Part shown: positions 1 to 64,000 of the stretch, one piece after another
Layout: each line of letters opens with the position of its first letter
Position numbering within the stretch: the first letter of the stretch is position 1
Source: Vulcanimicrobiota bacterium
Lineage (GTDB): Bacteria; Vulcanimicrobiota; Xenobia; Xenobiales; QWHO01
Direction: 5' to 3'
NCBI GenBank assembly: GCA_039809865.1
Contig: JBDHVW010000023.1
Location: 14,947 to 78,946, forward strand
Length of the DNA: 64,000 nucleotides
Notes under the pieces: generated by a model
The model's input: only the letters and a program-made list of their open reading frames with translations
The model's database searches: none
What the model was told of the DNA's origin: nothing
Translations under genes and position numbers: made by a program

Positions 1-1722
1 GCCGCTCGGGATGACCGAGATGCTGGCCTGCTCCAGGGTGCCGGTAGCGCTCGGCTTGGCGGTGGCGACCAGCGAGGCCTCGCTGAACGAGACGCTGCTG
101 TCGTCGGCCTGGCCGTCCACGATGGGCTTGTCGGACACGCGCAGCTCGTAGGAGCCCGCCTTGCCGCACCAGCCGTCGTCGCCGGTGGCGGTCCACTGGA
201 TGGTGGCGCCGTTGGCCTGGGCCGAGATGGCCTTCAGGTCGTTGGGGGCGGCCGGAGCGACCGAGTCGTTCTCCAGAGCGTTGGCCGCGTTCAGGCGGCC
301 GCCGCTCAGCACTTTGCCGTCGAGCTGGGCCAGCTTGTCCGAGCCGTTCATCAGGCGGGCTTTGATCTCTTCGTTGGTGGCATTGGGATAGGCGGCCGCG
401 ATCAGGCCGGCCACGCCGGTGACGTGCGGGGTGGCCATCGAGGTGCCGCTCATCGAGTCGTAGCTTCCCTTGGAAATGGGCACCGTCGAGAAGATGTCCA
501 CGCCGGGCGCGGCGATGTCCACCGTCTGGGCGCCGTAGCACGAGAAGTCGGCCAACTGGTCGTTGCGGTCCGTGGCGGCTACCGACACGTTGTTGGGCAT
601 GTCGTAGTTGGACGGATAGTGCGGGCTGGCGTCGTTGTCGGAGCCGGAGTTGCCGGCCGCCATGATGTGCAGGGCCGGGCTGTTCGTGAAGGCATCGGCA
701 ATGGCCTGATTGTACTGGCCGCCGCCCCAGCTGTTGCTGGTGATGCGCGCGCCCATCTGGGTGGCGTAGTTGATGCCGCGGATGATGGCGGCCGCATCGG
801 TCGACCCGCTGTCGGAGAAGATCTTGATCGGCATGATCGTGGCCTGCCAGTTCACGCCGACCACGCCCTGCCCGTTGTTGCCGTCGGCGGCGATGGTGCC
901 GGCCACGTGGCTGCCGTGGGAGTGGCCGTCCATCGGGTCGCCCGTGTTGGCCAGCGCGTTGTAGCCGTGCACGTCGTCGATCACGCCGTTGCCGTCGTTG
1001 TCGATGCCGTCTCCGGGGATCTCGCCGGGGTTGGTCCAGATGTTGTTCTTGAGGTCGGGGTGATTGTAGTCCGCACCCGTGTCGATGGTGGCGATCAACG
1101 GACCGCCGTTGGCGACCTTGGCGCCCGTGCTGACCGTCCAGGCCTCGGGAGCGTCGATGTCGGCGTCAGCCGTGCCGCTGTCCTGACCGGAGTTGTTCAG
1201 GCCCCACAGGCGGCTGTCGAGGTCGTTGGGAAGATTGACGTTCTCGTCCTTCGTGCCGGCTTTGCCGCCCTGAAGCGTGTAGGTGTGGTTGGGCACCACG
1301 TAGGCCACGCGCTCGTCCTTGGCCATCGCGGCCATCGCCTCGGCGGTGGACATCCCGGCCGGCAGCTGGAGCTGCACCAGCTCGCTGCCGTCGCCGCTCT
1401 TGAAGAGCGTGGGCAGGTTGAATTTGTGCAGGGTGGAGGCGCCGAAATCCTGGGCGAAGGCGTCGCTATCCATCAGGCCCGAGCCGCCCTTCAGCTTGAC
1501 GAGGACCTGGCCCTCGACGTGAGCTCCAAGCTTGTCCTCGAGCGAGGCCGCTTCGACCGCCACGGCGGCTTTCATGGCAGCCAGGTCATTGCGCGACGGG
1601 AGGCCGCTGGCCTCCACACTGGCGCCGCGGCCATCGGCCGGGGGCGCGCTCGAGGCCGGAGCGGCGCTCTGGGGACGGCTCAGGCTGCTGAGACCGACCT
1701 GCTGCTGTACTGACGAAATCAT
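1..1722 (-). CDS. Subtilisin-like serine peptidase (peptidase S8), 5' part only; C-terminus lies beyond the window start
   Basis: My own minus-strand translation from ATG at 1722..1720 (GGAGGA 7 nt upstream) gives MISSVQQQ... with the S8 catalytic triad motifs DTGADYNHPDL, HGSHVAGTIAA and SGTSMATPHVTGVAGL, followed by an Ig/FN3-like tail. The track ORF 424..1713 (+) is its GC-rich antisense. Confidence 0.85.
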   Translation of the reverse strand, partial: MISSVQQQVGLSSLSRPQSAAPASSAPPADGRGASVEASGLPSRNDLAAMKAAVAVEAASLEDKLGAHVEGQVLVKLKGGSGLMDSDAFAQDFGASTLHKFNLPTLFKSGDGSELVQLQLPAGMSTAEAMAAMAKDERVAYVVPNHTYTLQGGKAGTKDENVNLPNDLDSRLWGLNNSGQDSGTADADIDAPEAWTVSTGAKVANGGPLIATIDTGADYNHPDLKNNIWTNPGEIPGDGIDNDGNGVIDDVHGYNALANTGDPMDGHSHGSHVAGTIAADGNNGQGVVGVNWQATIMPIKIFSDSGSTDAAAIIRGINYATQMGARITSNSWGGGQYNQAIADAFTNSPALHIMAAGNSGSDNDASPHYPSNYDMPNNVSVAATDRNDQLADFSCYGAQTVDIAAPGVDIFSTVPISKGSYDSMSGTSMATPHVTGVAGLIAAAYPNATNEEIKARLMNGSDKLAQLDGKVLSGGRLNAANALENDSVAPAAPNDLKAISAQANGATIQWTATGDDGWCGKAGSYELRVSDKPIVDGQADDSSVSFSEASLVATAKPSATGTLEQASISVIPSG

Positions 1723-1810
1723 GGAAGTCCTCCCGCGTGTTTAAATCTGGCGGTATCCTAACCGCTCGGGAGGATCGGGTCGTAACAGACTTATGAACTT
1801 TAAGCTTTCT

Positions 1811-3292
1811 TTAAGTGTGTACCATGCGCAGGGCGCGCTTGCGGACGAGGTAAGAGAATCCCGCCACCACGGCGATGAGGAGCAGGTTCTCGACCAATCC
1901 GCCCAGGAAGCTGCAGGCGCCCAGCATCAGCAGCATCAGGCCCGCGTAACCGAGCGCGAAGGAGCCGGCCTGGGCCCGGCTGCGAGCCGTCGTGGAGGCC
2001 AACACGCCCAGATAGGCCGCGGCGTAGCAGGCGCCCAGCAGCCAGCAGTAGGCCGGCACAATGGCCAGCGGCGCCAGCGAGCCGAGCTCGAGGCTGACCA
2101 CCGCCGAGTAGAGCACCAGCAGCAGCAGCTCGCTGACGCGGTAGCGCCATCCAAAGGAGGCCCAGCCGTCGACGAACTCCTCGGCCGTCATCTGGGTCAG
2201 GGCCAGCGATTCGAGCGTGCGGCGCTCGCGCTCCTCGACCAGCGAGGTCGAGACGCTCATCGAAGCCATCAGGGGCTGCACCACGAAGAGCGCCGGGAAG
2301 GCGTACCAGGCGATCTCCAGGATATGCTGGGGGAGGAAGAACGCCAGGAGCGCCAGAGTGAGGAAAAACAGGCCGTGGTGGTAGAGGAACACGGTGAAAA
2401 CCCCGCCCCCGGCCAGCTTGCGGGCCAGGCGAGCGCTTTCGCGCACCACGATAGGGTTCTCGTTGAAAGGCGTCTGGGAGCCGTTGCTGCTCGGTTTGCG
2501 CGCCCCCTCCGGGATGGCCGGCGTGGAGTCGCCGCGCATCAGCCACTCCACCGCCAGCTGGCGGCAAGCCATCACGAACGAGAGCACCGCCAGGCCCATC
2601 AGGCAGAGCCCGAAGTCACCCCGGCTGGCCAGTCCGTAGACACCCAGCAAGAGGGAGCTCATGCCGAAAGTCACCGCGACCGGCGAGTCCATGTCGATGC
2701 GGTCGCACACGGCGCAGAGCAGGAAGATGTTGCAGGAGACCAGGTTGATGGCCAGGCAGACCAGATACCAGACCGCGGGCACGATGACCAGCAAAGTGGG
2801 CTCGAGCCGGCCTCCCTGCTGTACGTGCAGGACCAGCAAGCCAAACACCGCCAGGCTGAGGAGAGCCGAGCTCCTGGTGGCGGCGCGCAGGGAGAACATC
2901 GTCACCGAGTCGATCCACTGCGAGGAGGGCATCTTGGTGGTCAGAATCTCGTCGAGGCTGCGGCCGAAGCGCAGCATGCCGATGATGGATGCATCCTGAT
3001 AGGCGGAGAGGAACGGGTACACCAGCGTCACGATCGCGGCCGCGATCAACCACAGGTAAGCGCTGTGGGGGTAGAGGAAAGAAATTCCCGCGACGGCGGC
3101 GCTGGCCAGCACGGTGAGGAAGAGCGACCAGCTCCGGTATCGCCTGCGCGAAGGGCTGGACAACATCAAGGCCAGCGGTGGAGCTTCTTGCGCTTTCAAA
3201 GCGATCGCTTCAGGCACTCTGGGAAATTCGACCGATCGAGCCGAACGCCTTTCGGGCATGAAAAAACCGCCCCTCGCGAGGCGGATTTTCAA
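1811..3292 (-). CDS. Polytopic integral membrane protein of unknown function (about 10 hydrophobic segments)
   Basis: Track ORF 493 aa with many TM-like hydrophobic stretches and balanced composition, co-oriented upstream of the S8 peptidase. Start uncertain (alternative MPERRS at about 3259). The overlapping + ORF 1793..3328 is an R/G/H-rich antisense artefact. Confidence 0.55.
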   Translation of the reverse strand: MKIRLARGGFFMPERRSARSVEFPRVPEAIALKAQEAPPLALMLSSPSRRRYRSWSLFLTVLASAAVAGISFLYPHSAYLWLIAAAIVTLVYPFLSAYQDASIIGMLRFGRSLDEILTTKMPSSQWIDSVTMFSLRAATRSSALLSLAVFGLLVLHVQQGGRLEPTLLVIVPAVWYLVCLAINLVSCNIFLLCAVCDRIDMDSPVAVTFGMSSLLLGVYGLASRGDFGLCLMGLAVLSFVMACRQLAVEWLMRGDSTPAIPEGARKPSSNGSQTPFNENPIVVRESARLARKLAGGGVFTVFLYHHGLFFLTLALLAFFLPQHILEIAWYAFPALFVVQPLMASMSVSTSLVEERERRTLESLALTQMTAEEFVDGWASFGWRYRVSELLLLVLYSAVVSLELGSLAPLAIVPAYCWLLGACYAAAYLGVLASTTARSRAQAGSFALGYAGLMLLMLGACSFLGGLVENLLLIAVVAGFSYLVRKRALRMVHT

Positions 3293-3300
3293 TCGGGGCG

Positions 3301-3810
3301 CTACTTCGTGTACGCCGGCAAGCTATAATACGGGCGGAAGAGCTTTTCTTCGAACATGGAAGCGAAATCCACACCGTAGCGCGTCCAGCCCCAGAGGTGC
3401 CAGTCGCGGCCCATACCCCGGCACTGGAAACGATAGATGGTGTGCTCGTTCTCGCGCAGGAAGCCGGCCACCTCTTGCTTGGTCAGCTCCTGACCCGGAG
3501 CCTGGGCGCTGTAGCTGGCGTGAATCTGAGCCATGACCTCTTGCATCACTTTGCGGGTCACGATCTTGTCGGGCTGCCAGCCGGCATTGGGCGTGATCTC
3601 GACCAGCGTCAGCCTCTCGATAGCCGACTGGGGCGTGTAGACACGTTCCTCGTCATTGGGGCCGGTGGAGTCGAGGTCATACAACTCGGTCGCCAGCATC
3701 AGCGCGAAGTCGGCCTGGGTGCACAGGTCCTTCTTGAGCTTGCCGGGCTGGGCCCAGGTGGGGGCGGACAGCAGGCCCGCTATCAACAGCGTGGTCACCA
3801 GGCGTTTCAT
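3301..3810 (-). CDS. Small secreted protein of unknown function (signal peptide MKRLVTTLLIAGLLSAPTWAQ)
   Basis: The C-terminal 169 codons of track ORF 3301..4500 start at ATG 3810 with a classical signal peptide. The upstream ORF part is R/G/P-rich junk. Confidence 0.6.
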   Translation of the reverse strand: MKRLVTTLLIAGLLSAPTWAQPGKLKKDLCTQADFALMLATELYDLDSTGPNDEERVYTPQSAIERLTLVEITPNAGWQPDKIVTRKVMQEVMAQIHASYSAQAPGQELTKQEVAGFLRENEHTIYRFQCRGMGRDWHLWGWTRYGVDFASMFEEKLFRPYYSLPAYTK

Positions 3811-4031
3811 CGCGTACTTGACTCCTTTTCCATGGTACCCCGCTGTTCGCGGAACAAGTTCAAGCTTCCTGGCGGGCCGAGCGTTCCCCCTCGAAAGTCG
3901 CTCCAATCTACCGTCGCGGCTGGTAGATCGATCACTTCCTTGAATCCCCCGGGCCCTGTATCCTGTGTCCAGAAGATTCGACTTGAAGCCCGACGGATGC
4001 CCCCCCCGACCGTCGGGCTTCTCTCTTTCTC

Positions 4032-5972
4032 TCAGAGACTCCAACTGGCGCTGAGCATTCCGCCGGGAACCAGGTCGAGAGGGCGCAGGTTCGTTCCGGC
4101 CGCGTCGCACACGTGGAGCTGGCCATTGTGGTCGAGCACGATCTGCGTGCCATCCGGGCTCCAGGTCGGCTGGCCGATGTCGTCGCCAAAGGAAACCGGC
4201 AGGTTGGTGGCCGGACCCAGCAACCCCGGGCTGTAAGCCGCCGTGGCGATGGTTACGCCGGTGGCGTTCAGAAACAACACCCGGTCGCCAGCCGAGTTCA
4301 GGCGCGGGGCGTCGGCCTCGATTCCGAACGACTGGACCGCGCTCGTGTCCACATTGGTCTCGGTCAACTCCCAGCGGAAGGTCACGCCTCCCGTATCCAC
4401 GGGATGGGAGGCGAGAAAGCGCCGGTCGGAGCTGCTGGGCACCCAGTTGGCCTGCATGCTGCGGGACGGATTCAACCCATCCACCACCGGGTCGGGGCAA
4501 TAGTTGGAGTAGGACAGGAGGCCCACCTGAACGGGCGCCGCCCCGGTGAGGCGCGTCACCCAGTACTCGAGCTGGCGCGGCGTCTGGTTGAAGGTCGTGT
4601 AAACGACCTGCGTGCCGTCGGGCGTCCAGGAGGCTCCCACGATGGGCCCGGTGGCCACCGTCATGGGATGGCGGCCGTCGGCGTCCACGACGATCACGTC
4701 GGTTCCGCCCGGGCGAACGCTCAGAAAGGCCAGTTTGCTACCGTCCGGTGAAAATTCCGGATTGCACACCGAGGTGTAGCGACGCCGCGTGAGGCTGGTC
4801 CGATCGCTGCCGTCGGCATTGATCAGCTCGATCTCGGTGCCGTTGGCCCCCTGGAACGCGATGCGGCCGCGCGGAACCACGAGCACGCGCCCCCCCGCGC
4901 CGATGGTGGCCGGAACCGAGCCGCCGCGCTCGTCCACCACCCGGCAGGTGAGCGTGAAGATCTTTCCCTCGGATCCGGGTGGAGGAACCCATTCCCAGCG
5001 GCTGAGCCAGTTCCCGGCGGACTCGTCCCACACCATCCGCTGCGAGCCGGGATGCGAATAGGCGCCACCTGGCTCCCCGGGCGGGCCCTGAACGCTCCAG
5101 AGGCAGGCCAGGCGGTCTCCGTCCCTGTCGCTGGCGCGCACCACCAGGCTGAGGTGGCCGCCCGCCCCGACCGTGGCATCCACGCCTCCCGGCAGTCCAC
5201 TGACGATTGGCCTGGGCTCCACCTTCACGGGGCCGACCAGGGTCGGGTTCGCGTTGGCTCCCGCCAGGCTCAGCGAGGGGGGCGCCCCGGGCGGCGTGAC
5301 GAGAGGACGGGTCACGAGCTCCACCGGGCCTTGCGGGAGCAAACCGGAGCCCGTGCTGACCTTTCCCTCGGGAGACACGCTCAGCGTGACCGGGGCCTGC
5401 ACGCGCGTCAAGAGATGGGAGGGACGCCCCAGCGCGCTGCCCGCGCCAGCCTCGAGGGACGCACAGACCACCAGTCGAAAGGCCCCATCTACCAGCGGCT
5501 GCGTGGACAGGGCCGAGCCGTTGGGCAAGAAGACGATGACCGCGTCGCTCGCCTGGGGGCGGTTCCAGGCGGTCACGTCCAGCCCGGAGCCGGCGCAGTC
5601 GCGCTGGGTGTCCAGCCACTCCTCGGTGGTCCCGCCCGGCCAGTAACCCGCGAACAGGTAAGCGTTCGGGAACTCGCTGGCGAAGCTCCAGCGCTCCACG
5701 AAACGAGCCTGACCAAAACCACGGACCTTGTAGCAGCCCGTCGCGTGCCCCAGGGCTCCATTCTGGCTGGGGAAGGCGATCCCCACGGGCTCGCCCAGCC
5801 GCATCGCTTGCTCGCGGGCGGCGCTGAGGCGCCCCGCCAGGGCTTCGGACAGACCTTGCGTGTCGGCCTGGGAGCGCTGGTGTTGCGACGCCTGCAGCCC
5901 GAGGACTACCAGCGCGGCCAGGATGGCCACCACCAGCATGGTCTCGAGCAGCGAGGCTCCGCGACGTCTCAC
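4032..5972 (-). CDS. Prepilin-type N-terminal domain protein fused to TolB/WD40-like beta-propeller repeats (PilY1-like tip-adhesin candidate)
   Basis: N-terminus MRRRGASLLETMLVVAILAALVVLGL matches the class III (type IV pilin) leader/cleavage motif G|ASLLE with a hydrophobic helix. Repeated SPDGSKLAF, WTPDGTQVVY and WSPDGTQIVL units are typical of TolB-like propellers. ATGA-type coupling with the upstream gene (5969..5972). Confidence 0.7.
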   Translation of the reverse strand: MRRRGASLLETMLVVAILAALVVLGLQASQHQRSQADTQGLSEALAGRLSAAREQAMRLGEPVGIAFPSQNGALGHATGCYKVRGFGQARFVERWSFASEFPNAYLFAGYWPGGTTEEWLDTQRDCAGSGLDVTAWNRPQASDAVIVFLPNGSALSTQPLVDGAFRLVVCASLEAGAGSALGRPSHLLTRVQAPVTLSVSPEGKVSTGSGLLPQGPVELVTRPLVTPPGAPPSLSLAGANANPTLVGPVKVEPRPIVSGLPGGVDATVGAGGHLSLVVRASDRDGDRLACLWSVQGPPGEPGGAYSHPGSQRMVWDESAGNWLSRWEWVPPPGSEGKIFTLTCRVVDERGGSVPATIGAGGRVLVVPRGRIAFQGANGTEIELINADGSDRTSLTRRRYTSVCNPEFSPDGSKLAFLSVRPGGTDVIVVDADGRHPMTVATGPIVGASWTPDGTQVVYTTFNQTPRQLEYWVTRLTGAAPVQVGLLSYSNYCPDPVVDGLNPSRSMQANWVPSSSDRRFLASHPVDTGGVTFRWELTETNVDTSAVQSFGIEADAPRLNSAGDRVLFLNATGVTIATAAYSPGLLGPATNLPVSFGDDIGQPTWSPDGTQIVLDHNGQLHVCDAAGTNLRPLDLVPGGMLSASWSL

Positions 5973-6433
5973 CAGGTGCCCCCATCCTGGAAATGCACGA
6001 GTTGGAAGAGCGTGGGGCGCGCCGGGGAGAGGTCGAGGTCGGCGCTCAGTTGCACGCGCGCGGTGGGCTGATCGAGCGAGCCCAGCAGGCCCACCGAGGT
6101 GATTCGCATGAGGTCGTGGCTGTCACGCCAGCTCGCATCGAGCTGCACCTGGTAGAAGCCGAGCGGGCTGCCGTCCAACTCGGGGAGCTCCTCGCTGTAG
6201 CAGAACCGGGGCTGTCCGGCGGCCAGGGTAGGCGGGAAATCGGGATCGAGCGCGAGCTTGAGCCGTGCGTCCTCGAGGCCCGCCCAGGCCAGGGCTCGGG
6301 CCCGCTCGCCGGCCGTCAGGTCGGAGGCTCCGCGATAGCACTCCTTGCTCTGCTCGAACAGCCCCATCGCCAGCGAGAAGATGCAGACCGACATCAACAA
6401 AGTCACGATCAGCGCCGAGCCGCGTCGCGTCAC
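5969..6433 (-). CDS. Pilin-like protein with GspK/PilX-type N-terminus (no Glu at +5)
   Basis: GTG start at 6433 overlaps the TGA of the upstream gene (GTGA). N-terminus VTRRGSALIVTLLMSVCIFSLAMG gives a short basic leader, Gly, then a hydrophobic helix. Sits in an operon between two other pilin-like genes. Confidence 0.5.
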   Translation of the reverse strand: MTRRGSALIVTLLMSVCIFSLAMGLFEQSKECYRGASDLTAGERARALAWAGLEDARLKLALDPDFPPTLAAGQPRFCYSEELPELDGSPLGFYQVQLDASWRDSHDLMRITSVGLLGSLDQPTARVQLSADLDLSPARPTLFQLVHFQDGGTW

Positions 6434-6960
6434 GGGCGGGCCACCTCGGCCTGCAGCGTGACCACGCCGGCCCCTTCCTGCACCGAAAGGCGCACTTGCA
6501 TGAGGCCCGGCTCCAGCCAGGCGGCCGAGAGCCCGACCGACTCGGCCACCACCGAGCGACGCCCCTCGATCTCGCGCACCAGGTTGCGGTCCGGATCCAC
6601 GTAGAATCGCACGTTGTCCAGCGCCACGGCCGAAGGGTCGAAGCCCGTCCCGGAGGCCGGCAACCATTCCTGATTGGGCCGAGGGCGCAGCAGCTCGATC
6701 CGGCTGGCCGGAGCGCCCGTGGGCTCGAGGATCTGGTGAGCCTCCTGCAGCTCGAGACACAGCTGCGAGAGAGCGCGAGTCGATTCCAGGCGGCGATCCT
6801 GGCGCGAGTTGAACCGGAGAAACTCGGAGTAGCTCGCCAGCAGATTGGCGAGCAGGGCCATGACCAGCCCGAACAGCAGCATCGTAACGAGCGCCTCGGG
6901 GATCGTGAAGGCTCTACGGCCCAAGATCCACCACCGTCGTGCCAGAGAAGGTCCGGCCAA
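6430..6960 (-). CDS. Type IV pilin-like minor pseudopilin (GspI/J- or PilV/W-like)
   Basis: N-terminus ...RRAFTIPEALVTMLLFGLVMALLANLL is a prepilin-type N-terminal methylation-like segment. Overlaps both neighbours. Confidence 0.65.
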   Translation of the reverse strand: MAGPSLARRWWILGRRAFTIPEALVTMLLFGLVMALLANLLASYSEFLRFNSRQDRRLESTRALSQLCLELQEAHQILEPTGAPASRIELLRPRPNQEWLPASGTGFDPSAVALDNVRFYVDPDRNLVREIEGRRSVVAESVGLSAAWLEPGLMQVRLSVQEGAGVVTLQAEVARP

Positions 6961-7699
6961 AGTAGCTGGTGCTGGCCATCAGGCGTACCTGCCCGGGCCA
7001 CACCTGCCAGCCACCGGTGCGCAGCACCTTGAGCGCATTCTTGACGCGGACCTGGCGCCCGTCGCGGCTGATAGGCGGCAACAGGGTCGCGTTGCCGGTC
7101 ATGGGCACGACCGACCAGAAGAACATCGCGTCCACGGGCGCGCCGCCGGGCAGCAGCGCCGTGGCCCGGTAGTCGGCTTCCTGCTGTCCGCTCAGGGGGT
7201 TGGGCCCGCTCACCCGGTCGAGTCGGATGGTGAGGTCGTCGGCCGGGTCCAGACGGTTGGGCTCACTGATGAGCGTGGTCAGGCGCACCCGGTCGCGCGG
7301 ACCGTTCGCGCTCCAGGCCACTTCGACGGCGACCGGAAAGGCGGAGGCGGGGAAGCGCCGGGGATCCCCGGACGGGACTTCCAGGGAGGAAGCCGGGGAG
7401 AGAAGCTCGCGGGCGGGGCCGCGCTCGGTGAGGACGGTGAATCCAGGATGGTCAGGCCGTGTTTTGGAGCCTATCTTCGTCGACCAATCCGAGCTAAAAT
7501 TCGTGGAATTACGTGCCCAGAGCCGTAATTGGTCGAGCTCGGACCGCGCCAGTAAAGTCGCCTCCATCTGCCTTTGGGACCATCGGCGATAACCCAGAGC
7601 ACGATGGAAAGTGCCGACGAACATCAGCACAACGGCGGTCAAAAGGAAGATGGCCAGCACAACTTCAGAAAGCGACATCCCCCGCCATCGCCGCAGCAT
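6914..7699 (-). CDS. Type IV pilin-like minor pseudopilin (GspH/J-like)
   Basis: MLRRWRGMSLSEVVLAIFLLTAVVLMFVG matches G|MSLSEV (Gly, hydrophobic, Glu at +5). First gene of the minus-strand pilin operon. AT-rich putative promoter region 7700..7760 lies upstream. Confidence 0.65.
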   Translation of the reverse strand: MLRRWRGMSLSEVVLAIFLLTAVVLMFVGTFHRALGYRRWSQRQMEATLLARSELDQLRLWARNSTNFSSDWSTKIGSKTRPDHPGFTVLTERGPARELLSPASSLEVPSGDPRRFPASAFPVAVEVAWSANGPRDRVRLTTLISEPNRLDPADDLTIRLDRVSGPNPLSGQQEADYRATALLPGGAPVDAMFFWSVVPMTGNATLLPPISRDGRQVRVKNALKVLRTGGWQVWPGQVRLMASTSYFGRTFSGTTVVDLGP

Positions 7700-8012
7700 T
7701 GCTTCAGGTTAGCAGGCGGAATACCGAAAATCAAGCTGTTTATGGCATTGAATATCTCGCTTGGCCCCTGGTGGTAATCGACCCGGAAACCCCACCGGGT
7801 ACAGTCAGAATCGAGGCGCCGACTCACGCATAGCTCGTCCTGGCGGTTTTCCGAAATCCCGATTGAGGGCAGCTCAAGCAAGAAATCACACAATTCGAAC
7901 AGGGTTTCGAAATTGCTCGAGAAAGGCTTTTCCACGGCCCTCGGTGGACATGAAGGCCCCCGAAAGGGAGCGGACGAAGGAACTTCCACTTTCTCCCGGA
8001 GGACTACGTCTC

Positions 8013-11000
8013 ATGGCGGCCAGCCTTGCCGATCTTCAGACCTATATCAGCGAGCAGGTGAGCGGAGAGGAAGCTGCGTTCGTGCGCGGCTTCAGTGAAG
8101 TGCTGTTCGATAAAGCTTATCCGGAGTTCTTGGAGCGGTTCCAGCCCGACGGACTTCTCGCGGTCACCATGGGAGCGCTGAAGTGGATCGAGCAGGGTCC
8201 GCCCGAGCAGATCAAGGTGCGCGTCTACAAGCCGGAGGCTGCTCAGCACGGCTGGACGTGGCCCGGCAGCGCGATGGAGATCCACCTGGGCGACCGGCCC
8301 TTCCTGGTCGACAGCGTCCGCGCCGAGATCCGCCGGCACGGCTACGAAGTCGCCCACAATCTGCATCCCATCCTGCAGATTCACCGGGACGCCGACAGCA
8401 AGATCGTGCGCGCCGGCGGCAAAGGCAAGCCGAACCAGGAGTCTTATCAGCTCTTCTTGCTCGACGAGGCGCTCGAGCCGGCCCGGGCGGCCGAGCTGAC
8501 CGAAGCGGTGACCCGTGTTCTGCAGGATGTCGTTCTGGCCACCGACGACTACCCCAGGATGCGCGAGAAGGCCAACGCCATGGGCGAGTACCTCGAGCAG
8601 CAGCGCGCCGGGGTGCCCGAGGCGCGGGCCAACGAGCTGGCCGAGTACGCGCAGTTCCTGAAGTGGCTGGGGGAGGGCAATTTCGTCTTCCTCGGCTACC
8701 GCGAATACTCCATCGAGGACGCCAAGCTGAGCATGGATGAGGGCTCCAGCCTCGGCATCCTGCGCGGCACCGTGAAGACTTCCAACTACCGCGATCCGGT
8801 GCCGCTGGCCAAGCTGCCCGAGAACCTGCGCCAGCGCATCACCAGCGGTCCCCTGGTGGTGGTCACCAAGTCGAACGCCGAGTCGACCGTCCATCGCCCT
8901 GTGCGCATGGACTACGTCGGGGTCAAGAAGCTCGAGAACGGCCAGGCGGCCGGCGAGCTGCGCCTGCTGGGACTGTTTACCAGCACGGCCCTGGCCACGC
9001 CCTGTAAAGACATTCCCATCCTACGTCTCAAGCTCGCCATCGTGCTGGAGCTGGACGGCAGCCCCGAAGGCTCGCACGACTTCAAGCAGATCGTGACCAC
9101 GTTCAATTCCCTGCCGCGCGAGGAGCTCTTCTGGGGCGAGCCGGAGCAGATTCTGGCCGAGATCCGCACCATCATGCAGCTCGAGTCCGAGAATCGCGTG
9201 CGCCTCACCCTGCGCCGCGATCCGCTGGCCCGAGGCGTGCTGGTGATGGTGGTCATGCCCCGCGAGCGCTTCAACGGCGAGGTTCGTCTCAAGATTCAGG
9301 AGCTGCTGCACGAGCGCTTCAAGGCCGAGCACGTGGACTACCAGCTCTCCATCGGCGAGGACATGTCCCAGGTCCGCTTCCACTTCTTCTTGACGACCGA
9401 GTTCGGGGTCGAGGACACCGACCTCAAGTCGCTGGAAGCCGACGTGGCAGCCCTGACCCGCACCTGGGACGACCTGTTGGAGGAGGCCCTGCGGGCCCGA
9501 TTCGGGGAGAGCAAAGGGCAGCTGCTGGCCGATTGCTATCGGGGCGCCTTCAACGACGCGTACAAAGCCTGCAATAGCCCCGCCTGGGCCGCCGAAGACG
9601 TGGGCCGCATGGAGGAGTTCGACGGGCGTGATTACCTGGTGGGCGTGCACTCCGACGCCGACGTCACCTGGCTCAAGATCTACCATCGGCGCCACAACCT
9701 GACCCTGTCCGACACCATGCCTTTCCTCGAGAACCTCTCGCTGGTCGTGCTCGAGCAGCTCTCCTTCGGGGTGAAGTGCAAGGACAAGTCGCCCTGCGGC
9801 GTCGACGTCTACCGCGTGCTCAATCGCGCCCGTCAGCCGCTGCCCGAGAAGGTCCACGCGCCCCTGTGCGAGGCCCTGGTGGCCCTGCTCGACGGCCGGG
9901 CGGTGGACGACCGTCTCAATGGCCTGGTCCTGGCCGCCAGCCTGGATATCCGGCAGGTGTCGCTGCTGCGGGTCTACCAGCTCTACCTGGGGCAGATCCA
10001 GTCGATCAGCCGGCGCTTCATCAACGACACCATGCTCAAGCATCCCAACTGCGCCCGGCTGCTCTACGACCTGTTCGAGGCCCGCTTCCAGCCCGGGCTG
10101 GCCAACCGCGAGCAGGCGGCGGAGGCGGTCAAAGAACGCTTCATGTCAGCGCTGAACGACGTCACCAGCCTGGTCGAGGACCAGACGCTGCGCGCCCTTT
10201 CCAACCTGATCGACGCCACGCTGCGAGCCAGCTTTTACCTCGGCCACGATCGCATCAGCTTGAAGATCAGCAGCCACCTCGTCTCCTCCATGCCGGAGCC
10301 GCGTCCGCTCTACGAGATCGTGATGGCCGGCCCGGGCGTCGAGGGCATTCACCTGCGCGGCGGCAAGGTCGCCCGCGGCGGACTGCGCTGGAGCGACCGC
10401 CCCGACTTCCGCACCGAGGTGCTGGGCCTGATGAAGACCCAGATGACCAAGAACGCGGTCATCGTGCCGGTCGGCTCGAAAGGCGGCTTCCTCCTCAAGG
10501 ACCCGCCCACCGATCGCGCCGAGCTGGCCGTCTACGTCTCCGAGCGCTACAAGACGTTCATCCGCTCCCTGCTCGACCTGACCGACAACATCGTGGACGG
10601 GAAGGTCGTCCAGAACCGGGATCTGGTCATCTATGACGAGCCCGATCCCTACCTGGTCGTGGCTGCCGATAAAGGCACGGCGACGTTCAGCGACACCGCC
10701 AACGGCGTGGCCCACGAGTTCGGCTTCTGGCTGGGGGACGCGTTCGCGTCGGGCGGCTCGTATGGTTACGACCACAAGAAGGAAGGCATCACCGCCCGGG
10801 GCGCCTGGGAGTGCGTGAAGCGCCATTTCCGCGAGCTCGGGATCGACCTTTTCAAGCCCTTCACGGTGGCCGGCATCGGCGACCTGTCGGGCGACGTGTT
10901 CGGCAACGGCCTGATCTACTCCGACCAGATCAAGATGCTGGCGGCCTTCAACCACCTGCACATCTTCCTGGACCCCGATCCGGATCCGGCCAAGAGCTAC

Positions 11001-12743
11001 GCCGAGCGCAATCGCATGTTCCGGCTGCCGCGCTCGACCTGGGACGACTATGACAAGTCGCTCATCAGTGCGGGCGGCGGCGTGCATCCCCGCCACGCCA
11101 AGAGCATCAAGCTCACTCCCGAGGTGAAGAAGGCCCTGCGGATCGAGGCCGACGCCCTCAGCGGCGACGATCTCGTCAAGGCAATCTTGCGCTCCCCGGT
11201 GGACCTGCTCTGGAACGGCGGCATCGGCACCTACGTGAAGGCCACTTCGGAGCGCAACGCCGAGGTGGGCGACTCCAACAACGACCAGGTGCGCATCGAC
11301 GCCCACGAGCTGCAGTGCCGCGTCATCGGCGAAGGCGGCAACAACGGCCTCACCCAACTGGCCCGCATCGAATACGCGCGGCTGGGCGGGCGCATCAATA
11401 CCGACGCCATCGATAACTCGGCCGGCGTGGACATGTCCGACCACGAGGTCAACATCAAGATCCTGTTCCAGCCTTTGCTGCAGAGCGGCAAGCTTACGCT
11501 CGAGGAGCGCAACACCATCCTGGGCGAGATGACCGACGAGGTCAACAAGCTGGTGCTCTACGACAATTTCCGCCAGTCGATGGCGATCAGTATGGCGGAA
11601 CGACGGTCCAAAGAGGACATCGGGCTGTTCAGCACCCTGATCGACTACCTCGAATGGCGCGGCCCCCTCAAGCGCGAGGTGGAGTTCCTGCCCGACCAGA
11701 AGGCTATTCTGGAGCGCCAGCGCAACGGCGAGGGCCTCACCCGGCCGGAGCTGGCCATCGTGCTGGCCTACAGCAAGATGGGCCTGTATCGGCGCCTGCT
11801 GGACACCGACTTCCCCGAGGAGCCGCACTTCCAGCACTACCTCACCAACTACTTCCCTACGCTGATGCAGCAGCGTTTCCCCGAGGAGATCAAATCGCAC
11901 CAGCTGCGGCGCGAGATCATCGCCACCCAGTTCACCAACAAGGTGGTGGACATTCTGGGCATCACGTTCGTGCACCGCACCATCCGGAACACCGGGGCCA
12001 CGCCCGTGGCGGTGGTGCGCTCGGCGCTGATGGCGCTGGAGATCCTCAACTTCGACTCCCTGCTCGAGGACATCTTCGCGCTGGACAACAAGGTGGCCGC
12101 CGCGGCCCAGTACGACGCGCTCTGGAGCGCGCTGGAGACGGTGGAGAGCGTGGTCAACCAGATGCTGCTCATCCACGGCGTCACCGGCTCTGTCAGCGGG
12201 TTCGTGCAGGCCTATCGCGATCCGCTGATGGACATCCGCAACCGTTTCCCCGACCTCTTGCCGGCCAACGAGCAAGAGCTGTTCAACGCGCGTCGGCGCG
12301 AGTTCGAGACGCATGGTTTCCCGGCCGAGCTCGCGCGGCAGATCGCCACACTGGCTTACTTGCCCAGCGGCCTGGGCGTGGTGGACGCCAGCCGCAAGGC
12401 CCAGGTCGGCATCGAGAAGGCGGCCCAGCACTATTACGCGCTGGGTGACCGCCTGGCGCTCGGGTGGCTGCGCATCCGCCTGGCGCGGCTGGCCGGCACC
12501 GACAAATGGGAGACGATCGCGCTCGAGGGTCTCATCATGGACCTCCGCCAACTGCAGCTCCGGCTCTCGTTGGGCAGCTTGCGGCACGGCAGCTCGCCCC
12601 AGGCCTTCCTGGACAGCCTGGGCGAGCGGGTGCGCCGCTACGAGATGGCTCTGACGGAGATCCGTGAGAGCCAGAAGCTCTCGCTTGCCTCCTGCGGCGT
12701 GCTGGCCCGGCAGCTCTCGCAAATGGCCCAGACCCTGGCATGA
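8013..12743 (+). CDS. gdh: NAD-specific glutamate dehydrogenase, large (about 180 kDa) bacterial type
   Basis: 1576 aa from ATG 8013 ([15 protein letters not shown]). Contains the signature region [38 protein letters not shown] characteristic of the Bac_GDH family. The track ORF start at 7761 is an upstream in-frame extension without a start context. Confidence 0.9.
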   Translation: [1576 protein letters not shown]

Positions 12744-13132
12744 AGGCGCCTACGCTGCAGTATTCCCTGGCCTGCCTGGGAGTGGACGAGCGACATGGCC
12801 CGCCCAGCTTCAACTACGTGTTCTACCGGCTGCCGCTGGCGGGCTTCCCGTATCGGTTTCCGGCCGACGCGGGCTTCTTTCTGGTCAACGCGTGGTGTGA
12901 CGGCGAAGGCACCTTCAAGCAGCGCTGCGTGATCAGCTCGCCCGAGGGCCAGACGTTGATGGATACCGGCCTGCGCGAGTTGTCCCTGGACAGCCCTCAC
13001 GCCATCGACCAGCAAATCTACTTCTTGCAGGGCTTCACGTTCCCCAGCGCCGGGTTCTACCCGGTCCGGGTCTATCTGGACGAGAAGCCCGTGCTGGAAT
13101 ATTTCCTCGAGGCTTACGAGGCCCCGGAATAG
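12740..13132 (+). CDS. Hypothetical protein (130 aa)
   Basis: ATGA overlap with the gdh stop, non-biased composition (W, Y, F, C present), co-oriented. Confidence 0.5.
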   Translation: MKAPTLQYSLACLGVDERHGPPSFNYVFYRLPLAGFPYRFPADAGFFLVNAWCDGEGTFKQRCVISSPEGQTLMDTGLRELSLDSPHAIDQQIYFLQGFTFPSAGFYPVRVYLDEKPVLEYFLEAYEAPE

Positions 13133-13147
13133 AGGAGCGGTACCGGT

Positions 13148-13513
13148 ATGAGCCTGCCAGACTATCTCGGGGACCTGGCGCGCGGGATCCGCGAAGGTCA
13201 GGAATATGACGCGCACGAGTTGGCCGTTGTTTCTCTGCGGGTGACCGAGCACATCGAGAACCTGTATGCCGAGCTGGAGGCCGATCCCGCGCCCGAGGGG
13301 CTGGAGAGCCTGGACGACGCCACCCAGGAGGCGGCGAACCTCTTCGCCGAGGCGGCCGAGCTGATCATGCGGGCCAACCAGGAAGGCGACCCCTCTCTGG
13401 CAGAAAAAGCACTGGAGTGCGTCCAGGAGGCCTCGGACACGTTGCGGCTGGTGCGCCAGAAAGCCCTCGAGAACAAGACCATCCTGGACGAGGAAGTGGG
13501 GGCGAGCTACTGA
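13148..13513 (+). CDS. Hypothetical acidic protein (121 aa)
   Basis: Follows the previous ORF by 15 nt, E/D/A-rich helical composition, same operon orientation. Confidence 0.5.
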   Translation: MSLPDYLGDLARGIREGQEYDAHELAVVSLRVTEHIENLYAELEADPAPEGLESLDDATQEAANLFAEAAELIMRANQEGDPSLAEKALECVQEASDTLRLVRQKALENKTILDEEVGASY

Positions 13514-13514
13514 C

Positions 13515-14225
13515 ATGGATGCGATTGGCGAGCTCAACGTAAGGGTCGGGCTGAACCTCTGGGGCGGCTCCTCGATGGCCCCGATGGCCTTTCGGCGGCC
13601 GGCCGCCCCCGTGGAGGGGATTCACACCATCGAGCGGGCCCGGGTGGCCCAGGAAAACCTGTCCAAGATCCTCTTTGGCTCCGATCTCTCGGCCGACGAG
13701 CTGCAGGCCTACCGGGCGCGGCTGATGCGCGCGATGGACCTCTCCGACAACCTCGAGGATATGGACGATCGTCTGCCCGAGGTCAAGGAGAAGCCCGTCG
13801 GCGGTCCGCGCGGCAGTTATCATGTCGGCAGCGTGCGCTGGACGCCCGCGCCCGAGTTCCAACTCAAACCGCCGCCCGACTCGATCACGACCTCGCCCCT
13901 GCAACAGGTTCATTCGGTCAGCCTGCTGGAGCGGATTAACGCTTGCTCCGATTGCGGCGTGGCCAAGGGTCCCGACCGCACCGAGTGCGGCCAGTGCGGC
14001 GCAGTCGAGCGACAGCGCGTCTCGCGTGTCGGCATTTTCGTGGCTGCGGCCGGCGAGATGGAGGAAGCCGGCGAGGATGCCGTCGACCTTTCTTATGCCG
14101 GCCTGCAGAAGCTCACCGAGCCCCGCCACGGCGCCGAGCTCGTCAGCACCCGCATGCCGCCGCGCCACATGCGCCGCTTCGAGATGCTGAAGCTCGGTCA
14201 GGACCAGGAGCAGAGAGCGGCCTGA
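13515..14225 (+). CDS. Hypothetical protein with C-terminal CxxC-x12-CxxC zinc-ribbon
   Basis: Starts 2 nt after the previous stop. Motif CSDCGVAKGPDRTECGQCG. Confidence 0.5.
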   Translation: MDAIGELNVRVGLNLWGGSSMAPMAFRRPAAPVEGIHTIERARVAQENLSKILFGSDLSADELQAYRARLMRAMDLSDNLEDMDDRLPEVKEKPVGGPRGSYHVGSVRWTPAPEFQLKPPPDSITTSPLQQVHSVSLLERINACSDCGVAKGPDRTECGQCGAVERQRVSRVGIFVAAAGEMEEAGEDAVDLSYAGLQKLTEPRHGAELVSTRMPPRHMRRFEMLKLGQDQEQRAA

Positions 14226-14285
14226 GGTTCCAGCCTTAGCGTTCCTACTTCGCGGGCTCGGCGGCGCGGGTTGTCTTGCTCGCGG

Positions 14286-14600
14286 GCCTCGGGTGGCTAA
14301 CTCAGGTTTGCATTAGCCGAGGTCTACCGGTTCATTGCTCTGGTGGCTGACCGGGGAATCTGCCTTTGTCGGGTCTCTTTCGTCGGCCGGTTTTGCTCGG
14401 GTGGCTGACTCAGATTTTGCCCTTTGGGTCGGTTTTCGTCGGCCCTTTGCTCGGGTGCTGACTCGGCTCGGGTGCTGACTCGGGTTTGCCTTTGTCGGCC
14501 GGTTTTGCTCGGGGGCTGACTCAGGGTTTGCCCTTTCGGGTCTGTTTTCGTCGGCCGTTCTGCTCCGGGTGTCTCGGGGGGCTGAGTCAGGGCCTGGTGG
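14286..14600. repeat. Degenerate tandem repeat array (about 5-6 copies of a 55-60 bp unit with core GCTCGGGTGGCTGACTCAG and TTTGCCCTTTGGGTCGGTTTTCGTCGGCC)
   Basis: Direct reading: the GCTGACTCAG / GGCTGAGTCAG cores recur at about 14399, 14452, 14470, 14510 and 14578, with conserved TTTTGCTCGGG spacers. Confidence 0.7.
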
Positions 14601-15748
14601 CGTCGGGCGCGGGGGTGCTTTCGTTTCGGGGGGGTTGGCGGTGGCAGCTCGGCCCCGGCGTATTCCGGGAATTTGTCGAGATACTTCGTGCGCTTGACCC
14701 ACGGTTTGTGCGGCCGGAAGGGCTTTCTTGGACGGATGGGGCACGGCGTCAGCTTGGGCTCGAAGGTCGCGAAGGCGACCCGTCGAGGCTGTCCGGCCAG
14801 GACCCTTTGCAGCAGCCTCTCATGGCTGCGCCGGGGGATCGGGCACAAGACCCGTTGGGCCTTCTCTTTCTCGAGCTCGGTGAGACACAGTCTCACCTGT
14901 AGGTCTTCATTCAAGCAGGTCAGGAAATCGCGGGCCTCGGAGGTCCACAGGTCGCCCGCTCGGTCCCAGTAGGGCGAGTTCGGCCGGGCCAGCTTGCGGT
15001 CGCGAGCCAACCCGCGCAGCAAGGGGATCAACGCCGCCCTGCCGTTTCCCGCTTGCAGCCAGGCCGCCCCCTCGTGATAATGGCGTTCGGCTCGGCCCAT
15101 CGGAACCTGTCGGTATTGCTCCACAGCGTCGACCGGTCGCCCCGCCCGTTGCAGCGCCTCTCCGTAGGCCAGCCGCTCCTCGGCGCTGGGACACTTTTTG
15201 ACAAGCTCGGCCCGCACCGGCAGCGCCTCCTGCCGCTGGTGCCGACGCTCGAGAACCTCCGCCAATGGCTTCAGGCCTTCGGGACCCGCCTTCCGCAGGA
15301 GTCTCTCGGCCTTCTCGAGGTGGCCCGCCTCGGCCAGCCTCAACGCCCGCTCCACGCGCGTGCCGCTCCGGAGCCTCCGCTCAAGCTGTTGACCGAGCTT
15401 CAGCAGCTCTCGTTGCGCCTCTCGTAACCGCTGGGGGTCGTGCTCGGCCGCGAGACTGGCCGCCAGGCTACGCGCTGCTCGGACGACGCGCGGAGCGCGT
15501 TTGGGAGCCGACTCCGCCTCGCCCACGGCTCTTTCCGCCCGCTCGCGCAGTGCGGTCCAGTCGGGCTTGAGCTCGGGGAACCGGCTCTGGACGTGCTCCT
15601 GCAACTCCGTCCAACGCTCGCTCTGAAGCGCTCTCGCCAGGCCAACTCTGTCGCCGAAAGCCCAGATTTGGCACTGGCGCACGCTTCTGCGCCCATCTCG
15701 CTGGGAGTGGACCAGGCTGTAGCGGTGACCTTTGTGCAGAAGAAACAT
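14324..15748 (-). CDS. Hypothetical Arg/Glu-rich helical protein with repetitive Pro/Gln/Thr-rich C-terminal tail
   Basis: Track ORF 474 aa. The N-terminal 380 aa are non-biased (W, Y, C, H present). The tail is encoded by the tandem DNA repeat array at 14286..14600, so the 3' end is uncertain. Confidence 0.4.
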   Translation of the reverse strand: MFLLHKGHRYSLVHSQRDGRRSVRQCQIWAFGDRVGLARALQSERWTELQEHVQSRFPELKPDWTALRERAERAVGEAESAPKRAPRVVRAARSLAASLAAEHDPQRLREAQRELLKLGQQLERRLRSGTRVERALRLAEAGHLEKAERLLRKAGPEGLKPLAEVLERRHQRQEALPVRAELVKKCPSAEERLAYGEALQRAGRPVDAVEQYRQVPMGRAERHYHEGAAWLQAGNGRAALIPLLRGLARDRKLARPNSPYWDRAGDLWTSEARDFLTCLNEDLQVRLCLTELEKEKAQRVLCPIPRRSHERLLQRVLAGQPRRVAFATFEPKLTPCPIRPRKPFRPHKPWVKRTKYLDKFPEYAGAELPPPTPPKRKHPRARRHQALTQPPETPGAERPTKTDPKGQTLSQPPSKTGRQRQTRVSTRAESAPEQRADENRPKGQNLSQPPEQNRPTKETRQRQIPRSATRAMNR

Positions 15749-15758
15749 CGTCGATAAC

Positions 15759-15793
15759 CTTGTAGTTCAGAAATTCCAAATCGGAACTACAAG
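15759..15793. promoter_or_regulatory. Perfect 10-bp inverted repeat CTTGTAGTTC-N15-GAACTACAAG just upstream of the start of the 14324..15748 gene
   Basis: Seen directly. Candidate operator or 5'-UTR hairpin in an AT-richer intergenic stretch (15749..16087). Confidence 0.4.
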
Positions 15794-16087
15794 ATCCTCT
15801 ACGGCAAGTTGTACCTCTAGCGACTGAACCTGGCTGGAGGGTGATGAGGCCTGTGCTGGCGTTCGTGCCAATCGCATTGCCGAAGAGGCCTCCCCGGCTT
15901 AAAGTGCTTCGAGCACGAAAGCTTGTGGAGTCGGCGCCTGGTCGCGAAGATGTTCGTGTGCCTTGGCGCCCGCCCCGTCTTGTTCCCCACGCCGGCTCGC
16001 GCGCAGGCGTTCTCGACTCGAAGCTGTTCTGGGGCCGAGCTTGGACCGTGAGCCAGGAGTTCGACCGGATGATTCGAAACGCCCCGG

Positions 16088-16699
16088 ATGAAGAAACTCA
16101 CAACGTTTTTGCTCGTTCTTGCTCTGGCGGCGTTGGTTCAGGCCCAGGCCATCCAGGTCAGCGTCAATCGGCCTGCCAACGGCGCAACCGTCGAAAAGAA
16201 GTTTACCCTCACCGGTACCGCCACGCCTTCGATGATCGTCGAGTGCACCGGCGACCTGCGCGGCAGCGTCTATGCGGACGCGTCCGGCAACTGGCGCATT
16301 CCGCTCGACGCCACGTCTCTCGAGACCGGCGCGGTCATCAACCTGACCGTGCAGGCCCGTGACAATGCCAACAACCGCAGCCGCTCCGTGCAGGTGCAGT
16401 ATGCTCTCAAAGATGGTACGGGCAGCGACGTCACCATTCAGGTGAGCGTGAACACGCCCGCCAACGGCGCCACGGTCGGGAACAGCTTGACGCTGCGGGG
16501 CACGGCGACCCCCGAGATGATCGTGGAGTGCACCGGCACCCTGCGCGGCAGCGTTTACGCTGACAAGCAGGGCAACTGGAGCATTCCGCTCGACGCCAGC
16601 GGCGTGGCCGGGGGCGCTCTCATCAACCTGAGCGTCATGGCCAAGGACAGCTACGGTCACGTGAGCCGGACGGTCACGGTCGAATACGCCAAACGATGA
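16088..16699 (+). CDS. Secreted protein with two tandem about 95-aa Ig-like repeats
   Basis: Signal peptide MKKLTTFLLVLALAALVQAQA. Internal duplication (QVSVNRPANGATV...IVECTGDLRGSVYAD and QVSVNTPANGATV...IVECTGTLRGSVYAD). Confidence 0.75.
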   Translation: MKKLTTFLLVLALAALVQAQAIQVSVNRPANGATVEKKFTLTGTATPSMIVECTGDLRGSVYADASGNWRIPLDATSLETGAVINLTVQARDNANNRSRSVQVQYALKDGTGSDVTIQVSVNTPANGATVGNSLTLRGTATPEMIVECTGTLRGSVYADKQGNWSIPLDASGVAGGALINLSVMAKDSYGHVSRTVTVEYAKR

Positions 16700-16736
16700 C
16701 TTAACGCGCGAGCGTATCGGCCGACATATCCACCGC

Positions 16737-18719
16737 ATGGTATCGGCGCGTTGGGCGGACACTCAGAGGCTGGTCAGCCGGTTCTTTTGGACGGCGGCCG
16801 GCCTCCTTCGTTGGGTGCCGAGGCCCATCCGGGCGGGCCTGGCTCTGATTGCCCTGGTCCTGGGGCTGACTCCGCTCATCGGGATCGGGGCGGGATTCCA
16901 GAATGCTTTCCCGGGCGGCCTGGTGGCCGCCGTGCTGACCGTGGCGGGTGCCGCGCTGACACTGACGGCGTGGCGCGACGAAGCAGACTTCCCCGGGATG
17001 CCCGATTGGCTCCCGAGTTGGGCCGCGATGACGATGGCCGGCGTGCTGGGCGGAGTGTGGCTGGAGTTCCTGAGTCAAAGCGAGATCAGCGACGCCTGGG
17101 CCAACTTCGTCATGGCCGGCGCGGCCGTGATGATCGGGCTGGTCTTTTCGCTGCTGTACTTGATGCGGTCCCTCAAGAAGCGGCTGCTAGAGATGAACCG
17201 TCTCGAGCAGGCGGCGCGCGCGGCGGAAAAGGCCAAAGGCGATTTTTTGGCGACCATGAGCCACGAGATCCGCACTCCAATGAACGGCATCCTGGGCATG
17301 AGCCACTTGCTGGCTCAGACCGAGCTCACGGGCGAGCAGCGGGAGTACGTGCAGACCGTGCAGCAGGGCGGCAAGCTTTTGCTGGCGCTGATCGACGACA
17401 TCCTGGACTACTCCAAGCTCGAATCGGGTAAGCTGGAGCTCGAGCGCATCTGGTTCAGCCTGCGCGAGGAGCTCGATTGCGTCGCCGCAAACCTGGCGCC
17501 GATCGCCCAGACGAAAGGCCTGGAGTTCTTACTCGACGTCGACCCGCACGTCCCCGATTGCCTCCAGGGAGATCCGACGCGCCTCAAGCAAGTGCTGATC
17601 AACCTGCTTTCCAACTCGATCAAGTTCACCTTCTCGGGATTCGTGCGTCTGCGCGCTTACACGCGTAAGAATCGGCTGCTCCTGGCCGTGATGGATTCAG
17701 GCTGCGGGGTCTCGCCCGAGCAACAGAAGAAGCTTTTCACTCCCTTCACCCAGGCCGACGCCTCGGTGACGCGGCGCTATGGGGGCACGGGTCTCGGACT
17801 CAGCATTTGCCTGCGTCTGGTCGAGGCCATGCAGGGAACCATGATGATCGATAGCGCCGAGGGCGAAGGGACGACCATCCGATTCAGCATCCCTCTCGTC
17901 AGCGAGGGGGGGGCGCCGGCCCACGGTCTCGGGCCGCGCCTGCTCGTGGTGGATACGCTTCACGACAGCCTGCAATGCCTGGGCCGGCAGGTCCGCTCGA
18001 CCGGGTTTGCCGTGGAGCTGATCCCCAGCGTCGAGGACGCCTTCCGCAAAGGCCACGAGGACCCGTCGGCCTTCCGCGCTTTGCTGGTGCGCTTGCGGGG
18101 TGACGAAAAGTGGCCCGAGAGCTTCCCCCCGGTGCCGGTCTATCAGTTGGTGCCGTACTCGGAGTCGGCCCAGCGTGAGGAGCTGCAGTCGCGCTCGAGC
18201 ATCGCCGGTTGTTTGCTGGTTCCGTTGTCGGCCCAGAATCTGCGAGCCAAGTTGATGGAGGCCCTTCTGCCCAAGGCCGCTCCGCCTCCGCAGCGCATCC
18301 CCAGTCGCCCCGAGCGAATTTTGTTGGTGGAGGATAATCCGGTCAACGCGCGCCTGGCTACCAAGGTGCTCGAAAAGGGCGGTTACCGGGACGTGGTTCT
18401 GGCGGGAGACGGGTTGAGCGCGATCGAGGCGGTGCGGAAGAACAATTTCGACCTGATCCTGATGGACTACCACATGCCCGACATGGATGGGCTCACGGCT
18501 ACCGAGCGCATTCGGGAGCTGGAGATCCAGACGGGGCGCCGCCGCGTCCCTGTGCTGGCGGTGACCGCCAGCGTTCGTTTGGAAGACCGGGAAGCCTGTA
18601 TGGCCGCGGGCATGGACGCCTTCGTCGGCAAACCCCTCGACCCGGACCGCCTCTACTTCGAGATGGAACGTCTGCTCCAGGCCTCGAACGAGATGGAGCT
18701 ACTGGCCCAGGCTTCCTAG
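16737..18719 (+). CDS. Hybrid sensor histidine kinase / response regulator (membrane N-terminus, HisKA, HATPase_c, C-terminal REC)
   Basis: H-box MSHEIRTPMNGILGM, G-box GGTGLGLSI, receiver ILLVEDNPVNARLA...DLILMDYHMPDMDG. Confidence 0.85.
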   Translation: MVSARWADTQRLVSRFFWTAAGLLRWVPRPIRAGLALIALVLGLTPLIGIGAGFQNAFPGGLVAAVLTVAGAALTLTAWRDEADFPGMPDWLPSWAAMTMAGVLGGVWLEFLSQSEISDAWANFVMAGAAVMIGLVFSLLYLMRSLKKRLLEMNRLEQAARAAEKAKGDFLATMSHEIRTPMNGILGMSHLLAQTELTGEQREYVQTVQQGGKLLLALIDDILDYSKLESGKLELERIWFSLREELDCVAANLAPIAQTKGLEFLLDVDPHVPDCLQGDPTRLKQVLINLLSNSIKFTFSGFVRLRAYTRKNRLLLAVMDSGCGVSPEQQKKLFTPFTQADASVTRRYGGTGLGLSICLRLVEAMQGTMMIDSAEGEGTTIRFSIPLVSEGGAPAHGLGPRLLVVDTLHDSLQCLGRQVRSTGFAVELIPSVEDAFRKGHEDPSAFRALLVRLRGDEKWPESFPPVPVYQLVPYSESAQREELQSRSSIAGCLLVPLSAQNLRAKLMEALLPKAAPPPQRIPSRPERILLVEDNPVNARLATKVLEKGGYRDVVLAGDGLSAIEAVRKNNFDLILMDYHMPDMDGLTATERIRELEIQTGRRRVPVLAVTASVRLEDREACMAAGMDAFVGKPLDPDRLYFEMERLLQASNEMELLAQAS

Positions 18720-18929
18720 CTCAATTCGGGCAGGTCTTCTCGGGAAGCGCGCAGATCGGGGGGAATGGGGGCGCCGCCAGCGGCCAGAATGCCTCCCACC
18801 ATGGCGGCCGTCGTGTCGAGGTCGCCCAGACCCCGCACCGTCTCGTACAGGGCCTCGCATAGTCCGCGCGGCGCGCCGCGCTCCAGAGCACGTAGGGAAA
18901 CATATCGTCCGCGGTGACGCGGAGTGCTT

Positions 18930-19538
18930 CTAGCTCGCCCACGAGCAGATCGGGCACTGCCGCGGGTCGTGGCGGAGCGCCGGGCAATACTGGCGGCCGA
19001 AATAGATGATTTGCAGGTGGAGCTTGTTCCAGTGTTTGCGGGGAAAGAGCGCCTTCAGGTCGCGCTCGGTCTCGACCACGTTCTTGCCGCTCGAAAGGCC
19101 CCAACGCTGGGCCAGGCGGTGGATGTGCGTGTCGACCGGGAAGGCGGGCTCGCCAAAGGCCTGGGCCATGACCACGGAGGCGGTTTTGTGGCCCACGCCG
19201 GGCAGCGCCTCCAGCTCCTCGAAGCTGCGCGGAACCTGTCCGTCGTGCTCGGCGACCAGTTTCCGGGCCAGGGCGCGCAGGTTGCGAGCCTTGGAGGGCG
19301 CCAGCCCGATCGCCCGGATCAGCTCCTGGATCTCGGCAACCTCCAGCGCGGCCAGCGCCACGGGCGTGTCGGCCCGCGCGAACAGGGCCGGGGTGATCTC
19401 GTTCACCTTCTTGTCGGTGGTCTGCGCGCTCAACAGCACCGCCACCAGCAGGGTAAACGGGTCGCGGTGAGCGAGCGGGATGTCCACCGTGGGGTAGAGC
19501 TCGTCGAGAATCTTTTGGATGCGCGTGGCTTTACGCAC
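18930..19538 (-). CDS. nth: Endonuclease III (HhH-GPD DNA glycosylase with 4Fe-4S cluster)
   Basis: LPGVGHKTASVV helix-hairpin-helix motif and C-terminal CPALRHDPRQCPICSWAS cluster motif. Overlaps the malQ stop by 8 nt. Confidence 0.9.
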   Translation of the reverse strand: MRKATRIQKILDELYPTVDIPLAHRDPFTLLVAVLLSAQTTDKKVNEITPALFARADTPVALAALEVAEIQELIRAIGLAPSKARNLRALARKLVAEHDGQVPRSFEELEALPGVGHKTASVVMAQAFGEPAFPVDTHIHRLAQRWGLSSGKNVVETERDLKALFPRKHWNKLHLQIIYFGRQYCPALRHDPRQCPICSWAS

Positions 19539-21024
19539 GCCCGTAGGCGCGCGCGAGCCCCAGCAAGAATTCCTCGTGCTCGGCCTTGAGGTCGCCCTCG
19601 GCGAAACGCCACTGCCAGTTGTCGTGCGAACGTCCGGGGAAGTTCATGCGGCCCTCTTTGCCGACCTCCAGGACGTCCTGGAGGGGAACGACGGCGATGG
19701 AGGCCACGCTGGCGAACACGCCCCGCACGAGCGTGTGGGCCGCGTGGGAGCCGTCCGTGTCGAAATAACGGTGAAAAGCTGCTTTCTCGTGTTCACCGGC
19801 GGTCTCGTACCAGCCCGCCGAGGTGTCATTGTCGTGCGTGCCCGAGTAAGCGACGGCGTGATGCACGTAGTTGTGAGGAAGAAACTTGTCGTGGGCATCC
19901 GACCCGAACGCGAATTGCAGCACTCTCATGCCTGGATAGCCAGTGCTGTCGAGCAGCTTCTGAACGTCGGGAGTGATGAGCCCGAGGTCCTCGGCGATGA
20001 TGGGCACGTCGCCCAGCTTCTTGCGGACGGTCTTGAAGAGCTCCACACCCGGGGCTTTAACCCAGCGTCCTTTGCGCGCGTTCTTGGCCTTGCCGGGCAC
20101 TTCATAATAGGCCGCAAAGCCCCGGAAGTGGTCGATGCGCACGATGTCATACAGCCGAAAGGCCGCCCGGATGCGGTCGAGCCACCACGAGAAACCGTCC
20201 GCCTTCATCTCGCGCCAGCGATAGAGGGGATTGCCCCACAGCTGCCCGTCGGGCGAGAAGTAGTCGGGAGGGACGCCGGCCTGCACGGTCTGGCGCTTGT
20301 TCTTGTCGAGATGGAAGGCGTGAGGGGCGACCCAGACATCGGCGCTGTCCATGGCCACGAAGATGGGGATGTCCCCGATGACCTGGATGCCCTTGTCATT
20401 GGCATAGCGGCGCAGATGCTGCCAGGCGCGGTCGAAGAGCCACTGGAGGAAGCGGTGCCCGTGCACCAGTTCCCCATGTTGCTCGCGCGCCTTGCGCAGA
20501 GCCTCCGGGTGGCGGTCGCGCAGCTCCGGCTCCCACTCGTTCCAGGCCTTACCGCCGTGAGCGTTCTTCAAGGCCATGAAGAGCGCGAAGTCTTCCAGCC
20601 ACGCGGCCTGCTCGGCGCAAAAGAACTGAAAGTCCGCCTTCTGGGCGTGGTTGGCGCGCCGCTCGAACTCACCGGCCGCCCTGAGCAGGAGGGGAAGTTT
20701 CCATTCATACATCTGGCAATAGTCCACGCCCGGCGCGGTGAAGGCCGGAGGGTCGGCCAGCGCGGCCGCGTCCAACAGTCCCTCGGCGACCATCGTCTCC
20801 AGCGCGATGAGGTACGGGTTGCCCGCAAACGAGCTGAAGCTCTGATAAGGACTGTCCCCGTAGCTGGTGGGCCCCATCGGCAACAGTTGCCAGAGCTTTT
20901 GGCCCGCGCGTGCCAGAAAGTCCACGAACTCGTAGGCCGCGCGGTTGAAGCTGCCGATGCCATACGGGCCGGGCAGAGAGGTGGGGTGCAGCAGAACGCC
21001 GCCGGAGCGAGGAAATTCAGCCAT
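19531..21024 (-). CDS. malQ: 4-alpha-glucanotransferase (amylomaltase, GH77)
   Basis: N-terminus MAEFPRSGGVLLHPTSLPGPYGIGSF is classic GH77. The ATG at 21024 is preferred over the track start 21075. The antisense ORF 19519..21072 is rejected. Confidence 0.9.
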   Translation of the reverse strand: MAEFPRSGGVLLHPTSLPGPYGIGSFNRAAYEFVDFLARAGQKLWQLLPMGPTSYGDSPYQSFSSFAGNPYLIALETMVAEGLLDAAALADPPAFTAPGVDYCQMYEWKLPLLLRAAGEFERRANHAQKADFQFFCAEQAAWLEDFALFMALKNAHGGKAWNEWEPELRDRHPEALRKAREQHGELVHGHRFLQWLFDRAWQHLRRYANDKGIQVIGDIPIFVAMDSADVWVAPHAFHLDKNKRQTVQAGVPPDYFSPDGQLWGNPLYRWREMKADGFSWWLDRIRAAFRLYDIVRIDHFRGFAAYYEVPGKAKNARKGRWVKAPGVELFKTVRKKLGDVPIIAEDLGLITPDVQKLLDSTGYPGMRVLQFAFGSDAHDKFLPHNYVHHAVAYSGTHDNDTSAGWYETAGEHEKAAFHRYFDTDGSHAAHTLVRGVFASVASIAVVPLQDVLEVGKEGRMNFPGRSHDNWQWRFAEGDLKAEHEEFLLGLARAYGRA

Positions 21025-21193
21025 AGACTGACGGCATTTTTCCCCCGGGTCCGATCCCCTGCCGAGTGTTAACACTCCAGCAACATGCGGTTAATGACCT
21101 TGCCCCGGTCAGCTCATAGGATGCGCCCGAAAGAAGTCGGCAGTCAAAAGTCGACAGTCAACAGAGAGATAGGAACCAGGGGGCTTTCGAACC

Positions 21194-22282
21194 ATGAGCA
21201 CCGTTATCGCATATAATTCCGCACTTACCAATATGGCGCCGCCACGCGCGCGCCTGGTCTCGGCCCAGCAGACCGCCGCGACGCCCGTCACCGACGACGT
21301 CCAGCTGAGCGGAGGCAAGGCCGCCGAAGAGAAGCCGGAGGACAAGCCCGGCGTCTCCCTGGGCACGCAGATCGCCGCCGGCGTAGGCCTGGCGCTGGTC
21401 CTCACCGGCGCCGTGGCGGGCTTTACCGGCTCGATTCCGGCGATGGGCGCGCCCACCGCGATCACGCAGGTCCAGACTCGCGACGTGAAGGCCGTCGGCG
21501 ATGACGCCGCTGCCCTCATGAAAGACGTCGCCTCGCCCAGCCTGACCGACAACCTGACCGCCAACCAGGTGCGCAACCGCTACGGCAACGAGGTGGACGA
21601 CGTGCTGGGCCAGGCCAAGACGTTCGACCAGCTCAACGCCCATCTAGGGGAGGTCGGCCAGAAGCTGCAGGCCTACGCCGACAAGTTTCCTGAAGGTGGC
21701 TCGCTGGTCGAGAACGGCGCCCAGATCGGCATCGAGAAGGCGGACGGCAAGGTGACCGTCACCGTCCAGAACGCCGACGCCAGCGTGCAAGAGGCGGTGA
21801 TCAGCCGTCACGGCATCACCGTGAAGGAGCGCGACGCTCAGGGCACCACCACGACGCGGGAGGAGACAGCGCGCCAGGTCAAGGTCAACGCGGACGGCGT
21901 CACGATGACAGTCAACAAGATGACCGGGACCTTTGAGATGGCGACCCAGGAGGGCCCTCGCACTCAGATCAAGGTGACCGTCAGCGGCGCCTCGATCACC
22001 GAGCAGCGGCGAGAGACCATCTCGGGCTACGCCGGGATGATCTCGATCAATACGACCACCAAATACGACGTTCCGGAGACCTCCGTCATGGTCTACCCGC
22101 GCGTAGTGGTGACCGAGACCAAGACCACCGTCAGCGACGATGGTTTTGGCGCCAAGTCCACCACCAGCACCCGCACCGAGGTCTACGACAACGGCAGCAG
22201 CAAGACGTTCCAGAAAGGTCCCGACGGCAAGGAGATGATTCTCGAGTCGGACGGGCCCGCCATTCTGATCGCGGGACGCTGA
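21194..22282 (+). CDS. Hypothetical Thr-rich protein with one TM segment
   Basis: Non-biased composition. First gene of a co-oriented, tightly packed block ending at 28098. Confidence 0.5.
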   Translation: MSTVIAYNSALTNMAPPRARLVSAQQTAATPVTDDVQLSGGKAAEEKPEDKPGVSLGTQIAAGVGLALVLTGAVAGFTGSIPAMGAPTAITQVQTRDVKAVGDDAAALMKDVASPSLTDNLTANQVRNRYGNEVDDVLGQAKTFDQLNAHLGEVGQKLQAYADKFPEGGSLVENGAQIGIEKADGKVTVTVQNADASVQEAVISRHGITVKERDAQGTTTTREETARQVKVNADGVTMTVNKMTGTFEMATQEGPRTQIKVTVSGASITEQRRETISGYAGMISINTTTKYDVPETSVMVYPRVVVTETKTTVSDDGFGAKSTTSTRTEVYDNGSSKTFQKGPDGKEMILESDGPAILIAGR

Positions 22283-22295
22283 CAAACTCCAGGTT

Positions 22296-23699
22296 GTGAG
22301 GGTTTTTCAGCTCGACCTCCGCTCGTTGGCCATCCTCCGGATGGCCATCGGCTTTTTGGTGCTGTTGGATACCCTGCTGCGCGCGCGCGATCTCTCCGCG
22401 TTCTACACCGACGCCGGCGTCATCCCGCGCCTGGACCTGATCGAGTGGTCCTGGGGTGATCCGTGGCTTTGCCTGCACCTGGGAGGCTCCGGCTGGCTGT
22501 CGGCCGCCGTCCTGTTTGCTTTGACGGCGGCCGCGGCCGTGCAGCTGATGCGCGGCTGGCGCACGCGTTGGATGACGTTTGCCTGCTGGCTCTCTCTCAG
22601 CTCGCTCTACCAGCGCAATCCGCTGGTGAACGACCGCGGGGACCTGGAATTGATCCTCGTCCTCTTCTGGAGCCTGTTCCTGCCGCTGGGAGGTCGCTGG
22701 TCGGTCGACGCGCGCCGCGACGGAGCTCAGGAGGATCCGGTCGTGCTCAGCGCTGGCAGCGCGGCGATGCTCCTTCAGTTCGCGCAGATCTATGTGTTCG
22801 CGGCGCTGCTCAAGAACGGTCTTCCCTGGCTGCGAGGGGATGCCATGGAGCTCTCGCTGCGCAGCGCGCTCTTCTCGACTCCCCAGGGTTTATGGCTGAC
22901 CCGCTGGCCAGACCTGCTCAACACCCTGACGCACCCGGCCGTGGCCCTGGAGCTGCTCATCCCGTGCCTTTTGCTGTGCCCGCTGGCCAACGGTCAGGTC
23001 CGAAGCGTGGGGGTGTTGCTGCTTGTGGTGTTTCACACGCTGGTGGGGCTGTTCTTGCAACTGGGGATCTTTCCGCTCATCGGCGCGCTGTTACCACTGG
23101 GATTGCTGCCGGCCTGGTTCTGGGAGACCGTTGGCTGGCAGCGGCGGCTGGACCGCTGGTTCCCCGCCCCCGAGCGCCCCGGGCGGGCCGGGCGGCTTCC
23201 GGTTGCGGTCACGCTCTTCGTGCTGCTTTGCCTGGCTTACACCCTGGCCTGCAACCTCTTCATGGTGCGCGATCCCAACCCTCGTCTCATCCCCGACTGG
23301 CTGCGGCCCCTGGGCCGCAGCCTCCGGCTCGAGCAGCACTGGGATCTCTTCGCGCCGCTTCCCCCGCTGGACGGGTGGTTCGTGCTGCAGGCCGAGGTCG
23401 ACGGCCAGCCGGTCGACCTGTTGCGCGACGCCCCGGCCACCATGGATCGCCCGGCGGACCCCTCTGCCGTCTTTCCAGACCATCGCTGGCGGATGTTCAT
23501 GGTCTCGCTCCTTTTCGGAGGCGAGCATTTTCGGGGTAACTACGCGCTTTATCGGGCGCGCCTCTATCACCAGCGGCATCCCGAGGCTCATCTCGGTCGT
23601 CTGGAGCTGATTTTCGTGGTACAGTTAGTCGACGAGGACGGAATTCGTCTTGCTCCCCAGGTTCGTTCCCTGTGGAGCGGCGCATTTCCGACAAAATGA
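22296..23699 (+). CDS. HTTM-domain integral membrane protein (vitamin K-dependent gamma-carboxylase-like), paralog 1
   Basis: LDLRSLAILRMAIGFLVLLD...FYTDAGVIPR and ...NPLVNDRGDLELILVLFWSLFLPLGGRWSVDA match the HTTM pattern (D..SLA.fR..G, NH.YL...WSVDG of human VKGC). GTG start 14 nt after the previous stop. Confidence 0.75.
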   Translation: MRVFQLDLRSLAILRMAIGFLVLLDTLLRARDLSAFYTDAGVIPRLDLIEWSWGDPWLCLHLGGSGWLSAAVLFALTAAAAVQLMRGWRTRWMTFACWLSLSSLYQRNPLVNDRGDLELILVLFWSLFLPLGGRWSVDARRDGAQEDPVVLSAGSAAMLLQFAQIYVFAALLKNGLPWLRGDAMELSLRSALFSTPQGLWLTRWPDLLNTLTHPAVALELLIPCLLLCPLANGQVRSVGVLLLVVFHTLVGLFLQLGIFPLIGALLPLGLLPAWFWETVGWQRRLDRWFPAPERPGRAGRLPVAVTLFVLLCLAYTLACNLFMVRDPNPRLIPDWLRPLGRSLRLEQHWDLFAPLPPLDGWFVLQAEVDGQPVDLLRDAPATMDRPADPSAVFPDHRWRMFMVSLLFGGEHFRGNYALYRARLYHQRHPEAHLGRLELIFVVQLVDEDGIRLAPQVRSLWSGAFPTK

Positions 23700-23796
23700 A
23701 CTGATTGGCACAAAGTGTCCGGAAGGACATTACAGGCCGTCGCGAAATTTTAACAAATTCGACGTGGGATCTCCGAGTTCGGAGGAGGGGCCAGTG

Positions 23797-25590
23797 ATGA
23801 GCATAAGTTTGCAGTTCTGGCGCACGAAACGCGGTTTCGGGCTGGTGGTCGTGCTGGGCATCGCAGCCGTGCTGGCCATCTTCACCGGTGCTATCGGTGC
23901 CAACGCCGCCATGAACCTCCGCAGCGTCACGCACGAGAGCCAGACGGACCAGGCCCACTACGCGGCTTTCACGGGCATCCAGCTCTCGATGGCCTGTATC
24001 AAGGAGCCTCCGCCCGGACGTGAGGATTGGCTCGAAGTCGACCCCAGCATCGTCGTCCAACTGAGTGAGAACACCAGCTGCACCGCCCGCACCTATCACA
24101 ACCTCGAAGGCCTGGCGGGAGCGGTAGCGGTGGCCGACGATGGGACCAAAATCCCGGTCAACAACTTCTACATCGTGGCCGTTGGCACGGTGGCTCAGGC
24201 TGTCAGCGCCAGCAGCTCCTCGATGGGCGCCCTGGTGGCCCCCCTGTTCCCGCCCATCGACCACGCCGTCTTCGGTAATTCCGAGGTCCACGTGGCCGGG
24301 CTGGTCGACCACTTCAACTCCAACGACATGGGTACTGCTCCCGACCCGGACTGCACCGTGGCCCTGGCCCCGGTGGGAACCAACTCGATCAACCTCAGCG
24401 ATTTCGATCTCGGCCCGACCACGCACGTGGATGGGGACCTGCACCTGGGTGAAGGGGCGTCGGCCGCCGACGTCAGCGCTCTGGCCGGCGTCGCCGCCTC
24501 CGACATGGCGGGCGGCGGCGGCTCAACCACCACGGGTGGAATGACGAGCACGACGACCACCACGACGGGAACGACCACCGGGGCAACCACGGGAACCACG
24601 ACCGGAGCCACCACGGGCGCCGCAGCGTCCTCGGTCGACACCGGCACGATCTCGACGGGCACCGCCAGCAGCCTCCCGGCCCAGAAGCAGATGCCCAACC
24701 TCGCGGCGCCGACCGCCGCCAGCACCATCGTTCCCAGCACGGGCGGATTCAGCCTCAACGGCAGCCGCAGCTACGTCATCAACGGCAACCTGGTCCTGAA
24801 CAACGCAACCATCACGGTGAACGGCACCGGCAACGCGCTGCTGTTCGTCAACGGCAACATCAGCATCACCGACAGCCCCAACCTGACGGTTCCGATGCGC
24901 CCCGAGCGCCTCAAGATTTACTGCCTCGATCCCAACGGCACGTTCACCATGGTGAACAGCAAGGGCTACTTCGTGGTGGCCGGCAACGGGAACTTCAACG
25001 TCAACGTGGGTACCGATGCCGAGCTGTTCGGCGCCATCCTGGCCGATAAGGTCACTGTGAATGCGGGCAGCGCCGTGCACTTCGACGTGGCGCTGGCCGA
25101 CCCGACTCGCGTGGGCTCGGTCAGCGATTTCTTCATCACGGGTATCACCGCCGCCGGTGGTGAGGCCGTGCCGCACGCCGCCCTGATCGCTCCGGGAGCG
25201 CTGGCCGGAGGGGCTGGAACGGCCGCGGCCGCGACCGGAACGACCGGGACGACCGGGACGACCGGAACGACCACCGGGGCGGCCACGACCGGAACCGCCA
25301 CGACCGGAACCGCCACGACCGGAACCGCCACGACGGGAACGACGACCGGGGGCACCGGAATGACCGCCGGCGGGACCACCGGAATGACCTCTACCGCCGG
25401 GACCACCGGAACCACCGGGACCGCGACCACGGGAACGACCACAGGAACGGCCACCACCGGAACCGCGACGACCGGAACCGCCACCACCGGAACCGCCACC
25501 ACCGGCACGGCCACCACCGGAACCACCAGCACTTGCGGCTGCGGCTGCGGCTGTGGCGGCGGGAGCATGGCGATGGACATGGCCCTCTAG
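23797..25590 (+). CDS. Large pilin-like (GspK/PilX-type leader) secreted protein with Thr/Gly-rich repeats and C-terminal (Cys-Gly)4 tail
   Basis: ATG 23797 with GGAGGAGGGG 6 nt upstream. N-terminus MSISLQFWRTKRG|FGLVVVLGIAAVLAIF has a basic leader ending in Gly plus a hydrophobic helix and no Glu+5, as in GspK. Long TTTGATTG / TGTATTG runs. Ends ...TTSTCGCGCGCGGGSMAMDMAL. Confidence 0.6.
   Translation: MSISLQFWRTKRGFGLVVVLGIAAVLAIFTGAIGANAAMNLRSVTHESQTDQAHYAAFTGIQLSMACIKEPPPGREDWLEVDPSIVVQLSENTSCTARTYHNLEGLAGAVAVADDGTKIPVNNFYIVAVGTVAQAVSASSSSMGALVAPLFPPIDHAVFGNSEVHVAGLVDHFNSNDMGTAPDPDCTVALAPVGTNSINLSDFDLGPTTHVDGDLHLGEGASAADVSALAGVAASDMAGGGGSTTTGGMTSTTTTTTGTTTGATTGTTTGATTGAAASSVDTGTISTGTASSLPAQKQMPNLAAPTAASTIVPSTGGFSLNGSRSYVINGNLVLNNATITVNGTGNALLFVNGNISITDSPNLTVPMRPERLKIYCLDPNGTFTMVNSKGYFVVAGNGNFNVNVGTDAELFGAILADKVTVNAGSAVHFDVALADPTRVGSVSDFFITGITAAGGEAVPHAALIAPGALAGGAGTAAAATGTTGTTGTTGTTTGAATTGTATTGTATTGTATTGTTTGGTGMTAGGTTGMTSTAGTTGTTGTATTGTTTGTATTGTATTGTATTGTATTGTATTGTTSTCGCGCGCGGGSMAMDMAL
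25201..25562. repeat. Intragenic microsatellite-like tandem repeats: degenerate 15-bp ACCGGAACCGCCACG units and (TGCGGC)4
   Basis: Direct reading of 25260..25560. Encodes (TGTAT)n and CGCGCGCG. Confidence 0.7.
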
Positions 25591-25600
25591 GAGCCTGGTG

Positions 25601-26053
25601 ATGCGGCGCCGCGGACATTCGCTCCTCGAAGCGGTCGTGGCGGCCTCGGTTTTCGCCATCGTAGCGGTGGCCCTCACGGGCATCTGGTTCATGTACTACT
25701 CCGCCCTGTCCAAGTCGGCCAATACCCTGGCTGCCAATCACCTGGCCCGTACCGTGGTGGAGGGAGCCATCGCCAACGGCTACGACTGGATCGTCACCCA
25801 GCAGCAGCAGACCGACCTGGTCTACACGCTGGAGCGGCGCGTCCGCAGCCGCAGGGCCAACAGTGAATATCACGTCGATTGGGTGGCTATCACCAATGCC
25901 GGCCAGTCGATCACCACCATGCTCCCGGCCGAGGTCTGCCGCATCTCGGTTACGGTGAAGTGGAAAGACGATACCGGCAACCAGATCGATGCCGGTCCCT
26001 ACAATCACCAGGTGGTTTACTCCACCTGGATCTACCGGAGCGCGTCGCAGTGA
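25601..26053 (+). CDS. Type IV pilin-like minor pseudopilin (GspH/I-like, 150 aa)
   Basis: MRRRGHSLLEAVVAASVFAIVAVAL matches G|HSLLE with Glu at +5. Starts 10 nt after the previous stop. Confidence 0.7.
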   Translation: MRRRGHSLLEAVVAASVFAIVAVALTGIWFMYYSALSKSANTLAANHLARTVVEGAIANGYDWIVTQQQQTDLVYTLERRVRSRRANSEYHVDWVAITNAGQSITTMLPAEVCRISVTVKWKDDTGNQIDAGPYNHQVVYSTWIYRSASQ

Positions 26054-26745
26054 GGAAGCGCAGCCTCGGTATGTCCCTGATGGAGATCCTGGTCGCCATC
26101 TTCGTGATGGGGATCGTCGTCTGGGGGGCCTACGAGATCTTCCGGGAAGGCATTCAATACTTCAAGACCAATCAGAGGGCCAGCGACGCCCAGCGACACT
26201 GCCTCAACCTGCTGAGCCAGGTCTGCCTGCAGGTCACCAATGCCAAAGAGGAGCTCGTCAAGAACTACGACGCTCCCGGCGTGGTCCCCGGAGTCTGCTT
26301 CGCCTCGCCCCTGGCCGACGACGGCAAGGTGCACTACGACCTGACCAACGGCAATCAGGTCTTCTGGCAGAAGATCGTCTGCTATTACCTGGATACGACT
26401 TCCGGTAAGGTCTACCGCAAAATCGAGAAGATTCCCGACACGGTGGCGGGCGAGACGGGCAACAGCGACATGGGTCAGGTGGAGGCGCTGCTCGCCACCT
26501 CCACCACGAACTACTTCCAATCGCTCAACACCAACGCGGTCACCCTGATCGCCGAGGACATCGTGGCCTTCAAAGTCAGCGCCTACGATCCCGCGACCAG
26601 CGGGGTCGTGCCGGGGGCCGGGCCCAGCGCCGGCGCGGGCGGTGGACGCGCGTTCGATATCGTGGTGGAAGCCGGGAACCCCACGGACATGGGGCCCAAC
26701 GGCTACTACCTCAAGCTCGATTCCCGCGTCGCTCCCCGAGGCTGA
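26050..26745 (+). CDS. Type IV pilin-like minor pseudopilin (GspJ/PilW-like, 231 aa)
   Basis: GTG 26050 overlaps the TGA 26051..26053. VRKRSLG|MSLMEILVAIFVMGIVV. Confidence 0.7.
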   Translation: MRKRSLGMSLMEILVAIFVMGIVVWGAYEIFREGIQYFKTNQRASDAQRHCLNLLSQVCLQVTNAKEELVKNYDAPGVVPGVCFASPLADDGKVHYDLTNGNQVFWQKIVCYYLDTTSGKVYRKIEKIPDTVAGETGNSDMGQVEALLATSTTNYFQSLNTNAVTLIAEDIVAFKVSAYDPATSGVVPGAGPSAGAGGGRAFDIVVEAGNPTDMGPNGYYLKLDSRVAPRG

Positions 26746-28098
26746 TTGGCCGTTGGCGAACGTCTAAAAGCTCCGTTTACCCTGGATCTGCGGTCCCTGG
26801 CGCTGCTGCGTATGGGTCTGGGTGGGCTGGTCGTGCTGGACGTGCTGCTGCGTCTGCGCGATCTGACGACCTTCTATACCGACGCGGGCGTGCTGCCCCG
26901 GGCCGTGCTGCTGCGCCAGACGTGGCTCAATCCGTCCTATGACCTGTTCCTGAGCACCGGAACCACCGAGGGGATGCTGCTCCTGTTCCTGCTCGTGGCC
27001 CTGGCGGGTGGCTGCCTCGCGGTGGGCTGGCACACCCGCTGGAGCGGCCTGGCGACCTGGTATCTGGTCAGCTGCGTGCAACTGCGCAACCCCATGGTGC
27101 TGGACGGGGGCGACGATCTTTTGCGCTTGATGCTCTTCTGGACCCCCTTTCTACCGCTGGCGGCCCGCTGGTCGCTGGACGCGCGGCGCCATCCCGAGTG
27201 GCAACGGTTGCCCGACGGCTACTTCAGCGTGGCCACGGTGGGTTACGTGTTGCAGGTTTGCTGCCTCTACGGCTTCGCCGGGCTGCTCAAGTCGGATCCG
27301 GTCTGGCGCGTCACGGGCGACGCCCTCTACTACGCGCTCAGTGTCGACCAGTTCGCCACCGGGCTGGGGATGAAGCTGACCGCCTATCCCGGCCTGCTGC
27401 GCCCATTGACCTTTGGGGCCCTGGCGATCGAGCTGACGGTGCCGGTCTTGCTGCTCCTGCCCTGGGGCACGCGCTGGCTCCGCTGGCTGGCGCTCATCCT
27501 GGCCTGGTCGCTGCACCTTGGGATCGCGGCCACGATGCACCTGGGCCTCTTCATGCCGATCTGCTGCGTCTGCCTGCTCGGGTTGCTGCCCCTGCGCGGC
27601 CAGCCCGGCTCGACCGAGCCGGTTCCCCCGGCCTACCGGCTCGGCTGGGCCACGCAGACTCTGCTCGGGATGATGTGCGTCTTCATTCTGGGAATGAACG
27701 TGCGCAGCCTCGACCCGCATCCGCCGCGCATGAATCGCATTCTGGTCTGGGTGGCGGCGCTTTCTCACGAGGGCCAGGGATGGTATCTCTTTGCCCCTCA
27801 CCCGCTCACCGACGACGGCTGGTTCTGGGTGCACGGTCGCGGCGCCGACGGCCGCGAGGTGGACGTGCTGGGGGGAGCCGACAAGCCGGCCATGGTGTCG
27901 GCCCAGTTTGCCAACCAGCGCTGGCGGCGCTGGCTGCAGAATCTCAAAGAGGGCTACCCGGACCTGCGGGCCAGCTATCTGCGGCAAGTGGCGCGGACGC
28001 GCGGGTTGAGCCACGTGACGCTGACCTACATGGAGGAGCAGACCCCTCCACCCGGGGGGCAGGCCACGGTCGTGCTAAAAGTTCTTGATCAGCTCTAG
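26746..28098 (+). CDS. HTTM-domain integral membrane protein, paralog 2
   Basis: TTG start immediately after the pilin stop. About 50% identical to paralog 1 over the N-terminal 150 aa (LDLRSLALLRMGLGGLVVLD...FYTDAGVLPR...RNPMVLDGGDDLLRLMLFWTPFLPLAARWSLDA). Confidence 0.75.
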   Translation: MAVGERLKAPFTLDLRSLALLRMGLGGLVVLDVLLRLRDLTTFYTDAGVLPRAVLLRQTWLNPSYDLFLSTGTTEGMLLLFLLVALAGGCLAVGWHTRWSGLATWYLVSCVQLRNPMVLDGGDDLLRLMLFWTPFLPLAARWSLDARRHPEWQRLPDGYFSVATVGYVLQVCCLYGFAGLLKSDPVWRVTGDALYYALSVDQFATGLGMKLTAYPGLLRPLTFGALAIELTVPVLLLLPWGTRWLRWLALILAWSLHLGIAATMHLGLFMPICCVCLLGLLPLRGQPGSTEPVPPAYRLGWATQTLLGMMCVFILGMNVRSLDPHPPRMNRILVWVAALSHEGQGWYLFAPHPLTDDGWFWVHGRGADGREVDVLGGADKPAMVSAQFANQRWRRWLQNLKEGYPDLRASYLRQVARTRGLSHVTLTYMEEQTPPPGGQATVVLKVLDQL

Positions 28099-29283
28099 CG
28101 TGGGCAAGATGGCGCTGAGCACGATGAAACCCACCACCAGCCCCATCCCGGCCATCAGCAGGGGTTCGAGCATGGCCGCCAGGTCGGAGAGCGCCAGCTC
28201 GACCTCCTCGTCGTAGATGCGCGCCGCGTAGCGCACCATCTCGGTCAGGCCGCCGGTCTCCTCGCCCACGCTCACCAGGTAGATGGCGGCTCGCGGCAAG
28301 ATGGGCACGCTCTCGAGCGACTGCCCCAGGTCGAGGCCGTCGATCATCTGCTTGCGGGCCACCATCATGCATTCCTTCACCCAGGCGTTGCCCGAGACGT
28401 TGGCGGCGCGCGCCATCGCGTCCACCATCGGCATGCCCGCGTCGAGCATGGTGGCCAGCGAGTAGAGGATGCGCGTGGTGGCCATCTTCTGCATGACCGG
28501 CCCGAAGATGGGGATCTCCATCGGCAGTCGAGTCAGCGCGCTGTCGAGCCGGGGGTTGTTCTTCAGCCAGCGCCGCAGCCAGGGCTTCCCCAGCCACAGA
28601 CCCACGAGGCCGAGACCGCACAGGATCACGCCCGGGAGCATCCAGGTGCGCAAGGACAACAGCATTCGGGTGGGCCACGGGAGAGTCACCTTGAGACTCG
28701 TGAAGAGCGGCTGGATCATCGGCAACAGGAAGAAGACGAAGAAGAAGACGCTGGCCATCGACACCAGGAACAAGATGGCCGGGTAGGTGAACGTGGCCAC
28801 CAGCTTCTTCTGCAGCTTGAGATTCTTCTCGAGCAGGTCGGCCAGCCGGTTGAGCAGCTCCTGGAGCTGGCCCGATTTCTCGCCGGTCTCCACCAGCGAG
28901 CAGTAGACCTCGGAGAAGACCTGGGGATGGTTGCGCAGGGCCCGCGAGAACATCACCCCGCCGTGGACCCGCGCGGTGACGTCTTCGAGGATCTTGCGCA
29001 GCCCCCGGTCTTCCAGGCTCTCGGTGAAAAAGTTCAAGGCCCGATACAGGGGGATCCCGGCGTCGAGCATGGCGGCGAGCTGACGGGTGAAGGTGGAAAG
29101 CTCTTCCAGATTGGCTCTCGGGGCGCCTCGGCCGGGGATGAGCCCGCGAAGTTGCTGTTTCAGTTCTTCGGTCGGTGAGCTCACCTCTTGAATTTCGGCC
29201 CGTCGCGCCACTTTCCCTTGAAGGAAACCTTGGCTGCTTCGGCCGGTTGGATGCTTCATTCCACCGAAAGAGGTAGCCATCAT
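28075..29283 (-). CDS. Type II secretion / type IV pilus platform protein GspF/PilC family
   Basis: Two T2SSF-like repeats (LSTFTRQLAAMLDAGIPLYRAL...; LYSLATMLDAGMPMVDAM...) and 3 TM segments. Start ambiguous (ATG 29283, 29280 or 29259). Convergent 24-nt overlap with HTTM paralog 2. Confidence 0.8.
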   Translation of the reverse strand: MMATSFGGMKHPTGRSSQGFLQGKVARRAEIQEVSSPTEELKQQLRGLIPGRGAPRANLEELSTFTRQLAAMLDAGIPLYRALNFFTESLEDRGLRKILEDVTARVHGGVMFSRALRNHPQVFSEVYCSLVETGEKSGQLQELLNRLADLLEKNLKLQKKLVATFTYPAILFLVSMASVFFFVFFLLPMIQPLFTSLKVTLPWPTRMLLSLRTWMLPGVILCGLGLVGLWLGKPWLRRWLKNNPRLDSALTRLPMEIPIFGPVMQKMATTRILYSLATMLDAGMPMVDAMARAANVSGNAWVKECMMVARKQMIDGLDLGQSLESVPILPRAAIYLVSVGEETGGLTEMVRYAARIYDEEVELALSDLAAMLEPLLMAGMGLVVGFIVLSAILPTLELIKNF

Positions 29284-29581
29284 GTTGAAAACAGCTCTGA
29301 TCTTCGGCGTCGTCCTGTGCACCCTGGTCGTGGGCCCGGCCCAGGCCGAGGGGGTGAACCAGCGAGAACGCCACCAGGGAAGCCGGATCTACGGGGGCAT
29401 CCAGAATGGAGAGCTTTCCCAGGGAGAAGCGCGCCGCGTCTCCCGCGACCTGGCCCACGTGCAGCGCGTCGAGGATCGCTTCCGCCGGTCGGGCTCCGGC
29501 TACAGCGTTCGTGAGCGCTGCGCCACCCAGGCCATGCTGAACCGCAGCAGCAACCGGATCTATCGTCTCAAGCACAACTAG
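29282..29581 (+). CDS. Small secreted protein (99 aa)
   Basis: AAGAGG RBS 9 nt upstream, signal peptide MLKTALIFGVVLCTLVVGPAQA. Confidence 0.5.
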   Translation: MLKTALIFGVVLCTLVVGPAQAEGVNQRERHQGSRIYGGIQNGELSQGEARRVSRDLAHVQRVEDRFRRSGSGYSVRERCATQAMLNRSSNRIYRLKHN

Positions 29582-29613
29582 GAATCCGGGTCCTCGCGCT
29601 CGAAAATTCCTCA

Positions 29614-30387
29614 ATGCGTTGGCTGCGCGTTACGGGCCTGCTGGTGATGGGGCTGCTCCTGATGGCGCAGACCTATACCGACGACGACATCGAGCAGATG
29701 AAGTCCCGTTACGAGCCCGTGCGCGTTCGCAAGGGCGATCTGCCCCGGGAGTTTCTCGAGCGCGAGTACCAGGCGCCGCGCCTGGTCGACTGGATGCTCC
29801 CCTACGAGAAGTGGGAGGAGGAATACCGCAAGTATTTCCAGCGCCACTACCACGACCCGTCGCTCACGTTCAAGCCCACGGCCATCGTGATGCACTACAC
29901 GGTCACCCCCGATGCGTTCAGCGTGCGCAACGGATTCGTGCGCGGCTGCAACATGTCCAACGGAGACAAGGGGACGATCTGGGGGCATTCCAGCGTGCAG
30001 CTGATGATCGGCCCCACGGGCACGGTCTACCAACTGCTGCCCCTGGACCGCCGCTGCACGGGAGCCTACGGCGTCAACCACGTGGCCCTGTCGATCGAGA
30101 TGGTGGCCCGTAACGAGAGCGAGCTGCTCGGCCGCCCCAAGCAGATCTGGGCGAGCTTTTGCCTGGTCCGCTCCCTGATGCGGCAGTTCGACATTCCCGC
30201 CAGCCGGATCTATGCCCACTACGAGGTGAGCACCGGAGTCTCGGTCGTGCCCGACTATCTCGACTACAACGACGATACCTACCCCGACGGCTATCCCCCC
30301 AACAGCGCGCGCACCGACCCCGGTCGGACCTACATGAAGTGGCTGAGGCAGTATCTGGCCAAAGTGGGCCCGGCGCCCGAGGAGTAG
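29614..30387 (+). CDS. N-acetylmuramoyl-L-alanine amidase (Amidase_2 / PGRP-like), secreted
   Basis: Signal-like N-terminus, IVMHYTVT and GAYGVNHVALSIEMV resemble the Amidase_2 Zn-ligand regions. Confidence 0.7.
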   Translation: MRWLRVTGLLVMGLLLMAQTYTDDDIEQMKSRYEPVRVRKGDLPREFLEREYQAPRLVDWMLPYEKWEEEYRKYFQRHYHDPSLTFKPTAIVMHYTVTPDAFSVRNGFVRGCNMSNGDKGTIWGHSSVQLMIGPTGTVYQLLPLDRRCTGAYGVNHVALSIEMVARNESELLGRPKQIWASFCLVRSLMRQFDIPASRIYAHYEVSTGVSVVPDYLDYNDDTYPDGYPPNSARTDPGRTYMKWLRQYLAKVGPAPEE

Positions 30388-30419
30388 CGCTCCCGGGCCG
30401 AGAACTCCAGGCTTTGGCC

Positions 30420-31256
30420 GTGAAGAAGATCCAACCCACCCCCGAGCAATGGGCGTGCCTGCTGCCCATGGAGCGTTTCCACTTCAAAGTGGTGGATGCC
30501 ATCAACCGCTCCAACTGGCTCCCTGCTATCACATCCACCCTGAACTGCCATATTTCGCGCTTCTGGGTCGAGCAATTCGTGCGCAACCACATGCAGGACC
30601 ACGGCTTCGAGAATTTCCGCAAGGTCGATCCTGCCCGCGGTGTCTTCCTGGTGGCCAATCACCGCACGTTCTATGACCAGTTCTCGATCATGGGCCGCCT
30701 CTTTACGCTTTACGGCAATCACCATCGCATCTTCTTCCCGATCCGGGCGCCTTTCTTCTACGACTCGCTGGCGGGCATGTTCGTCAACCTCTCGCTGGCG
30801 TTTGGGGCCATGTACCCGCCCATCATGCGCGAGCCCAAACGCAAGGTCTGGAACAGCTTTGCCATGGACCTGCTGGCCGAGCTGCTGCAGGACAAGCGCA
30901 ACCTGGTGGGCTTCCATCCCGAGGGCAAGCGCAGCCAGGAGCCGGACCCCTACACGCTGCTGCCGGGCAAGCTGGGCACCGGAATGGTCATCCACAAGTC
31001 GCGCGCCAACGTCGTCCCGGTTTACCTGCAGGGCTTCCCGCGCAGCGTGCTGCCCTGGCCGGGGGCCAACCTGGTCGGCAAACCGAAGCCGGTAGTGCAC
31101 GCGGTGATGGGCCCCCCGGTAGATTGCTCGGAAGAGCTGGAGATGCCGGCCGACCGGCGCACCTATATGCGCATCACCAAAAAAGTGATGGACGCGCTGG
31201 CCGCGGCGGCCGAGCGCGAACGGGCCATCCGGGCCGAATGGAGGGTAAACGCTTGA
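30420..31256 (+). CDS. 1-acyl-sn-glycerol-3-phosphate acyltransferase family (PlsC-like)
   Basis: HX4D motif NHRTFYD and FHPEGKRS (PEGTR-like) motif. Start uncertain (GTG 30420 or ATG 30468). The track start 30159 lies inside the amidase gene. Confidence 0.7.
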   Translation: MKKIQPTPEQWACLLPMERFHFKVVDAINRSNWLPAITSTLNCHISRFWVEQFVRNHMQDHGFENFRKVDPARGVFLVANHRTFYDQFSIMGRLFTLYGNHHRIFFPIRAPFFYDSLAGMFVNLSLAFGAMYPPIMREPKRKVWNSFAMDLLAELLQDKRNLVGFHPEGKRSQEPDPYTLLPGKLGTGMVIHKSRANVVPVYLQGFPRSVLPWPGANLVGKPKPVVHAVMGPPVDCSEELEMPADRRTYMRITKKVMDALAAAAERERAIRAEWRVNA

Positions 31257-31588
31257 GGACCTTATTGTTGTGCTTGTTACTGACCGGGCTGGTGTGGGCC
31301 CAGGACCTGTCGCGCCCGGAGGGCCGCTGGGAGGTCGCCCACACCGACGGCAAGACCTTCCACATCGATGTTCAGATCGACCACACATGCACCAGCGACT
31401 ACGGCGGCGGCGAGGTGGGCAGCTGGCGCTACGAGCCCGGCGTGGGCCTGACCCTGGACTGGACCGACGGCTGGCGCGACCGCATCTTCACAACGCCCGA
31501 GGGCGAGCTGGTCAAATGGGGCTGGAAGCCCGGCGCCGACCGCAACGGCGAGCCCAGTAACCGGACGAGGGCCCGCAAGCTACGCTGA
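31238..31588 (+). CDS. Small secreted protein (116 aa)
   Basis: MEGKRLRTLLLCLLLTGLVWAQD signal peptide. Overlaps the plsC-like 3' end by 19 nt. Confidence 0.5.
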   Translation: MEGKRLRTLLLCLLLTGLVWAQDLSRPEGRWEVAHTDGKTFHIDVQIDHTCTSDYGGGEVGSWRYEPGVGLTLDWTDGWRDRIFTTPEGELVKWGWKPGADRNGEPSNRTRARKLR

Positions 31589-32602
31589 CTTGCCCTCGCG
31601 TCTGGCCAGGTCTTCCGCTTTCTTCTTGAGGGCGTCCTCGCGGTAACGCAGCATCTCCTCGCGGACGTGCCGCTCGCGGTCCATCCTGGTCACGGCGCCG
31701 GCCTGCTCTTTCTCGGACAGGGCGACCTCTTGCTCGCGCGCGTCCAGAGCCTTGTCGCGCTTGTCCATGTCCAGCCATTCCTGGCCCTGGTGGCCGCGAT
31801 ACCTGGCCTCGGAGACGCCTTTGCGGATCAGGTCCACGATGGTCATCCCGCCGACGAAGCAGATGGCGCCCAGCACCACCCCGCCCACCAGCGCGCCGGC
31901 GGCGGCGCCGCCCACCAGGGTGGGGAAGTTGAGGTTGGCCGCGATCAGGCCCTGGGCCAGACCCGCGCCCGTCATGATGCCCGCGCCCATGGCCGCGCCC
32001 CCGGCCACGCCACTCAGGGTGGCCATGCCGCCGATCACCATGCCCACGTTGCGCATCGGGCCGCTGCCCAGGGAAACATAGGGACGCTGCTCGTCCGGAT
32101 CCGGGGGCGCCGGTGGAGGCGTCGCGGCCGGGGCCCCCGCGCCGTTCTTCTCCAGCCAGTGAGCGCTGGCGCCCTTCAGCGCACCGACGGCCGCACCCGG
32201 CACGAAGGCCGGCTTGCCCGCGATCTCGCCCAGAGAGTTGCCGATGCGCCAGCCACCGGCGGCGCCGCAGACGCCGCCGAGCACCATGCCGGCCGCGCCG
32301 AAAGCGTTGATCGTATGGAGCCCGGTCGTCAGGAAGCTCCAGCCGCCGTGGCTCATGGCCGCGGCCACCGGTCCGGCGAAGCCGCCGCCCAGAATGCCGC
32401 CCGCCAGGGCTCCTCCGATGACGCCGCCGTAGAGTCCCAGCATCATCAGCGAGAATCCGCCGGCTCCCGCGGAAATGTTGGAGCTCTCTTCCATCCACTC
32501 GCGCCCGGTCTCGAGAGCGGCTTCTTTGACGTCCTGGCCCAGCGTGCGCTCGGCCCGGGGTGGGGTCTGCACCGGAGCGGTGCGGACGGCTTGCACGTTC
32601 AC
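31580..32602 (-). CDS. Glycine-zipper membrane protein with C-terminal Lys/Glu coiled-coil, paralog B
   Basis: Two GxxxG-rich hydrophobic blocks (HGGWSFLTTGL...), acidic linker, and C-terminal RDKALDAREQEVALSEKEQ coiled-coil. ATGA overlap with paralog A. Confidence 0.5.
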   Translation of the reverse strand: MNVQAVRTAPVQTPPRAERTLGQDVKEAALETGREWMEESSNISAGAGGFSLMMLGLYGGVIGGALAGGILGGGFAGPVAAAMSHGGWSFLTTGLHTINAFGAAGMVLGGVCGAAGGWRIGNSLGEIAGKPAFVPGAAVGALKGASAHWLEKNGAGAPAATPPPAPPDPDEQRPYVSLGSGPMRNVGMVIGGMATLSGVAGGAAMGAGIMTGAGLAQGLIAANLNFPTLVGGAAAGALVGGVVLGAICFVGGMTIVDLIRKGVSEARYRGHQGQEWLDMDKRDKALDAREQEVALSEKEQAGAVTRMDRERHVREEMLRYREDALKKKAEDLARREGKSA

Positions 32603-33660
32603 CGCGCACCTCCCAGCTTCTGCTCGCGCTCGGCCAGCTGTTTGGCCAGCGCGTCGAGCTCCGCCTGGCGCTTGTCCAGGGCCTGGTTCTTGAGCTTGTC
32701 GTCCTCGGCCGCTTTGCCGGCGTCGACCTTGACCTTGTCAGCGCGATCCTGCAGCGCTTTCTCGCGCTCGTTCTGTTTGGCCTCGCGCTCGTTGAGCTGC
32801 TTGGCGGTGGTTTTGTGGCCGGAGGTGAGCTTGCCGCCGGTCTTGTCCCAGATCGTCTGCGCGGCCTGCACCAGCTGCAATCCACCGCGCCCGCCGATGT
32901 AGGCCAGCGCTACCGCGCCTACCAGGCCGCCCACCAGAGCCGTGGCGGGCAGGGCTGACACGAAGCCGCCCCAGGTCAGCGAGCTGGACAGCGCCGTGTG
33001 GGCCAGGCTGCCGGCGGCGGCCAGCGTGGCGCCACCCACGAATCCGCCCACGCCGCCCGAGACCGCGGCAGCCCCGGCCACCATACGGGCGGCCGGCTCG
33101 AACTTGCCGTGGAACGTCGGACCGGATTTCTTGACCGCGGGTTTCTCGTCCTCGGGCTCGGCGCCCGGGACCTCGATCCCCGCCAGTCCTTTGGCTCCGC
33201 CCACCACGAAGCCGGCTCCGAAGCCGACCCCTTTGGCCAGCTTGCCGCCGACTTTCGTGCCCAGACTGAAAGCTCCCAGCGTACCGGTGGCGCCGCCCAG
33301 GATCATTCCCACTTTGGCAGCCGTGCCGGCCGTCGTCAGAGTGGTGGTCACGAATCCCCAGGCGCCGTGGCTGGCCAGCGAGGCGACCACGGGGCCGAGT
33401 CCGGCGCCCAGCATCGTGCCCACCACCGCGCCCCCGAAAACCATCCCGTAGGTGGCCACGGCGGTGAGCGCGATGCCGGTCATGCCCCCGATGCCGAGCT
33501 CGAGCTTGTCGCCCCAGTCGGCGCCCTGGCGGACACCCGATTGCACGGCCAGTTGCGTGCGGGTTGGCGGCGTCGTTTGAGCGCGCGGAGCTTGGAAAGC
33601 GGTGGTGGTGGCTAGCGATACTTGCACGGGCTGCAGGATATGCATGCGCCCTGAAAACAC
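32599..33660 (-). CDS. Glycine-zipper membrane protein with C-terminal Lys/Glu coiled-coil, paralog A
   Basis: Same architecture (HGAWGFVTTTL..., KQLNEREAKQNEREKALQDRADK...). The antisense ORF 31667..32902 is rejected. Confidence 0.5.
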   Translation of the reverse strand: MFSGRMHILQPVQVSLATTTAFQAPRAQTTPPTRTQLAVQSGVRQGADWGDKLELGIGGMTGIALTAVATYGMVFGGAVVGTMLGAGLGPVVASLASHGAWGFVTTTLTTAGTAAKVGMILGGATGTLGAFSLGTKVGGKLAKGVGFGAGFVVGGAKGLAGIEVPGAEPEDEKPAVKKSGPTFHGKFEPAARMVAGAAAVSGGVGGFVGGATLAAAGSLAHTALSSSLTWGGFVSALPATALVGGLVGAVALAYIGGRGGLQLVQAAQTIWDKTGGKLTSGHKTTAKQLNEREAKQNEREKALQDRADKVKVDAGKAAEDDKLKNQALDKRQAELDALAKQLAEREQKLGGAR

Positions 33661-33694
33661 CCTTAAAAACCCCTGAAAAATTAATCCCGGTTTG
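33661..33694. promoter_or_regulatory. AT-rich island (CCTTAAAAACCCCTGAAAAATTAATCCCGG) between the PilZ gene and glycine-zipper paralog A; candidate internal promoter
   Basis: Strikingly AT-rich for a 70% GC window. AAATTAAT resembles a -10 element. Confidence 0.3.
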
Positions 33695-34302
33695 TTAACG
33701 GATCCCCAGGTCGAGATACCGGTTCAGCAGCGCCGTCTGCTCCGGGCTCAGGGGGAGGAAGGCCAGTCCAAAGCAGCCATCGGTCTGGTGAGCGATGCGG
33801 GCCCGGGTCTCGAGCGGCTCGACGCCCTCGGTCGGGCCGATGCGCAGAGTGACCTCGGACCCCTGCTCCAGGGCCTCGTCCAGCGTGACCAGCACGCCCC
33901 CCGGGCCGAGGTTCTCGACGTTGCCGGCCAGCTTGCCGTTGACCTGGATCGGCAGCAGGATAGGCGCGCGCACGTCGTTGCGCCGCTCGTCCCTGGAGCT
34001 GTCGAGCTGTTTCAGGGCCGACTCCACCCAGGTGCCCTCGGGCGAGCCGCAGTAGCTGCAGCCGACCTCGATGATGCTGGTGAAGCTCTTGGGCTGGCAC
34101 CACCGCACCTCGAGCTCGAGGCCTTTCCCCTCGCGGTCCTGGCGGGCGAAGACGGTCAAACGGGTCCCGGATTCGAGCTTCTGGGGGACGGCCAGACGCA
34201 TTCCCTCGGCGCCCAGATCGATGACGGTGGCGTTGAACTCGGTATCGTCTACTTCGCAGAGAATGGAGTAGCGGCTACCGAAGCGGCGGGTCTGGCGTTT
34301 CT
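33695..34302 (-). CDS. Tandem PilZ-domain protein (c-di-GMP receptor candidate)
   Basis: Two PilZ signatures: QKRQTRRFGSRYS...DLGAEGMRL and RRNDVRAPILLP...NLGPGGVLV (RxxxR ... D/NxSxxG). Putative GTG start 34302 overlaps the hyuB 3' end by 28 nt. Confidence 0.6.
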
Positions 34303-35837
34303 GTTGCAGCACGCGGCCGATCTTCGGCTTTCCCCCAACCGCCGCCTCCCGGAGTCTGAATGGACAACACCGACCCGGCCGGAAGCTCGCGGGTAAACTG
34401 CGCCGGCAACCGCTCGCGCGTGCCGTCGGGCAGCAGGAGGTGGTCCTCGCCCGGTTGGCCGGGCTCTCCACCGGCCGCGCCCGGAGGACCGGCCGCGCGA
34501 CGCTGCGCCAGCAGCGACACGGTGGCAGGCTGGAGCAACTCGACCTCCCGGACGAGCCCTTCGCCGCCCGGGAAGGCGCCGCTGCCGCCGCTGCCCCGGC
34601 GCAGCGCGTAGCGCCTCAGGCGCAGCGGGTGATCCGACTCGAGCGATTCGGCCGGCGTGTTGCGGGTATTGGTCATGTGCACCTGCAGTCCGGAGCCGCC
34701 CGTCTGGTTGCGGGCGGCTCCCGCGCCTCCGCCCGAGGTCTCGTAGTAGGCCCAGTCGCGCCCTCCCATGACGAGGTTGTTCATGGTGCCGGCCGAGCAG
34801 GCGGGCACCACGTCTGGGAGCAGCTGTCCCAGGGCCTGGAACACGACGTCCACGAGGCGCTGGGAGGTCTCGACGTTGCCGGCGGCCACGGCCGCCCAGG
34901 CGGGCGGGTTGACCAGACTTCCGGCCGGAGCCACGATGCTGACCGGGTGAAAGGCGCCCTGGTTCACTGGAATGCGGCCTCCCAGCAGGCAGAGCACGCA
35001 GTAGTAGACGGCCGCGCTGGTGACCGGGAACGGCGCATTCAGGTTGGACCGGCGGGCGTCGGCGGTGCCGCTGAAGTCGCAGTGCAGCCCGTCGTCGCGG
35101 GTTTCGAGCGTGAGCCGGAGCGGGACCCGCTCGCCCAGGTCGTCCAGAAAGTCCTCGGCGGTAACGCGGCCCCGGGGCAGCTCGCGCAGACCCTTGCGGA
35201 CCATCCGCTCGGAGTGCTCGAGCAGGGCCCGGCAGGCGGCGTGCCATTCGGTTCGACGCGCCAGCTCGGTGGTGCGCTTCTGGGCCGTGTGGTTGGCGGC
35301 CATCTGGGCCAGCAGGTCCCCTTCACGCTCGCGCGGCGTGCGCACGTTGCGCAGCAGCAGCGACCAGATGTCGCCGTTCCGACGGCCGTTTTGCACGAGT
35401 CGAACCGGCGGCAGGATGAGCCCTTCCTGGACCAGCTCGCGGGACATCGGCATGGAGCCGGCCGCCATTCCCCCCACGTCGGCGTGGTGGGCCCGCGAGG
35501 CCGCGTAACCGAGGCGCACGCCGCCCAGCGTGAGGGGGGCGACCAGCGTCAGGTCGGGGAGGTGGGTGCCGCCCCAGGTCGGGTCGTTGACCACCACCAT
35601 GTCCTTCGGACCCATGGGAACCTCGCGCGCCAGGCGCTGCATCAGTTGCGGCATCGACCCGAGGTGCACCGGGATGTGGGCCGCCTGCGCCAGCAGCTGT
35701 CCGTCGTTGTCGAACAGCGCGCACGAGAAGTCGAGGCGCTCACGGATGTTGGGCGAGAACGCCGACCTGCGCAGGGCGGCTCCCATCTCGTCGGCGATGC
35801 CCTCGAGGAGGCTCTGGAAGACGGCGAGGTCTTTCAT
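34275..35837 (-). CDS. hyuB: Hydantoinase B / 5-oxoprolinase subunit (HyuB family)
   Basis: 520 aa, family-typical regions (VVNDPTWGGTHLPD, GDLLAQMAANH). ATGA overlap with hyuA. Confidence 0.85.
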   Translation of the reverse strand: MKDLAVFQSLLEGIADEMGAALRRSAFSPNIRERLDFSCALFDNDGQLLAQAAHIPVHLGSMPQLMQRLAREVPMGPKDMVVVNDPTWGGTHLPDLTLVAPLTLGGVRLGYAASRAHHADVGGMAAGSMPMSRELVQEGLILPPVRLVQNGRRNGDIWSLLLRNVRTPREREGDLLAQMAANHTAQKRTTELARRTEWHAACRALLEHSERMVRKGLRELPRGRVTAEDFLDDLGERVPLRLTLETRDDGLHCDFSGTADARRSNLNAPFPVTSAAVYYCVLCLLGGRIPVNQGAFHPVSIVAPAGSLVNPPAWAAVAAGNVETSQRLVDVVFQALGQLLPDVVPACSAGTMNNLVMGGRDWAYYETSGGGAGAARNQTGGSGLQVHMTNTRNTPAESLESDHPLRLRRYALRRGSGGSGAFPGGEGLVREVELLQPATVSLLAQRRAAGPPGAAGGEPGQPGEDHLLLPDGTRERLPAQFTRELPAGSVLSIQTPGGGGWGKAEDRPRAATETPDPPLR

Positions 35838-37705
35838 TGGAGAGGGGGCTCCAGAATCAGGTTTTGATGGGCGTCCACGCGCGCCTTCCAGCCGTCCGCG
35901 AGGTAGGTCGTGCAGTCGAGCTGCTCGATGCGCGCCGGGCCCGCAAAGCAGTCACCCGGCTGCAACCGGGCGCGCTCGAAGCGCATCCCCTGCAATGGGC
36001 GCTCCTGCACCGGCGCGGCGGAGAAGCGCGGCCGGGGGCGGGGGCGGCGCGCGCGCAGACGCAAGGTGACCAGCTCCAGAGTGTAGTCTGGCCGCGCATA
36101 GCCGTAGCGCCGCTTGTGGCGCCGCTCGAAGGCCGTGCGCAGATCCGGCGTGAAGGGCACCGTCAGCTCGAAGCCCTGGCCGCGGTAGCGCAGGTCGGCG
36201 AAGCGTTGAAACCTCAGCCGCGACCCCATGGCCACCCGGGCCCGCTCTTCCAGCTCGGCGAACAGCGGCTGGCACGCGTCGAAGGTTTCGGGGCCCCAGA
36301 GCTGCTGGCGCGAAACGGCAAATTCCCGCATCCAGGGAGCCACCAGGGCGCCCAGGGCCGAGAGCACGCCCGGATAGAGGGGCACCAGCACGCGCGGCAT
36401 CCCCAGCTTCTCGGCCAGGGAGCACGCGAAGAGGGGTCCCGCGCCCCCGAAGGGCACCAGGGTGAACCGCGCCGGGTCGAACCCGCGCTCCAGCGAGATC
36501 ACTCGCAGGGCGCGCTCCATGTGGGCCTCGGCCACGGCCAGCACGTGCCGGGCGGCCTCCCGCGCCTCCCCGAGACCTAGGCGCTCGAGGGCCTGGCGCG
36601 AGCGCGCGGGATCGACCGTGATCTCTCCACCGGCCAGCACCGAGGGCATGCGCTCGAGAACCAGCAGCGCATCGGTCACGGTGGCTCGCTCGCCTCGTCC
36701 GTAGGCGGCCGGACCGGGGTCGGACCCGGCCGACTCGGGGCCAACCCGCAGGACCCCCCCGTCGTCCAACCAGGCCAGCGAGCCGCCCCCGGCGCCCACG
36801 GTGTGGACGTCGATCATCAGCTGGCGGACGGGGAGCTGCTCCAACTCGCCCTCGGCCGTGTAGGCCACCTCGCCCGGGCAGAGCGATACGTCGGTGGACG
36901 TTCCGCCCATGTCCAGGGTGACGATGGCCGGAAAGCCGGCCTGGCGGGCCACCTCGAACGCTCCGTGGACGCCCGCCGCCGGTCCCGACAGCACGGCCGC
37001 CACGGCCCGCTGCGAGGCCTCGGCCGCGCTCATCACGGCCCCGGCCGAGTGCACTACGAAGAACTTGCGGCAACCGCGGCGCGCCAGCTCCCGATCGAGC
37101 TCCTCGAGGTAGCGCCCCAGGACGGGCTGCAGGTAGGCGTTCAGCACGGTCGTGGAGGCGCGCTCGTACTCGCGCATCTCGCCGCAGACCTGATGGGAGA
37201 GCGATACCGGCAGGCCCGGGAGGGCCTCGGCCACGGCCAGCTCGTGCTCGGGACGCAGGAAGCTGAACAGAAGGCAGACGGCGACCGACTCGATCCCTTC
37301 GAGCGGAAACTCCTCGGGCAGCCGTAGGGGCTCCAGCACCTCGCCGTTGGCCGCCACCCGCTCGTGGACCTCGAGCGTATGGCGCGTGAGCGGCTCGGCT
37401 TTGCGAGGGACCAGCGCATAGAGGTCGGGGCGCGTGCCCCGGCCCAGCTCGAGCAGATCGGCGAAACCGGCGGTCGTGATCAGCGCCGTGCGCGCGCCCC
37501 TTCGTTCCAGAAAGGCGTTGGTTCCAACGGTGGTGCCCAGGGCCAGCTCGAAGGGAGCGCGCGGGCCCAGTTTCTCCAGCCCGCGCAGCACTCCGGGGGC
37601 GGCCGAGGGTCGGGTGGTGCTGACTTTGGCCAGGTGCAGGCGCCCGTCCTGGAACAGCACCAGATCGGTGAAGGTGCCGCCCGTATCCACGCCCACGAGG
37701 CTCAC
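35834..37705 (-). CDS. hyuA: Hydantoinase A / 5-oxoprolinase subunit (HyuA family)
   Basis: VSLVGVDTGGTFTDLVL N-terminal ATPase motif. GTG 37705 preferred. The longer track start at 37831 translates the 27-bp repeat array (MDRSCRRCFVDRSCRRC...). Confidence 0.85.
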   Translation of the reverse strand: MSLVGVDTGGTFTDLVLFQDGRLHLAKVSTTRPSAAPGVLRGLEKLGPRAPFELALGTTVGTNAFLERRGARTALITTAGFADLLELGRGTRPDLYALVPRKAEPLTRHTLEVHERVAANGEVLEPLRLPEEFPLEGIESVAVCLLFSFLRPEHELAVAEALPGLPVSLSHQVCGEMREYERASTTVLNAYLQPVLGRYLEELDRELARRGCRKFFVVHSAGAVMSAAEASQRAVAAVLSGPAAGVHGAFEVARQAGFPAIVTLDMGGTSTDVSLCPGEVAYTAEGELEQLPVRQLMIDVHTVGAGGGSLAWLDDGGVLRVGPESAGSDPGPAAYGRGERATVTDALLVLERMPSVLAGGEITVDPARSRQALERLGLGEAREAARHVLAVAEAHMERALRVISLERGFDPARFTLVPFGGAGPLFACSLAEKLGMPRVLVPLYPGVLSALGALVAPWMREFAVSRQQLWGPETFDACQPLFAELEERARVAMGSRLRFQRFADLRYRGQGFELTVPFTPDLRTAFERRHKRRYGYARPDYTLELVTLRLRARRPRPRPRFSAAPVQERPLQGMRFERARLQPGDCFAGPARIEQLDCTTYLADGWKARVDAHQNLILEPPLQ

Positions 37706-37753
37706 CTGGAGTTCTGTCGCCCCGGGGGCCTGAAGGTCCTGCCCGCACCCCCC

Positions 37754-37834
37754 ACAGCGACGACAGGAGCGGTCCACGAAACAGCGACGACAGGAGCGGT
37801 CCACGAAACAGCGACGACAGGAGCGGTCCACGGG
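37754..37834. repeat. 3 x 27-bp perfect/near-perfect direct tandem repeat (CAGCGACGACAGGAGCGGTCCACGAAA) in the hyuA / 37857-gene divergent intergenic region
   Basis: Read directly. Copies at 37754, 37781 and 37808 (third copy ends ...CACGGGT). Confidence 0.85.
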
Positions 37835-37856
37835 TTATAGCGAATTAAGCCTTGTT

Positions 37857-39005
37857 ATGCAATTTGGCGACGCGATCAACAACGCTTTCGAGCGCACCAA
37901 GTATCTACTCTGGGAGCGCCGCTCCCGCACCCGCTGGCGCAACTTCGCGCTCCTGAGCTGGCTCTGCGGCTATTCGGGCGGAGGCGGCGGGGGAGGCGGC
38001 GGCGACTTCAGCTCGCTGTTCAAAGGCACCGGTGACAAGCGCGACACCTCGATGCGGTTGCTGCTCGGGTGCTCGCTGGCCTCGGCCCTGGGCGCGGGCG
38101 CGAGCGAGTTCGACGAGATCAAGCCCTACATCGGCCTGATCCTGGTGCTGTGCCTGGGCATCTTCGCCCTGAGCATGTTCGTGCTCTACGCCAGCAACTT
38201 CGCCCGCGTCATCCTGGTCGAGAACATCGTGCACGACCGCGACGCGATCGCCGAGCCCTGGTCCCGCCTTTCCGGCATGGGCTGGTCGGTGCTCTGGTGG
38301 GGCGTGGGCTATTTCTTTGTCAGCGCCGTCATCCTCGGCCTGCTGGTGGTCGCGCCGGGCGTCGGCATCGCCGTGATGGGCGAGCACGACCCGGGCATGT
38401 ACCTCCTCTATCTCCCGTTCTTCCTCTGGCTCTTCGCGGTCTTGCTGCCGCTGGGCTTCATCCAGGGCTACTTCCAGGAGATCGTCATCCCGCTGATGTA
38501 CCGGCAGAAGTGCTCCTCGACTGAAGCCTGGGCCATCTTCAAACCCCTCTTCAACGCCCAGAAGGGCAAGTGGATCGTCTACATGCTGCTCCACTTCTTC
38601 CTGGTCATGGCGGCCAGCATCGTGGCCAGCATGATTATGCTGATGGTGCTGCTGATGGTCGGCCTCGTGCTGGGCCTGCCGACGCTGGCCATGTTCGCCG
38701 TCAGCTCGACCGCCGGCATCGTGACCGCGGTGGTCACGGGCACGCTGTTCGTGATCGCCTGCTTCGTGTTCGGCTGCCTGCTGACGATGCCGGTGACCGT
38801 GCTGGGACGCAGCTTCTCGATGTATATCCTGCAGCAGGTCGCCCCCGAGTATGGCTTCCTGCCGCTGGGTGGCCGCCCCCTGAGCGTCGACCCGATCACC
38901 GGGATGGTGCAGGGCCCCGAAGCCGGAGTCGGGCTCAACCCGGCCGAGACGCAGCCGATGCCGACCGAATCCTCCGAGTGGAGCGACATGCCCCCCCATG
39001 GATAA
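37857..39005 (+). CDS. Polytopic membrane protein of unknown function with poly-Gly stretch
   Basis: 382 aa with multiple long hydrophobic segments and a GGGGGGGGG run. The antisense ORF 37905..39083 is rejected. Confidence 0.6.
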
Positions 39006-39372
39006 AGATTGGAAGACCTGTCTGACCCCCGAGCAGTATCGCATCTTGCGCGAGAAGGGCACCGAGCGCGCCTTCACCGGCAAGTATTACGCCCACAAAG
39101 AGGACGGCACTTACCTCTGCGCCGGATGCGGCCACGAGCTGTTCAGCTCCGACACCAAGTTCGACTCGGGCACGGGCTGGCCGAGCTTCTACCGGCCGGT
39201 CGACCCGAGTGCGGTTGGGGAGGAGCACGATGCCACCCATGGCATGGTGCGCACCGAGGTGGTCTGCAGCAAGTGCGGCGGCCATCTGGGCCACGTGTTC
39301 CCGGACGGGCCCAACCCCACCGGGTTGCGCTACTGCATCAACTCCGAGTCGCTGGACTTCAAGCCTGCATGA
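38998..39372 (+). CDS. msrB: Peptide-methionine (R)-S-oxide reductase
   Basis: SelR motifs CAGCGHELF...[12 protein letters not shown] with the zinc CxxC pairs. Confidence 0.9.
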
Positions 39373-39782
39373 TCGCATCCGTCCTGCGCGAGAAGGGCTT
39401 GCGGGCCACTCCCCAGCGCACGGTCATCCTCGAGCTGCTGCACGAGGTCGAGGGGCATCGCCACCAGACCGCGCAAGAGCTGTTCCAGCAGGCGCAGGAC
39501 CGTCTGCCGGGCCTGAATCTGGCCACCATCTACCGCACTCTGGAGGGCCTGTTCGAGGCGGGCCTGGTCGACCGTATGGACGCGGGCGAATCGGTTCGCT
39601 ACTCGCTGCGTGACCCGCACCACCTGCACGGTCACCTGCACTGCCGCCAGTGCGGCCATGGTCCCGAGATCGGCTCCGATGATCTGGGCTCGATCGCCCG
39701 CCTGATTGGCGAGCGGTACGGGTTCGTGCTGGACGTGAACCACCTGACCCTCAGCGGCGTTTGCCAGAGCTGCTCGACCTAG
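39369..39782 (+). CDS. Fur-family metalloregulator (Fur/Zur/PerR-like)
   Basis: ATGA overlap with msr[17 protein letters not shown]-binding helix and [14 protein letters not shown] metal site. Confidence 0.85.
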
Positions 39783-39786
39783 AGTT

Positions 39787-40680
39787 ATGGGCCATTTCGT
39801 CGCTGGAGAGTGGGTTTCGGGTTGGTACAAAGCGGACGCCAAAGGCCACTTCGTCCGCCCCGAGACGACCTTCCGCGGCACCGCCGAGCCCGTCAGCGGA
39901 CGCTACCACCTGTATGTCTCGCTGGCCTGTCCCTGGGCCCACCGCACGCTGATCGCGCGCAGCCTGCTGGGGCTGACGGAGCACATCGCGGTCACGGTGG
40001 TGGACTGGTTTCTCGACGACGACGGCTGGCGCTTCTTCGAAGGGCAGCCCGAGCCGCTGTTCGGCTTCACCCGTCTGCGTGAGCTCTACCGAAAGGCCGA
40101 CGAGCACTACACGGGCCGCGTCACCGTCCCGGTTCTGTGGGACAGAGAGCGCGGCACCATCGTGCAGAATGAGTCGCGCGAGATCCTGCGCCAGCTCTGC
40201 ACCGTATTCAAGCCGTTGAGCAACGGTCGCGAGCTCTCACCGCCACACCAGCGAGCCGAGATCGACTCCGTCCTGGACGACATTTACAACCCCATCAACA
40301 ACGGCGTTTATCGCTGCGGGTTCGCCCACACCCAGGTGGCCTACGACGAGGCGGTCAAAGCGCTCTACGCTGCGCTGGACAAGTACGAGGAGCGCCTGGC
40401 AAGTCGAACCTTCCTTTGCGGTGAGGAGCTCACCGAGGCCGACATCTGCCTCTTCACCACCCTGGTCCGCTTCGATCCGGTCTACAGCGTGCATTTCAAG
40501 TGCAGCCGCAAGCGCATTCAGGACTACCCGAACCTCCATCGCTTCACCAGGGCCGTTTACCATACGCCGGGCGTCACCGAGACGGTCGACTTCGACCATA
40601 TCCGCAACCACTACTACGTTTCTCACGATTTTATCAACCCGCGCCGCATCGTGGCGGCGATGCCGGACCTCCCCCTGTAA
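39787..40680 (+). CDS. yqjG: Glutathionyl-hydroquinone reductase (Xi-class GST, YqjG/ECM4 family)
   Basis: CPWAHR active-site motif. Length 297 aa. Confidence 0.85.
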   Translation: MGHFVAGEWVSGWYKADAKGHFVRPETTFRGTAEPVSGRYHLYVSLACPWAHRTLIARSLLGLTEHIAVTVVDWFLDDDGWRFFEGQPEPLFGFTRLRELYRKADEHYTGRVTVPVLWDRERGTIVQNESREILRQLCTVFKPLSNGRELSPPHQRAEIDSVLDDIYNPINNGVYRCGFAHTQVAYDEAVKALYAALDKYEERLASRTFLCGEELTEADICLFTTLVRFDPVYSVHFKCSRKRIQDYPNLHRFTRAVYHTPGVTETVDFDHIRNHYYVSHDFINPRRIVAAMPDLPL

Positions 40681-40714
40681 GAGGTTTTTCAGGGCGGTAC
40701 GGCATCCTGGTCCC

Positions 40715-42277
40715 GTGCAGGTCCGCGCGCTTCAAAAACTCTCTTGGCAATCGTCGCTCTCCCGGCCGACCGCGGCCCACGCCGCCACGCAGTCGAGCGA
40801 CCAGTTCGCACCCGGCCAGACCTCGGAATTGCCGCGCCTGCAGCTCGTTCCCGACAGCTTCCCCCCGGTGGAGACGGAAGGCTGGCGCCTGAGCGACCTG
40901 GCGGACGTGGGCGAGACGCTCAAGCAGGCGCGCGCGATCGTCAACCGCACCGCTCCGTTCAAGAGCTACGTCGTCAACGGCAACAGCGGCAGCGGGATGA
41001 CCACCCTGCTCAAAGCGATGGCGGGCGAATTCCATGCCCGGGGCACCCCCACGATCTTCGTCCAGGGCGCCTTCCTGAACGGCAGCGTCCGCGACCTGTT
41101 TGCGCGAGCCCGCGAGAAGAAGGCGGTCATCTTCGTGGACGGCCTGGACGGGCTGGCCCCAATTCGCAACAAGGATCATGCCAACCAGACGATGCTGCAG
41201 GTGGCGCAGGAGCTCGAGAAGGGAGACGTGCAGGTCATCGCGGGCACCAGCCGCACCGATATGGTGGATGCCGAGGTGATGACCCACCTCCCCGGCCTGC
41301 TGACCATCGCCCAGCCCCGCAACGAGATCGAGCGCAAGGGGATCATCGACGCGCTGGTCAAGCGCAAAGGACTCGAGGCCGATCCGGACGAGCTGACCGA
41401 GATGGCCGCCGCCACGCGCGGGAAGGGGCCTTCGGACCTGAATGCCATCCTGGATATCGCCGTGCAGCGAGCCGGGGGGAAGAAGCTCTCGGATGGCGAC
41501 CTGATGGAAGCCCGCCTGACGTTCCTCTCCGGTCCCCCCGAGCCGATCACGGTGGATGACCGGTTCTTTCGCATCTCGGTGGCTCACGAGATGGGCCACG
41601 TGGTGACGCGTCACGTTTTCCAGCAGATGGGCCGGGTGAGCACCAATCCGGACGAGCTGCCGCAAGCGATCGACCTGGTCAGCTTCCATCCCCGTCAGGG
41701 CGCGCAGGCCTTCGTCAACCTGATGTTCGGCGGCAACAATGGCAAAACGTTTGAGTACTACTTCGCCGAGATGTCTTCCGACTACGGCGGCCGCGCGGCC
41801 GAATACTTCTTCGGCAAGGGTCACCTCTCGGCGGGGCCCGGCGGCGACCTGAACCACGCCGAGGACCTGGCGTCCAAGGCGGACGCACTGGCCAAAGAGG
41901 CCGTCAGCAAAGGGATGGGGCAGACGTCGGGGGTCGACATCAACGCGCCCACGGCTCCCGCCGACGTTTCCAGGCTGAAGTCGACGGCCGAGAAGGTGGC
42001 TTACAGCGTGGTCGCCTTCTACGGGCCGTTCATCAAGGACTTTGCCAATGAGATGCTGGAGCGCCAGAAATCGGGCGCGACGCTGAACTTTACCGGCCGC
42101 GAGCTCACCAGCCGCCTCGTCGCCTGGGAGCGCGAGCGCGCGGTGCCTCTGGCGGTGCTGATGAACCAGGTGCGCGCGCTGCGCGACGAGCTGCGCCCGG
42201 CCGTGCCGCAGGTCTTCGATACCGAGTCCAACCGCTGGCTGCCCGCGTCGACCTTCGCCGAGAAGCTGGCCTTCTGA
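40715..42277 (+). CDS. Soluble FtsH-like protein: degenerate AAA+ domain fused to M41-type zinc metallopeptidase domain
   Basis: HEMGH zinc motif, FtsH-like VSFHPRQGAQAFVNLM and GGRAAEYFFG segments. Walker A reads GNSGSGMTT (Lys replaced by Met) and Walker B IFVDGLDG. No TM segment. The GTG 40715 start is a guess, since there is no ATG before the AAA region. Confidence 0.65.
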   Translation: MQVRALQKLSWQSSLSRPTAAHAATQSSDQFAPGQTSELPRLQLVPDSFPPVETEGWRLSDLADVGETLKQARAIVNRTAPFKSYVVNGNSGSGMTTLLKAMAGEFHARGTPTIFVQGAFLNGSVRDLFARAREKKAVIFVDGLDGLAPIRNKDHANQTMLQVAQELEKGDVQVIAGTSRTDMVDAEVMTHLPGLLTIAQPRNEIERKGIIDALVKRKGLEADPDELTEMAAATRGKGPSDLNAILDIAVQRAGGKKLSDGDLMEARLTFLSGPPEPITVDDRFFRISVAHEMGHVVTRHVFQQMGRVSTNPDELPQAIDLVSFHPRQGAQAFVNLMFGGNNGKTFEYYFAEMSSDYGGRAAEYFFGKGHLSAGPGGDLNHAEDLASKADALAKEAVSKGMGQTSGVDINAPTAPADVSRLKSTAEKVAYSVVAFYGPFIKDFANEMLERQKSGATLNFTGRELTSRLVAWERERAVPLAVLMNQVRALRDELRPAVPQVFDTESNRWLPASTFAEKLAF

Positions 42278-42892
42278 ATGCACGTCCGTCCTCTGGCCGC
42301 GTCGCCGCTGCGTGAGCGCGCCAAGAAGCTCTATGTCGAGATTCCTCCCGAGCCGGCCAAACCAGCCGAACTGGTGAAGCTAGAGCGTCAGCGGACGGCT
42401 TTGCGGGTCGGCGCCGCCGGAGTGGCCGCGCTGCATCTCGCCCCCGCCCTGCTGGGAAACCCCTGGGGAAGCTACACCGGAATGTTGGGCGCGACCGTGT
42501 CCAGCGTCTTTCTGGCCGCCGCCGCGGGTGCCGCGGTGGAGGATAAGCGACCCAAAGGGGACTGGCCGATCCCCGTGGCTCTGTTCGGCACCATGGCCGT
42601 CAGCGCGGCCCTGGGAGTGGCCGCCTGTTTCTATGGCAACCCCGTCCTCTGGACCCTGGACCTGGCCGTGGGAGTGACCGGGATGGTGCTGGGAACGCGT
42701 CTGCTCGAACAAGCCAGCGACTTTGACCACAGCCGCCTGCTGAGCGGCTACGAGAAGGCCCACGCCGCCTGGGAGCTGGACGCGGCCAAAGCTCTCGAGC
42801 CCCGTGGAGCGGCCGGCCCGCGCGAGATGGGCGAGCGGGACGGCGCGGTCATGATCGGCGGGGTGCGCCTCCCGAAGAAATCCAGTTCTTGA
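42278..42892 (+). CDS. Hypothetical membrane protein (204 aa)
   Basis: TGAATG stop-start junction with the previous gene, 3 hydrophobic segments. The 3' end overlaps the convergent GT2 gene by 44 nt, so the end is uncertain. Confidence 0.45.
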   Translation: MHVRPLAASPLRERAKKLYVEIPPEPAKPAELVKLERQRTALRVGAAGVAALHLAPALLGNPWGSYTGMLGATVSSVFLAAAAGAAVEDKRPKGDWPIPVALFGTMAVSAALGVAACFYGNPVLWTLDLAVGVTGMVLGTRLLEQASDFDHSRLLSGYEKAHAAWELDAAKALEPRGAAGPREMGERDGAVMIGGVRLPKKSSS

Positions 42893-43574
42893 GCGCTTTG
42901 AGTCGGCTCTTGAGCAGCGTCCCGTAAATCCGGATCGAGTCGCTCCAGAGATTGAAGTGAGAGCTCTCGTTCTCGCCGATGTAGACGGTCTGGATGGTGA
43001 CCTGGCGCAGCGGACGCTTGCGCAGGTAGAGCAGCACCTCGAGCTCGTACTCGTAGCCGTTGGACTCGATCGTGCTCAACTCGGGCAGCCAGACGCGCGG
43101 GAGCCCGCGCAGTCCCGTCTGGGTGTCGCGAATGAAGCGTCCGACCAGCAGGAAGAAGACCACGCGGGTCAGCACGTTGCCGGCCATGCGCACCAGCGGA
43201 ACGCCCTTGCGGGTGAAGCTGCGCACGCCCAGCACCAGGGTCTCGGGGTGCTTCCAGAGCTCCTCGGCGCACAGCCAGGCGTCCTCCGCCCGGTGCTGGC
43301 CGTCGGCGTCCAGCGTGACCACGCCCACCTCGTCGGCCGGAGCGGTGTCCCAGAGGTAGCGCTGCCCCGTCTTCAGGGCCGCGCCCTTCCCCTGGTTCTG
43401 CCTGTGCACCAGCAAAGTGACCCCCTCGAGTCGATCGAAGATGGCCTGGCACTCGGGCTTGCTGCCGTCGTTCACCACGACGATGCGCGAGAAACCGACC
43501 TTTTTGACGGCTTCCACGACCTCGAGCAACATCTCGTTGGGCTGGTAGGCGGGGATCAGGGCGGCGACGGACAT
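42849..43574 (-). CDS. GT2 family glycosyltransferase, polyprenyl-phosphate sugar synthase-like (DPM1/ArnC-like)
   Basis: AALIPAYQPNE...VVVNDGSKPEC...VVTLDADGQH (DXD region). Confidence 0.85.
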   Translation of the reverse strand: MSVAALIPAYQPNEMLLEVVEAVKKVGFSRIVVVNDGSKPECQAIFDRLEGVTLLVHRQNQGKGAALKTGQRYLWDTAPADEVGVVTLDADGQHRAEDAWLCAEELWKHPETLVLGVRSFTRKGVPLVRMAGNVLTRVVFFLLVGRFIRDTQTGLRGLPRVWLPELSTIESNGYEYELEVLLYLRKRPLRQVTIQTVYIGENESSHFNLWSDSIRIYGTLLKSRLKALKNWISSGGAPRRS

Positions 43575-43630
43575 CCGCCAACCTTCGCGGGTTTCATCTT
43601 AACTTCATTTTCGCCCGCTAGGCTGTCGGG

Positions 43631-44203
43631 GTGCGATACTTTTACCTCGTGCTGCTGGTGGTAGCGCTGGGCCTTTTCTGGCTCACGGAGGAGACGCTGG
43701 AGGGCGAGATGCGGGTCGTGGATACGGCGGTGCTGAGCCGGTTCCAGGTCTGGCGGGCACCCGCGCTGGACCGCCTGGCCGTGGGTATCAGCCTGCTGGG
43801 CGCCGCCCCCGGCACGCTGCTGATGACCATCCTGGCCTATCTCAAGCTCGCCCGGCGCGACGGCCGGACGCTGCTGGTCGTGATGGCCGGCGGCACCGTC
43901 CTGACCGTGTGCCTCAAGCAGATCTTCGCGGTCACGCGCCCCTCGCCGGTCGATTCGCTGTTGCCCGCCGCGGGATTCAGCTACCCCAGCGGCCACGCCC
44001 TGATGGCTGTCTGTCTCTACGGCTACCTGGGCTTTCTCGCCTGGCGGGCCCGTAAGCCCTGGCTCACGGCCCTTTGCCTGGCGCTCGTCCTGAGTATCGA
44101 GTGGAGCCGGCTCTATCTCAACGTGCACTGGCCCAGCGACATCCTGGCCGGCACCCTGACCGCCTCGCTCTGGCTGGCGTTTTGCCTGAGCCAACGCCGG
44201 TGA
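43631..44203 (+). CDS. PAP2-family lipid phosphatase
   Basis: PAP2 motifs KQIFAVTRP, FSYPSGHA and SRLYLNVHWPSDIL. Confidence 0.8.
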   Translation: MRYFYLVLLVVALGLFWLTEETLEGEMRVVDTAVLSRFQVWRAPALDRLAVGISLLGAAPGTLLMTILAYLKLARRDGRTLLVVMAGGTVLTVCLKQIFAVTRPSPVDSLLPAAGFSYPSGHALMAVCLYGYLGFLAWRARKPWLTALCLALVLSIEWSRLYLNVHWPSDILAGTLTASLWLAFCLSQRR

Positions 44204-44931
44204 GCAAGGTTCCCCAGGTCACCCTGGCCTTCTGGGCCATCAAGATTCTGGCCACCACCCTGGGCGAGACGGCCGGCGATGCCGTCACGATGACCTGGAA
44301 TCTGGGCTACGCCAAAGGGAGCCTGATCTTCCTGGCCGCCTTCGCCGTGGCGCTGACGGCTCAGCTCAGTGCCAGACGCTGCCTTCCCGCGCTCTATTGG
44401 GCGGTCGTGGTGACCACCACCACGGTCGGCACGACCATGTCCGACTACCTGGACCGCTCGCTGGGACTGGGCTATCCTCGCGCTTCGGCCCTGCTCCTCG
44501 GCCTGGTTCTTCTCACTCTGGCTGTCTGGCGCCTCACCCGCGGGCGCGTCCAGTTCCAAGAAGTGACCGGGGGCCCCGATGAAGCGTTCTACTGGCTCAC
44601 GATCTTGCTCGCCAACACCCTGGGGACGGCTCTGGGCGACTTTACGGCCGATGACCTCGGCTTCGGCTTCGGCCGAGCAGCGCTGTTGTTTGCAGGCCTT
44701 CTGGTGCTGGTCGTGGGCGGTCATTTCGCCGCCCGCAGGCTGGACGCGCTCTGGTTCTGGGCGGCCTACATCCTGACGCGGCCCTTCGGCGCGACGCTGG
44801 GAGACACGTTGACCAAGCCCCTGGACATGGGCGGCCTCGACCTGGGGCGGATCGCATCGTCCCTGGTCCTGGGACTGGCGATGATGCTGTTGATTCAGTT
44901 CCACTACGACCGCAAGAGAGGCGCTCGATGA
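44200..44931 (+). CDS. Membrane protein with repeated TLG-x-AGD/ALGD motifs, unknown function
   Basis: GTGA overlap with the PAP2 stop, 6-7 hydrophobic segments. Confidence 0.5.
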   Translation: MSKVPQVTLAFWAIKILATTLGETAGDAVTMTWNLGYAKGSLIFLAAFAVALTAQLSARRCLPALYWAVVVTTTTVGTTMSDYLDRSLGLGYPRASALLLGLVLLTLAVWRLTRGRVQFQEVTGGPDEAFYWLTILLANTLGTALGDFTADDLGFGFGRAALLFAGLLVLVVGGHFAARRLDALWFWAAYILTRPFGATLGDTLTKPLDMGGLDLGRIASSLVLGLAMMLLIQFHYDRKRGAR

Positions 44932-45224
44932 GACCACCCGGCCGGTGCCACGGCCAGCCAGTTTCTACGAACGTCCTCGAAGCCGTCTCCAATTCCGTGA
45001 GCGCAACGTGGTGGTCGCCCCGTGGAGCTGATGCAGACCCGGTCGCGCGAAGACACGCTGGGCAAGGTGGGGACGCAGGTGGCCGAGAAGGACGTGCGCG
45101 TGAGGATTCCGGAGGCCACTCCCGAGACGGTGCCTATCGTAGGAGCGAACGGTGGCTGGCAGCCGCTGAGCCGTCTGGCGACGCTCTTCATCGCAACTTC
45201 ATCTTCCCTGGCTAGTGTGCAGGA

Positions 45225-46634
45225 ATGAAGCGCTTCTGGGCCATGATGGCGGTACTCACGACTCTGCGGTTGCTGGTGATCGGCCGCGTCGGATTAGCTC
45301 AGGAGGAAGCCTACCACTGGAACTTCGCGCAGCACCCGGACTTTTCGTATTTCGATCATCCCCCGATGGTTGGCTGGCTCATCGCGCTCTCGCCCGGCAG
45401 CAGCGAGTTCTTCGTGCGCTTGCCCGCGGTGCTGCTGTTCGTGGCCTCCAGCTGGTTCATCTTCGACCTGGGGCGCCGCATGTTCGGCGAGAACGTCGGG
45501 CTGGGCAGCGCGCTGCTGCTCAACTTCATGCCGATCTTCGCCCTGTTCAGCGCGGTGATGATGCCCGATTCGCCCCATCTGCTGGCCTGGTGCGCTGGAT
45601 TGTGGGCCGGCTGGCGTCTGGTCGAGTCCGAGGACCAGCGCTGGTGGATCGTCCTGGGGATCATCACCGGCCTTGGCATGCTCTCGAAGTATCCCGCCCT
45701 GCTCATTCCGCTGCCGGCGTTCTTGCTGGTCCGGCGCCGGGGCGTCTTCTTGTGCGGCGTCATCGCGCTGTTGCTGTTCTCGCCCGTGCTCTACTGGAAC
45801 GCCACCCACGATTGGGCTTCCTTCCTGTTCCAGGGCACCCAGCGCTTCGGCGAGGCCACCCGCCCCGGCCATCTCTGGCGCTCGTGGGTGTTCCAGTTGG
45901 GACTGGCCACGCCTGCGGGGCTGGCGCTCATCCTCTGGGCTCACTACCGGGCTTTGCGGCGCTGGCACGACCGGCGGTTCGCCTATCTCTCGCTGGCCTC
46001 GCTGCCGTTCTTGACCTTGATGGCGGTGCTCTCGCTGCAGCGACTGGTGCAACTCAACTGGCCGTTGCCCGGTTACGTGGGCGCTGTGGTGCTGGTGGTG
46101 GCTCTGCTGGCCGAAGGCTGGCCCTCCACGCGCCTGGCGGTTGTGGCGCTGGCCTTCTGGGGAGGCCTGCTGAGCTATCTGGTCTGGTTGCCGGCCCTGG
46201 TCCCGATCGCTGCCTTTAATCCGGCCGATACCTTCGACGGTTGGGACGAGATGGCCCGGCACGCGGCCTCCGTGCGCGCCTCCATGGCGCGCCCCGAGCA
46301 TACCTTCTACCTGGGCAGCGGCTATCCGCAGGCCAGCGAGATCGCCTATTATCTGCGCGAGCCCCACCGCTGTCTGGCCCAGAACGCGGTCGGCCTGCCC
46401 GGGGCCGTCTCCTTCCAGTTCTGGGAGCAGCCCGACGACTTTGCCGGTTGGGATGCCGTGGTGGTCACCGAAGGGAGCCGATTCGTGATCCCCCGAGAAG
46501 CTCTGGACCCCTATTTCGAGCGGGTCGAGGAGGGGGAAACTTTCGTGGTGGAAAGAGCTGGAAGCCCCCTGCGCCGATGCACCTTCTATCGGGCCTACGG
46601 GTATCGTCCCCCCAAGAGCGAAAAAGACAGGTGA
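45225..46634 (+). CDS. GT39/GT83-like polyprenyl-phosphate-dependent glycosyltransferase (ArnT / PMT family)
   Basis: About 11 TM segments. The N-terminal AYHWNF...DHPPMVGWLIAL region resembles the PMT/ArnT N-terminal loop motif. Confidence 0.75.
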   Translation: MKRFWAMMAVLTTLRLLVIGRVGLAQEEAYHWNFAQHPDFSYFDHPPMVGWLIALSPGSSEFFVRLPAVLLFVASSWFIFDLGRRMFGENVGLGSALLLNFMPIFALFSAVMMPDSPHLLAWCAGLWAGWRLVESEDQRWWIVLGIITGLGMLSKYPALLIPLPAFLLVRRRGVFLCGVIALLLFSPVLYWNATHDWASFLFQGTQRFGEATRPGHLWRSWVFQLGLATPAGLALILWAHYRALRRWHDRRFAYLSLASLPFLTLMAVLSLQRLVQLNWPLPGYVGAVVLVVALLAEGWPSTRLAVVALAFWGGLLSYLVWLPALVPIAAFNPADTFDGWDEMARHAASVRASMARPEHTFYLGSGYPQASEIAYYLREPHRCLAQNAVGLPGAVSFQFWEQPDDFAGWDAVVVTEGSRFVIPREALDPYFERVEEGETFVVERAGSPLRRCTFYRAYGYRPPKSEKDR

Positions 46635-47299
46635 TGCGGGTCTTACTGGCTGAAGACGAGAGAGGGATCGCGGATTTCCTGGTGACGGGCCTCAGCGAGC
46701 AGGGCTACGCGGTCGATCTGGCCGAGGACGGTGAATTGGCCCTGGACTGGCCGGGCATCGCCTCTTACGACCTCATCGTGCTGGACGTGATGCTGCCCGT
46801 CCGTCCCGGCACCGAGGTCTGCCGGCTGCTGCGAGAGCGCGGCCTGAAGACGCCCATCCTGATGTTGACGGCGCGCGACTCGATCGAGGACCGGGTGCTC
46901 GGGCTCGACAGCGGCGCCGACGATTACCTGGTCAAACCCTTCGCGTTCAGTGAGCTGCTGGCGCGGATGCGGGCGCTGGCGCGGCGCCCGCCCCAGCTCA
47001 GCGGACGTGTCCTGGAGCTGGCCGACTTGAGCCTGGACACGGTCACGCGCCGGGCCTCCCGGCGGGGACGCGAGGTGCGTCTGACCACCAAGGAATACAG
47101 CCTGCTCGAGTATTTCCTGCGGCACCCCTACCAGGTTCTCTCGCGCGATCAGATCGCCGAGAACGTCTGGAACCACGATTTTGACAATGCCACCAACGTG
47201 ATCGACGTCCACATCCGCAACCTGCGCCGCAAGCTGGAGGAGCCGAGTCTTCTGAACACCATTCGCGGGGCTGGATACATACTGTCGGACCAGATGTGA
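46634..47299 (+). CDS. OmpR/PhoB-family response regulator
   Basis: MRVLLAEDERGIADFL...DLIVLDVMLP...winged-helix LTTKEYSLLEYFLRHP. 1-nt overlap with the preceding stop. Confidence 0.9.
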   Translation: MRVLLAEDERGIADFLVTGLSEQGYAVDLAEDGELALDWPGIASYDLIVLDVMLPVRPGTEVCRLLRERGLKTPILMLTARDSIEDRVLGLDSGADDYLVKPFAFSELLARMRALARRPPQLSGRVLELADLSLDTVTRRASRRGREVRLTTKEYSLLEYFLRHPYQVLSRDQIAENVWNHDFDNATNVIDVHIRNLRRKLEEPSLLNTIRGAGYILSDQM

Positions 47300-48531
47300 G
47301 CACCCACACGCGTCTCACGCTCTGGTACGCCGGGGTGCTGGCCCTGGTGCTGCTGGTCTTCAGCCTGGGGACTTACTGGCTGCTGCGGCAGTCGCTCTAC
47401 ATGACGCTGGATGAGAGCCTGGAGAATCGCTCCCGCGACCTGGTCGGCCTGATCGCGGTGCGCCACGGCGTATTTCCCGGGATGATCCCCGACCCCGTCG
47501 ACCAGTACGTCCGCGTTTACGACGCGCAGGGCAAACTGGCGTTCTCGACTCCCCAGACCGCCAGCTATCGCGTGCGGCGCAGCGCCCTGCCGGACGGAGG
47601 CGTGCTGGAAGTGGGAATCGAGACCACCGAGGTTCAGGATCTGCTGTGGCGGCTGACCCTGGTTTGGCTCTGGACGATCCCCCTGTCGCTGCTGGTGGCC
47701 AGTCTGGTCGGCGCCTTCATGGCGCGCCGCGCCCTTCGGCCCATCGATGAGCTGACGCGAATGGCGCAGCGCATTACCGCCGAAGATCTGAGCCAGCGGA
47801 TCGACACCCGGATGGCCCAGGACGAGGTCGGGCGCCTGGCCACCACCCTGAATGCGATGATCGCGCGGCTGGAGAGCGCCTTTGCCCGCCAGCGCCAGTT
47901 TACCGCCGATGCTTCGCACGAGCTGCGCACTCCCCTGACGATTCTCAAAGGACAGCTCGACGTGGCTCTGCAGCGTGAGCGCACTCCCGAGGAGTATCGC
48001 GCGGCCCTGGTCTCGCTGGGGGAGCAGACGGACCGGATGATCCGCCTGGTGGGGAGTCTCCTGACCCTGTCGCGGGCCGAGTCGGGCCAGCTTTCGACCA
48101 CGTTCGAGCCCCTGGATGCCGGAGATCTCGTCACGGGCGCGGTGGAGCAGATGAGCATGCTGGCCGAGGAGCGCGGCGTGCCTCTGAGGGTCGAAGGGGG
48201 TCCTGTGGCCACCTTTCGAGGGGATGAAGATCTGCTGCTGCAGCTCATCCTGAACCTGATCGACAACGCCCTCAAAGCGGGTGGCAGCGTGACGGTGGGT
48301 TGGACCGAGCGCTCGTTGTGGGTCCGCGACACCGGGGTCGGCATCGCGCCCGAGCACCTGCCGCAGCTCTTCGAACGCTTTTACCGGGTGGACAAATCGC
48401 GCAGCCGTGCGGCCGGCGGCACCGGGCTGGGGCTGGCGATCGGGCACTGGATCGCCCAGGTGCACGGAGGGGCTCTGCGCGTGGAGAGCGCGCCGGGTCG
48501 GGGGTCCACGTTCCGGTTAGAGTTCAATTAG
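47296..48531 (+). CDS. Sensor histidine kinase (2 TM, HAMP, HisKA, HATPase_c)
   Basis: GTGA overlap with the RR. FTADASHELRTPLT H-box. GGTGLGLAI G2-box. Confidence 0.9.
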   Translation: MSTHTRLTLWYAGVLALVLLVFSLGTYWLLRQSLYMTLDESLENRSRDLVGLIAVRHGVFPGMIPDPVDQYVRVYDAQGKLAFSTPQTASYRVRRSALPDGGVLEVGIETTEVQDLLWRLTLVWLWTIPLSLLVASLVGAFMARRALRPIDELTRMAQRITAEDLSQRIDTRMAQDEVGRLATTLNAMIARLESAFARQRQFTADASHELRTPLTILKGQLDVALQRERTPEEYRAALVSLGEQTDRMIRLVGSLLTLSRAESGQLSTTFEPLDAGDLVTGAVEQMSMLAEERGVPLRVEGGPVATFRGDEDLLLQLILNLIDNALKAGGSVTVGWTERSLWVRDTGVGIAPEHLPQLFERFYRVDKSRSRAAGGTGLGLAIGHWIAQVHGGALRVESAPGRGSTFRLEFN

Positions 48532-49632
48532 GCAGAGGTCGTTGGCGTTGGTGCCCGTGGGGCCAGGCTTGAGGAGGGCGCCCACGGCCTCGAGCAGCGG
48601 GTAGGCGTTGTTTTCTTCCAGGTGCCTTTGGGGGTCGAAGCCCAGCGCGCGGGCCCTGGCGCAGGTCTCGCCGTCGACGATGGCCCCGGCCGCGTCGGTG
48701 GGGCCGTCGATGCCGTCGGAGCCGGCCGCCAGGAGGCGTGCGTTCTGGCCCTCGACCAGGAGGGCGAAGGCCAGGGCCAGCTCCTGGCAGCGGCCGCCTT
48801 TGCCGTCGTGGTTTTTGAGGGTGACGGTGGGCTCGCCGCTGGCCACCCATCGGCCCGGGGAAAGATGGGAGAGCTCTCGCGCCACCTGGCGGGCCTCGCC
48901 CTGCAGAGCCCAGGTCGCCAGTTGCGATCGGGGCCAGGCCGCGACGGCCGCCTGGGCCAGGGTCCGATTGTCGGCCAGAATCTTGTAGCGGCAACTTTCG
49001 AAGCACGGGTCGCCGGGCTTGACGGTCTCCTGGAACGGCAGGAAGGGAAGGTCGAGGCCGCGGCAGGCGTGCAAGGCGTCTTGCACCGTGGTCGGATCGG
49101 GCGCGGTGGGCCCGCTGGCGATGGCCTCGGGCGGGCTAAAGAGCACGTCGCTCAGCGCCAGCGTGTGGCACGGGGTCAGCCGGGCCAGGTGCCCCCCTTT
49201 TAGACGCGACAGGTGGCGTCGCACGACGTTGATCCGTTCGATGGGCACGCCCCCGGCCAGCAGGGCGCGGGTGGTCCGGCGCAGCTCCTCCAGCGTCACC
49301 CGGGGCGCCTCCGCCAGGGCGGAGCCGCCTCCCGAGAGGAGCACCAGCAGCTCCCCTTTCTGGGCAAACTCCAGGATGGCTTCACCGGCCGCGAGACTGC
49401 GCTCATCCGGCACGGGATGGGACCCGTGCAGCACCCGCACGCCGGGCAACTCTCCGCCGGGCGCCACCACCAGCACGTCTTGAAAGTGGCGCTGGTCCAG
49501 GGCCGCTCGGGTCATGGGAAGGGCCGCCTTGCCCAGAGCCAGCAGGTAAGGGGGAGCCTGAGAGAGGTCCTCGGCGGCGACGAGCCGGTAAGGATCGACC
49601 GCGTCAATGGCGGCTCGATAGATGGCTTCCAC
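48517..49632 (-). CDS. Glycerate kinase, MOFRL family
   Basis: VLLSGGGSALAE motif and family-like N-terminus VVEAIYRAAIDAVDPY. GTG 49632 chosen. The track start 49842 would overlap the vapC gene by 210 nt. Confidence 0.65.
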   Translation of the reverse strand: MEAIYRAAIDAVDPYRLVAAEDLSQAPPYLLALGKAALPMTRAALDQRHFQDVLVVAPGGELPGVRVLHGSHPVPDERSLAAGEAILEFAQKGELLVLLSGGGSALAEAPRVTLEELRRTTRALLAGGVPIERINVVRRHLSRLKGGHLARLTPCHTLALSDVLFSPPEAIASGPTAPDPTTVQDALHACRGLDLPFLPFQETVKPGDPCFESCRYKILADNRTLAQAAVAAWPRSQLATWALQGEARQVARELSHLSPGRWVASGEPTVTLKNHDGKGGRCQELALAFALLVEGQNARLLAAGSDGIDGPTDAAGAIVDGETCARARALGFDPQRHLEENNAYPLLEAVGALLKPGPTGTNANDLCLIEL

Positions 49633-50076
49633 TACGTGGCTGGTGGGACCAGCTCGAACCCCAGTGCCGAAGCATTCTCGCGAAGGCGGTTGTCGAGACT
49701 CACCAGCTTGAGGTCGGGGACATCTGTGCGAGCCAGAGCTAGAGTTGCCAGGTGGATCGAGTCCAGGCTGCGCAAAGGCTCGCGCGGCCAGGGCAAGCCA
49801 GCGCGTGCAAGAACTGGCTTGGTGATGCCCCAGAGGTCCCATTCTCTGGCCAGATGGTGGAGGTCAGACTGGCGGCGCGAGGCAGAATTTTCGCCAATGG
49901 AACCAGCGGCGACAAGTCTAACCAACATTCGTTGGCACTCCAAAATCGTTAGCTCAGAAGCAAGAACCCGCTTTGCCTCACGTAGGCGTTTGGCTACGTT
50001 CTCGCGATCCGGTTCGTTGAGCAACCAACGGAGAACCGCGCTGCTGTCGGCATAGAGAGACTCAACGATCGCCACG
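49632..50076 (-). CDS. vapC: PIN-domain ribonuclease toxin (VapC-like)
   Basis: VAIVESLYADSSAVLRWLL start region typical of PIN toxins. GTG 50076 overlaps the antitoxin 3' end by 15 nt. Confidence 0.7.
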
Positions 50077-50346
50077 ATCTTCCTCGAGAAGACGAGCGGC
50101 GGTGCCTGCCGGAAAGGAAAAATCGGCCTCCGGGTAGGAGTTGGGGTTATTTCCTGTACCCAACCTGACCAGGCCCTTTCGGGCTGATTCGAGCAATCCC
50201 GGATAAGGGAAATCCTCCTGCTGGGGCGGTTTGAGCTCGGCAATAATCTCTCCCCGGTCGGTCACCACGAGGGTCTCCCCACCGCGAACCAACCGGAGAT
50301 AATGGCTCAGCCTGTTTTTCAACTCCCGAACACCGACGGTCGTCAT
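50062..50346 (-). CDS. Phd/YefM-family antitoxin
   Basis: MTTVGVRELKNRLSHYLRLVRGGETLVVTDRGEIIAEL is canonical Phd/YefM. Confidence 0.75.
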   Translation of the reverse strand: MTTVGVRELKNRLSHYLRLVRGGETLVVTDRGEIIAELKPPQQEDFPYPGLLESARKGLVRLGTGNNPNSYPEADFSFPAGTAARLLEEDRGDR

Positions 50347-50444
50347 ACGTTCATTGTAGCCTCGTGTGGCTACCACGGCAAGACTCGTTGGAGTGTAACA
50401 TCCTGGCAATCTCATGCACCCCTGTCATGGAGGACCTTAGGGCC

Positions 50445-52316
50445 ATGTCTTCACCGCCTGAAAAGATGCTCACTGCGGTCGCGCCCGACGCGATCGAGAT
50501 CCAATCGCAGACGCAACCGGTGTCCGAGATCGGCACCTTCAATCCCGAGCCCGGGGACGGGCCCCTCTACACGCCCGCCCGCAACGAGCTGCAGCTCACC
50601 TTCCGCGCCGTGGCCGTGGGCTGCCTGCTGGGCGCCATCGTGGCTGCCATGAACATCTACTTCGGCCTGCAGACCGGGTGGTCGATGGGCGGCTCTCTCA
50701 TCGCCGCCATTCTGGGCTACAGCGTGTTCGCGGTGCTCAAGCCGAAGAAAGCGTTCACGCCGCTCGAGACCAACATCGCCCAGACCGCCGGCAGTGCGGC
50801 CGGCGCCATGGCCAGCGCCGCCGGACTGCTTTCCGCCGTGCCTGCGATGACGATGCTGGGCCACAAGTTCAGCTACCTCGAGCTCACCGCCTGGGCGGCC
50901 TCGGTGGCCGGGCTGGGCATCTTCTACGCTATCCCGCTGCGCAAGCAGATGGTGCTGGTCGAGAAACTGCGCTTCCCCAGCGGCACCGCCACCGGCCAGA
51001 CCATCGCCTCGATGTACAGCTCGGGTGGCGACGCCGTCCGCAAGTCCAGCTGGCTGGTGAAGACCGCCATCGGCGCGGCCCTCTTCACGCTGGTCGCGTT
51101 CTTCGTGCCCCAGGTGGCCGAGGTGCCGCTGCACAAGTGGGTGGCCGCAGCCGCGCTGGTCTGGCTGGCCGACCTGGGCTTCAAGCTCTATCTCAGCCCG
51201 ATGATGTTCGGCGCCGGCATCCTGATCGGCGCCCGCACGGGCCTGTCGCTGCTGGGCGGCGCCATCGTCAGCTGGGGCCTCCTCGGACCTTTCGTGCGCA
51301 CGATGGGCTGGGCCCCCGGGGCCGCCATGAGCTACGAGGATGGCATCCGCGGCTGGATTCTCTGGCCCGGCGTGGCCCTGATGGTGGGCGACGCGCTGGC
51401 AGGACTCGGCCTCTCGTGGCGCTCGATCCTCGAGACCCTGCGCCCCAAGAAGGCCCAGGGCAGCGCGCTCGAGACCGCCGCCCCGGGCGAGCAGGTGCCG
51501 GGCTGGTGGTTCGCAGCCGGGCTCGCGGCCACGTCAGTGCTGACGATTTCGGCGGCCTATTTTGTCTTCGGCATCGCCCCCTGGCTGACGGTCATCGCCA
51601 TCGCGATCTCCGCCCTCCTGTCGGCGATCGCCACGCGCTGCACGGGCGAGTGTGACATCAACCCCATCGGCGGCATGGGCAAGGTGACCCAGCTGCTCTA
51701 CGGCGGCCTGGCCCCCGGTCACATGGGCGCCAACCTGATGTGCGCCGCCATCACGGGCGCGGGCGCCTCCAAAGCCGGCGACATCATGCACGACCTGAAG
51801 ACCGGCTGGTTGCTGGGAGCTTCCCCGCGCAAGCAGGTCATCGCCCAGTTGTTTGGCGTGCTCGCTGGCATCCTGGTGTGCGTGCCGATCTACATCCTCT
51901 TCGACCACGCCTTCGTCATCGGCGGGGACAAGCTGCCGGCTCCGGCCGCTCACGCCTGGAAGGCGATGGCGGAGCTGCTCTCCAAGGGCGTCGAGTCGAT
52001 GCCGCCGCATTCGCTGCCGGCCGCGATGATCGCGCTCTGCCTCGGCGCGGCCATCCCGGTGCTGCGCCACTTCTGGCCGGCGGGCAAACCCTATCTGCCG
52101 TCCGGAATGGCCATGGGAATCGCGTTCATCGTGCAGCCCTACTTCAGCATGACGATGTGCGCCGGCGCCCTGGTCTACCTGCTCTGGCAGCGCCGCAATG
52201 CCGCCTTCGCCACCGCGCTGGGCTTCTCGCTGGCCTCCGGCCTCATCGCCGGCGACGGCCTGACGGGAGTGCTGACGGCGGTGCTCAAGCTGCTCGGCCT
52301 GGGAGCACTCACCTGA
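50445..52316 (+). CDS. OPT-family oligopeptide transporter
   Basis: IAQTAGSAAG and ECDINPIGGMGKVTQL OPT signatures, about 16 TM. ATG 50445 with GGAGGA 9 nt upstream. Confidence 0.85.
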   Translation: MSSPPEKMLTAVAPDAIEIQSQTQPVSEIGTFNPEPGDGPLYTPARNELQLTFRAVAVGCLLGAIVAAMNIYFGLQTGWSMGGSLIAAILGYSVFAVLKPKKAFTPLETNIAQTAGSAAGAMASAAGLLSAVPAMTMLGHKFSYLELTAWAASVAGLGIFYAIPLRKQMVLVEKLRFPSGTATGQTIASMYSSGGDAVRKSSWLVKTAIGAALFTLVAFFVPQVAEVPLHKWVAAAALVWLADLGFKLYLSPMMFGAGILIGARTGLSLLGGAIVSWGLLGPFVRTMGWAPGAAMSYEDGIRGWILWPGVALMVGDALAGLGLSWRSILETLRPKKAQGSALETAAPGEQVPGWWFAAGLAATSVLTISAAYFVFGIAPWLTVIAIAISALLSAIATRCTGECDINPIGGMGKVTQLLYGGLAPGHMGANLMCAAITGAGASKAGDIMHDLKTGWLLGASPRKQVIAQLFGVLAGILVCVPIYILFDHAFVIGGDKLPAPAAHAWKAMAELLSKGVESMPPHSLPAAMIALCLGAAIPVLRHFWPAGKPYLPSGMAMGIAFIVQPYFSMTMCAGALVYLLWQRRNAAFATALGFSLASGLIAGDGLTGVLTAVLKLLGLGALT

Positions 52317-52579
52317 GTCTCACCTTCGCCGAGTTCCAGCAGTTCATCCGCGCCCGTTACGGTCCCCGTGACGAGGCGCGGGGCACGCCCGCCAACTTCA
52401 TGTGGTTGATGGAGGAGATCGGCGAGCTGGCCACCGCTCTGCAAAGAGGCGAGGGGATGGCCGAGGAGTTCGCCGACGTCCTCGGCTGGCTCACCACGCT
52501 GGCCAACCAGAACGGCGTCGACCTGGAGCAGGCGTTGCGCGGCAAGTATCTCGAGGGCGGCGGACAGCTGCACAAGTGA
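52313..52579 (+). CDS. MazG-like nucleotide pyrophosphohydrolase (small single-domain type)
   Basis: LTFAEFQQFIRARYGPRD...WLMEEIGELATAL...EEFADVLGWLTTLANQNGVDLEQAL matches the MazG EEXXE/D fold. No ATG/GTG/TTG is available after the OPT stop, so the start is a CTG or the locus is damaged. Confidence 0.5.
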   Translation: MSLTFAEFQQFIRARYGPRDEARGTPANFMWLMEEIGELATALQRGEGMAEEFADVLGWLTTLANQNGVDLEQALRGKYLEGGGQLHK

Positions 52580-53022
52580 TCGAGCCCGAGCAGACCGAGG
52601 AAGCTCTCTTCATGGTGCCCCAGACGGACCTCGAGGAGAAGTTCGTGCTCTGGTTCTCGTTTCAGAACGATCTGCAACGGGTGCGCCGGGGGCGGCGCGA
52701 GTGCCTGAAATTCCCGCCCAGCAACGACCCAGAGCTGGCGACCCGCAACGTCTACCAGGCCTATCGCGAATTCTGCCAGCAATTCCGGTATGTGGAGATC
52801 CCCAACCTGTATGGCATGGAGCCCGAGAAGGCCCAGCAAAGCCTGCGCCAGCTGGGCCTGGCCTGGAAATTCGAGGAGGGGCGCCACGATCGGCGCTATC
52901 CGGTGGGCACGGTCGTGAGCCAGCGACCCGCGCCCGGTGCGGCCGCCCGCGTGGAGGGGGTCGTCTACCTGGGCTTGAATCAGGGTGACCTCAACCAGGC
53001 TTTGAAGCGGCCTAAGCTTTAG
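52576..53022 (+). CDS. Hypothetical protein with C-terminal PASTA-like segment
   Basis: GTGA overlap with the MazG-like stop. Confidence 0.45.
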   Translation: MIEPEQTEEALFMVPQTDLEEKFVLWFSFQNDLQRVRRGRRECLKFPPSNDPELATRNVYQAYREFCQQFRYVEIPNLYGMEPEKAQQSLRQLGLAWKFEEGRHDRRYPVGTVVSQRPAPGAAARVEGVVYLGLNQGDLNQALKRPKL

Positions 53023-53230
53023 GGTCCGTCGGCCGATAAGTCAGAATGTAACAAGTTCGAACGGGGGAAGGGAGCCACACACCGGCGTGGGAAACGAAAA
53101 TGCAGTCCACCGAACAACACTGACCGGGGCGGTCGCAGCTTTGGACGGAAAAGGAACTGTGGGGGTTGTGAGCAAAGACCGAAAGCAGTCCAGCAATCTA
53201 CAAGGGGGGAAAGCGACCATTATTCGCGTC

Positions 53231-53872
53231 ATGGTGGTTGATGACCACCTTCTCTTCCGGGAAGGCATCCGCAGCTTGCTGCGCGGTCATGAGGACGTCG
53301 AAGTGGTGGCCGAGGCCTCCGGGGGTCATCAGGCTCTGGAGCTGGCGCGCGAGGTCGCGCCCGATGTCATCCTGCTCGACCTCAACATGCCCGGCATGGA
53401 CGGCATCGAAGCCTGCGTTCGCTTCAAAGCCGAGCTCCCGACCACGAAGATCGTCATTCTCACCGTGTCCCGAGACCTGGCATCGATTTTCCAGGCCGTG
53501 AAGGCGGGCGCCAGTGGCTTCCTCACCAAGGATACCGGCTCCAACGAGCTGGTGGAGACCGTGCGCCGCGTCTTCCACGAGGGCAACCTGCTCGAGCCCA
53601 TGCTGGCCGACCGGCTGCTGGCCGAGTTCAGCCACCTCTCCGAGATGACCCGCCGCGAGGGTCTCGAGCCCGGCCTGTTCGCCACCCTGAGCCCGCGCGA
53701 GCAGGAGATTCTCAAGCTCGTCGCCGGCGGCAAGCCCAACAAGGTGATCGCCTCGGAGCTGGCCATCAGCGAGCACACCGTGCGCAATCACATCTCCAAC
53801 ATCTTCCAGAAGCTCCAGGTCAATAACCGCACCGAAGCCACCGTGCTGGCGATGAAGAAGGGCCTGATCTAA
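53231..53872 (+). CDS. NarL/FixJ-family response regulator (REC + LuxR-type HTH)
   Basis: MVVDDHLLFREG...ILLDLNMPGMDG...SPREQEILKLVAGGKPNKVIASELAISEHTVRNH. Alternative GTG start 53087 would add a 48-aa N-terminal extension. Confidence 0.85.
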   Translation: MVVDDHLLFREGIRSLLRGHEDVEVVAEASGGHQALELAREVAPDVILLDLNMPGMDGIEACVRFKAELPTTKIVILTVSRDLASIFQAVKAGASGFLTKDTGSNELVETVRRVFHEGNLLEPMLADRLLAEFSHLSEMTRREGLEPGLFATLSPREQEILKLVAGGKPNKVIASELAISEHTVRNHISNIFQKLQVNNRTEATVLAMKKGLI

Positions 53873-56550
53873 CTCCGGCGGCGCAGCCGCACGCTGCCCA
53901 CGCCCACGTGGGTGGGCGTCTCCTCGATGCCGCTGCTGGGCACGGCGCCCGGTAGCTCAATCTTGCCCAGCACGCGGTCCAGAGCAGCCGAGTGCTCCAG
54001 GCCCTGCGCCCGCAGCGCGACGATCTCTTCCAGGGCCTGGGCGACTTGCACGGGCTCGACTTCAAGCTCCTCTTCGAAGAGCTTCCCGGCTTTGAGTCGG
54101 TCCTGCACCTCGAAGAAGAGGCGGCCCGGCTCGTCCTGACCCATCAGGGCGCGGGTGGCCCGTAACCCCTGGACCGGTCCGAGCGCACCCACCGTCTCGC
54201 CCACCCAGCCGGTAGCGTTTTCGGCCCAGGCTTTCACACTCGAGGCCGGATTCTGCGGATCGGCCAGTTGGTAACAGTCATCCAGCCAGGTCAGGCGTTG
54301 CTCCTCGGAGTGGCCCTTCTCGGCCAGCCACGCGTCATTCTGGCTGCGGAGACGGGCTTTGAGGACGTGGCTCGTCTGCAGGGACTCGCCCTCGAGTTTC
54401 GAGTCGCGCCCTGGCAGCAGCTTGCGCATCGACTCCAGCAACTCGGGACGCCCCATGGAGCTACCCAGGCGAATCTCTCGCACGCCCTCGGGACCCAGCT
54501 GGTCCAGTGTCAGTCCGCGCGCCGCCTGGCGCTCGAAGCGTTGGGCTAACTCGGAGGCCAGGCGGTCGGCCGCATCGGGCTCGAGGGCGTTGAGGGCAGC
54601 GTGAGTCTGGCGATTGAACTCGCCGCTGCCTCGCAGGCCCGCTATCAGCCCGTAGGCCTTGATCGCTGCCTCCAGGCGGCCGTCCAGCGACGTAGACCGG
54701 TGGGCGAACTCCTGCCAGAGCTTGTCCGAGCGAGCGTTGCGCAGAGGCTCCACCAGTCCGTTCAGATGCTCGTGGTCGTTGGGGAGTGCCTTCTCGAGCA
54801 GCCCGTCCAGCTTCTCGCGCATCGCTTGCGAGAGGCTCATCGAGCCCAGCACCGCAAAGCGGGTGCGCCTGTCGGCCGGCAGGTCCACCAGCTTCCTGCA
54901 GTCGCGCAGGTCAGCCTCGATCGGCTCGAGCAGTCGCTGCTCCAGCGCTTTGTCAGGCTCGGGGGCGATCAGCTTGAAGAGATGCCTGGGCCAGGTTTCG
55001 TTTGCACACGTGAAGCGCTTGTCTGAGCCGGGAGCCCCCAGCAGGTGGTCCACCAGCGCGTCGGGCACCCGTTGGAGCTTGCCCTGGCGGTCGGCCATGA
55101 CCTGACCGTCGAGGAAGTGCGGGTCCCGCCCGACAAACGAAGACAAGGCCTGCAATCCGGGCTCGAACGAGCCGCTGTTCCACAACGCGATGCGGTCGGC
55201 AGCCTCGTCGGGACCGCTGTTGAGCCAGGTGATCATCCAGTCGCGCTCCAACTGGTCAGGCTCCCACCCGTGCTCTCCCGCCCGGCCCAGAATTCTCCAG
55301 ACGCCGCCGCTCGGAATGGCGTTGCTTTCCTCCACGCCCCGCATGACCATCTTGACGCTGGGCCCTACCAGCGCGGGCTTTTTCTCCCACATCATCTTCA
55401 ACACGTAGCCGGCGGCGTCAGCGGCGCCGGCATTGGTGTCGAACAGCAGCGGCGCCATCTGGCGCAACAGGCGCTCATCCACCACTTCCGGAAAGGCCGT
55501 GATCAGCTCGCGGTAGCAGGTGCTCACCGCGTCCGAGTTCCCGCCGCGTGAATCAGGGCCCAACCCGTTGAGCGCCTCCGACGCGGTGCCGAGCCGGCTC
55601 ATTTCCGCCACGTGCGGGCGCAGGGCTGCAGCCAGCCTGGGATTGTCCTTGCAACCCTCGAGGAGACCGGCCAGGAGTTTGATCGGTGCCGGCTCGTCGC
55701 AGCGCGACAGGACTTCTTGCACCAGCAACCCCGCCAGCTCGTTGCCGCCGGCCAGATTGCGGTTGAGCATCGTCACCAGCAGATCGGGCTTGTTCATGGA
55801 GACGATCGTGTCCGCCTCGCCGCCCGGACCGTGAACCTCTGCCAGACGGTTTCCGCGCACCGCCAGCTTGCCGAGACCCGTCAGGTCGAGGCTGCCCGGC
55901 TCGCGGCCGGTCACTTCGCACAATCCGTCACGCCACCAGCCATTGAGAACTTCAGTGGCGCGTGTGGCTAACTCGGCCGCAACGGTCCGGTTGGCATCTT
56001 CGACTTCAGCCGTGCGGGAATGCTGCTGCAAGTTGCGGACAGCCGACAACATCGTCCTGAGCGCTCGAGGAGTGGCTTTCCCCTCGGCTCGCACCGCGTC
56101 ATCGAGCGAGGCGAGCGCCGGGTCGACCTTTTGGGCTTCGACGGTGCGGAACTTGCCCACGAACATGGTGCTGAGATTCAGCTGGGCCGCGGAGCCGTTC
56201 AAATGGCCGTGCTGGGCCAGGTATTTTTCGCCCTGGGAAAGCCCCTCCAGGTAGCCGTACTTACGGCTGGCCATGGCGCGCAGGTGGGGATCGCTCGAGC
56301 CCAGCCAGGGAAGTGCGCTCTGGGGGGCCTGCTTGAACAGCTCGGGAAGTGCTATCTGGCGTTCGGCCACCCGGCGGGCGAGCATCCAATCGGCCCCGGG
56401 GTTGGCCGGACGCACGGGCTTCTCGGGGGCAGTCTCCTGGGATGAGGAAGCAAAGCTATCGCGCGGGTCCCTGGGGCCGGTCTCCTGGGCAGTGGCCGCG
56501 TTCGTCGGGCGAACGTAGCTGTCCAGACTCTGGGGGGAGTGGATCTTCAT
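53869..56550 (-). CDS. Large hypothetical protein (893 aa), mostly helical, no recognisable domain
   Basis: ATG 56550 (MKIHSPQSLDSYVRPT), 20 nt after the stop of the upstream YiiX-like gene. The upstream 200 codons of the track ORF are the off-frame shadow of that gene. Confidence 0.55.
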   Translation of the reverse strand: MKIHSPQSLDSYVRPTNAATAQETGPRDPRDSFASSSQETAPEKPVRPANPGADWMLARRVAERQIALPELFKQAPQSALPWLGSSDPHLRAMASRKYGYLEGLSQGEKYLAQHGHLNGSAAQLNLSTMFVGKFRTVEAQKVDPALASLDDAVRAEGKATPRALRTMLSAVRNLQQHSRTAEVEDANRTVAAELATRATEVLNGWWRDGLCEVTGREPGSLDLTGLGKLAVRGNRLAEVHGPGGEADTIVSMNKPDLLVTMLNRNLAGGNELAGLLVQEVLSRCDEPAPIKLLAGLLEGCKDNPRLAAALRPHVAEMSRLGTASEALNGLGPDSRGGNSDAVSTCYRELITAFPEVVDERLLRQMAPLLFDTNAGAADAAGYVLKMMWEKKPALVGPSVKMVMRGVEESNAIPSGGVWRILGRAGEHGWEPDQLERDWMITWLNSGPDEAADRIALWNSGSFEPGLQALSSFVGRDPHFLDGQVMADRQGKLQRVPDALVDHLLGAPGSDKRFTCANETWPRHLFKLIAPEPDKALEQRLLEPIEADLRDCRKLVDLPADRRTRFAVLGSMSLSQAMREKLDGLLEKALPNDHEHLNGLVEPLRNARSDKLWQEFAHRSTSLDGRLEAAIKAYGLIAGLRGSGEFNRQTHAALNALEPDAADRLASELAQRFERQAARGLTLDQLGPEGVREIRLGSSMGRPELLESMRKLLPGRDSKLEGESLQTSHVLKARLRSQNDAWLAEKGHSEEQRLTWLDDCYQLADPQNPASSVKAWAENATGWVGETVGALGPVQGLRATRALMGQDEPGRLFFEVQDRLKAGKLFEEELEVEPVQVAQALEEIVALRAQGLEHSAALDRVLGKIELPGAVPSSGIEETPTHVGVGSVRLRRRS

Positions 56551-56572
56551 TCCGAACGATTGACCCGCCCCG

Positions 56573-57457
56573 CTACGCTTGCGGTTCGCTCGGATGCGGC
56601 CGGAAGTCCTCGAAGCTCGGGAGGAAGTAACCCGTCTGGGCTTTGTTCCAGCCCAGGATGGTGCCCACGAAGCCCACCCCCGCACCCACGCCGGCGCCGA
56701 CCCAGCCTCCCAGGGCTCCGCCTGCCGCGGCCATGGCCACGGTGCTGGCCGCGATCGGCCAGTGCCCCGCTTTGTTGCCCCAGAAGCTGCTCTTGTCGTC
56801 GTGCACGACCTGGATGCCGGGAATGCGCAGGAACGCGTCCGGAGCCACCGCCTGCTTGCCCAGCAGATCCTTCGAGGGCGCCTCGATCGGATTCGGCATC
56901 TGCTTGAGCGCTTTGAACACCAGCTCGGAGCAGTAGAACTCCTGGTCGTCACCGGTGTTGAACACGCTGTCATACTTCTTGCCCAGCTGGGCGCGGCAGA
57001 AGTCGGTGGCCGACTTGACGTCCTCGGGCGTCTTGTAGTCCGGGCGCACGATGGCGATCTTCTGGCGTCCCTCGAAATACTCGTCGATGGGCGTCTCGAG
57101 CACCCCGCCGCCCACGGCCTCCAGAATCTTGCCGTCGCCGGCATAGTAGGCCGCGTGGGTGTAGTTGGAGCGGACCGTCCAATACTCCATGCGGGCCCAC
57201 CCCGGGTAGGTCACGTCGCAGGTCATCACGACGTCGCCGGCCTTGAGCTTGGATTTCAGCTCGGCGCACTTCTCCGGCGAGTTCTCGGCCATCGTGTGGG
57301 GGATGCGGCGGCCCATGAACGTGAGCATGGCGCCGGCGGCGGCTCGGGTCGGGCTGAACTTCTCTTTCGGCTGGTCGGGTTTGGCCTCGTCGGTTACGGC
57401 CTGGGCCGGACGGGCATAGTTAGCAAAGGAAACCTGCTGCACATTCATTGGAACCAC
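56573..57457 (-). CDS. Permuted papain-fold (YiiX/YaeF, C92-like) amidase family protein with C-terminal Gly-rich membrane segment
   Basis: [21 protein letters not shown]...[12 protein letters not shown] matches the YiiX His...Cys arrangement. Confidence 0.65.
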
Positions 57458-57528
57458 TCCCTGGACATTTTTCTTTTAGCATAGTCCGCCAGGGGTGAAA
57501 ATTTCCTGAACGGCGAAATCCGCGTCTC

Positions 57529-58236
57529 GTGGGGGGAGTTTTCAAGAGGAAGCCCGATTCCGCGCCCGTCTTGCTGCCGACGTTGACGAAGCGGAACCTC
57601 CAGGCGTGGCTCAGCACCCCGAGGGCCCAGCTCAAGCGCGAGCTGCCCGACGGACGCAAGCTCATCCTGGAGTGTGCGCGGGGCCTGGAGTCTCAGGCCT
57701 CCGCGGTGTTCGAGGTGGTCGGTCGCCTCCCGGGCCTCGACCACGACACCACCGTCCGGCTCGGCCCTTCCTTCCTCCGGGTGCGGCGCAGCGAGAACAT
57801 GCTCTTCCTGTTCCAACCGGACTTTGCCCACAACCCGGATGACGAGATTCCCGACCTCACGCTGACTTGTCTGTTGTTGGGTCACCACGTGCAACTCTCG
57901 TTGCAGGGCAAATTCAAGGCCGAGGATGCGTTCCTGCTCGATGCGCTCATGCTCTCTCCCGGCGGGCGTCAGGACGATCGCGTCTTCCTGCGGCGCAACC
58001 AGCCCGCGTTCGAGGGGCACACCGGGCTTTACCTGATGGGCCTCTCCGAGCTCAAGTCGGAGCCGGCCTATCGGCCGGTGCCGCTGGCTCTGATGCTGCG
58101 GGAGCGGCCGTCCATCCTGATGGCCTGCGGGATTGCCAACGACTCCATCGCCCAATTCATGGGCGAGGAGCTCATCGAGGTGGTGGATGGGAGCAACCGC
58201 CGCCTCTACTCGTGCGGCTCCACGGGCACGATGTAG
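57529..58236 (+). CDS. Hypothetical protein (235 aa)
   Basis: Non-biased composition, divergent from the YiiX-like gene with a 71-bp spacer. Confidence 0.45.
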
Positions 58237-59435
58237 TAGTTCAGCCCGTCCTTCCCGGGCGTGGTGTCCACGACCAGCAGCCCGACCTGGTCGCCCAGAA
58301 ACGCCTGCTTGTTGCGCGCGACCTGGTGCAGGTTGACCGTGAAGACGCCCTGGCCGCAATCCTGGTAGCCCGAAGGCAGGGCGGCTCCGTTGAGCTTCTT
58401 GCTGCCTTCGGCCAGAATGGCCTCCATGGTATCCACCGCCTGCTCGCTCTGGACGTCGAGCACGTTGACCATGCGATCCTCGAGGGCCTTCATCTCGTTG
58501 GGCGAGTCGGCCCGGCGCGTGCCGGCATCGGCGGCCTCGCAGGCCGTGCAGAGCGAGCGGGCCACCTGGGCCAGCTCGGCCTCGAGCGGGCCGGGCGGCA
58601 GCGGCAGGGTGCCCTGGATGGGGTGCGTGTCCGGCACGAACAGCGTCTTGAACAGCTGGGGCTCGGGCACCTCGGCCTCGTGGGCATCCTGGCGCAACAG
58701 TACTTCCTTGAGGTCGGGAGGGTTGAAGCCCGCCGCGCGCACGCGCGCCACCGAGGCTTCCAGGCGCTCCAACGCGCTGTCGCGCGTGAGCTGCTCGCCC
58801 CGCGCGTCGCTCACCGGAATTCCCAGCGAGAAGGCGGTGCGGGCCTCGTGCACGCAGCCCTCGGACAGCTCCCAGCCATCCTGCAGAACCACGCCCGAGG
58901 CGATCTTGACCACGTCCAGCCAGTGGTTGAGATACTCCGCCTGCTGCCAGCGGTTCACCGCCAGCCGGCTGGGATCCACCACCAGGGTATCGTCGTTGCG
59001 GAACTTGTCGGCCAGGTCCCCGGCCGCCGCGCAATTCTTCTCGATGACGTTGCAGACGAACTGCCCGTTGTCGCCGGGATCCAGCTCGCGCACCGACTTC
59101 TTGCCCTTTTCCTCGAGGAACTGGTAGAGCCGGTGCCCCCCGGTGACCGGGGTGGAAACATAGAGAATCTTGCGGCCGTTGGCTTCTTCCTTGAGCCTGT
59201 CCACGAAGTCGGGGCTGAAGTCGTGCCGCTCGAACGGGCCCAGCATCGAGGCCAGGCGCGACAGCCGCTGCATCAGGCTGTGCTTGGGATCGACGGTGTG
59301 GCGCGCCTGCATGCGCGCCAGCAGCTCCTCGCCGTCGCGTTGCGGGTTGTCGGGCGCGTCCACCAGCGTCCGCCCGAGCGTCTGGAGGCGCCGGCTGGCC
59401 GTGGTTCGCAGCAGGTTCTCTTCCCGGATCAGCAC
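58206..59435 (-). CDS. Hypothetical protein (409 aa), co-transcribed upstream of deoC
   Basis: Non-biased composition. Its start at 59435 abuts the deoC stop at 59436. Confidence 0.5.
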
Positions 59436-60146
59436 TCAGTAGCCCGTCCCCTGTCCGCCCTCGACGATGGCGATGCTGGAGCTGGCGCCGATGCGAGTGG
59501 CACCGGCCGCGATCATCTCGTTGGCCGCTTTGGTGTCGCGCACGCCGCCCGAGGCCTTCACGCCCATCTCGGGACCGACGGTCTTGCGCATCAGGGCGAT
59601 GTCGGCGGCGGTGGCCCCGCCCCCGTTGAATCCGGTAGAGGTCTTCACGAAGTCCGCGCCGCCGGCTTTGCTCAGCTCGCAGGCGCGCACCTTCTCCTCG
59701 TCGCTCAGCAGGCTGGTCTCGATGATCACCTTCACGGTGTGGTCGCCGGCCGCGCCGACGACCGCTTCGATATCCTTCCGCACGGCCGCGTCATCTCGGT
59801 CCTTGAGCTTGCCGACGTTGATCACCATGTCGATCTCGTTGGCGCCGTCCGCGATGGCCTGGCGGGTCTCGGCGGCCTTGCCCTCGGGGGAGGTGGCGCC
59901 GTGCGGGAAGCCCACCACCGTGCACACCATCACCGGACTGTCCTTGAGCTCGGCGGCGGCCAGCTCGACGCGGCCAGGCTGCACGCAGACCGAGGCAAAC
60001 TGGTGCTCTCGGGCTTCAGCGCAGAGCTTCTTGATCTGGTCGGCCGTGGCATCGGGCTTGAGCAAGGTGTGGTCGATCATTCCGGCCAGAACGGCGCCGC
60101 TGATGCCCGTGCTGGCTGCAGTGGCGGCCAGAGCGGTCTGGAAGCT
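59436..60146 (-). CDS. deoC: Deoxyribose-phosphate aldolase
   Basis: [22 protein letters not shown] and FVKTSTGF motifs (Schiff-base Lys region). ATG 60149-region start preferred over track 60308. Confidence 0.85.
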
Positions 60147-60368
60147 CATCTGGGGGGCGTGCTTGAGCGTGATCGGAGGAGCCGTTCCGCCCTGCGGGGT
60201 GAACACTTCCGAGGGCTCCGCGGCCGGCTGGTGCTGCGAGCAGTTTCCGCATGCTTGCGCCGGGCGGTATTGCGCGCCGGACACCTGGCTGAACTGGCTT
60301 ACGATCATGGACGGGGACCCCTCTTTGTCAGTATGGGCCCAACTTACCGCGGTCCTCTGAAAGAAAGC

Positions 60369-62438
60369 CTAAAAAACGCGCGATTTGCGGCGCACGGGCA
60401 GGGCCGCCCGCTGGCAGAAGAACTCCTGGGCGCTGAAACGCTCGCCGTGGGACCAGAGCCGCGTGTAGGTGCCGTCCTGATTCAGCTCCCACGAGCTGGC
60501 GTTGTCGCGCAGGTTGGCCAGCATGATCTCCTGCAGCTTCATCCCCAGATTGCCTGGCAGCGGCACCAGGGCTTCCACGCGCGACTGGAAGTTGCGGTTC
60601 ATCCAGTCGGCGCTGGAGATGAACGTGCGCGCCTCGGGCGCGGGCAGCTCGTGGCCGTTCGAGAAGCAATAGATCCGCGCGTGCTCGAGGAAGCGCCCCA
60701 CGATCGACTTCACCCGGATGTTGTCCGAGAGGCCCGGAACCTGGGGCCGAAGAGCACACTGCCCGCGCACCACCAGCTCGATCTGGACTCCGGCCTGGGA
60801 GGCGTCGTAAAGGGCGTCGATGACGTCCGGCTCCAGCAGGGCATTCATCTTGGCCCAGATGGCCGCCGGCTTGCCGGCGCGAGCCAGCTCGGCCTCGTGG
60901 TGGACGGCTGCGAGGAGCGTGGACTTGAGGTCGATGGGGGAGACGGCCACGCGCTCGAATTTGCCCGGCACCGCGTAGCCGGTGATGAAGTTGAAGACCC
61001 GCGCGGCGTCGCGGCACAGCTCACCGTTGCAGCTGAAAAGGCTGAGGTCGGAGTAGGCCCGGGCCGTCTCGGGATGGTAGTTGCCGGTGCCGTAGTGGAC
61101 ATAGGAGCGTAGCTCGCCGTCCTCTTTGCGCAGCACCAGGCTGACCTTGGCGTGGGTCTTGAGGTTGGCGAAGCCGTAGACCACCTGGGCGCCGGCCTGC
61201 TCGAGCACCTCGGCGAGCTTCATGTTGGCTTCCTCGTCGAAGCGCGCCTTGAGCTCCACCACGGCCACGACCGACTTGCCGGCCTCGGCGGCCTCCACCA
61301 GGGCTCGCACGATGGGGGAGTTGCGACTGGTCCGGTAGAGAGTTTGCTTGATGGCCACCACGTCGGGATCGGCGGCGGCCTGCTTGACGAACTCCACCAC
61401 CACCGAGAAGGACTCGTAGGGATGGTGCACCAGCAGATCGTGCTCGCGCATCGCCGAGAAGAAGTCGCCCGCCCACTCGGCCAGCGCGTCCGGGGTGCGG
61501 CCGTCGAAGGGGGCGTAGCGCAGCGGGGGCTCGCCGCTGCGAATCAGCTCGGACACGGCGCCCAGGTTCAGCATGCCGTCCGAGATCAGCATGTGCTCGG
61601 AGCTCGTCTCGAGCTGCTCGCAGAGATACTCGCGCACGACTTTGGGAGTGCTGGGGGCGACCACGAGGCGAATCACGCTGCCGCGTTTGCGGCCTTTGAG
61701 CGCCTCCCGGAACGCCTCGAGCAGGTCGCCCTCGCTGGGCTCGATCTCCATTTCCTGGTCGCGCAGGACGTGGAACAGGTTGACGCTCTGGACCTCGAAA
61801 TTGGGCAACAGGCGGTCCAGGAAGAGCGGGATGACCTCCTCCACCCGGATGTAGCGGTCGGAGGTCTTCAGCCGCACGAAGCGGGTCATCTTGGGCGGCA
61901 GCAAAACGAGCTGCCACTGGACGGTGGGGCTGTTCTTGAGCTGGATCACCAGGCACAGGCCATCGTTGGGAACCAGTGGGAACGGGTGGGCCGGGTCTAC
62001 CGCGACGGGCGAAAGCGCCGGCAGGATCTGGGCCTCGAAATGGCCTTCGAGCCAGTTCAACTCAGCTCGGGTCAGCTCGTCGTGGGTCAGGATGCGGATT
62101 CCCTGGCCTGCCAGCACGCCTTTGAGCTCCTGCCACACGCTTTGCTGGCGCGCGAACAAGGCTCCGGCCTCCTGGCGGAGAAGCTTGACGTGCCGGGGCA
62201 GGCGCAGGCCGTCCGGCGAGCGCGTGCGGGCGCCCGACTCGTACTGGGTCAGGAGGCTCGCGAACCGAACCATGAAGAATTCGTCGAGGTTGGAATCGGA
62301 GATGGACAGAAAGCGCAGGCGCTCGAACAGCGGGGTCTCGGGGTCGCGCGCGAGCTCGAGCACCCGCTCGTTGAAAGCGAGCCAGCTCAGCTCCCGGTTC
62401 AGAAATCGCTCGGGTTTTTGGCGTAAGGTCGTGGTCAT
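60369..62438 (-). CDS. ppk: Polyphosphate kinase 1
   Basis: 689 aa. N-terminus MTTTLRQKPERFLNRELSWLAFNERVLELA and PLD-like duplicated catalytic halves are typical of PPK1. Confidence 0.95.
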   Translation of the reverse strand: MTTTLRQKPERFLNRELSWLAFNERVLELARDPETPLFERLRFLSISDSNLDEFFMVRFASLLTQYESGARTRSPDGLRLPRHVKLLRQEAGALFARQQSVWQELKGVLAGQGIRILTHDELTRAELNWLEGHFEAQILPALSPVAVDPAHPFPLVPNDGLCLVIQLKNSPTVQWQLVLLPPKMTRFVRLKTSDRYIRVEEVIPLFLDRLLPNFEVQSVNLFHVLRDQEMEIEPSEGDLLEAFREALKGRKRGSVIRLVVAPSTPKVVREYLCEQLETSSEHMLISDGMLNLGAVSELIRSGEPPLRYAPFDGRTPDALAEWAGDFFSAMREHDLLVHHPYESFSVVVEFVKQAAADPDVVAIKQTLYRTSRNSPIVRALVEAAEAGKSVVAVVELKARFDEEANMKLAEVLEQAGAQVVYGFANLKTHAKVSLVLRKEDGELRSYVHYGTGNYHPETARAYSDLSLFSCNGELCRDAARVFNFITGYAVPGKFERVAVSPIDLKSTLLAAVHHEAELARAGKPAAIWAKMNALLEPDVIDALYDASQAGVQIELVVRGQCALRPQVPGLSDNIRVKSIVGRFLEHARIYCFSNGHELPAPEARTFISSADWMNRNFQSRVEALVPLPGNLGMKLQEIMLANLRDNASSWELNQDGTYTRLWSHGERFSAQEFFCQRAALPVRRKSRVF

Positions 62439-62660
62439 ATGTTGAGGTGCCTGGAGGGCAAGATAACCGGTTTCGAGTCCGGCGGCAAGCGTCTTCGCCT
62501 TGGCGAGGACAAGATCCGCGTCGGCCGCGACCTGCGCGAGGCCCTGGCCTGGGAGGGCGTGGTCGGCGTGCAGTGCCGGGTGTGGGTTCGCGAGACCCGC
62601 AAAGGATTGAAGCTCGTGTGGGTGATCCCGCTGGAGCCCTGCGTGAGGCCGTCGCGTGCG

Positions 62661-62846
62661 ATGGTGTGCATGGGCAAGTCCTGTCGCAAACGGGGGGCTG
62701 GCAAGACTGTCACAGCCTTAGAGGACGCGGGGTTGGCGGTCAAGTGCGTCAAGTGCCTGGACCGCTGCGGAGAAGGACCCAACGTGGTCCTGCTGCCAGG
62801 CAAAGTTTTGGTGACCGACGTCCGCGGAGTGAGGAGTAGGGAGTAG
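62661..62846 (+). CDS. Thioredoxin-like [2Fe-2S] ferredoxin-type small protein
   Basis: Cys pattern CMGKSC...CVKCLDRCGEGPNVVLLPGKV resembles thioredoxin-like ferredoxins. The track ORF start 62439 would abut the ppk start codon with zero spacer, so the internal ATG 62661 (GAGG 12 nt upstream) is preferred. The start is uncertain. Confidence 0.45.
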   Translation: MVCMGKSCRKRGAGKTVTALEDAGLAVKCVKCLDRCGEGPNVVLLPGKVLVTDVRGVRSRE

Positions 62847-62884
62847 GGGAGATGGGAGATGGGAGTAGGGAGATGGGAGAAGGT
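62829..62884. repeat. GGGAGAT/GGGAGTA heptamer-type repeat block (left arm of inverted repeat)
   Basis: GTGAGGAGTAGGGAGTAGGGGAGATGGGAGATGGGAGTAGGGAGATGGGAGAAGG read directly. Confidence 0.8.
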
Positions 62885-62901
62885 TCAATAGGAGCATCTG
62901 G

Positions 62902-63291
62902 TCATAACTGCGTTTTGACTTTCTGACTCAGACCTCGAATCAGGCGCCGAACTTCCACTATAGAGTTGCTAGTCGCTGCAATATCCGGTTCTCTGAGGTA
63001 TTCTAGCTGCACGGCAACCTCCAGGAGCGTGTCCAGTTCGGCCAGGCTGCCCCGTGCGATACTCAGATGACTTAGAAACGGTTTCGGGAGTTCACGGGCT
63101 TGGCCTTCGGCGATGTTTGCCGGCACTGATATGGCAGCTCTTTGAATCTGGCTGGCCAGGCCAAAACGCTCTTCACGAGGGAGTTGGTTGGTAAGTTTAT
63201 AGACCCTCGTAACGAGTCCCATAGCTCTTTGCCAGACGATCAATTCCCTGTAACTCCGAGTCTTATCTTGACCCCCCGTCCCCTCTCCCAT
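62902..63291 (-). CDS. Four-helix-bundle protein (TIGR02436 / 23S rRNA intervening-sequence protein family)
   Basis: ELIVWQRAMGLVTRVYKLTNQLPREERFGLASQIQRAAISVPANIAEGQAR is the family hallmark. Confidence 0.8.
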   Translation of the reverse strand: MGEGTGGQDKTRSYRELIVWQRAMGLVTRVYKLTNQLPREERFGLASQIQRAAISVPANIAEGQARELPKPFLSHLSIARGSLAELDTLLEVAVQLEYLREPDIAATSNSIVEVRRLIRGLSQKVKTQL

Positions 63292-63314
63292 CTCCTAACT
63301 CCCATCTCCCATCT
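63279..63314. repeat. Right arm of inverted repeat (CCCCTCTCCCATCTCCTAACTCCCATCTCCCATCT)
   Basis: Reverse complement of the left-arm heptamer repeats. Confidence 0.8.
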
Positions 63315-63766
63315 TAAACTCGTTCGAGCAACTTCGGGTCCAGCACCCACCGGAGCCGGCCGTCGTCAATGCGAATGACGCCGCCTTTCTTGAGCTCGAT
63401 GGGGCTGCGGCCGTTGGGACCGAAGGAGAGGAGGCTGCCGAGCTCGCTCAGGGTGGGCTCGTGGCCGACCACGACCGCGACCGGGTATTTCAAAGACTCG
63501 ACCATCGTCGCGATGGCGCCCAGGCCGCCGTCGTAAAGGACGCGGTCCTGCACCAGGCCGGCCTTCAGGCCGATGCGCTCGTGCAAGATCTGGGCCGTCT
63601 CCAGAGCGCGCGGGGCGGGGCTGCTGACCATGCGAGCGTCCTCTAGAAACGGCTTGAGATAGCGCGCCAGGAGGCGCGTGCGCTCCCGGCCGGCCTCGGT
63701 GAGACGACGTTCGAAGTCGGGAAAGCCGTCCTCGGCCTGCGCGTGACGCACCAGGTAGAGCTTCAC
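63314..63766 (-). CDS. sixA: Phosphohistidine phosphatase SixA (histidine phosphatase superfamily)
   Basis: MKLYLVRHAQAE catalytic RHG motif. 150 aa. Confidence 0.8.
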   Translation of the reverse strand: MKLYLVRHAQAEDGFPDFERRLTEAGRERTRLLARYLKPFLEDARMVSSPAPRALETAQILHERIGLKAGLVQDRVLYDGGLGAIATMVESLKYPVAVVVGHEPTLSELGSLLSFGPNGRSPIELKKGGVIRIDDGRLRWVLDPKLLERV

Positions 63767-63767
63767 T

Positions 63768-64000
63768 TCAGGATGCCTTGAAGGCGACCTGGACGGGAAC
63801 GCCCAGCGCTTCGTTCAAAATGGCGAGGCTGGGCTGCACGGCCCAGCGCTCGAGCAACAGGTCACCCGGTCCCTCCAGCTTGAGCAGCAAGGCGCCCTTG
63901 GCCTTGCGGGCCTTGACCGAGCGGATCTGACCGCGATGCTCGGCATCCAGCGCCTCGGCCAGGCGCAGCAGCGACGACAACTTTTGACAGAGCGTCTTCT
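63768..64000 (-). CDS. 3' end of a gene running off the window; possibly exopolyphosphatase Ppx/GppA C-terminus
   Basis: Open minus-strand frame continues to the window edge (..KTLCQKLSSLLRLAEALDAEHRGQIRSV..). The stop abuts the sixA start. Ppx assignment is based only on the ppk/sixA neighbourhood and weak C-terminal similarity. Confidence 0.35.
   Translation of the reverse strand, partial: KTLCQKLSSLLRLAEALDAEHRGQIRSVKARKAKGALLLKLEGPGDLLLERWAVQPSLAILNEALGVPVQVAFKAS

Follow-up and report, generated by a model that had tools for sequence, protein, structure and literature searches.

Behind a gene for a protein with two PilZ domains, a Vulcanimicrobiota bacterium carries two adjacent genes for Gly/Ala-rich paralogous proteins, here called A and B, and this arrangement raises the question of what the two proteins do and whether the PilZ protein controls them. 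We analyzed a stretch of 64,000 nt around these genes (GCA_039809865.1 JBDHVW010000023.1:14947-78946; hereafter the window). On its minus strand the order is hyuA, hyuB, the tandem-PilZ gene, A and B, and all ORFs were found where the original prediction had described them.

The PilZ neighbor and the candidate control region of the pair

The hyuA-type gene for the A subunit of a hydantoinase/oxoprolinase (35834-37705, minus strand; Pfam Hydantoinase_A, 3e-83, and Hydant_A_N, 4e-41) probably starts at GTG 37705, because the first 42 codons of the longer ORF (35834-37831) cross a 27-bp tandem repeat. It overlaps by 4 nt the hyuB-type gene for the B subunit (34275-35837, minus strand; Hydantoinase_B, 3.6e-183), and hyuB is overlapped by 38 nt by the gene for the 205-aa PilZ protein (33695-34312, minus strand; identical gene call on the contig L009). 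These measured overlaps agree with the arrangement that had been proposed, and the presence of two PilZ domains in one protein was confirmed by the Pfam PilZ model (PF07238), which scored 80.1 bits over two stretches (cut-off 22.5). The surroundings are ordinary chromosome with housekeeping neighbors, and Pfam searches of the neighboring genes found no secretion or phage genes around the A/B pair. hyuA and hyuB are context only and lie outside the A/B module.

It had been suggested that the tandem-PilZ protein senses c-di-GMP and controls a device formed by A and B, such that PilZ, A and B constitute one module. Consistent with this, the PilZ gene and A share a strand and are separated by only 49 nt with no terminator-like site found between them, and the RxxxR motif is intact in both domains (R6-Q-T-R-R10 and R111-N-D-V-R115 in the translation), at normal spacing from the second motif (20-30 residues expected). 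However, this second motif, (D/N)xSxxG, reads D32-L-G-A-E-G and N134-L-G-P-G-G, with Ser replaced by Gly in both domains, and the protein is an orphan, with no homolog but itself among 5.8 billion proteins. Its gene is coupled to hyuAB, as the 38-nt overlap with hyuB indicates. Besides, among ~30 non-redundant family loci, the only contigs with PilZ and hyuAB came from this same organism (L009-L011), and even the closest two lineages, about 70% identical, lacked them; the upstream neighbor of the pair in the three closest lineages is RraA, CbiQ/TruA or PilZ. The A/B pair thus recurs, but its combination with PilZ does not. Since PilZ lies beside the pair in this genome only, a signaling link between them is not supported; judged from gene order, the adjacency of PilZ and hyuAB appears to be a local accident, and we consider control of the pair by the PilZ protein very unlikely.

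A different kind of control is suggested by the spacer itself. The 49 nt between PilZ and A have a GC content of 45%, compared with about 68% locally, and alignment of four loci that differ in the upstream gene revealed a conserved non-coding element of 52 nt 5' of A (33649-33700, minus strand), with the consensus CGTTAACA-N-CGG-N-TTTTCAG-N-TTTTTAAG-N-TG-TTTCAG. It contains a three-copy 11-nt repeat, TTTTTCAGGG, at 33649-33680 (TRF), and the PilZ stop codon TAA falls within its GTTAAC. An AT-rich island of 34 bp had been noted here; the low-GC stretch is real and can now be described more precisely as the three-copy repeat within the 49-nt spacer, conserved in relatives. The same 52-nt element precedes the pair behind PilZ as well as behind divergently oriented RraA and CbiQ genes, which argues that the pair has its own control region and against the PilZ-controlled device. 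Moreover, the upstream gene is divergent in the related loci L007 and L012, so that transcription of the pair must originate within the spacer. The element is therefore a candidate promoter or operator of the pair, probably one of the two. A sigma-70 promoter scan found no promoter, and Rfam had no match in 31000-35000, thus no riboswitch.

A and B in the window and in their family

Paralog A has 348 aa (32599-33645, minus strand; ORF, family profile and AF2), or 353 aa if the alternative GTG at 33660 is used, and paralog B has 340 aa (31580-32602, minus strand), with a GTG start overlapping the stop of A. This 4-nt overlap is present in all three close lineages. The pair had been described as ATGA-coupled paralogs of 353 and 340 aa; the coupling holds, but the junction is GTGA in the window and ATGA only in the relatives L007 and L016, and the length of A depends on the start. 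That A and B are paralogs was confirmed by BLASTP (E = 2e-10, 36% identity over 133 aa; core identity 30%). Each protein has a Pro/Ala/Thr-rich leader (aa 1-47 in A, aa 1-42 in B), two long uncharged Gly/Ala-rich blocks separated by a Pro/acidic linker, and a highly charged tail, all on the minus strand. In A, block 1 covers aa 48-157 (33175-33504), the Pro/acidic linker aa 158-184, block 2 aa 185-259 (32869-33093) and the charged helical tail aa 260-348 (32602-32868); in B, block 1 covers aa 43-146 (32165-32476), the Pro-rich linker aa 147-182, block 2 aa 183-264 (31811-32056) and the tail aa 265-340 (31583-31810). A contains 19 GxxxG motifs and B 23, a density in line with the two Gly/Ala-zipper hydrophobic blocks predicted for each protein, and block 1 aligned with block 2 (hhalign probability 90%, E = 1.6e-6), pointing to an internal duplication of a glycine-zipper hairpin. 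The motif HGxWxFxTT is found in block 1 of both proteins, as HGAWGFVTT in A (residues 93-101; 33343-33369) and HGGWSFLTT in B (residues 85-93; 32324-32350), but only its G and F are invariant across the family. Of the predicted C-terminal heptad coiled coil the charged helical tail was recovered, whereas the heptad (3.5-residue) periodicity was modest in A (reached by 1.6% of shuffles) and not significant in B (14.5%). The long tails of other family members match generic coiled-coil models.

The local DNA is GC-rich (about 70%) and long antisense ORFs run across both genes, features expected if A and B were spurious Gly/Ala-rich ORFs produced by high GC. This reading was refuted. Orthologs with invariant Gly, Tyr and Phe positions are present in many genomes, the family comprises 81 representative clusters at E <= 1e-10 and has a member in a genome of 45% GC, and the two genes are under purifying selection, with dN/dS of about 0.3 (0.27-0.36). 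Because the pair is conserved in related genomes, A and B can be regarded from their sequence conservation as genuine genes, and the probability of a GC artifact is close to nil.

We found that the conserved core is the N-terminal ~235 aa, against whose profile A and B each scored 283 bits; its invariant positions include G54, Y66, V69, GGA71-73, G76, G80, G82, G94 and F98 (A numbering). Identity to close relatives is higher in the core (86%) than over the whole protein (70-73%). A word-indexed search gave 10 and 6 matches for A and B, respectively, and an exhaustive profile search yielded 102 clusters among 1.84 billion representatives, and the core was N-terminal in all of them. Its genome loci number 18, and the MAGs that hold them bear the titles UBP9, Xenobia, Eremiobacteraeota, Vulcanimicrobiota or "bacterium", plus 3 titled "uncultured Burkholderiales"; among 241 million metagenome records only 7 loci were found. 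The family is rare and found almost only in Xenobia/UBP9 (Eremiobacterota) bacteria, whose genomes carry several copies and paralog classes. While the core is kept, the tail varies and can be a long coiled coil, a second hydrophobic domain or missing, and members of more than 1,400 aa are built of helical repeats. Members also have an N-terminal pattern in common, M-[K/N/Q]-[I/V]-[Q/T/N]-[T/S], followed by a Pro/Ala/Thr/Ser-rich, acid-poor segment that often ends in (E)PKDSF.

The original prediction could not place A and B in a named family, and our searches agree. No family match for A, B or other members was found in Pfam, NCBIfam, PADLOC or PHROGs, apart from generic coiled-coil matches and one weak tape-measure match; a profile search of PDB sequences found nothing, and no description of the family was found in the literature. 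For the Pfam glycine-zipper families (Gly-zipper_Omp, Gly-zipper_YMGG, Rick_17kDa_Anti and similar) there was no match to A or B at E <= 0.1. The only Pfam match of B was Lipoprotein_18 (E 0.071, below cut-off), and the Pfam matches of 67 members at E <= 0.01 were nearly all to generic coiled-coil or helical models, with no glycine-zipper family among them (25 of 27 families listed). The tape-measure match, a PHROG for B (E 0.0087, 70 aa), was considered as a sign of a phage fragment and rejected, given its weakness, the chromosomal surroundings and the lack of phage context. Phage, plasmid and viral-contig collections contained no family match.

Comparison of the cores of A and B with those at deeper loci showed that A groups with the first gene of the pairs L019, L020 and L036 (51-53% identity) and B with the second (61%), which identifies A and B as ancient ortholog groups that are always in tandem. 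In deeper relatives the pair is followed by a third gene, C, for a membrane protein with four Gly/Ala-rich segments and two beta-rich loops. Of 23 non-redundant loci, 13 have C next to the pair, as do further loci from metagenomes; C is absent from this position in the window, L007 and L012. Single-hairpin versions of the anchor also occur, and in L037 the core is split over two coupled genes, one for block 1 and one for block 2 plus coiled coil, with C following; the split shows that the hairpins can act as separate chains that assemble. Other neighbors identified by Pfam (BtpA-like, TPR, Kef-type transporter, MMPL and proteins without assignment) had no common theme, and among the family loci no conserved neighbor pointed to a cellular process.

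Predicted topology and possible roles

An initial AF2 model based on 16 sequences was poor over the core (pLDDT 60.7), and in the same model residues 280-347 of the A tail formed a single long helix with pLDDT above 90. The predicted helices are 40-50 residues long and exceed the span of a bilayer. Several are marginally hydrophobic, with Kyte-Doolittle 19-residue means of 1.2-1.4, and just two segments per protein exceed 1.6. The hairpin tips, of ~14-28 aa by hydropathy and AF2, are almost chargeless. Over 67 members, the mean number of Lys+Arg was 0.3-0.4 in each hairpin tip, 1.6 before TM1, 1.7 after TM2, 4.4 in the linker and 3.4 after TM4, a distribution that fits the positive-inside rule with both ends and the linker inside. 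These features support the classification of A and B as glycine-zipper-rich helical proteins of membrane type with helical tails. Because of the marginal hydrophobicity and the over-long helices, it is also conceivable from the models that A and B may switch from a soluble to a membrane form as pore formers do.

On balance we lean, with a confidence slightly short of even, toward A and B being a heteromeric coiled-coil scaffold that is specific to the Xenobia/UBP9 lineage and anchored in the cytoplasmic membrane of the producing cell itself. Two glycine-zipper helical hairpins would hold each subunit there, with the N-terminus, linker and C-terminus inside, and the tips of the hairpins would either be buried or reach the far side. 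Packing between the GxxxG-rich helices of the two proteins would yield a hetero-oligomeric platform within the membrane, from which a charged alpha-helical or coiled-coil tail of each subunit would project into the cytoplasm. Such tails may be stalks whose length can evolve (about 70 aa here, as much as about 450 aa in relatives) and which tether or organize something at the membrane. The ancestral cassette would be A-B-C; in this lineage C is not adjacent and both tails would have been shortened, with the pair under its own upstream control element. We infer the topology, the heteromerization, the location in the own membrane and the scaffold role alike, and the last of these is adopted as a conservative default. 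A toxin, an exported effector and the PilZ-controlled device are all less likely than the scaffold.

If A and B acted outside the cell, they might be a two-component glycine-zipper toxin or bacteriocin that permeabilizes the membranes of competitors or prey, with C, or a 139-aa protein beside P0004-type members, as immunity or helper protein. The dense GxxxG motifs, the long and marginally hydrophobic helices, the several copies per genome and the adjoining membrane-protein genes all fit this description, and relatives of this order have been proposed to live as predators (PMC9259500). Glycine zippers are also the active element of several membrane-depolarizing toxins, e.g. TelE (PMC10434224) and EsxX (PMC12744356). 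However, neither a delivery domain (such as LXG, Rhs, PAAR or CdiA) nor a secretion-system gene was found in the proteins or nearby, and PADLOC gave no match. The zipper core is N-terminal and most conserved while the tails vary, opposite to the pattern of polymorphic toxins; over deep divergence A and B have remained stable orthologs with an unchanged gene order and dN/dS of about 0.3; and the family is not on plasmids, phages or viral contigs. Besides, the three lineages in which C is not beside the pair would be in danger if C were the immunity protein of a toxin. A toxin is thus an unlikely explanation.

Alternatively, A and B could be exported effectors of the kind of chlamydial Inc proteins, in which a disordered N-terminal export signal precedes one or two hydrophobic hairpins that enter a prey or host membrane and a variable coiled-coil or repeat domain lies on the other side. 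The architecture agrees point by point with the Inc definition (PMC3048545), and the family-wide N-terminal pattern with its acid-poor Pro/Ala/Thr/Ser-rich leader, whose composition is compatible with a type III signal, is in keeping with export. So are the lineage expansion, the several paralog classes per genome with swapped C-terminal domains, and the predatory lifestyle suggested for the related Eudoremicrobiaceae (PMC9259500). On the other hand, no type III or other secretion genes were present at any family locus examined, the organisms give no sign of host association, and the distribution of charges is just as compatible with insertion into the producer's inner membrane. The conserved partner C resembles an ordinary polytopic membrane protein, and neither sequence nor fold relates the family to Inc proteins. 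We therefore rate this explanation as rather improbable. The pore-forming or membrane-remodeling role of A and B suggested from their sequence is possible. A broader version, which we likewise hold to be unlikely, is a Xenobia-wide Inc-like or pore-type class whose leader would direct export, whose double hairpins would insert in a foreign membrane or remodel the own one, and whose swappable tails would act there.

Independent of the role, our analysis delimits a protein family that had not been described before and a conserved A-B(-C) cassette, both confined to the candidate class Xenobia/UBP9 (Eremiobacterota), of which, to our knowledge, hardly any members have been cultured and for which functional genetics is lacking. 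The duplicated glycine-zipper hairpin, which also occurs split over two genes or singly, offers a compact model for small-residue helix packing in membrane assemblies. If A and B form a scaffold, they would be a lineage-specific membrane-anchored cytoskeletal element; if they are exported or pore-forming, a new effector class. Should the Inc-like or remodeling reading be true, they would represent a new membrane-targeting effector or remodeling system in a phylum that has hardly been studied by experiment. With regard to annotation, the locus illustrates that PilZ adjacency in one genome is not evidence for c-di-GMP control.

Comparison with known systems

By definition, Inc proteins have a signal region at the N-terminus, are enriched in coiled coils and carry one or sometimes two hydrophobic domains, each of two helices separated by a short loop (PMC3048545). 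A and B have two such bilobal hydrophobic blocks per protein, and the two families have in common a non-hydrophobic N-terminal leader, one or two bilobal hydrophobic domains, a variable coiled-coil-rich C-terminus and large lineage-specific paralog sets. In contrast, Inc proteins belong to Chlamydiae and the inclusion membrane, whereas the A/B family occurs in Eremiobacterota/Xenobia MAGs, its blocks are longer (about 75-110 aa) and extremely Gly-rich, and no conserved tandem cassette like A-B(-C) is known for Inc proteins.

The T7SS LXG toxins TelE and EsxX, T6SS effectors of the Tse4/Ssp6 type and Caulobacter CdzC/CdzD are glycine-zipper membrane-depolarizing toxins. They resemble A and B in that repeated GxxxG helices are their main sequence feature and that small membrane-protein genes lie beside them. 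In glycine-zipper toxins, however, the domain is short, usually C-terminal to a delivery domain or part of a small secreted peptide, and paired with immunity genes and secretion loci, whereas the zipper domain of A and B is N-terminal, about 235 aa long, internally duplicated and highly conserved, with no delivery domain or secretion context.

Reticulon/REEP/Yop1 proteins combine two hairpins with an amphipathic helix, and Mic10 of MICOS is a glycine-rich hairpin; these are eukaryotic or mitochondrial families. By analogy only, A and B likewise have two hydrophobic hairpins, a hydrophilic linker, soluble parts that would all lie on one side and predicted oligomerization through small residues; Pfam searches with A, B and other members gave no reticulon, TB2/DP1 or Mic10 match. 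Homology to Tim17/22/23 (PF02466) was also considered and rejected, as there was no sequence match and no significant fold match.

In BcsA, Alg44 and the YcgR-stator system, PilZ is fused to its target or reproducibly encoded with it. A PilZ gene lies beside membrane proteins here too, but this adjacency is unique to one organism. Membrane-anchored coiled-coil proteins of bacteria include EzrA, cyanobacterial coiled-coil-rich proteins and RNase Y with its N-terminal TM and coiled-coil part. Such proteins have an N-terminal anchor followed by a long cytoplasmic coiled coil, as proposed for the A/B family, and some long-tailed members weakly match the RNase_Y_N, Filament and crescentin-rod models, matches that are generic and below curated cut-offs. 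The difference lies in the anchor, which is a single TM helix in proteins of this type and a conserved double glycine-zipper hairpin domain in A and B.

Gene order and authenticity of the pair

We found that the two paralogous membrane-type genes, A and B, are the last of a minus-strand series, hyuA-hyuB-PilZ-A-B, which the ORF list and sequence bore out as originally predicted. The products of hyuA (ORF 35834–37831) and hyuB (34275–35837) gave strong matches to Pfam Hydantoinase_A and Hydantoinase_B, respectively, and the two genes overlap by 4 nt. The PilZ ORF ends at 33695; gene callers place its start at GTG 34312 (205 aa) on other contigs from this organism, giving a 38-nt overlap with hyuB. 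A occupies 32599–33660 (353 aa) or, as in calls on other contigs of this organism, starts at ATG 33645 (348 aa), and B occupies 31580–32602 (340 aa). Their junction, thought to be an ATGA, reads GTGA instead. The remaining contents of the window are those of an ordinary chromosome, including NAD-glutamate dehydrogenase, polyphosphate kinase, an OPT transporter, MalQ, a hybrid histidine kinase, a T2SS-F protein, an amidase and an acyltransferase.

Two further features flank the series. The divergent spacer between hyuA and a DUF7544 membrane protein gene (37857–39005) contains a perfect 27-bp tandem repeat (2.9 copies, 37754–37832, plus strand ACAGCGACGACAGGAGCGGTCCACGAA), which lengthens the hyuA ORF by 42 codons. 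At the other end, a small plus-strand gene (31238–31588) is convergent with B, sharing 9 nt with its 3' end, and no terminator-like site separates the two. It encodes a predicted secreted protein with N-terminus MEGKRLRTLLLCLLLTGLVWAQ... (111–116 aa in calls on L009–L011, contigs of the same organism) that matched no Pfam family.

Paralogy of A and B was confirmed by BLASTP (E = 2e-10, 36% identity over 133 aa). As predicted, each carries the motif H-G-x-W-x-F-x-T-T and is built of two long Gly/Ala-rich blocks free of charge, a Pro/acidic linker and a heavily charged tail; there are 19 GxxxG motifs in A and 23 in B. The proposed heptad coiled coil needs correction: structure prediction gave each tail as a single long helix (pLDDT >90 for A residues 280–347), and the tail of A shows a modest heptad periodicity, that of B none of significance. 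The pair indeed falls outside named families, with no Pfam or NCBIfam membership and no sequence relative in PDB.

In a word-indexed search of 5.8 billion proteins, A had 10 relatives and B had 6. A profile of the core, the conserved N-terminal double glycine-zipper hairpin domain, was built from alignment A2 and run exhaustively against 1.84 billion representatives, matching 102 clusters (81 at E ≤ 1e-10), with the domain N-terminal in every match. Invariant alignment columns comprised Gly, Tyr, Val, Ala and Phe. In comparison with the two closest lineages, dN/dS was 0.27–0.36 for both A and B, and identity was higher in the core (86%) than in the whole protein (70–73%). Besides, a genome of 45% GC also holds a family member. 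Spurious GC-driven ORFs are excluded by these relatives, invariant columns, dN/dS values, core conservation and the low-GC member.

Distribution, neighbourhood and upstream element

In a scan of one genome per species, 18 family loci were found, in MAGs titled UBP9, Candidatus Xenobia, Candidatus Eremiobacteraeota, Vulcanimicrobiota, “bacterium” or, in three cases, “uncultured Burkholderiales”; several genomes carried at least two. Metagenomes yielded only 7 loci among 241 million records, and the phage, plasmid and viral collections gave no match. The Burkholderiales records with family cassettes are L019, L025 and L032 (records CAZQPM01, CAZYPN01). The L019 core is 84–91% identical to UBP9 MAG cassettes and L032 groups with L026/L029/L031; these bins have probably been mislabelled as Burkholderiales.

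Consistent with the original view that A and B are genuine, the two closest lineages (~70% identity) keep the pair with a 4-nt overlap, at different places: between a divergent RraA-like gene and an MFS transporter (L007, L008, L016) or after divergent CbiQ/TruA (L012–L015). In the deeper pairs of L019, L020 and L036, the first gene grouped with A and the second with B. Core identity was 51–53% within the A type, 61% within the B type and ~30% between types, and by sequence these are old ortholog groups.

The PilZ neighbour behaved differently. The 205-aa product is a bona fide PilZ-domain protein judged by model score (Pfam PilZ, 80 bits in two stretches, in agreement with the two domains predicted) and RxxxR motifs, with Gly in place of Ser in both (D/N)xSxxG motifs. 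The original prediction joined it to A and B in a c-di-GMP-controlled membrane device. In a search of all retrieved loci, PilZ, hyuA and hyuB turned up on this organism's contigs and nowhere else, so the adjacency is not a conserved module and the c-di-GMP link is unsupported; PilZ control of the pair is therefore very improbable. No relative of the PilZ protein was detectable in the large protein database.

The “AT-rich island” before A proved to be a three-copy 11-nt repeat, TTTTTCAGGG, within a 49-nt spacer that is low in GC (45%), as claimed. A 52-nt non-coding element here (33649–33700, minus strand) takes in this repeat and, within its GTTAAC, the PilZ stop codon. Its pattern in the four close loci (alignment A4) is CGTTAACA..CGG..TTTTCAG..TTTTTAAG..TG.TTTCAG, with an invariant CGTTAACA box, and it is kept in all four whatever gene lies upstream (L007, about 6735–6795; L012, about 7945–8000; L016, about 105–165). 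In L007 and L012 the gene upstream points the other way, so transcription of the pair must begin there in the 82–91-nt spacer. Together with conservation, this makes the element very probably a promoter or operator belonging to the pair, a candidate non-sigma-70 one. The element showed no sigma-70 consensus match and no Rfam RNA. Related motifs of the TTTTCAGG type precede distant members (L026, L029, L031, L032, L035).

A third membrane protein gene, C, follows the pairs of L019, L020 and L036 and many single-copy members. It adjoins a family member in 13 of 23 non-redundant loci, and also in metagenome loci and in L037, a locus of the 45% GC genome. Copies next to coiled-coil members are found at L020 11506–12636, L026 9525–10595, L027 8114–9190, L018 4487–5518, L037 9283–10359 and L038 9505–10635. 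C (about 355–390 aa) combines a charged helix at its N-terminus with four membrane segments rich in Gly/Ala and two beta-rich loops, closes with a conserved end (...NVLRKTL; NVLRK(T/S)(L/I)), and matched no Pfam family. It was absent from the whole 64-kb window, L007 and L012.

Core domain architecture and proposed topology

The core (~235 aa) follows a leader of 30–70 aa. Most members add a long charged coiled-coil tail (230–450 aa), the window pair having the shortest tails of this class; others add a second Gly/Ala-rich hydrophobic domain or consist of the core alone. In P0004-type members (L005 8001–9263) the second domain is C-terminal and also rich in His. A 139-aa protein encoded directly 3' (L005 9277–9696; also L034 9155–9583) is homologous to it (BLASTP E = 2e-12), and an ankyrin-repeat protein gene lies 5' on the opposite strand.

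An AlphaFold2 core model from 67 sequences was all-helical (pLDDT 78.5, pTM 0.60), with helices at 2–45, 49–70 and 73–119, a linker, and helices at 147–184 and 190–240. The two halves are related (hhalign probability 90%, E = 1.6e-6, 81 columns), so at the profile level the core is a duplicated hairpin unit. Modularity of the hairpin is supported by three observations: some representatives align with only one half in profile search; L037 is a natural split variant, encoding hairpin 1 alone (177 aa, 7468–8001) and, in an overlapping gene followed by C, hairpin 2 plus coiled coil (419 aa, 8001–9260); and in other proteins a lone hairpin is joined to a coiled coil or to helical repeats spanning >1,000 aa. 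P0090 (1482 aa), P0104 (1474 aa), P0097 (840 aa) and P0114 (536 aa), none with a Pfam family, carry the leader and a single block-2-type hairpin followed by very long arrays of ~115-aa helical repeats; the hairpin thus serves to anchor various other domains from the N-terminus, as a portable unit.

Across 67 members, Lys+Arg averaged 0.3–0.4 per hairpin tip and clustered before TM1, after TM2, in the linker and after TM4. Positively charged residues tend to lie inside (the positive-inside rule), and the distribution fits a topology in which N-terminus, linker and C-terminus would be inside, with the tails in the cytoplasm.

Possible role of the pair

We tentatively favor, at somewhat under even chances, the reading that these coiled-coil proteins form a heteromeric scaffold anchored in the inner membrane of their own cell. 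Such a complex would be self-contained, chromosomal and vertically inherited, composed of two obligately paired subunits with a modular glycine-zipper anchor and tails of freely evolving length. The paired subunits, modular anchor and evolvable tails speak for it, as does the fact that the proteins, the loci and the phage, plasmid and viral collections gave no sign of a delivery domain, a secretion locus, a mobile-element context or a match to a defence system. With these signs missing, a glycine-zipper toxin pair appears unlikely. Slightly less likely still are exported Inc-like effectors, even though the architecture agrees remarkably well with the Inc definition (PMC3048545) and the family shares a leader pattern. 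Common to P0001–P0116, this pattern is M-[K/N/Q]-[I/V]-[Q/T/N]-[T/S] (I or V at position 3 in 61 of 87 N-termini), followed by a stretch rich in Pro/Ala/Thr/Ser and poor in acidic residues, which often ends in (E)PKD(S/G)F immediately ahead of the core. The leader may act as a binding peptide or as a signal for sorting or export. If true, a reading of the family as Inc-like or pore-forming would be its upside.

Under the own-membrane scaffold reading, the natural comparison is with hairpin-anchored coiled-coil proteins, which the A/B family resembles in how it works, yet it is not a member of them: it is a new, real family of membrane-type proteins whose architecture is, in broad terms, a familiar one.

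Follow-up and report, generated by a model that had tools for sequence, protein, structure and literature searches.

We describe a 520-residue FtsH-like protein, encoded in a 64-kb stretch of DNA (hereafter the window, meaning the whole stretch that was analysed), which has no membrane anchor and a degenerate AAA module but an intact M41 zinc-peptidase site. FtsH is regarded as a universal protease that is membrane-bound and driven by ATP. Judged from its sequence, the window protein is probably (at about 55%) a cytoplasmic FtsH paralog whose AAA module has become a pseudo-ATPase while the peptidase site has been maintained, and it would act as an ATP-independent peptidase on an AAA-like scaffold. 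It belongs to a small, previously undescribed family in uncultured bacteria, and a literature search for anchor-less, ATPase-dead or ATP-independent FtsH found no precedent.

The gene and its upstream elements

The gene and the elements preceding it are as follows.

40715..42277, + strand: coding sequence, from GTG to TGA, of the 520-aa FtsH-like protein without membrane anchor
40685..40692, + strand: TTTTTCAG motif, 23-30 nt 5' of the GTG start
40703..40708, + strand: CATCCT, a -10-like hexamer that ends 7 nt before the start codon

The product is identical to the database protein P0001, and the open reading frame is intact, with an in-frame GC3 of 0.885. The orthologs also begin with GTG and an MQV leader, which supports the start at 40715. 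In each of the four orthologs (window, L007, L001 and L004) the GTG is preceded, at an equal distance, by (T/C)TTTTCAG, and TTTTCAG occurs only six times in the 64-kb window. At the position of CATCCT the other orthologs carry CATTCT, TATCCT and CAAACT. The hexamer was not called by the consensus promoter scan, which returned no sigma-70 site, and we infer only that it might mark a leaderless transcript. The consensus scan for terminators gave terminator-like matches only inside genes.

Degeneration of the AAA-like module

The AAA half of the protein comprises a large subdomain, in which four remnants or sites of ATPase and translocation elements were located, and a lid-like subdomain.

40880..41314, + strand: AAA-like large subdomain, aa 56-200, catalytically degenerate (Pfam AAA, E 2.8e-10)
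40979..41005, + strand: P-loop remnant GNSGSGMTT, aa 89-97, aligned to GPPGTGKTL
41066..41086, + strand: site of the deleted pore-1 loop, aa 118-124, GAFLNGS, from alignment and model
41126..41152, + strand: Walker B remnant VIFVDGLDG, aa 138-146, aligned to IIFIDEIDA
41246..41296, + strand: sensor-1/Arg-finger region, with Asn replaced by Ser and RPGRFD by T-HLPG
41315..41539, + strand: AAA lid-like helical subdomain and linker, aa 201-275, with helices at 204-272 in the model

The first-pass annotation, made from the letters of the sequence, had proposed that the AAA half of this FtsH-like protein lacks the P-loop Lys and the catalytic Glu of Walker B. Both losses are borne out by alignment to the AAA core of FtsH and p97, with which the P-loop and Walker B remnants line up: Met95 takes the place of the Lys of GPPGTGKTL (HMMER and MAFFT), and Gly143 that of the Glu of IIFIDEIDA. 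The three glycines of the P-loop remnant (G89, G92 and G94) are invariant or nearly so among 22 family members, and the DG of Walker B is shared by the four proteins of the window clade and by P0005.

Beyond these two residues, the pore-1 loop has gone, and so have EMDGF, the Asn of sensor 1 and both arginines of the SRH. A deletion of eight residues takes out the MFVGVGA-type pore-1 loop (FVG/YVG in FtsH), and the AlphaFold model agrees with this loss, since strand 113-117 is joined to helix 125-135 by only seven residues. The inter-subunit motif EMDGF, upstream of the sensor-1 region, is cut down to ELEK. The sensor-1 position reads TSR, its Asn gone, and the two Arg fingers are absent. Six elements are thus missing, namely the Walker A Lys, the Walker B Glu, the pore-1 loop, EMDGF, the sensor-1 Asn and the Arg fingers. 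The alpha/beta core of the large subdomain is nevertheless modelled with a pLDDT of 85-93. From the motif losses, such a protein would be unable to hydrolyse ATP or to thread substrates. Its AAA-like module may have been kept as a structural scaffold for ring assembly or gating, or perhaps for the binding of a ligand through the preserved GxxGxG loop.

The peptidase domain and the overall fold

The C-terminal half carries the following features.

41540..42079, + strand: M41-type zinc peptidase domain, aa 276-455, from FtsH_fam and profile alignments
41585..41599, + strand: HEMGH, aa 291-295 (H291, E292, H295), zinc-binding and catalytic motif
41801..41803, + strand: Glu363, the conserved structural Glu of M41 (GGRAAE), invariant
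41846..41848, + strand: Asp378 (SAGPGGD), equivalent of the third zinc ligand of FtsH, invariant
42080..42274, + strand: C-terminal helical extension, aa 456-520, with the family-specific residues W471 and P495

The zinc-peptidase site had been read as intact, and comparison across the family agrees. HEMGH is invariant in 22 of 22 aligned members of the degenerate group and present in 34 of the 34 peptidase-bearing sequences of the motif table; H291, E292, H295, E363 and D378 are invariant down to about 25% identity. In FtsH crystal structures the Asp at the position of D378 is the third zinc ligand; the loop that carries D378 here (aa 371-383) has low confidence in the model. Relative to FtsH, 11 residues are inserted after the HExxH helix. 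The C-terminal extension is modelled with a long helix (461-493), and its W471 is invariant in 22 family members. That HExxH, Glu and Asp do not vary within the family favours catalysis over an adaptor role, and the protein would be expected to cleave peptides or already-unfolded proteins without an energy source.

Homology to the whole cytosolic region of FtsH, AAA module and M41 peptidase together, is far beyond chance. The NCBIfam model FtsH_fam matches aa 86-388 (E 1e-14), and a profile of the family aligns with both domains of FtsH (7tdo; E 5.5e-47), through position 492. In Foldseek the best match of the AlphaFold monomer model (mean pLDDT 77) is apo-FtsH (3kds, chain entry 3kds_F; E 1.8e-19, target-normalised TM 0.75, 460 columns), with AFG3L2 and YME1 among the other top matches and Ycf2-FtsHi structures also among the fold matches. 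The specific family models are scored lower by the window protein, which reaches 54.2 bits for TIGR01241 (cutoff 600) and 16.6 bits for Pfam PF01434, the M41 family (gathering score 29.9); PF01434 is passed by the more distant family members P0020, P0023 and P0032 (37-52 bits).

The missing anchor and the N-terminal leader

In place of a membrane anchor the protein has a short leader and a linker. A protein elsewhere in the window bears a similar leader.

40715..40777, + strand: N-terminal leader MQVRALQKLSWQSSLSRPTAA, aa 1-21, conserved in orthologs
40778..40879, + strand: disordered linker, aa 22-55, which replaces the transmembrane and periplasmic region of FtsH
1..1722, - strand: leader-bearing S8 subtilase with a fervidolysin-type prodomain and no Sec signal

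Hydropathy analysis along the 520 residues found no hydrophobic segment, as the first reading of the sequence had it: the Kyte-Doolittle mean over 19 residues peaks at 0.73, whereas four canonical FtsH reach 2.1-3.1. Residues 1-47 are predicted to be disordered (pLDDT below 50), and the linker evolves almost neutrally (dN/dS 0.44-1.35), while the leader that precedes it is kept in four of four orthologs, among them as MQVSALSSLSWHSVARRPS and MQVRTVSSWSWPVSGLQRP. Such conservation may mean a localisation or a partner that alters the functional picture. Searches of the N-terminus against curated families (Pfam, NCBIfam) gave no match. Kinship of the leader with the L27/Prp pro-peptide, with Tat or Sec signals or with microcompartment peptides was considered and gained no support.

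The window leader resembles those of the S8 subtilase, of a C92 amidase and of a DeoC-like protein, an aldolase with a 70-aa N-terminal extension. In a leave-one-family-out test with 2383 shuffles, the leader scores of the subtilase, the amidase, the aldolase and an 893-aa protein were reached by none of the shuffles. The FtsH-like leaders are only moderately similar, the score of the window copy being reached by 16 of 2383 shuffles and that of the L007 copy by 5 of 2383, with the copies of L004 and L001 weaker. The kinship of the window leader to the others is therefore suggestive only.

These leaders raise the tentative possibility that Xenobia-type bacteria possess an N-terminal sorting or docking leader, approximately M-x-[IV]-x-Q-[VF]-..-S-[FLW]-..-R-P-[AT]-[QA]-A followed by a linker rich in Pro, Ala, Ser and Gln, which would send the S8 subtilase with its prodomain, the C92 amidase, the DeoC-like aldolase and the FtsH-derived peptidase to a single place apart from the usual cytoplasmic pool, whether by unconventional export or to a compartment or scaffold. 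The ATPase could then have decayed where ATP or unfolding was not available or not needed. Consistent with this explanation, the DeoC, DUF4406-like, C92 and FtsH-like genes form one co-directional cluster in L004 and L018, and classical Sec signals are present on other proteins of the window. However, anchor-less relatives with a canonical ATPase also bear a leader-like motif, which speaks against the view that the ATPase decayed for want of ATP at the destination. DeoC aldolases are normally cytoplasmic enzymes, and no secretion or shell genes were linked to the leader loci; nor does the N-terminus match a curated family. On balance we consider a shared destination possible but doubtful, and clearly less likely than a cytoplasmic, ATP-independent peptidase. 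If true, the FtsH-like protein would be an energy-independent protease derived from a motor protease and recruited by a leader instead of by membrane helices. A candidate sorting signal is flagged in a phylum of which hardly any members have been cultured.

Gene neighbourhood

In the window the FtsH-like gene lies in a tight co-directional cluster behind genes for MsrB, a Fur/PerR-like regulator and a GST-like protein. This cluster would fit a role in the clearance of damaged proteins; it is seen in one genome, and the context is not conserved. One further gene follows directly.

42278..42892, + strand: gene for a 204-aa membrane protein, GC3 0.81, with 3-4 hydrophobic stretches

The TGA of the FtsH-like gene (42275-42277) abuts the ATG of this gene (42278-42280), and translational coupling to a small membrane protein had been suggested from the TGAATG junction. 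The junction stands, and the gene is real, as its product has one homolog (P0174, 44% identity), but the adjacency is specific to the window genome. P0174 is encoded on another contig, beside TPR and VanW genes and near a MoxR gene, with no FtsH-like neighbour. At the orthologous loci the 204-aa gene is absent, and in L004 and L007 a convergent GT2 gene comes next, within about 110 bp. The membrane protein is probably not a functional partner of the FtsH-like protein. We also considered whether it is a split-off FtsH anchor, and rejected this because it is absent at the orthologous loci and its sole homolog is encoded elsewhere. A conserved operon partner was likewise rejected, since both upstream and downstream genes vary among the orthologs.

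The neighbourhood also bears on a possible mixed ring, which the window protein would join as a subunit or an accessory: canonical FtsH or another AAA+ unfoldase would supply ATP-driven unfolding, and the window protein protease sites or regulation. Hetero-hexamers of FtsH paralogs are known, some of them with catalytically inactive FtsHi subunits (PMC9020784). The Ycf2-FtsHi structures among the fold matches, and an AAA-like module that is catalytically dead yet conserved under selection, would be in line with such a role. Against it, the ortholog loci have no AAA+ gene as a conserved neighbour, the window protein has no membrane anchor by which to co-localise with FtsH, and its identity to canonical FtsH is only about 25%. 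In AAA+ rings, moreover, Arg fingers act in trans on neighbouring subunits, and the absence of these residues and of EMDGF would cripple the active neighbours of the window protein. We regard a mixed ring as unlikely, and favour an independent peptidase that retains its own AAA-like scaffold.

Orthologs, selection and family

The orthologs P0002, P0003 and P0004 share 62-71% identity with the window protein. Conservation of the Lys-to-Met change, which the first-pass annotation had proposed to check, was not found: the position of the Lys is occupied by L/T/L in the three orthologs, so that the Met is not conserved and the Lys is simply missing in the window clade. The position of the Walker B Glu is Gly in each, and none of the three has a canonical GPPGTGKT. 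Purifying selection acts on both the AAA-like and the peptidase domains: dN/dS is 0.26-0.55 for the large subdomain of the AAA-like module and 0.15-0.42 for its lid, and the peptidase domain, at 0.10-0.30, is the most constrained. The substitutions common to P0002-P0004 and the dN/dS constraint argue against a sequencing error or a pseudogene.

A profile search of 1.84 billion representatives recovered P0002 and P0020-P0035 at 233-926 bits, with canonical FtsH at about 110-125 bits. In a neighbour-joining tree with 100 bootstraps, the anchor-less clade, the degenerate group within it and the window clade each received 100%, and the sister group consists of anchor-less relatives with fully canonical ATPase motifs. 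The clade comprises about 20 clusters of membrane-anchor-less FtsH-like proteins, those with a named source being from Vulcanimicrobiota/Eremiobacterota. Decay of the ATPase motifs is graded over these clusters and reaches its extreme in the window clade. Most of the deeper members (about 33-38% identity) keep the Walker A Lys while lacking the pore loop and the Arg fingers, and some retain the DE of Walker B, so the family may still bind nucleotide. The metagenome scan for the family used a query alignment of nine sequences. In the genome-collection scan at least two further family members, both from Vulcanimicrobiota, were among the matches listed, and the phage and plasmid collections gave canonical FtsH-type matches only.

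The pattern of constraint bears on the alternative that the protein is catalytically inactive and serves as a regulator, an adaptor or a substrate trap. In favour of this, one half is a pseudoenzyme already, and the window protein matches M41 weakly. However, the five invariant residues of the peptidase site would be hard to explain without catalysis, and the peptidase domain has the lowest dN/dS. Of the earlier suggestion of a pseudo-ATPase/protease or an adaptor, the degenerate ATPase with a kept protease site holds and the adaptor has gained no specific support; we consider a wholly non-catalytic protein improbable. In the sister genome L018 the gene is broken by frameshifts and a 440-nt deletion and so is dispensable at least there, but a decaying gene or a strain-specific assembly or sequencing artefact is refuted, as far as sequence can tell, by the intact reading frame and its GC3, by the same substitutions in three independent orthologs and their graded occurrence in about 20 clusters, and by dN/dS well under 1.

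Comparison with known systems

One or two N-terminal transmembrane helices anchor FtsH in the membrane (PMC9020784). The window protein shares with FtsH (M41; 3kds, 2ce7, 7tdo) the AAA large subdomain, lid and M41 fold, the HExxH motif and the downstream Asp and Glu. It differs in the missing transmembrane helices and periplasmic domain, in a longer C-terminal helical extension and in an overall identity of about 25%.

Close to the window protein, too, are the previously undescribed anchor-less proteins with a canonical ATPase (P0036, P0042, P0043, P0052, P0053, P0056, P0057 and P0074), which have no membrane segment either and share peptidase-domain features and the N-terminal leader-like motif with the window protein. 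Unlike it, they keep GxPGxGKT, a YVG pore loop, DE, EMDG[LI], the sensor-1 Asn and RPGRFD. Most of them have an extra N-terminal region of about 300-550 aa without a Pfam match, and they are low in G+C-type residues. Canonical, partly decayed and fully decayed motors are thus found in one clade, a natural experiment that offers a view of what, other than ATP hydrolysis, the AAA ring does for an AAA+ protease, and of how a motor domain becomes a scaffold.

A functional parallel is offered by LonC of Meiothermus taiwanensis, a hexamer without ATPase activity that degrades unfolded substrates without ATP and combines an intact protease site with an AAA-like module devoid of the canonical motifs (PMC3391209). 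The window protein likewise fuses a protease domain to a motif-less AAA-like module, and by this analogy an ATP-independent activity may be proposed for it. The two are unrelated in protease fold and in sequence, LonC having a Ser-Lys dyad and the window protein a zinc HExxH, and the Lon family is absent among the Pfam, NCBIfam and PDB matches of the window protein. If the analogy holds, FtsH would gain an ATP-independent offshoot, as the Lon family has in LonC.

The FtsHi proteins are the only catalytically inactive kind of FtsH given in a review of the family (PMC9020784), and the sole half-dead FtsH relatives that we found in the literature. FtsHi/Ycf2 of chloroplasts (8xku, 8xks) resemble the window protein in being FtsH paralogs that are half pseudoenzyme and retained under selection. 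FtsHi has lost HExxH and remains a membrane-bound import motor with an active ATPase, whereas the window protein has lost anchor and motor and kept the protease, and so represents the opposite route, the mirror image of FtsHi.

Homology to FtsH and loss of the ATPase motifs

The FtsH-like protein of the window is a homolog of the entire FtsH cytosolic region, as domain matches, profile comparison and structure prediction jointly indicate. Pfam detects an AAA domain (E 2.8e-10) together with an M41 match below threshold, and the NCBIfam FtsH model aligns to residues 86-388 (E 1e-14) with a score far under the equivalog cutoff. The combined profile of 22 members of the family aligns with FtsH structures over both domains (7tdo positions 37-492, E 5.5e-47), and matches p97-type proteins over the AAA part only. 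The top Foldseek matches of the AlphaFold2 model (mean pLDDT 77, residues 1-47 disordered) in the PDB are FtsH, AFG3L2, YME1 and FtsHi chains, with apo-FtsH 3kds at E 1.8e-19 and TM-score 0.75. The membrane and periplasmic part of FtsH is replaced by a disordered stretch of ~55 residues. Maximum mean hydropathy (Kyte-Doolittle, 19-residue window) is 0.73, versus 2.1-3.1 in four canonical FtsH, which bears out the proposed absence of transmembrane helices.

The first-pass annotation had also described the Walker A Lys and Walker B Glu as missing and HEMGH and the zinc ligands as intact, and both descriptions hold. HMMER alignments to p97 and MAFFT alignments to canonical FtsH agree on the motif changes, which extend well beyond GNSGSGMTT (residues 89-97) and VIFVDGLDG (residues 138-146).

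Table. ATPase and translocation elements of canonical FtsH and their state in the window protein.
Walker A: FtsH GPPGTGKT; Lys replaced by Met95
Walker B: FtsH DE; Glu replaced by Gly143
Pore-1 loop: FtsH MFVGVGA; lost through an 8-residue deletion
Inter-subunit motif: FtsH EMDGF; cut down to ELEK
Sensor-1: FtsH Asn; Ser
Arg fingers: FtsH RPGRFD; T-HLPG, without either arginine

In the AlphaFold2 model only seven residues connect the strand at 113-117 to the helix at 125-135, in agreement with the pore-loop deletion. The P-loop glycines G89, G92 and G94 are kept, being invariant or nearly so across the family. The Walker B Asp and the Thr next to the missing Lys also persist in the window protein. 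By the known mechanics of AAA+ proteins, a module so depleted would neither hydrolyse ATP nor pull a polypeptide through a pore. The peptidase site, with HEMGH at residues 291-295, is preserved throughout: H291, E292, H295, E363 and D378 (the last corresponding to the Asp that serves as third zinc ligand in crystal structures of FtsH) are invariant in 22/22 aligned members of the degenerate group, the wider anchor-less family with decayed ATPase motifs, and present in all 34 peptidase-bearing sequences of the wider motif table. Three of the more remote relatives score above the Pfam gathering threshold for M41.

We favour, at a probability of roughly 0.55, an FtsH-derived pseudo-ATPase that maintains its M41 site and would act as an energy-independent zinc peptidase.

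Graded motif decay in the family

When 1.84 billion representative proteins were searched by profile, P0002 and P0020-P0035 scored 233-926 bits, compared with ~110-125 bits for canonical FtsH, and two collection scans gave a few further loci among the matches listed. These loci, where named, are Vulcanimicrobiota (Eremiobacterota) metagenome-assembled genomes; the known distribution of the family is narrow and confined to uncultured bacteria. Source annotations read only 'AAA family ATPase' or similar, and all of these proteins lack a hydrophobic segment.

The window clade (the window protein and its orthologs P0002-P0004) is the most degenerate tier, with all six tabulated elements gone. All other degenerate-group members lack the pore loop, EMDGF and the RPG arginine, and most lack the sensor-1 Asn. 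Most intermediate members have the Walker A Lys (Thr in P0021 and P0029; the P0028 P-loop is wholly degenerate), and their Walker B varies between DE, DD, ED, DN, NN, EH and KD. Every ATPase motif is canonical in the anchor-less proteins P0036, P0042, P0043, P0052, P0053, P0056, P0057 and P0074, most of which carry an extra N-terminal ~300-550 residues with no Pfam match. This group is undescribed and, in the neighbour-joining tree, sister to the degenerate family.

With four canonical FtsH as the root, a neighbour-joining tree supports the window clade, the degenerate group and the anchor-less set as a whole at 100/100 bootstraps each; the few outgroups and simple distance method make it indicative only. 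The sister of the window clade is P0032, which retains GAPGTGKST. The most economical reading is that an FtsH paralog would have shed its membrane anchor, then lost its translocation machinery, and finally, in the window clade, lost all nucleotide chemistry.

Start codon, upstream elements and N-terminal leader

The 520-residue protein, identical to P0001 of the public collection, is encoded on the + strand from GTG 40715 to TGA 42277. GTG starts also occur in three orthologs, with similar first residues (window MQVRAL, L007 MQVSAL, L001 MQVRTV, L004 MIIRPF; L-numbers are loci of other genomes), and in 3/3 no alternative start lies between the GTG and the nearest in-frame upstream stop. A longer ORF from 40421 was rejected, as it would overlap the upstream GST-like gene (39787-40680). 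With start and leader residues conserved and the longer reading not credible, the originally proposed coordinates are right. The database entries for P0002 (495 aa) and P0003 (452 aa) probably lack part of the N-terminus; internal starts were apparently used, since an in-frame GTG upstream (L001 2099, L007 5572) gives N-termini matching the window leader.

No Shine-Dalgarno sequence was found upstream of the GTG in the four orthologs. In all four, (T/C)TTTTCAG occupies -30 to -23, and a hexamer of the form yAyyCT has its end 7 nt ahead of the start codon, in these regions:
Window 40685-40714
L007 5542-5571
L001 2069-2098
L004 5971-6000

These elements may act as the promoter of a leaderless transcript. 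The window has only six copies of TTTTCAG, two of them just upstream of ORF 32599-33645 (-).

The first ~20 residues of the orthologs are conserved and the linker behind them is not. Strikingly similar starts occur on four other window proteins, the pattern being approximately M-x-[IV]-x-Q-[VF]..S-[FLW]..R-P-[AT]-[QA]-A, with a linker rich in Pro, Ala, Ser and Gln behind it:
1-1722 (-), S8 subtilase with fervidolysin-type prodomain and without Sec signal, N-terminus MISSVQQQVGLSSLSRPQSAAP
53869-56550 (-), 893-aa unknown protein, N-terminus MKIHSPQSLDSYVRPTNAA
56573-57448 (-), C92 amidase, leader at the N-terminus
59436-60308 (-), DeoC-like aldolase with a 70-residue N-extension, leader at the N-terminus
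40715-40777 (+), weaker leader of the FtsH-like protein
L004 2944-3834 and 5101-5970, further positions of the pattern

In a leave-one-family-out test, the four non-FtsH proteins outscored 2383/2383 shuffled N-termini. The leader of the FtsH-like protein shows moderate similarity only: 16 of the 2383 shuffles reach the score of the window copy and 5/2383 that of L007, and the L004 and L001 leaders are weaker still. Distant family members likewise start M-x-[IV], with an [IVL]-S-F element, and low-G+C members have an added HLKANFxSFxG motif. The P0036-type canonical-ATPase group has a conserved HLKANF[LIV]xFxG motif close to the N-terminus. The leader matches no curated family in Pfam or NCBIfam. 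It may act as a signal for sorting or docking or as a pro-peptide, which would bear on where the 'membrane-less' protease works. Leader-directed special localisation is an unlikely rival explanation of the protein. Similar N-termini on anchor-less relatives with fully canonical ATPase motifs argue against export as a simple cause of ATPase decay.

Gene neighbourhood

The FtsH-like gene takes fifth place in a closely spaced, co-directional run, 37857-42892 (+), in which neighbouring genes are no more than 35 bp apart and no terminator-like site separates them. The order is DUF7544 membrane protein, MsrB, Fur/PerR-like regulator, GST-like protein (bearing a CPWA motif), FtsH-like gene and a 204-aa ORF for a membrane protein; a convergent GT2 glycosyltransferase gene lies downstream. 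A role in dealing with proteins damaged by oxidation would fit this run, but the context is not conserved. DeoC, a DUF4406-like gene and C92 amidase precede the FtsH-like gene at L004 and L018, a PilZ gene precedes it at L007, and a 168-aa unknown and a C11 peptidase flank it at L001. The only neighbours recurring across loci are convergent GT2 and MOFRL genes, for which co-transcription with the FtsH-like gene is impossible.

The 204-aa ORF begins with an ATG directly after the TGA of the FtsH-like gene. Its in-frame GC3 of 0.81 and its one homolog (P0174, 44% identity over the full length) mark it as a real gene. Orthologous loci have no space for it, and the P0174 gene lies on a different contig, from the sample that also yielded L007, adjoining TPR and VanW genes with a MoxR gene close by. 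The TGAATG junction reported earlier with a small membrane protein is thus present as a local arrangement; the adjacency is not conserved and gives no evidence of a dedicated partner.

Elsewhere in the window, several ORFs at 4032-7699 (-) and 25879-26745 (+) have prepilin-type N-termini (e.g. RRGASLLETMLVVAILA, RGMSLSEVVLAIF, LGMSLMEILVAIF), suggesting that pseudopilins of a type IV pilus or of a type II secretion-like system are clustered next to a 1660-aa ORF (7761-12743). Another 204-aa ORF, 24966-25580 (-), consists mostly of tandem PVVAV-type repeats (MSIAMLPPPQPQPQPQVLVVPVVAVPVVAVPVVAV...) and could encode a genuine repeat protein or be an opposite-strand artefact.

Selection and probable mode of action

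Nei-Gojobori dN/dS values among the four orthologs are rough because dS is high:
AAA-like large subdomain, 0.26-0.55
Lid, 0.15-0.42
Peptidase domain, 0.10-0.30
N-terminal linker, 0.44-1.35

Constraint on the dead ATPase module persists, looser than on the peptidase, which fits a structural role better than neutral decay. Together these comparisons show an FtsH-fold protein, predicted to be soluble, that could not be an ATP-driven unfoldase and whose zinc-peptidase site and AAA-like scaffold are under selection. As an energy-independent peptidase it would cut peptides or already-unfolded proteins, and the AAA-like module could help the protein to assemble, control access or sense a ligand. That it works in a mixed ring together with a genuine AAA+ protein is improbable. 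The original proposal left open a pseudo-ATPase/protease or an ATP-independent adaptor; the invariant protease site makes a non-catalytic adaptor a very improbable rival.

An artefact or pseudogene is hardly credible: canonical GPPGTGKT, which would have meant error or decay, was not found in P0002 ('bacterium CPR1', 67% identity, GNSGAGLST), P0003 (71%, GNSGSGTST) or P0004 (Candidatus Xenobia, 62%, GFSGSGLTS). The absence of Lys is thus shared and the Met is not (L, T and L), and the Walker B Glu position is Gly in 3/3. One copy is broken, at L018 (JAANMX010000029.1, 5951-7059; ~90% DNA identity to L004), whose reading frame shifts right after the start and again at a second point, and in which a 440-nt deletion takes out the AAA core. 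Its peptidase frame is still open (database protein P0022) and adjoining genes are intact. A dN/dS of 0.10 against L004 indicates recent lesions and is no sign that the remnant works.

Comparison with known systems

The family provides a clear and well-supported example of an AAA+ protease whose motor has decayed into a scaffold, with a graded natural series, and the searchable literature, of incomplete coverage, holds no description of an FtsH derivative both anchor-less and ATPase-dead. Lacking membrane anchoring and ATP-dependent translocation, and scoring below curated cutoffs, the window protein is not classed as FtsH. Its inferred working mode resembles that of LonC, a Lon-like hexamer whose AAA-like domain lacks canonical motifs and ATPase activity, and which retains nucleotide binding and, needing no ATP, breaks down unfolded substrates only (PMC3391209); the window protein descends instead from FtsH. 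The chloroplast FtsHi proteins, in which the protease is dead and the motor active (PMC9020784), are its mirror image, as the window protein retains the protease site and has lost the motor motifs.

Follow-up and report, generated by a model that had tools for sequence, protein, structure and literature searches.

What accounts for a gene encoding a four-helix-bundle (4HB) protein that lies between two convergent protein-coding genes and is enclosed on both sides by inverted arrays of a 7-nucleotide repeat? Members of the 4HB family (TIGR02436/PF05635) were reportedly first seen in rRNA intervening sequences of Leptospira in 1993, and to our knowledge the function of the family has never been established since then. 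The locus considered here lies in a 64,000-nucleotide stretch of a Vulcanimicrobiota contig (the window) and raises the question of whether the gene and its repeats form one unit and how they came to occupy this site.

The 4HB gene and its heptamer arms

The first-pass annotation had placed a 129-aa 4HB gene between convergent ferredoxin-like (plus strand) and sixA (minus strand) genes, and both the open reading frame (ORF) calls and the profile matches agreed with this arrangement. The neighborhood comprises ppk, the ferredoxin-like ORF, sixA, ppx, and a polyA polymerase gene. The parts of the locus are as follows (window coordinates).

62439 to 62846, plus strand: ferredoxin-like ORF with conserved Cys77, Cys82, Cys106, and Cys110
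62826 to 62883: left heptamer array with the units GGAGTGA, GGAGTAG, GGGAGAT, and GGGAGTA, G-rich on the plus strand
62829 to 63320: putative inserted segment of about 490 bp, comprising left arm, spacer, 4HB ORF, and right arm
62884 to 62901: spacer of 18 nt that separates the 4HB stop codon from the left arm
62902 to 63291, minus strand: 4HB ORF, 129 aa, PF05635/TIGR02436, with all residues present that are invariant in the family alignment
63279 to 63314: right heptamer array; read as its reverse complement, GATGGGAGATGGGAGTTAGGAGATGGGAGAGGGG, it provides the 4HB transcript with a G-rich 5′ arm
63299 to 63303, minus strand: Shine-Dalgarno-like GGGAG, read from the sequence, 7 nt 5′ of the ATG at 63291 to 63289
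63314 to 63766, minus strand: sixA-like histidine phosphatase gene, co-directional with the 4HB ORF and directly upstream of it

The 4HB protein matched PF05635 (23S_rRNA_IVP) over residues 15 to 119 of 129 with an E value of 8.4e-36 (122.9 bits; cut-off, 33.8) and TIGR02436 with an E value of 8.5e-34 (116.1 bits; cut-off, 24). The family is very large, with at least 4,443 matches listed in one search. The conserved family motif RxxxSxxxNxxE (PMC3936711) was present as R51, S55, N59, and E62, which were invariant or nearly so in a 24-sequence alignment. The closest solved structure was that of the homolog XCC0516 (PDB 2GSC; E value of 1.4e-23), a pentamer of five chains that shares this motif, and sequence homology extended to the BT_0352-like four-helix-bundle pentamer (2RLD; E value of 1.7e-7). 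Both are structures without an assigned function. The ferredoxin-like ORF displayed no Pfam or NCBIfam match in the profile search.

Tandem Repeats Finder identified period-7 arrays at 62833 to 62883 (7.1 copies) and at 63279 to 63314 (5.1 copies), and a direct-repeat family extended the left array out to 62826. The best inverted pair joined 62850 to 62883 with 63281 to 63314 (34 nt, 91% complementarity), which confirmed the imperfect inverted GGGAGAT/GGGAGTA arms described earlier. Of the arm lengths given there, that of the right arm stood (63279 to 63314), while the left arm, put at about 56 bp, had to be corrected to 51 to 58 nt. The arms had also been said to run over the stop codons of both neighbors. 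This holds for the ferredoxin-like ORF, whose last codons and TAG stop (62844 to 62846) lie inside the left arm, but for sixA only to the extent of a single base, its TAA stop abutting the right arm. In the 4HB transcript, the left array becomes the C-rich 3′ arm. The right array overlaps the first 13 nt of the 4HB ORF and contains both its Shine-Dalgarno sequence and its start codon, a point absent from the first-pass annotation; the ATG is located 22 nt 3′ of the co-directional sixA stop codon.

Within the window, the repeats were specific to this site. With at most one mismatch allowed, GGGAGATGGGAG had five matches in 64 kb, every one of them at the 4HB locus; 0.64 matches were expected, and none of 100 shuffles reached five. 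The arm-to-arm alignment score was 26.5, and a score of 14 was reached by none of 428 shifted control pairs elsewhere. In approximately 74 kb of this genome (the 64-kb window and 10 kb beyond it), only this one array pair was found. It fits the definition of a convergent pair given by Rehm et al. 2015, being intergenic and consisting of tandem G-rich heptamers on opposite strands, and it has the G-arm to C-arm polarity seen in 24 of 27 paired arrays of other genomes.

The cassette as an insertion with a family-wide architecture

Two related loci preserve the site without the 4HB gene. Their SixA proteins were 75% (L372) and 61% (L373) identical to that of the window, and both share the ppx-sixA/ferredoxin-like-ppk neighborhood. 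At both loci, sixA converges directly on the ferredoxin-like gene, with an overlap of the stop codons (CTAG) in L372 and a 6-nt gap between them in L373. A 4HB gene and heptamer arrays were absent from both loci. In protein alignments, the ferredoxin-like tail of the window was altered at the junction (...VRG/VRSRE-stop, running into the left arm), and the SixA C terminus (LLER/V-stop) was shorter than those of the relatives (LLEKAAR-stop and LLERGGS-stop). Because of the empty sites and the altered C termini of both neighbors, we conclude that about 490 bp (62829 to 63320) were added at the junction. These limits, based on the L372 and L373 empty sites, the neighbor C termini, and a dip in GC content, are approximate to within a few bases; the GC content falls from about 0.66 in the surroundings to 0.50 to 0.55 within the insert. 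The 4HB cassette is thus an insertion relative to close relatives, and both sixA and the ferredoxin-like gene now end in stop codons that the insert provides.

The empty sites support the earlier description of the locus as an integrated mini-element. Neither relative carried the 4HB gene at this locus without the repeats, and similar arms recurred elsewhere, both with a 4HB gene (L230, L077, L113, and L378 to L380) and without one. No target-site duplication could be identified, as the junctions are too diverged from the L372 and L373 empty sites to define one, and the cassette encodes no recombinase.

The flanks of homologous genes were compared in 126 loci (80 metagenome and 46 viral contigs) whose proteins were 30 to 52% identical to the 4HB protein. 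The flank score was obtained by local alignment of the upstream sequence with the reverse complement of the downstream sequence, and 428 pairs of equal geometry, shifted by 1.2 to 2.4 kb inside the same loci, served as controls. Inverted flank scores of at least 14 were found for 62% of 111 unique loci compared to none of the 428 controls, while direct-repeat scores of at least 14 were found for 8% of the unique loci. Period-7 arrays (self-similarity at 18 or more of 21 positions) were called for the 115 genes with both flanks available and were present in 36% of upstream flanks, 30% of downstream flanks, and either flank of 45% of the genes, compared to 1 to 2% in controls; periods of 5, 6, 8, and 9 also reached only 1 to 2% in the flanks of the homologs. 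Where both flanks carried an array, the same heptamer was used in both arms at 31 of 34 loci. The unit itself varied between loci (CAGTTCA, GGCAAGA, GTGGTGA, GTGAACG, GGGGTCA, and AAGGCAG, for example). The arrays mostly started no more than about 8 nt from the stop codon and ended where the ORF starts, and the arms had a median aligned length of 31 nt, typically 4 to 5 units. The GC content of the gene was below that of its flanks in 99 of 104 loci (median difference, −7 points). These results demonstrate that an arm-ORF-arm architecture is the norm for the 4HB protein family.

Cultured strains carried the cassette as well. Plasmid pNPUN02 of Nostoc punctiforme PCC 73102 contains a complete cassette with GTCAGGA arms, and variant layouts were present in two other carriers. 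In Nostoc PCC 7120 (pCC7120alpha), only the 3′ arm was found, the 5′ side adjoining a transposase gene. Plasmid 1 of Gemmatirosa kalamazoonensis has a C-rich CTCCTGC array directly 3′ of the ORF and, on the upstream side, a complete hairpin with a short loop that is built from this heptamer, with no abutting G-arm. With regard to the surroundings of the cassettes, long frames reading toward a cassette tended to stop at the outer edge of the arm (median gap, 0 nt), 60 of 91 ending within −45 to +10 nt; these ends rest on crude ORF calls and are only suggestive.

The arms of the window paired with each other in the minimum-free-energy and centroid RNA folds of both strands. The predicted fold of the minus strand, which is the sense of the 4HB mRNA, had an energy of −199.3 kcal/mol (z = −4.39), and that of the plus strand had a z score of −2.93. 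The capacity of the arms to form a long stem-loop, proposed earlier, was borne out by prediction. In the predicted mRNA-sense fold, the ribosome-binding site and the AUG were base-paired within the stem. The further proposal that the stem-loop terminates both convergent transcripts found no support, since the intrinsic-terminator scan returned no terminator-like site on either strand of 62400 to 63800 and there was no U-tract. Rfam gave no match in 62600 to 63500. As a general role, too, bidirectional termination between convergent genes is not supported, because cassettes occur at co-directional, convergent, and divergent sites alike. A preference for convergent sites, as would befit such a terminator, was rejected: by crude ORF calls, 53 loci were co-directional, 15 convergent, and 12 divergent, which amounts to no strong preference.

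A promoter scan detected no sigma-70-like promoter at the locus. As the 4HB ATG lies so shortly behind the sixA stop codon and no promoter was detected, expression would most simply come from read-through out of ppx-sixA. That the family as a whole relies on read-through was rejected; the upstream neighbor was co-directional at 50 loci and opposed at 40, which is not significant (crude ORF calls). Selection of the stem in mRNA was also considered but left no signal. Mismatches compatible with G-U pairing numbered 79 on the coding strand and 77 on the opposite strand (P = 0.94), and because there is no G-U excess, nothing points to selection for pairing at the mRNA level rather than at the DNA level.

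Heptamer type, gene-less arrays, and the competing explanations

Heptamer type was compared between cassettes in unrelated flanking contexts, with up to one mismatch counted as sharing. At a protein identity of at least 60%, the heptamer was shared by 13 of 22 pairs; the proportion was 11% at 50 to 60% identity, 4% at 40 to 50%, and 1.5% below 40%. The closest 4HB homologs (61 to 67% identical) had GGGAGAC, GGGAGAT, and GGGAGTA arms beside different host genes. GGGAGTA-type arms also surrounded 4HB genes with identities of just 41 to 43% at three independent loci (L230, L077, and L113). Shared host ancestry, and not joint mobility, could also account for the agreement of heptamer and protein clade.

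Arrays without a gene were found as well. Those located at least 260 nt from a cassette carried the heptamer of the local cassette in 25 of 43 cases, compared to an expected 2.0 ± 1.3. Most intergenic regions of viral contig L363 contain an AACGTTG array, and the two tandem 4HB genes of this contig are flanked by it as well. L379 contains an intact cassette and, beyond it, a further arm pair (1184 to 1296) with just eight codons in between (MTRGYRDS and a stop), which is an internally deleted cassette. A scan for four GGGAGWW units across genomes returned at least 119 loci, among the matches listed in cyanobacteria, Anaerolineae, Acidobacteriota, Gemmatimonadota, Planctomycetota, and others. 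We searched 8 kb around each match for 4HB genes. As markers of 4HB genes, GGGAGWW arrays were rejected; among the at least 119 loci listed, only L230 has an adjacent 4HB gene, while the gene is distant or weak at L140 and L196. The association thus holds in one direction: 4HB genes point to arrays, whereas arrays do not point to 4HB genes.

Many of the gene-less arrays are short-loop hairpins consisting of an array, a spacer of 20 to 150 nt, and an inverted array. Paired arrays in other genomes had the order G-arm and then C-arm in 24 cases and the reverse in 3. The cassette arms have the same polarity, the trinucleotide AGT occurring in 28 units and ACT in 1. The G-arm to C-arm orientation reads alike from either strand. 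An origin of the polarity in arms that provide stop codons to incoming genes was rejected, a stop triplet on the inward strand being present in 23 of 71 units with 26.5 expected; stop triplets were enriched on the complementary strand (31 compared to 14 expected).

Because inverted arrays of a single heptamer usually bracket the gene, because the heptamer follows the protein clade, and because nearby gene-less arrays match it, we conclude that 4HB genes and heptamer arrays are physically coupled. This coupling leads to a concrete hypothesis, namely, that the 4HB protein acts on its heptamer arrays, and the arrays themselves would be its most likely target.

We consider it probable, though by no means certain, that the locus is a cassette of the intervening-sequence type that lies outside rRNA and entered where the stop codons of sixA and the ferredoxin-like gene meet. 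The cassette would be a unit of about 490 bp, composed of a G-rich heptamer arm, the 4HB ORF, and the complementary C-rich heptamer arm. Its transcription would probably occur by read-through from ppx-sixA. In the read-through RNA, the arms are predicted to pair over about 35 bp, and the resulting stem would hide the ribosome-binding site and the AUG. Judging from 23S rRNA intervening sequences, this stem may be a substrate of RNase III, so that the cassette RNA would be cut away from the host mRNA. Arms and ORF would be inherited together, and internal deletion of cassettes could give rise to gene-less heptamer hairpins. We infer RNase III processing, sequestration of the start site, joint mobility of arms and gene, and any action of the protein on the arrays. 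A bolder extension, which we regard as unlikely, is that 4HB pentamers are the specificity factor of an unrecognized mobile system of protein plus repeat, in which each clade would recognize and propagate or maintain its own heptamer. If this were true, the gene-less arrays found in cyanobacteria, Xanthomonas, Planctomycetota, Acidobacteriota, and other groups would represent footprints of 4HB cassettes or targets for them, and the function of the rRNA intervening-sequence protein would be linked with the over-representation of heptamers in bacterial genomes.

The arms could instead serve autoregulation, and not delimit a mobile element, if a 4HB pentamer acted in trans and bound tandem heptamers throughout the genome, with roles in regulation, RNA processing, or array maintenance. 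Diversity-generating retroelements have a 4HB homolog, Avd, that binds RNA and reverse transcriptase, which is in line with such a role, as are the agreement of distant gene-less arrays with the heptamer of the local cassette (25 of 43), the AACGTTG arrays in nearly every intergenic region of L363 and around both of its 4HB genes, and the covariation of heptamer type with protein clade. The 4 to 5 units of the arms (median, 31 nt) can furthermore be set beside the pentameric state of the solved homolog 2GSC (PMC4990558). On its own, however, binding in trans leaves the empty sites, the lower GC content, and the ORFs within rRNA intervening sequences unexplained, and the roughly 74 kb of this genome contained no further array to be bound. 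We hold this explanation as a tentative one, possible but rather unlikely; it is compatible with a cassette of the intervening-sequence type and does not exclude it. The arms might also be the terminal inverted repeats of a nonautonomous, miniature inverted-repeat transposable element (MITE)-like transposon that is moved by a transposase encoded elsewhere, the 4HB ORF being a passenger. The inverted termini, the small size, the intergenic insertion, the empty site in relatives, and the existence of gene-less arm pairs would suit such an element. Yet the heptamer arms change by clade while the cargo remains homologous, whereas a terminus recognized by a transposase should behave in the opposite way; no target-site duplication could be made out at the diverged junctions, and we know of no transposase family with tandem-heptamer ends. 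The locus has the terminal inverted repeats of a MITE, but where a MITE lacks coding capacity, it contains an intact 129-aa ORF. The label "MITE-like" given in the first-pass annotation is thus a poor fit in view of the intact ORF, the clade-variable tandem arms, and the lack of a definable target-site duplication, and we regard a transposon of this kind as quite improbable.

That an ordinary 4HB gene came to lie by coincidence between two common intergenic heptamer repeats or hairpins is strongly disfavored, and we consider it very improbable. GGGAGWW arrays are widespread, most of them (among the matches listed) without a 4HB gene within the 8 kb fetched, and Xanthomonas has convergent heptamer pairs (PMC4692102). 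Against these observations stand the inverted flanks scoring at least 14 at 62% of the 4HB genes compared to 0 of 428 controls, the use of one heptamer in both arms (31 of 34), the arrays that abut the ORF ends, and the empty site in relatives. Least probable of all, to a degree that we give it almost no credence, is that the gene is an Avd accessory gene of a diversity-generating retroelement. The protein matched the Avd profiles bAvd (PF22296) at 30.4 bits and DivGenRetAVD (NF033474) at 34.5 bits, but both of these weak scores lie under the curated cut-offs of 40 and 80, respectively, and the genes called over 10 kb past sixA included no reverse transcriptase. The 4HB gene is not the Avd of a diversity-generating retroelement.

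Comparison with known systems

Several known systems share features with the cassette of the intervening-sequence type that we favor. Avd has the same fold family as the 4HB protein and is described as a pentameric partner of nucleic acid and reverse transcriptase (PMC10053308); the present locus, in contrast, has neither a reverse transcriptase nor a template/variable repeat pair. MITEs and REP-type palindromic elements are likewise small intergenic inserts with inverted repeats and gene-less derivatives. The cassette differs from them in its clade-variable tandem heptamer arms and its intact ORF, and no cognate transposase was identified.

The arms resemble published heptamer repeats more closely. 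In Xanthomonas, GGGAATC occurs at 186 sites with 70 convergent pairs, GGGGA(C/T)T heptamers occur in Nostoc (PMC4692102), and TAACTGA heptamer repeats occur in Beggiatoaceae (PMC4679880). The Xanthomonas, Nostoc, cyanobacterial, and Beggiatoaceae repeats are intergenic, G-rich tandem heptamers, often in convergent pairs, and are like the cassette arms in polarity. The published arrays enclose no gene, whereas the cassette arms enclose the 4HB ORF, and no mention of S23p/4HB was found in either report (PMC4692102, PMC4679880). Heptamers are reported to be the most abundant class of long simple-sequence repeats in most bacterial genomes surveyed, with no explanation offered (PMC4692102, PMC4679880).

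PF05635 genes have been noted inside cas loci and called "uncharacterised" (PMC3936711, PMC10910872), and they were given the same label in rRNA insertions of candidate-phyla-radiation bacteria. The literature searched, with incomplete coverage, contained no description of a family-wide heptamer-arm architecture outside rRNA, the coupling of gene and heptamers being reported only for the Coxiella intervening sequence.

The 23S rRNA intervening sequence of Coxiella burnetii is the closest precedent. [quoted passage not shown] Intervening sequences of 23S rRNA with an S23p/4HB ORF have also been reported for Leptospira, Brucella, and Xanthomonas. The likeness to the Coxiella sequence extends to size (about 430 to 490 nt), to a stem of about 28 to 35 bp with a PF05635 ORF in its loop, and to heptamers by the start codon that bring the ribosome-binding region into the stem. 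Of the traits that mark an intervening sequence, the 4HB cassette has the terminal inverted-repeat stem and the tandem heptamers at the 5′ end of the ORF; its neighbors are protein-coding genes and not helix 25 or 45 of 23S rRNA. Unlike the Coxiella sequence, it lies between the stop codons of convergent protein genes, and its unit is GGGAGAT/GGGAGTA. The cassette therefore has the anatomy of an intervening sequence without the rRNA location and is sited at a protein-gene junction. The intervening sequences of rRNA may accordingly be just one special form of a more general cassette, one that can land at many intergenic sites, operon interiors and cas loci among them, and that has cultured carriers in N. 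punctiforme PCC 73102 (complete) and in Nostoc PCC 7120 and G. kalamazoonensis (variant layouts).

An internally deleted cassette and hairpins without a gene

The closest homologues of the window's four-helix-bundle (4HB) protein are encoded at three loci (L378 to L380). At L379, the intact 4HB cassette is directly followed by a second pair of G-rich and C-rich arms (1184-1296), between which only eight codons are found (MTRGYRDS*). This pair is a cassette with an internal deletion and thus indicates that cassettes can give rise to gene-less heptamer hairpins.

Plasmid 1 of Gemmatirosa kalamazoonensis (L382) carries a GGCAGGA/CTCCTGC hairpin without a gene (440-515), which lies 5′ of a 4HB gene at a distance of about 60 nt. 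The 3′ flank of this gene also holds a CTCCTGC array, so that one G-rich arm could pair with either of two C-rich arms. At L378 (100-165 and 600-650) and L380 (1-45 and 530-585), each heptamer arm is accompanied on its outer side by a hairpin of its own, about 40 nt long; the two hairpins of each locus are mutually related (CCCAATGCCCCTGAATTA... and AATGCCCATTACTTAA...) and constitute an outer layer of inverted symmetry. The 4HB ORF of a Planctomycetes MAG (P0055, 223 aa) stays open across a tandem repeat that lies downstream, which extends the protein by about 100 residues and gives it a repetitive C-terminal tail (SLSASHSP...RLNSERRTPN).

Heptamer arrays in viral and cyanobacterial contigs

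An IMG/VR viral contig (L363, 297-3128) displayed one AACGTTG/ACGTTCA array in most of its intergenic regions. The array also surrounds a tandem pair of 4HB genes and borders a 224-bp tandem duplication on either end. Three cyanobacterial genome contigs (L224, L214 and L164) contained nested palindromes composed of arrays of several heptamers (GGGAGTA, GGGAATA, GGCAAGA and their complements). The arrays of L224 and L214 enclose a common noncoding core (...CCCTCCTGGGAGGGGTTAGGGGTGGGT...), and a motif similar to this core is present in L164 in reversed orientation. These palindromes look like a repeat family without a gene.

The left array and its surroundings in the window

Nine contigs from different sequencing runs (L001, L002 and L004 to L010) have their 3′ ends at one identical base inside the left heptamer array, at window position ~62852. 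This common stop points to a branching assembly graph, possibly due to variation of the heptamer copy number within the population or, alternatively, to further copies that share the same k-mer.

Other tandem repeats in the window
14361-14569, 56-nt unit, 3.7 copies
25228-25562, ACCACCGGAACCGCC-like block, periodic at 9, 15 and 27 nt
37754-37832, 27-nt unit, 2.9 copies, perfect

The ferredoxin-like ORF (62439-62846, plus strand) next to the 4HB cassette was not matched by any Pfam or NCBIfam profile; it has four invariant cysteines and is 73% identical to its relatives. This ORF and ppk (minus strand) are arranged head to head with abutting start codons (CAT/ATG, 62436-62441), which leaves zero intergenic room for promoters. 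The abutting starts are kept in the relatives with an empty site (L372, 4832/4833; L373, 4717/4718).
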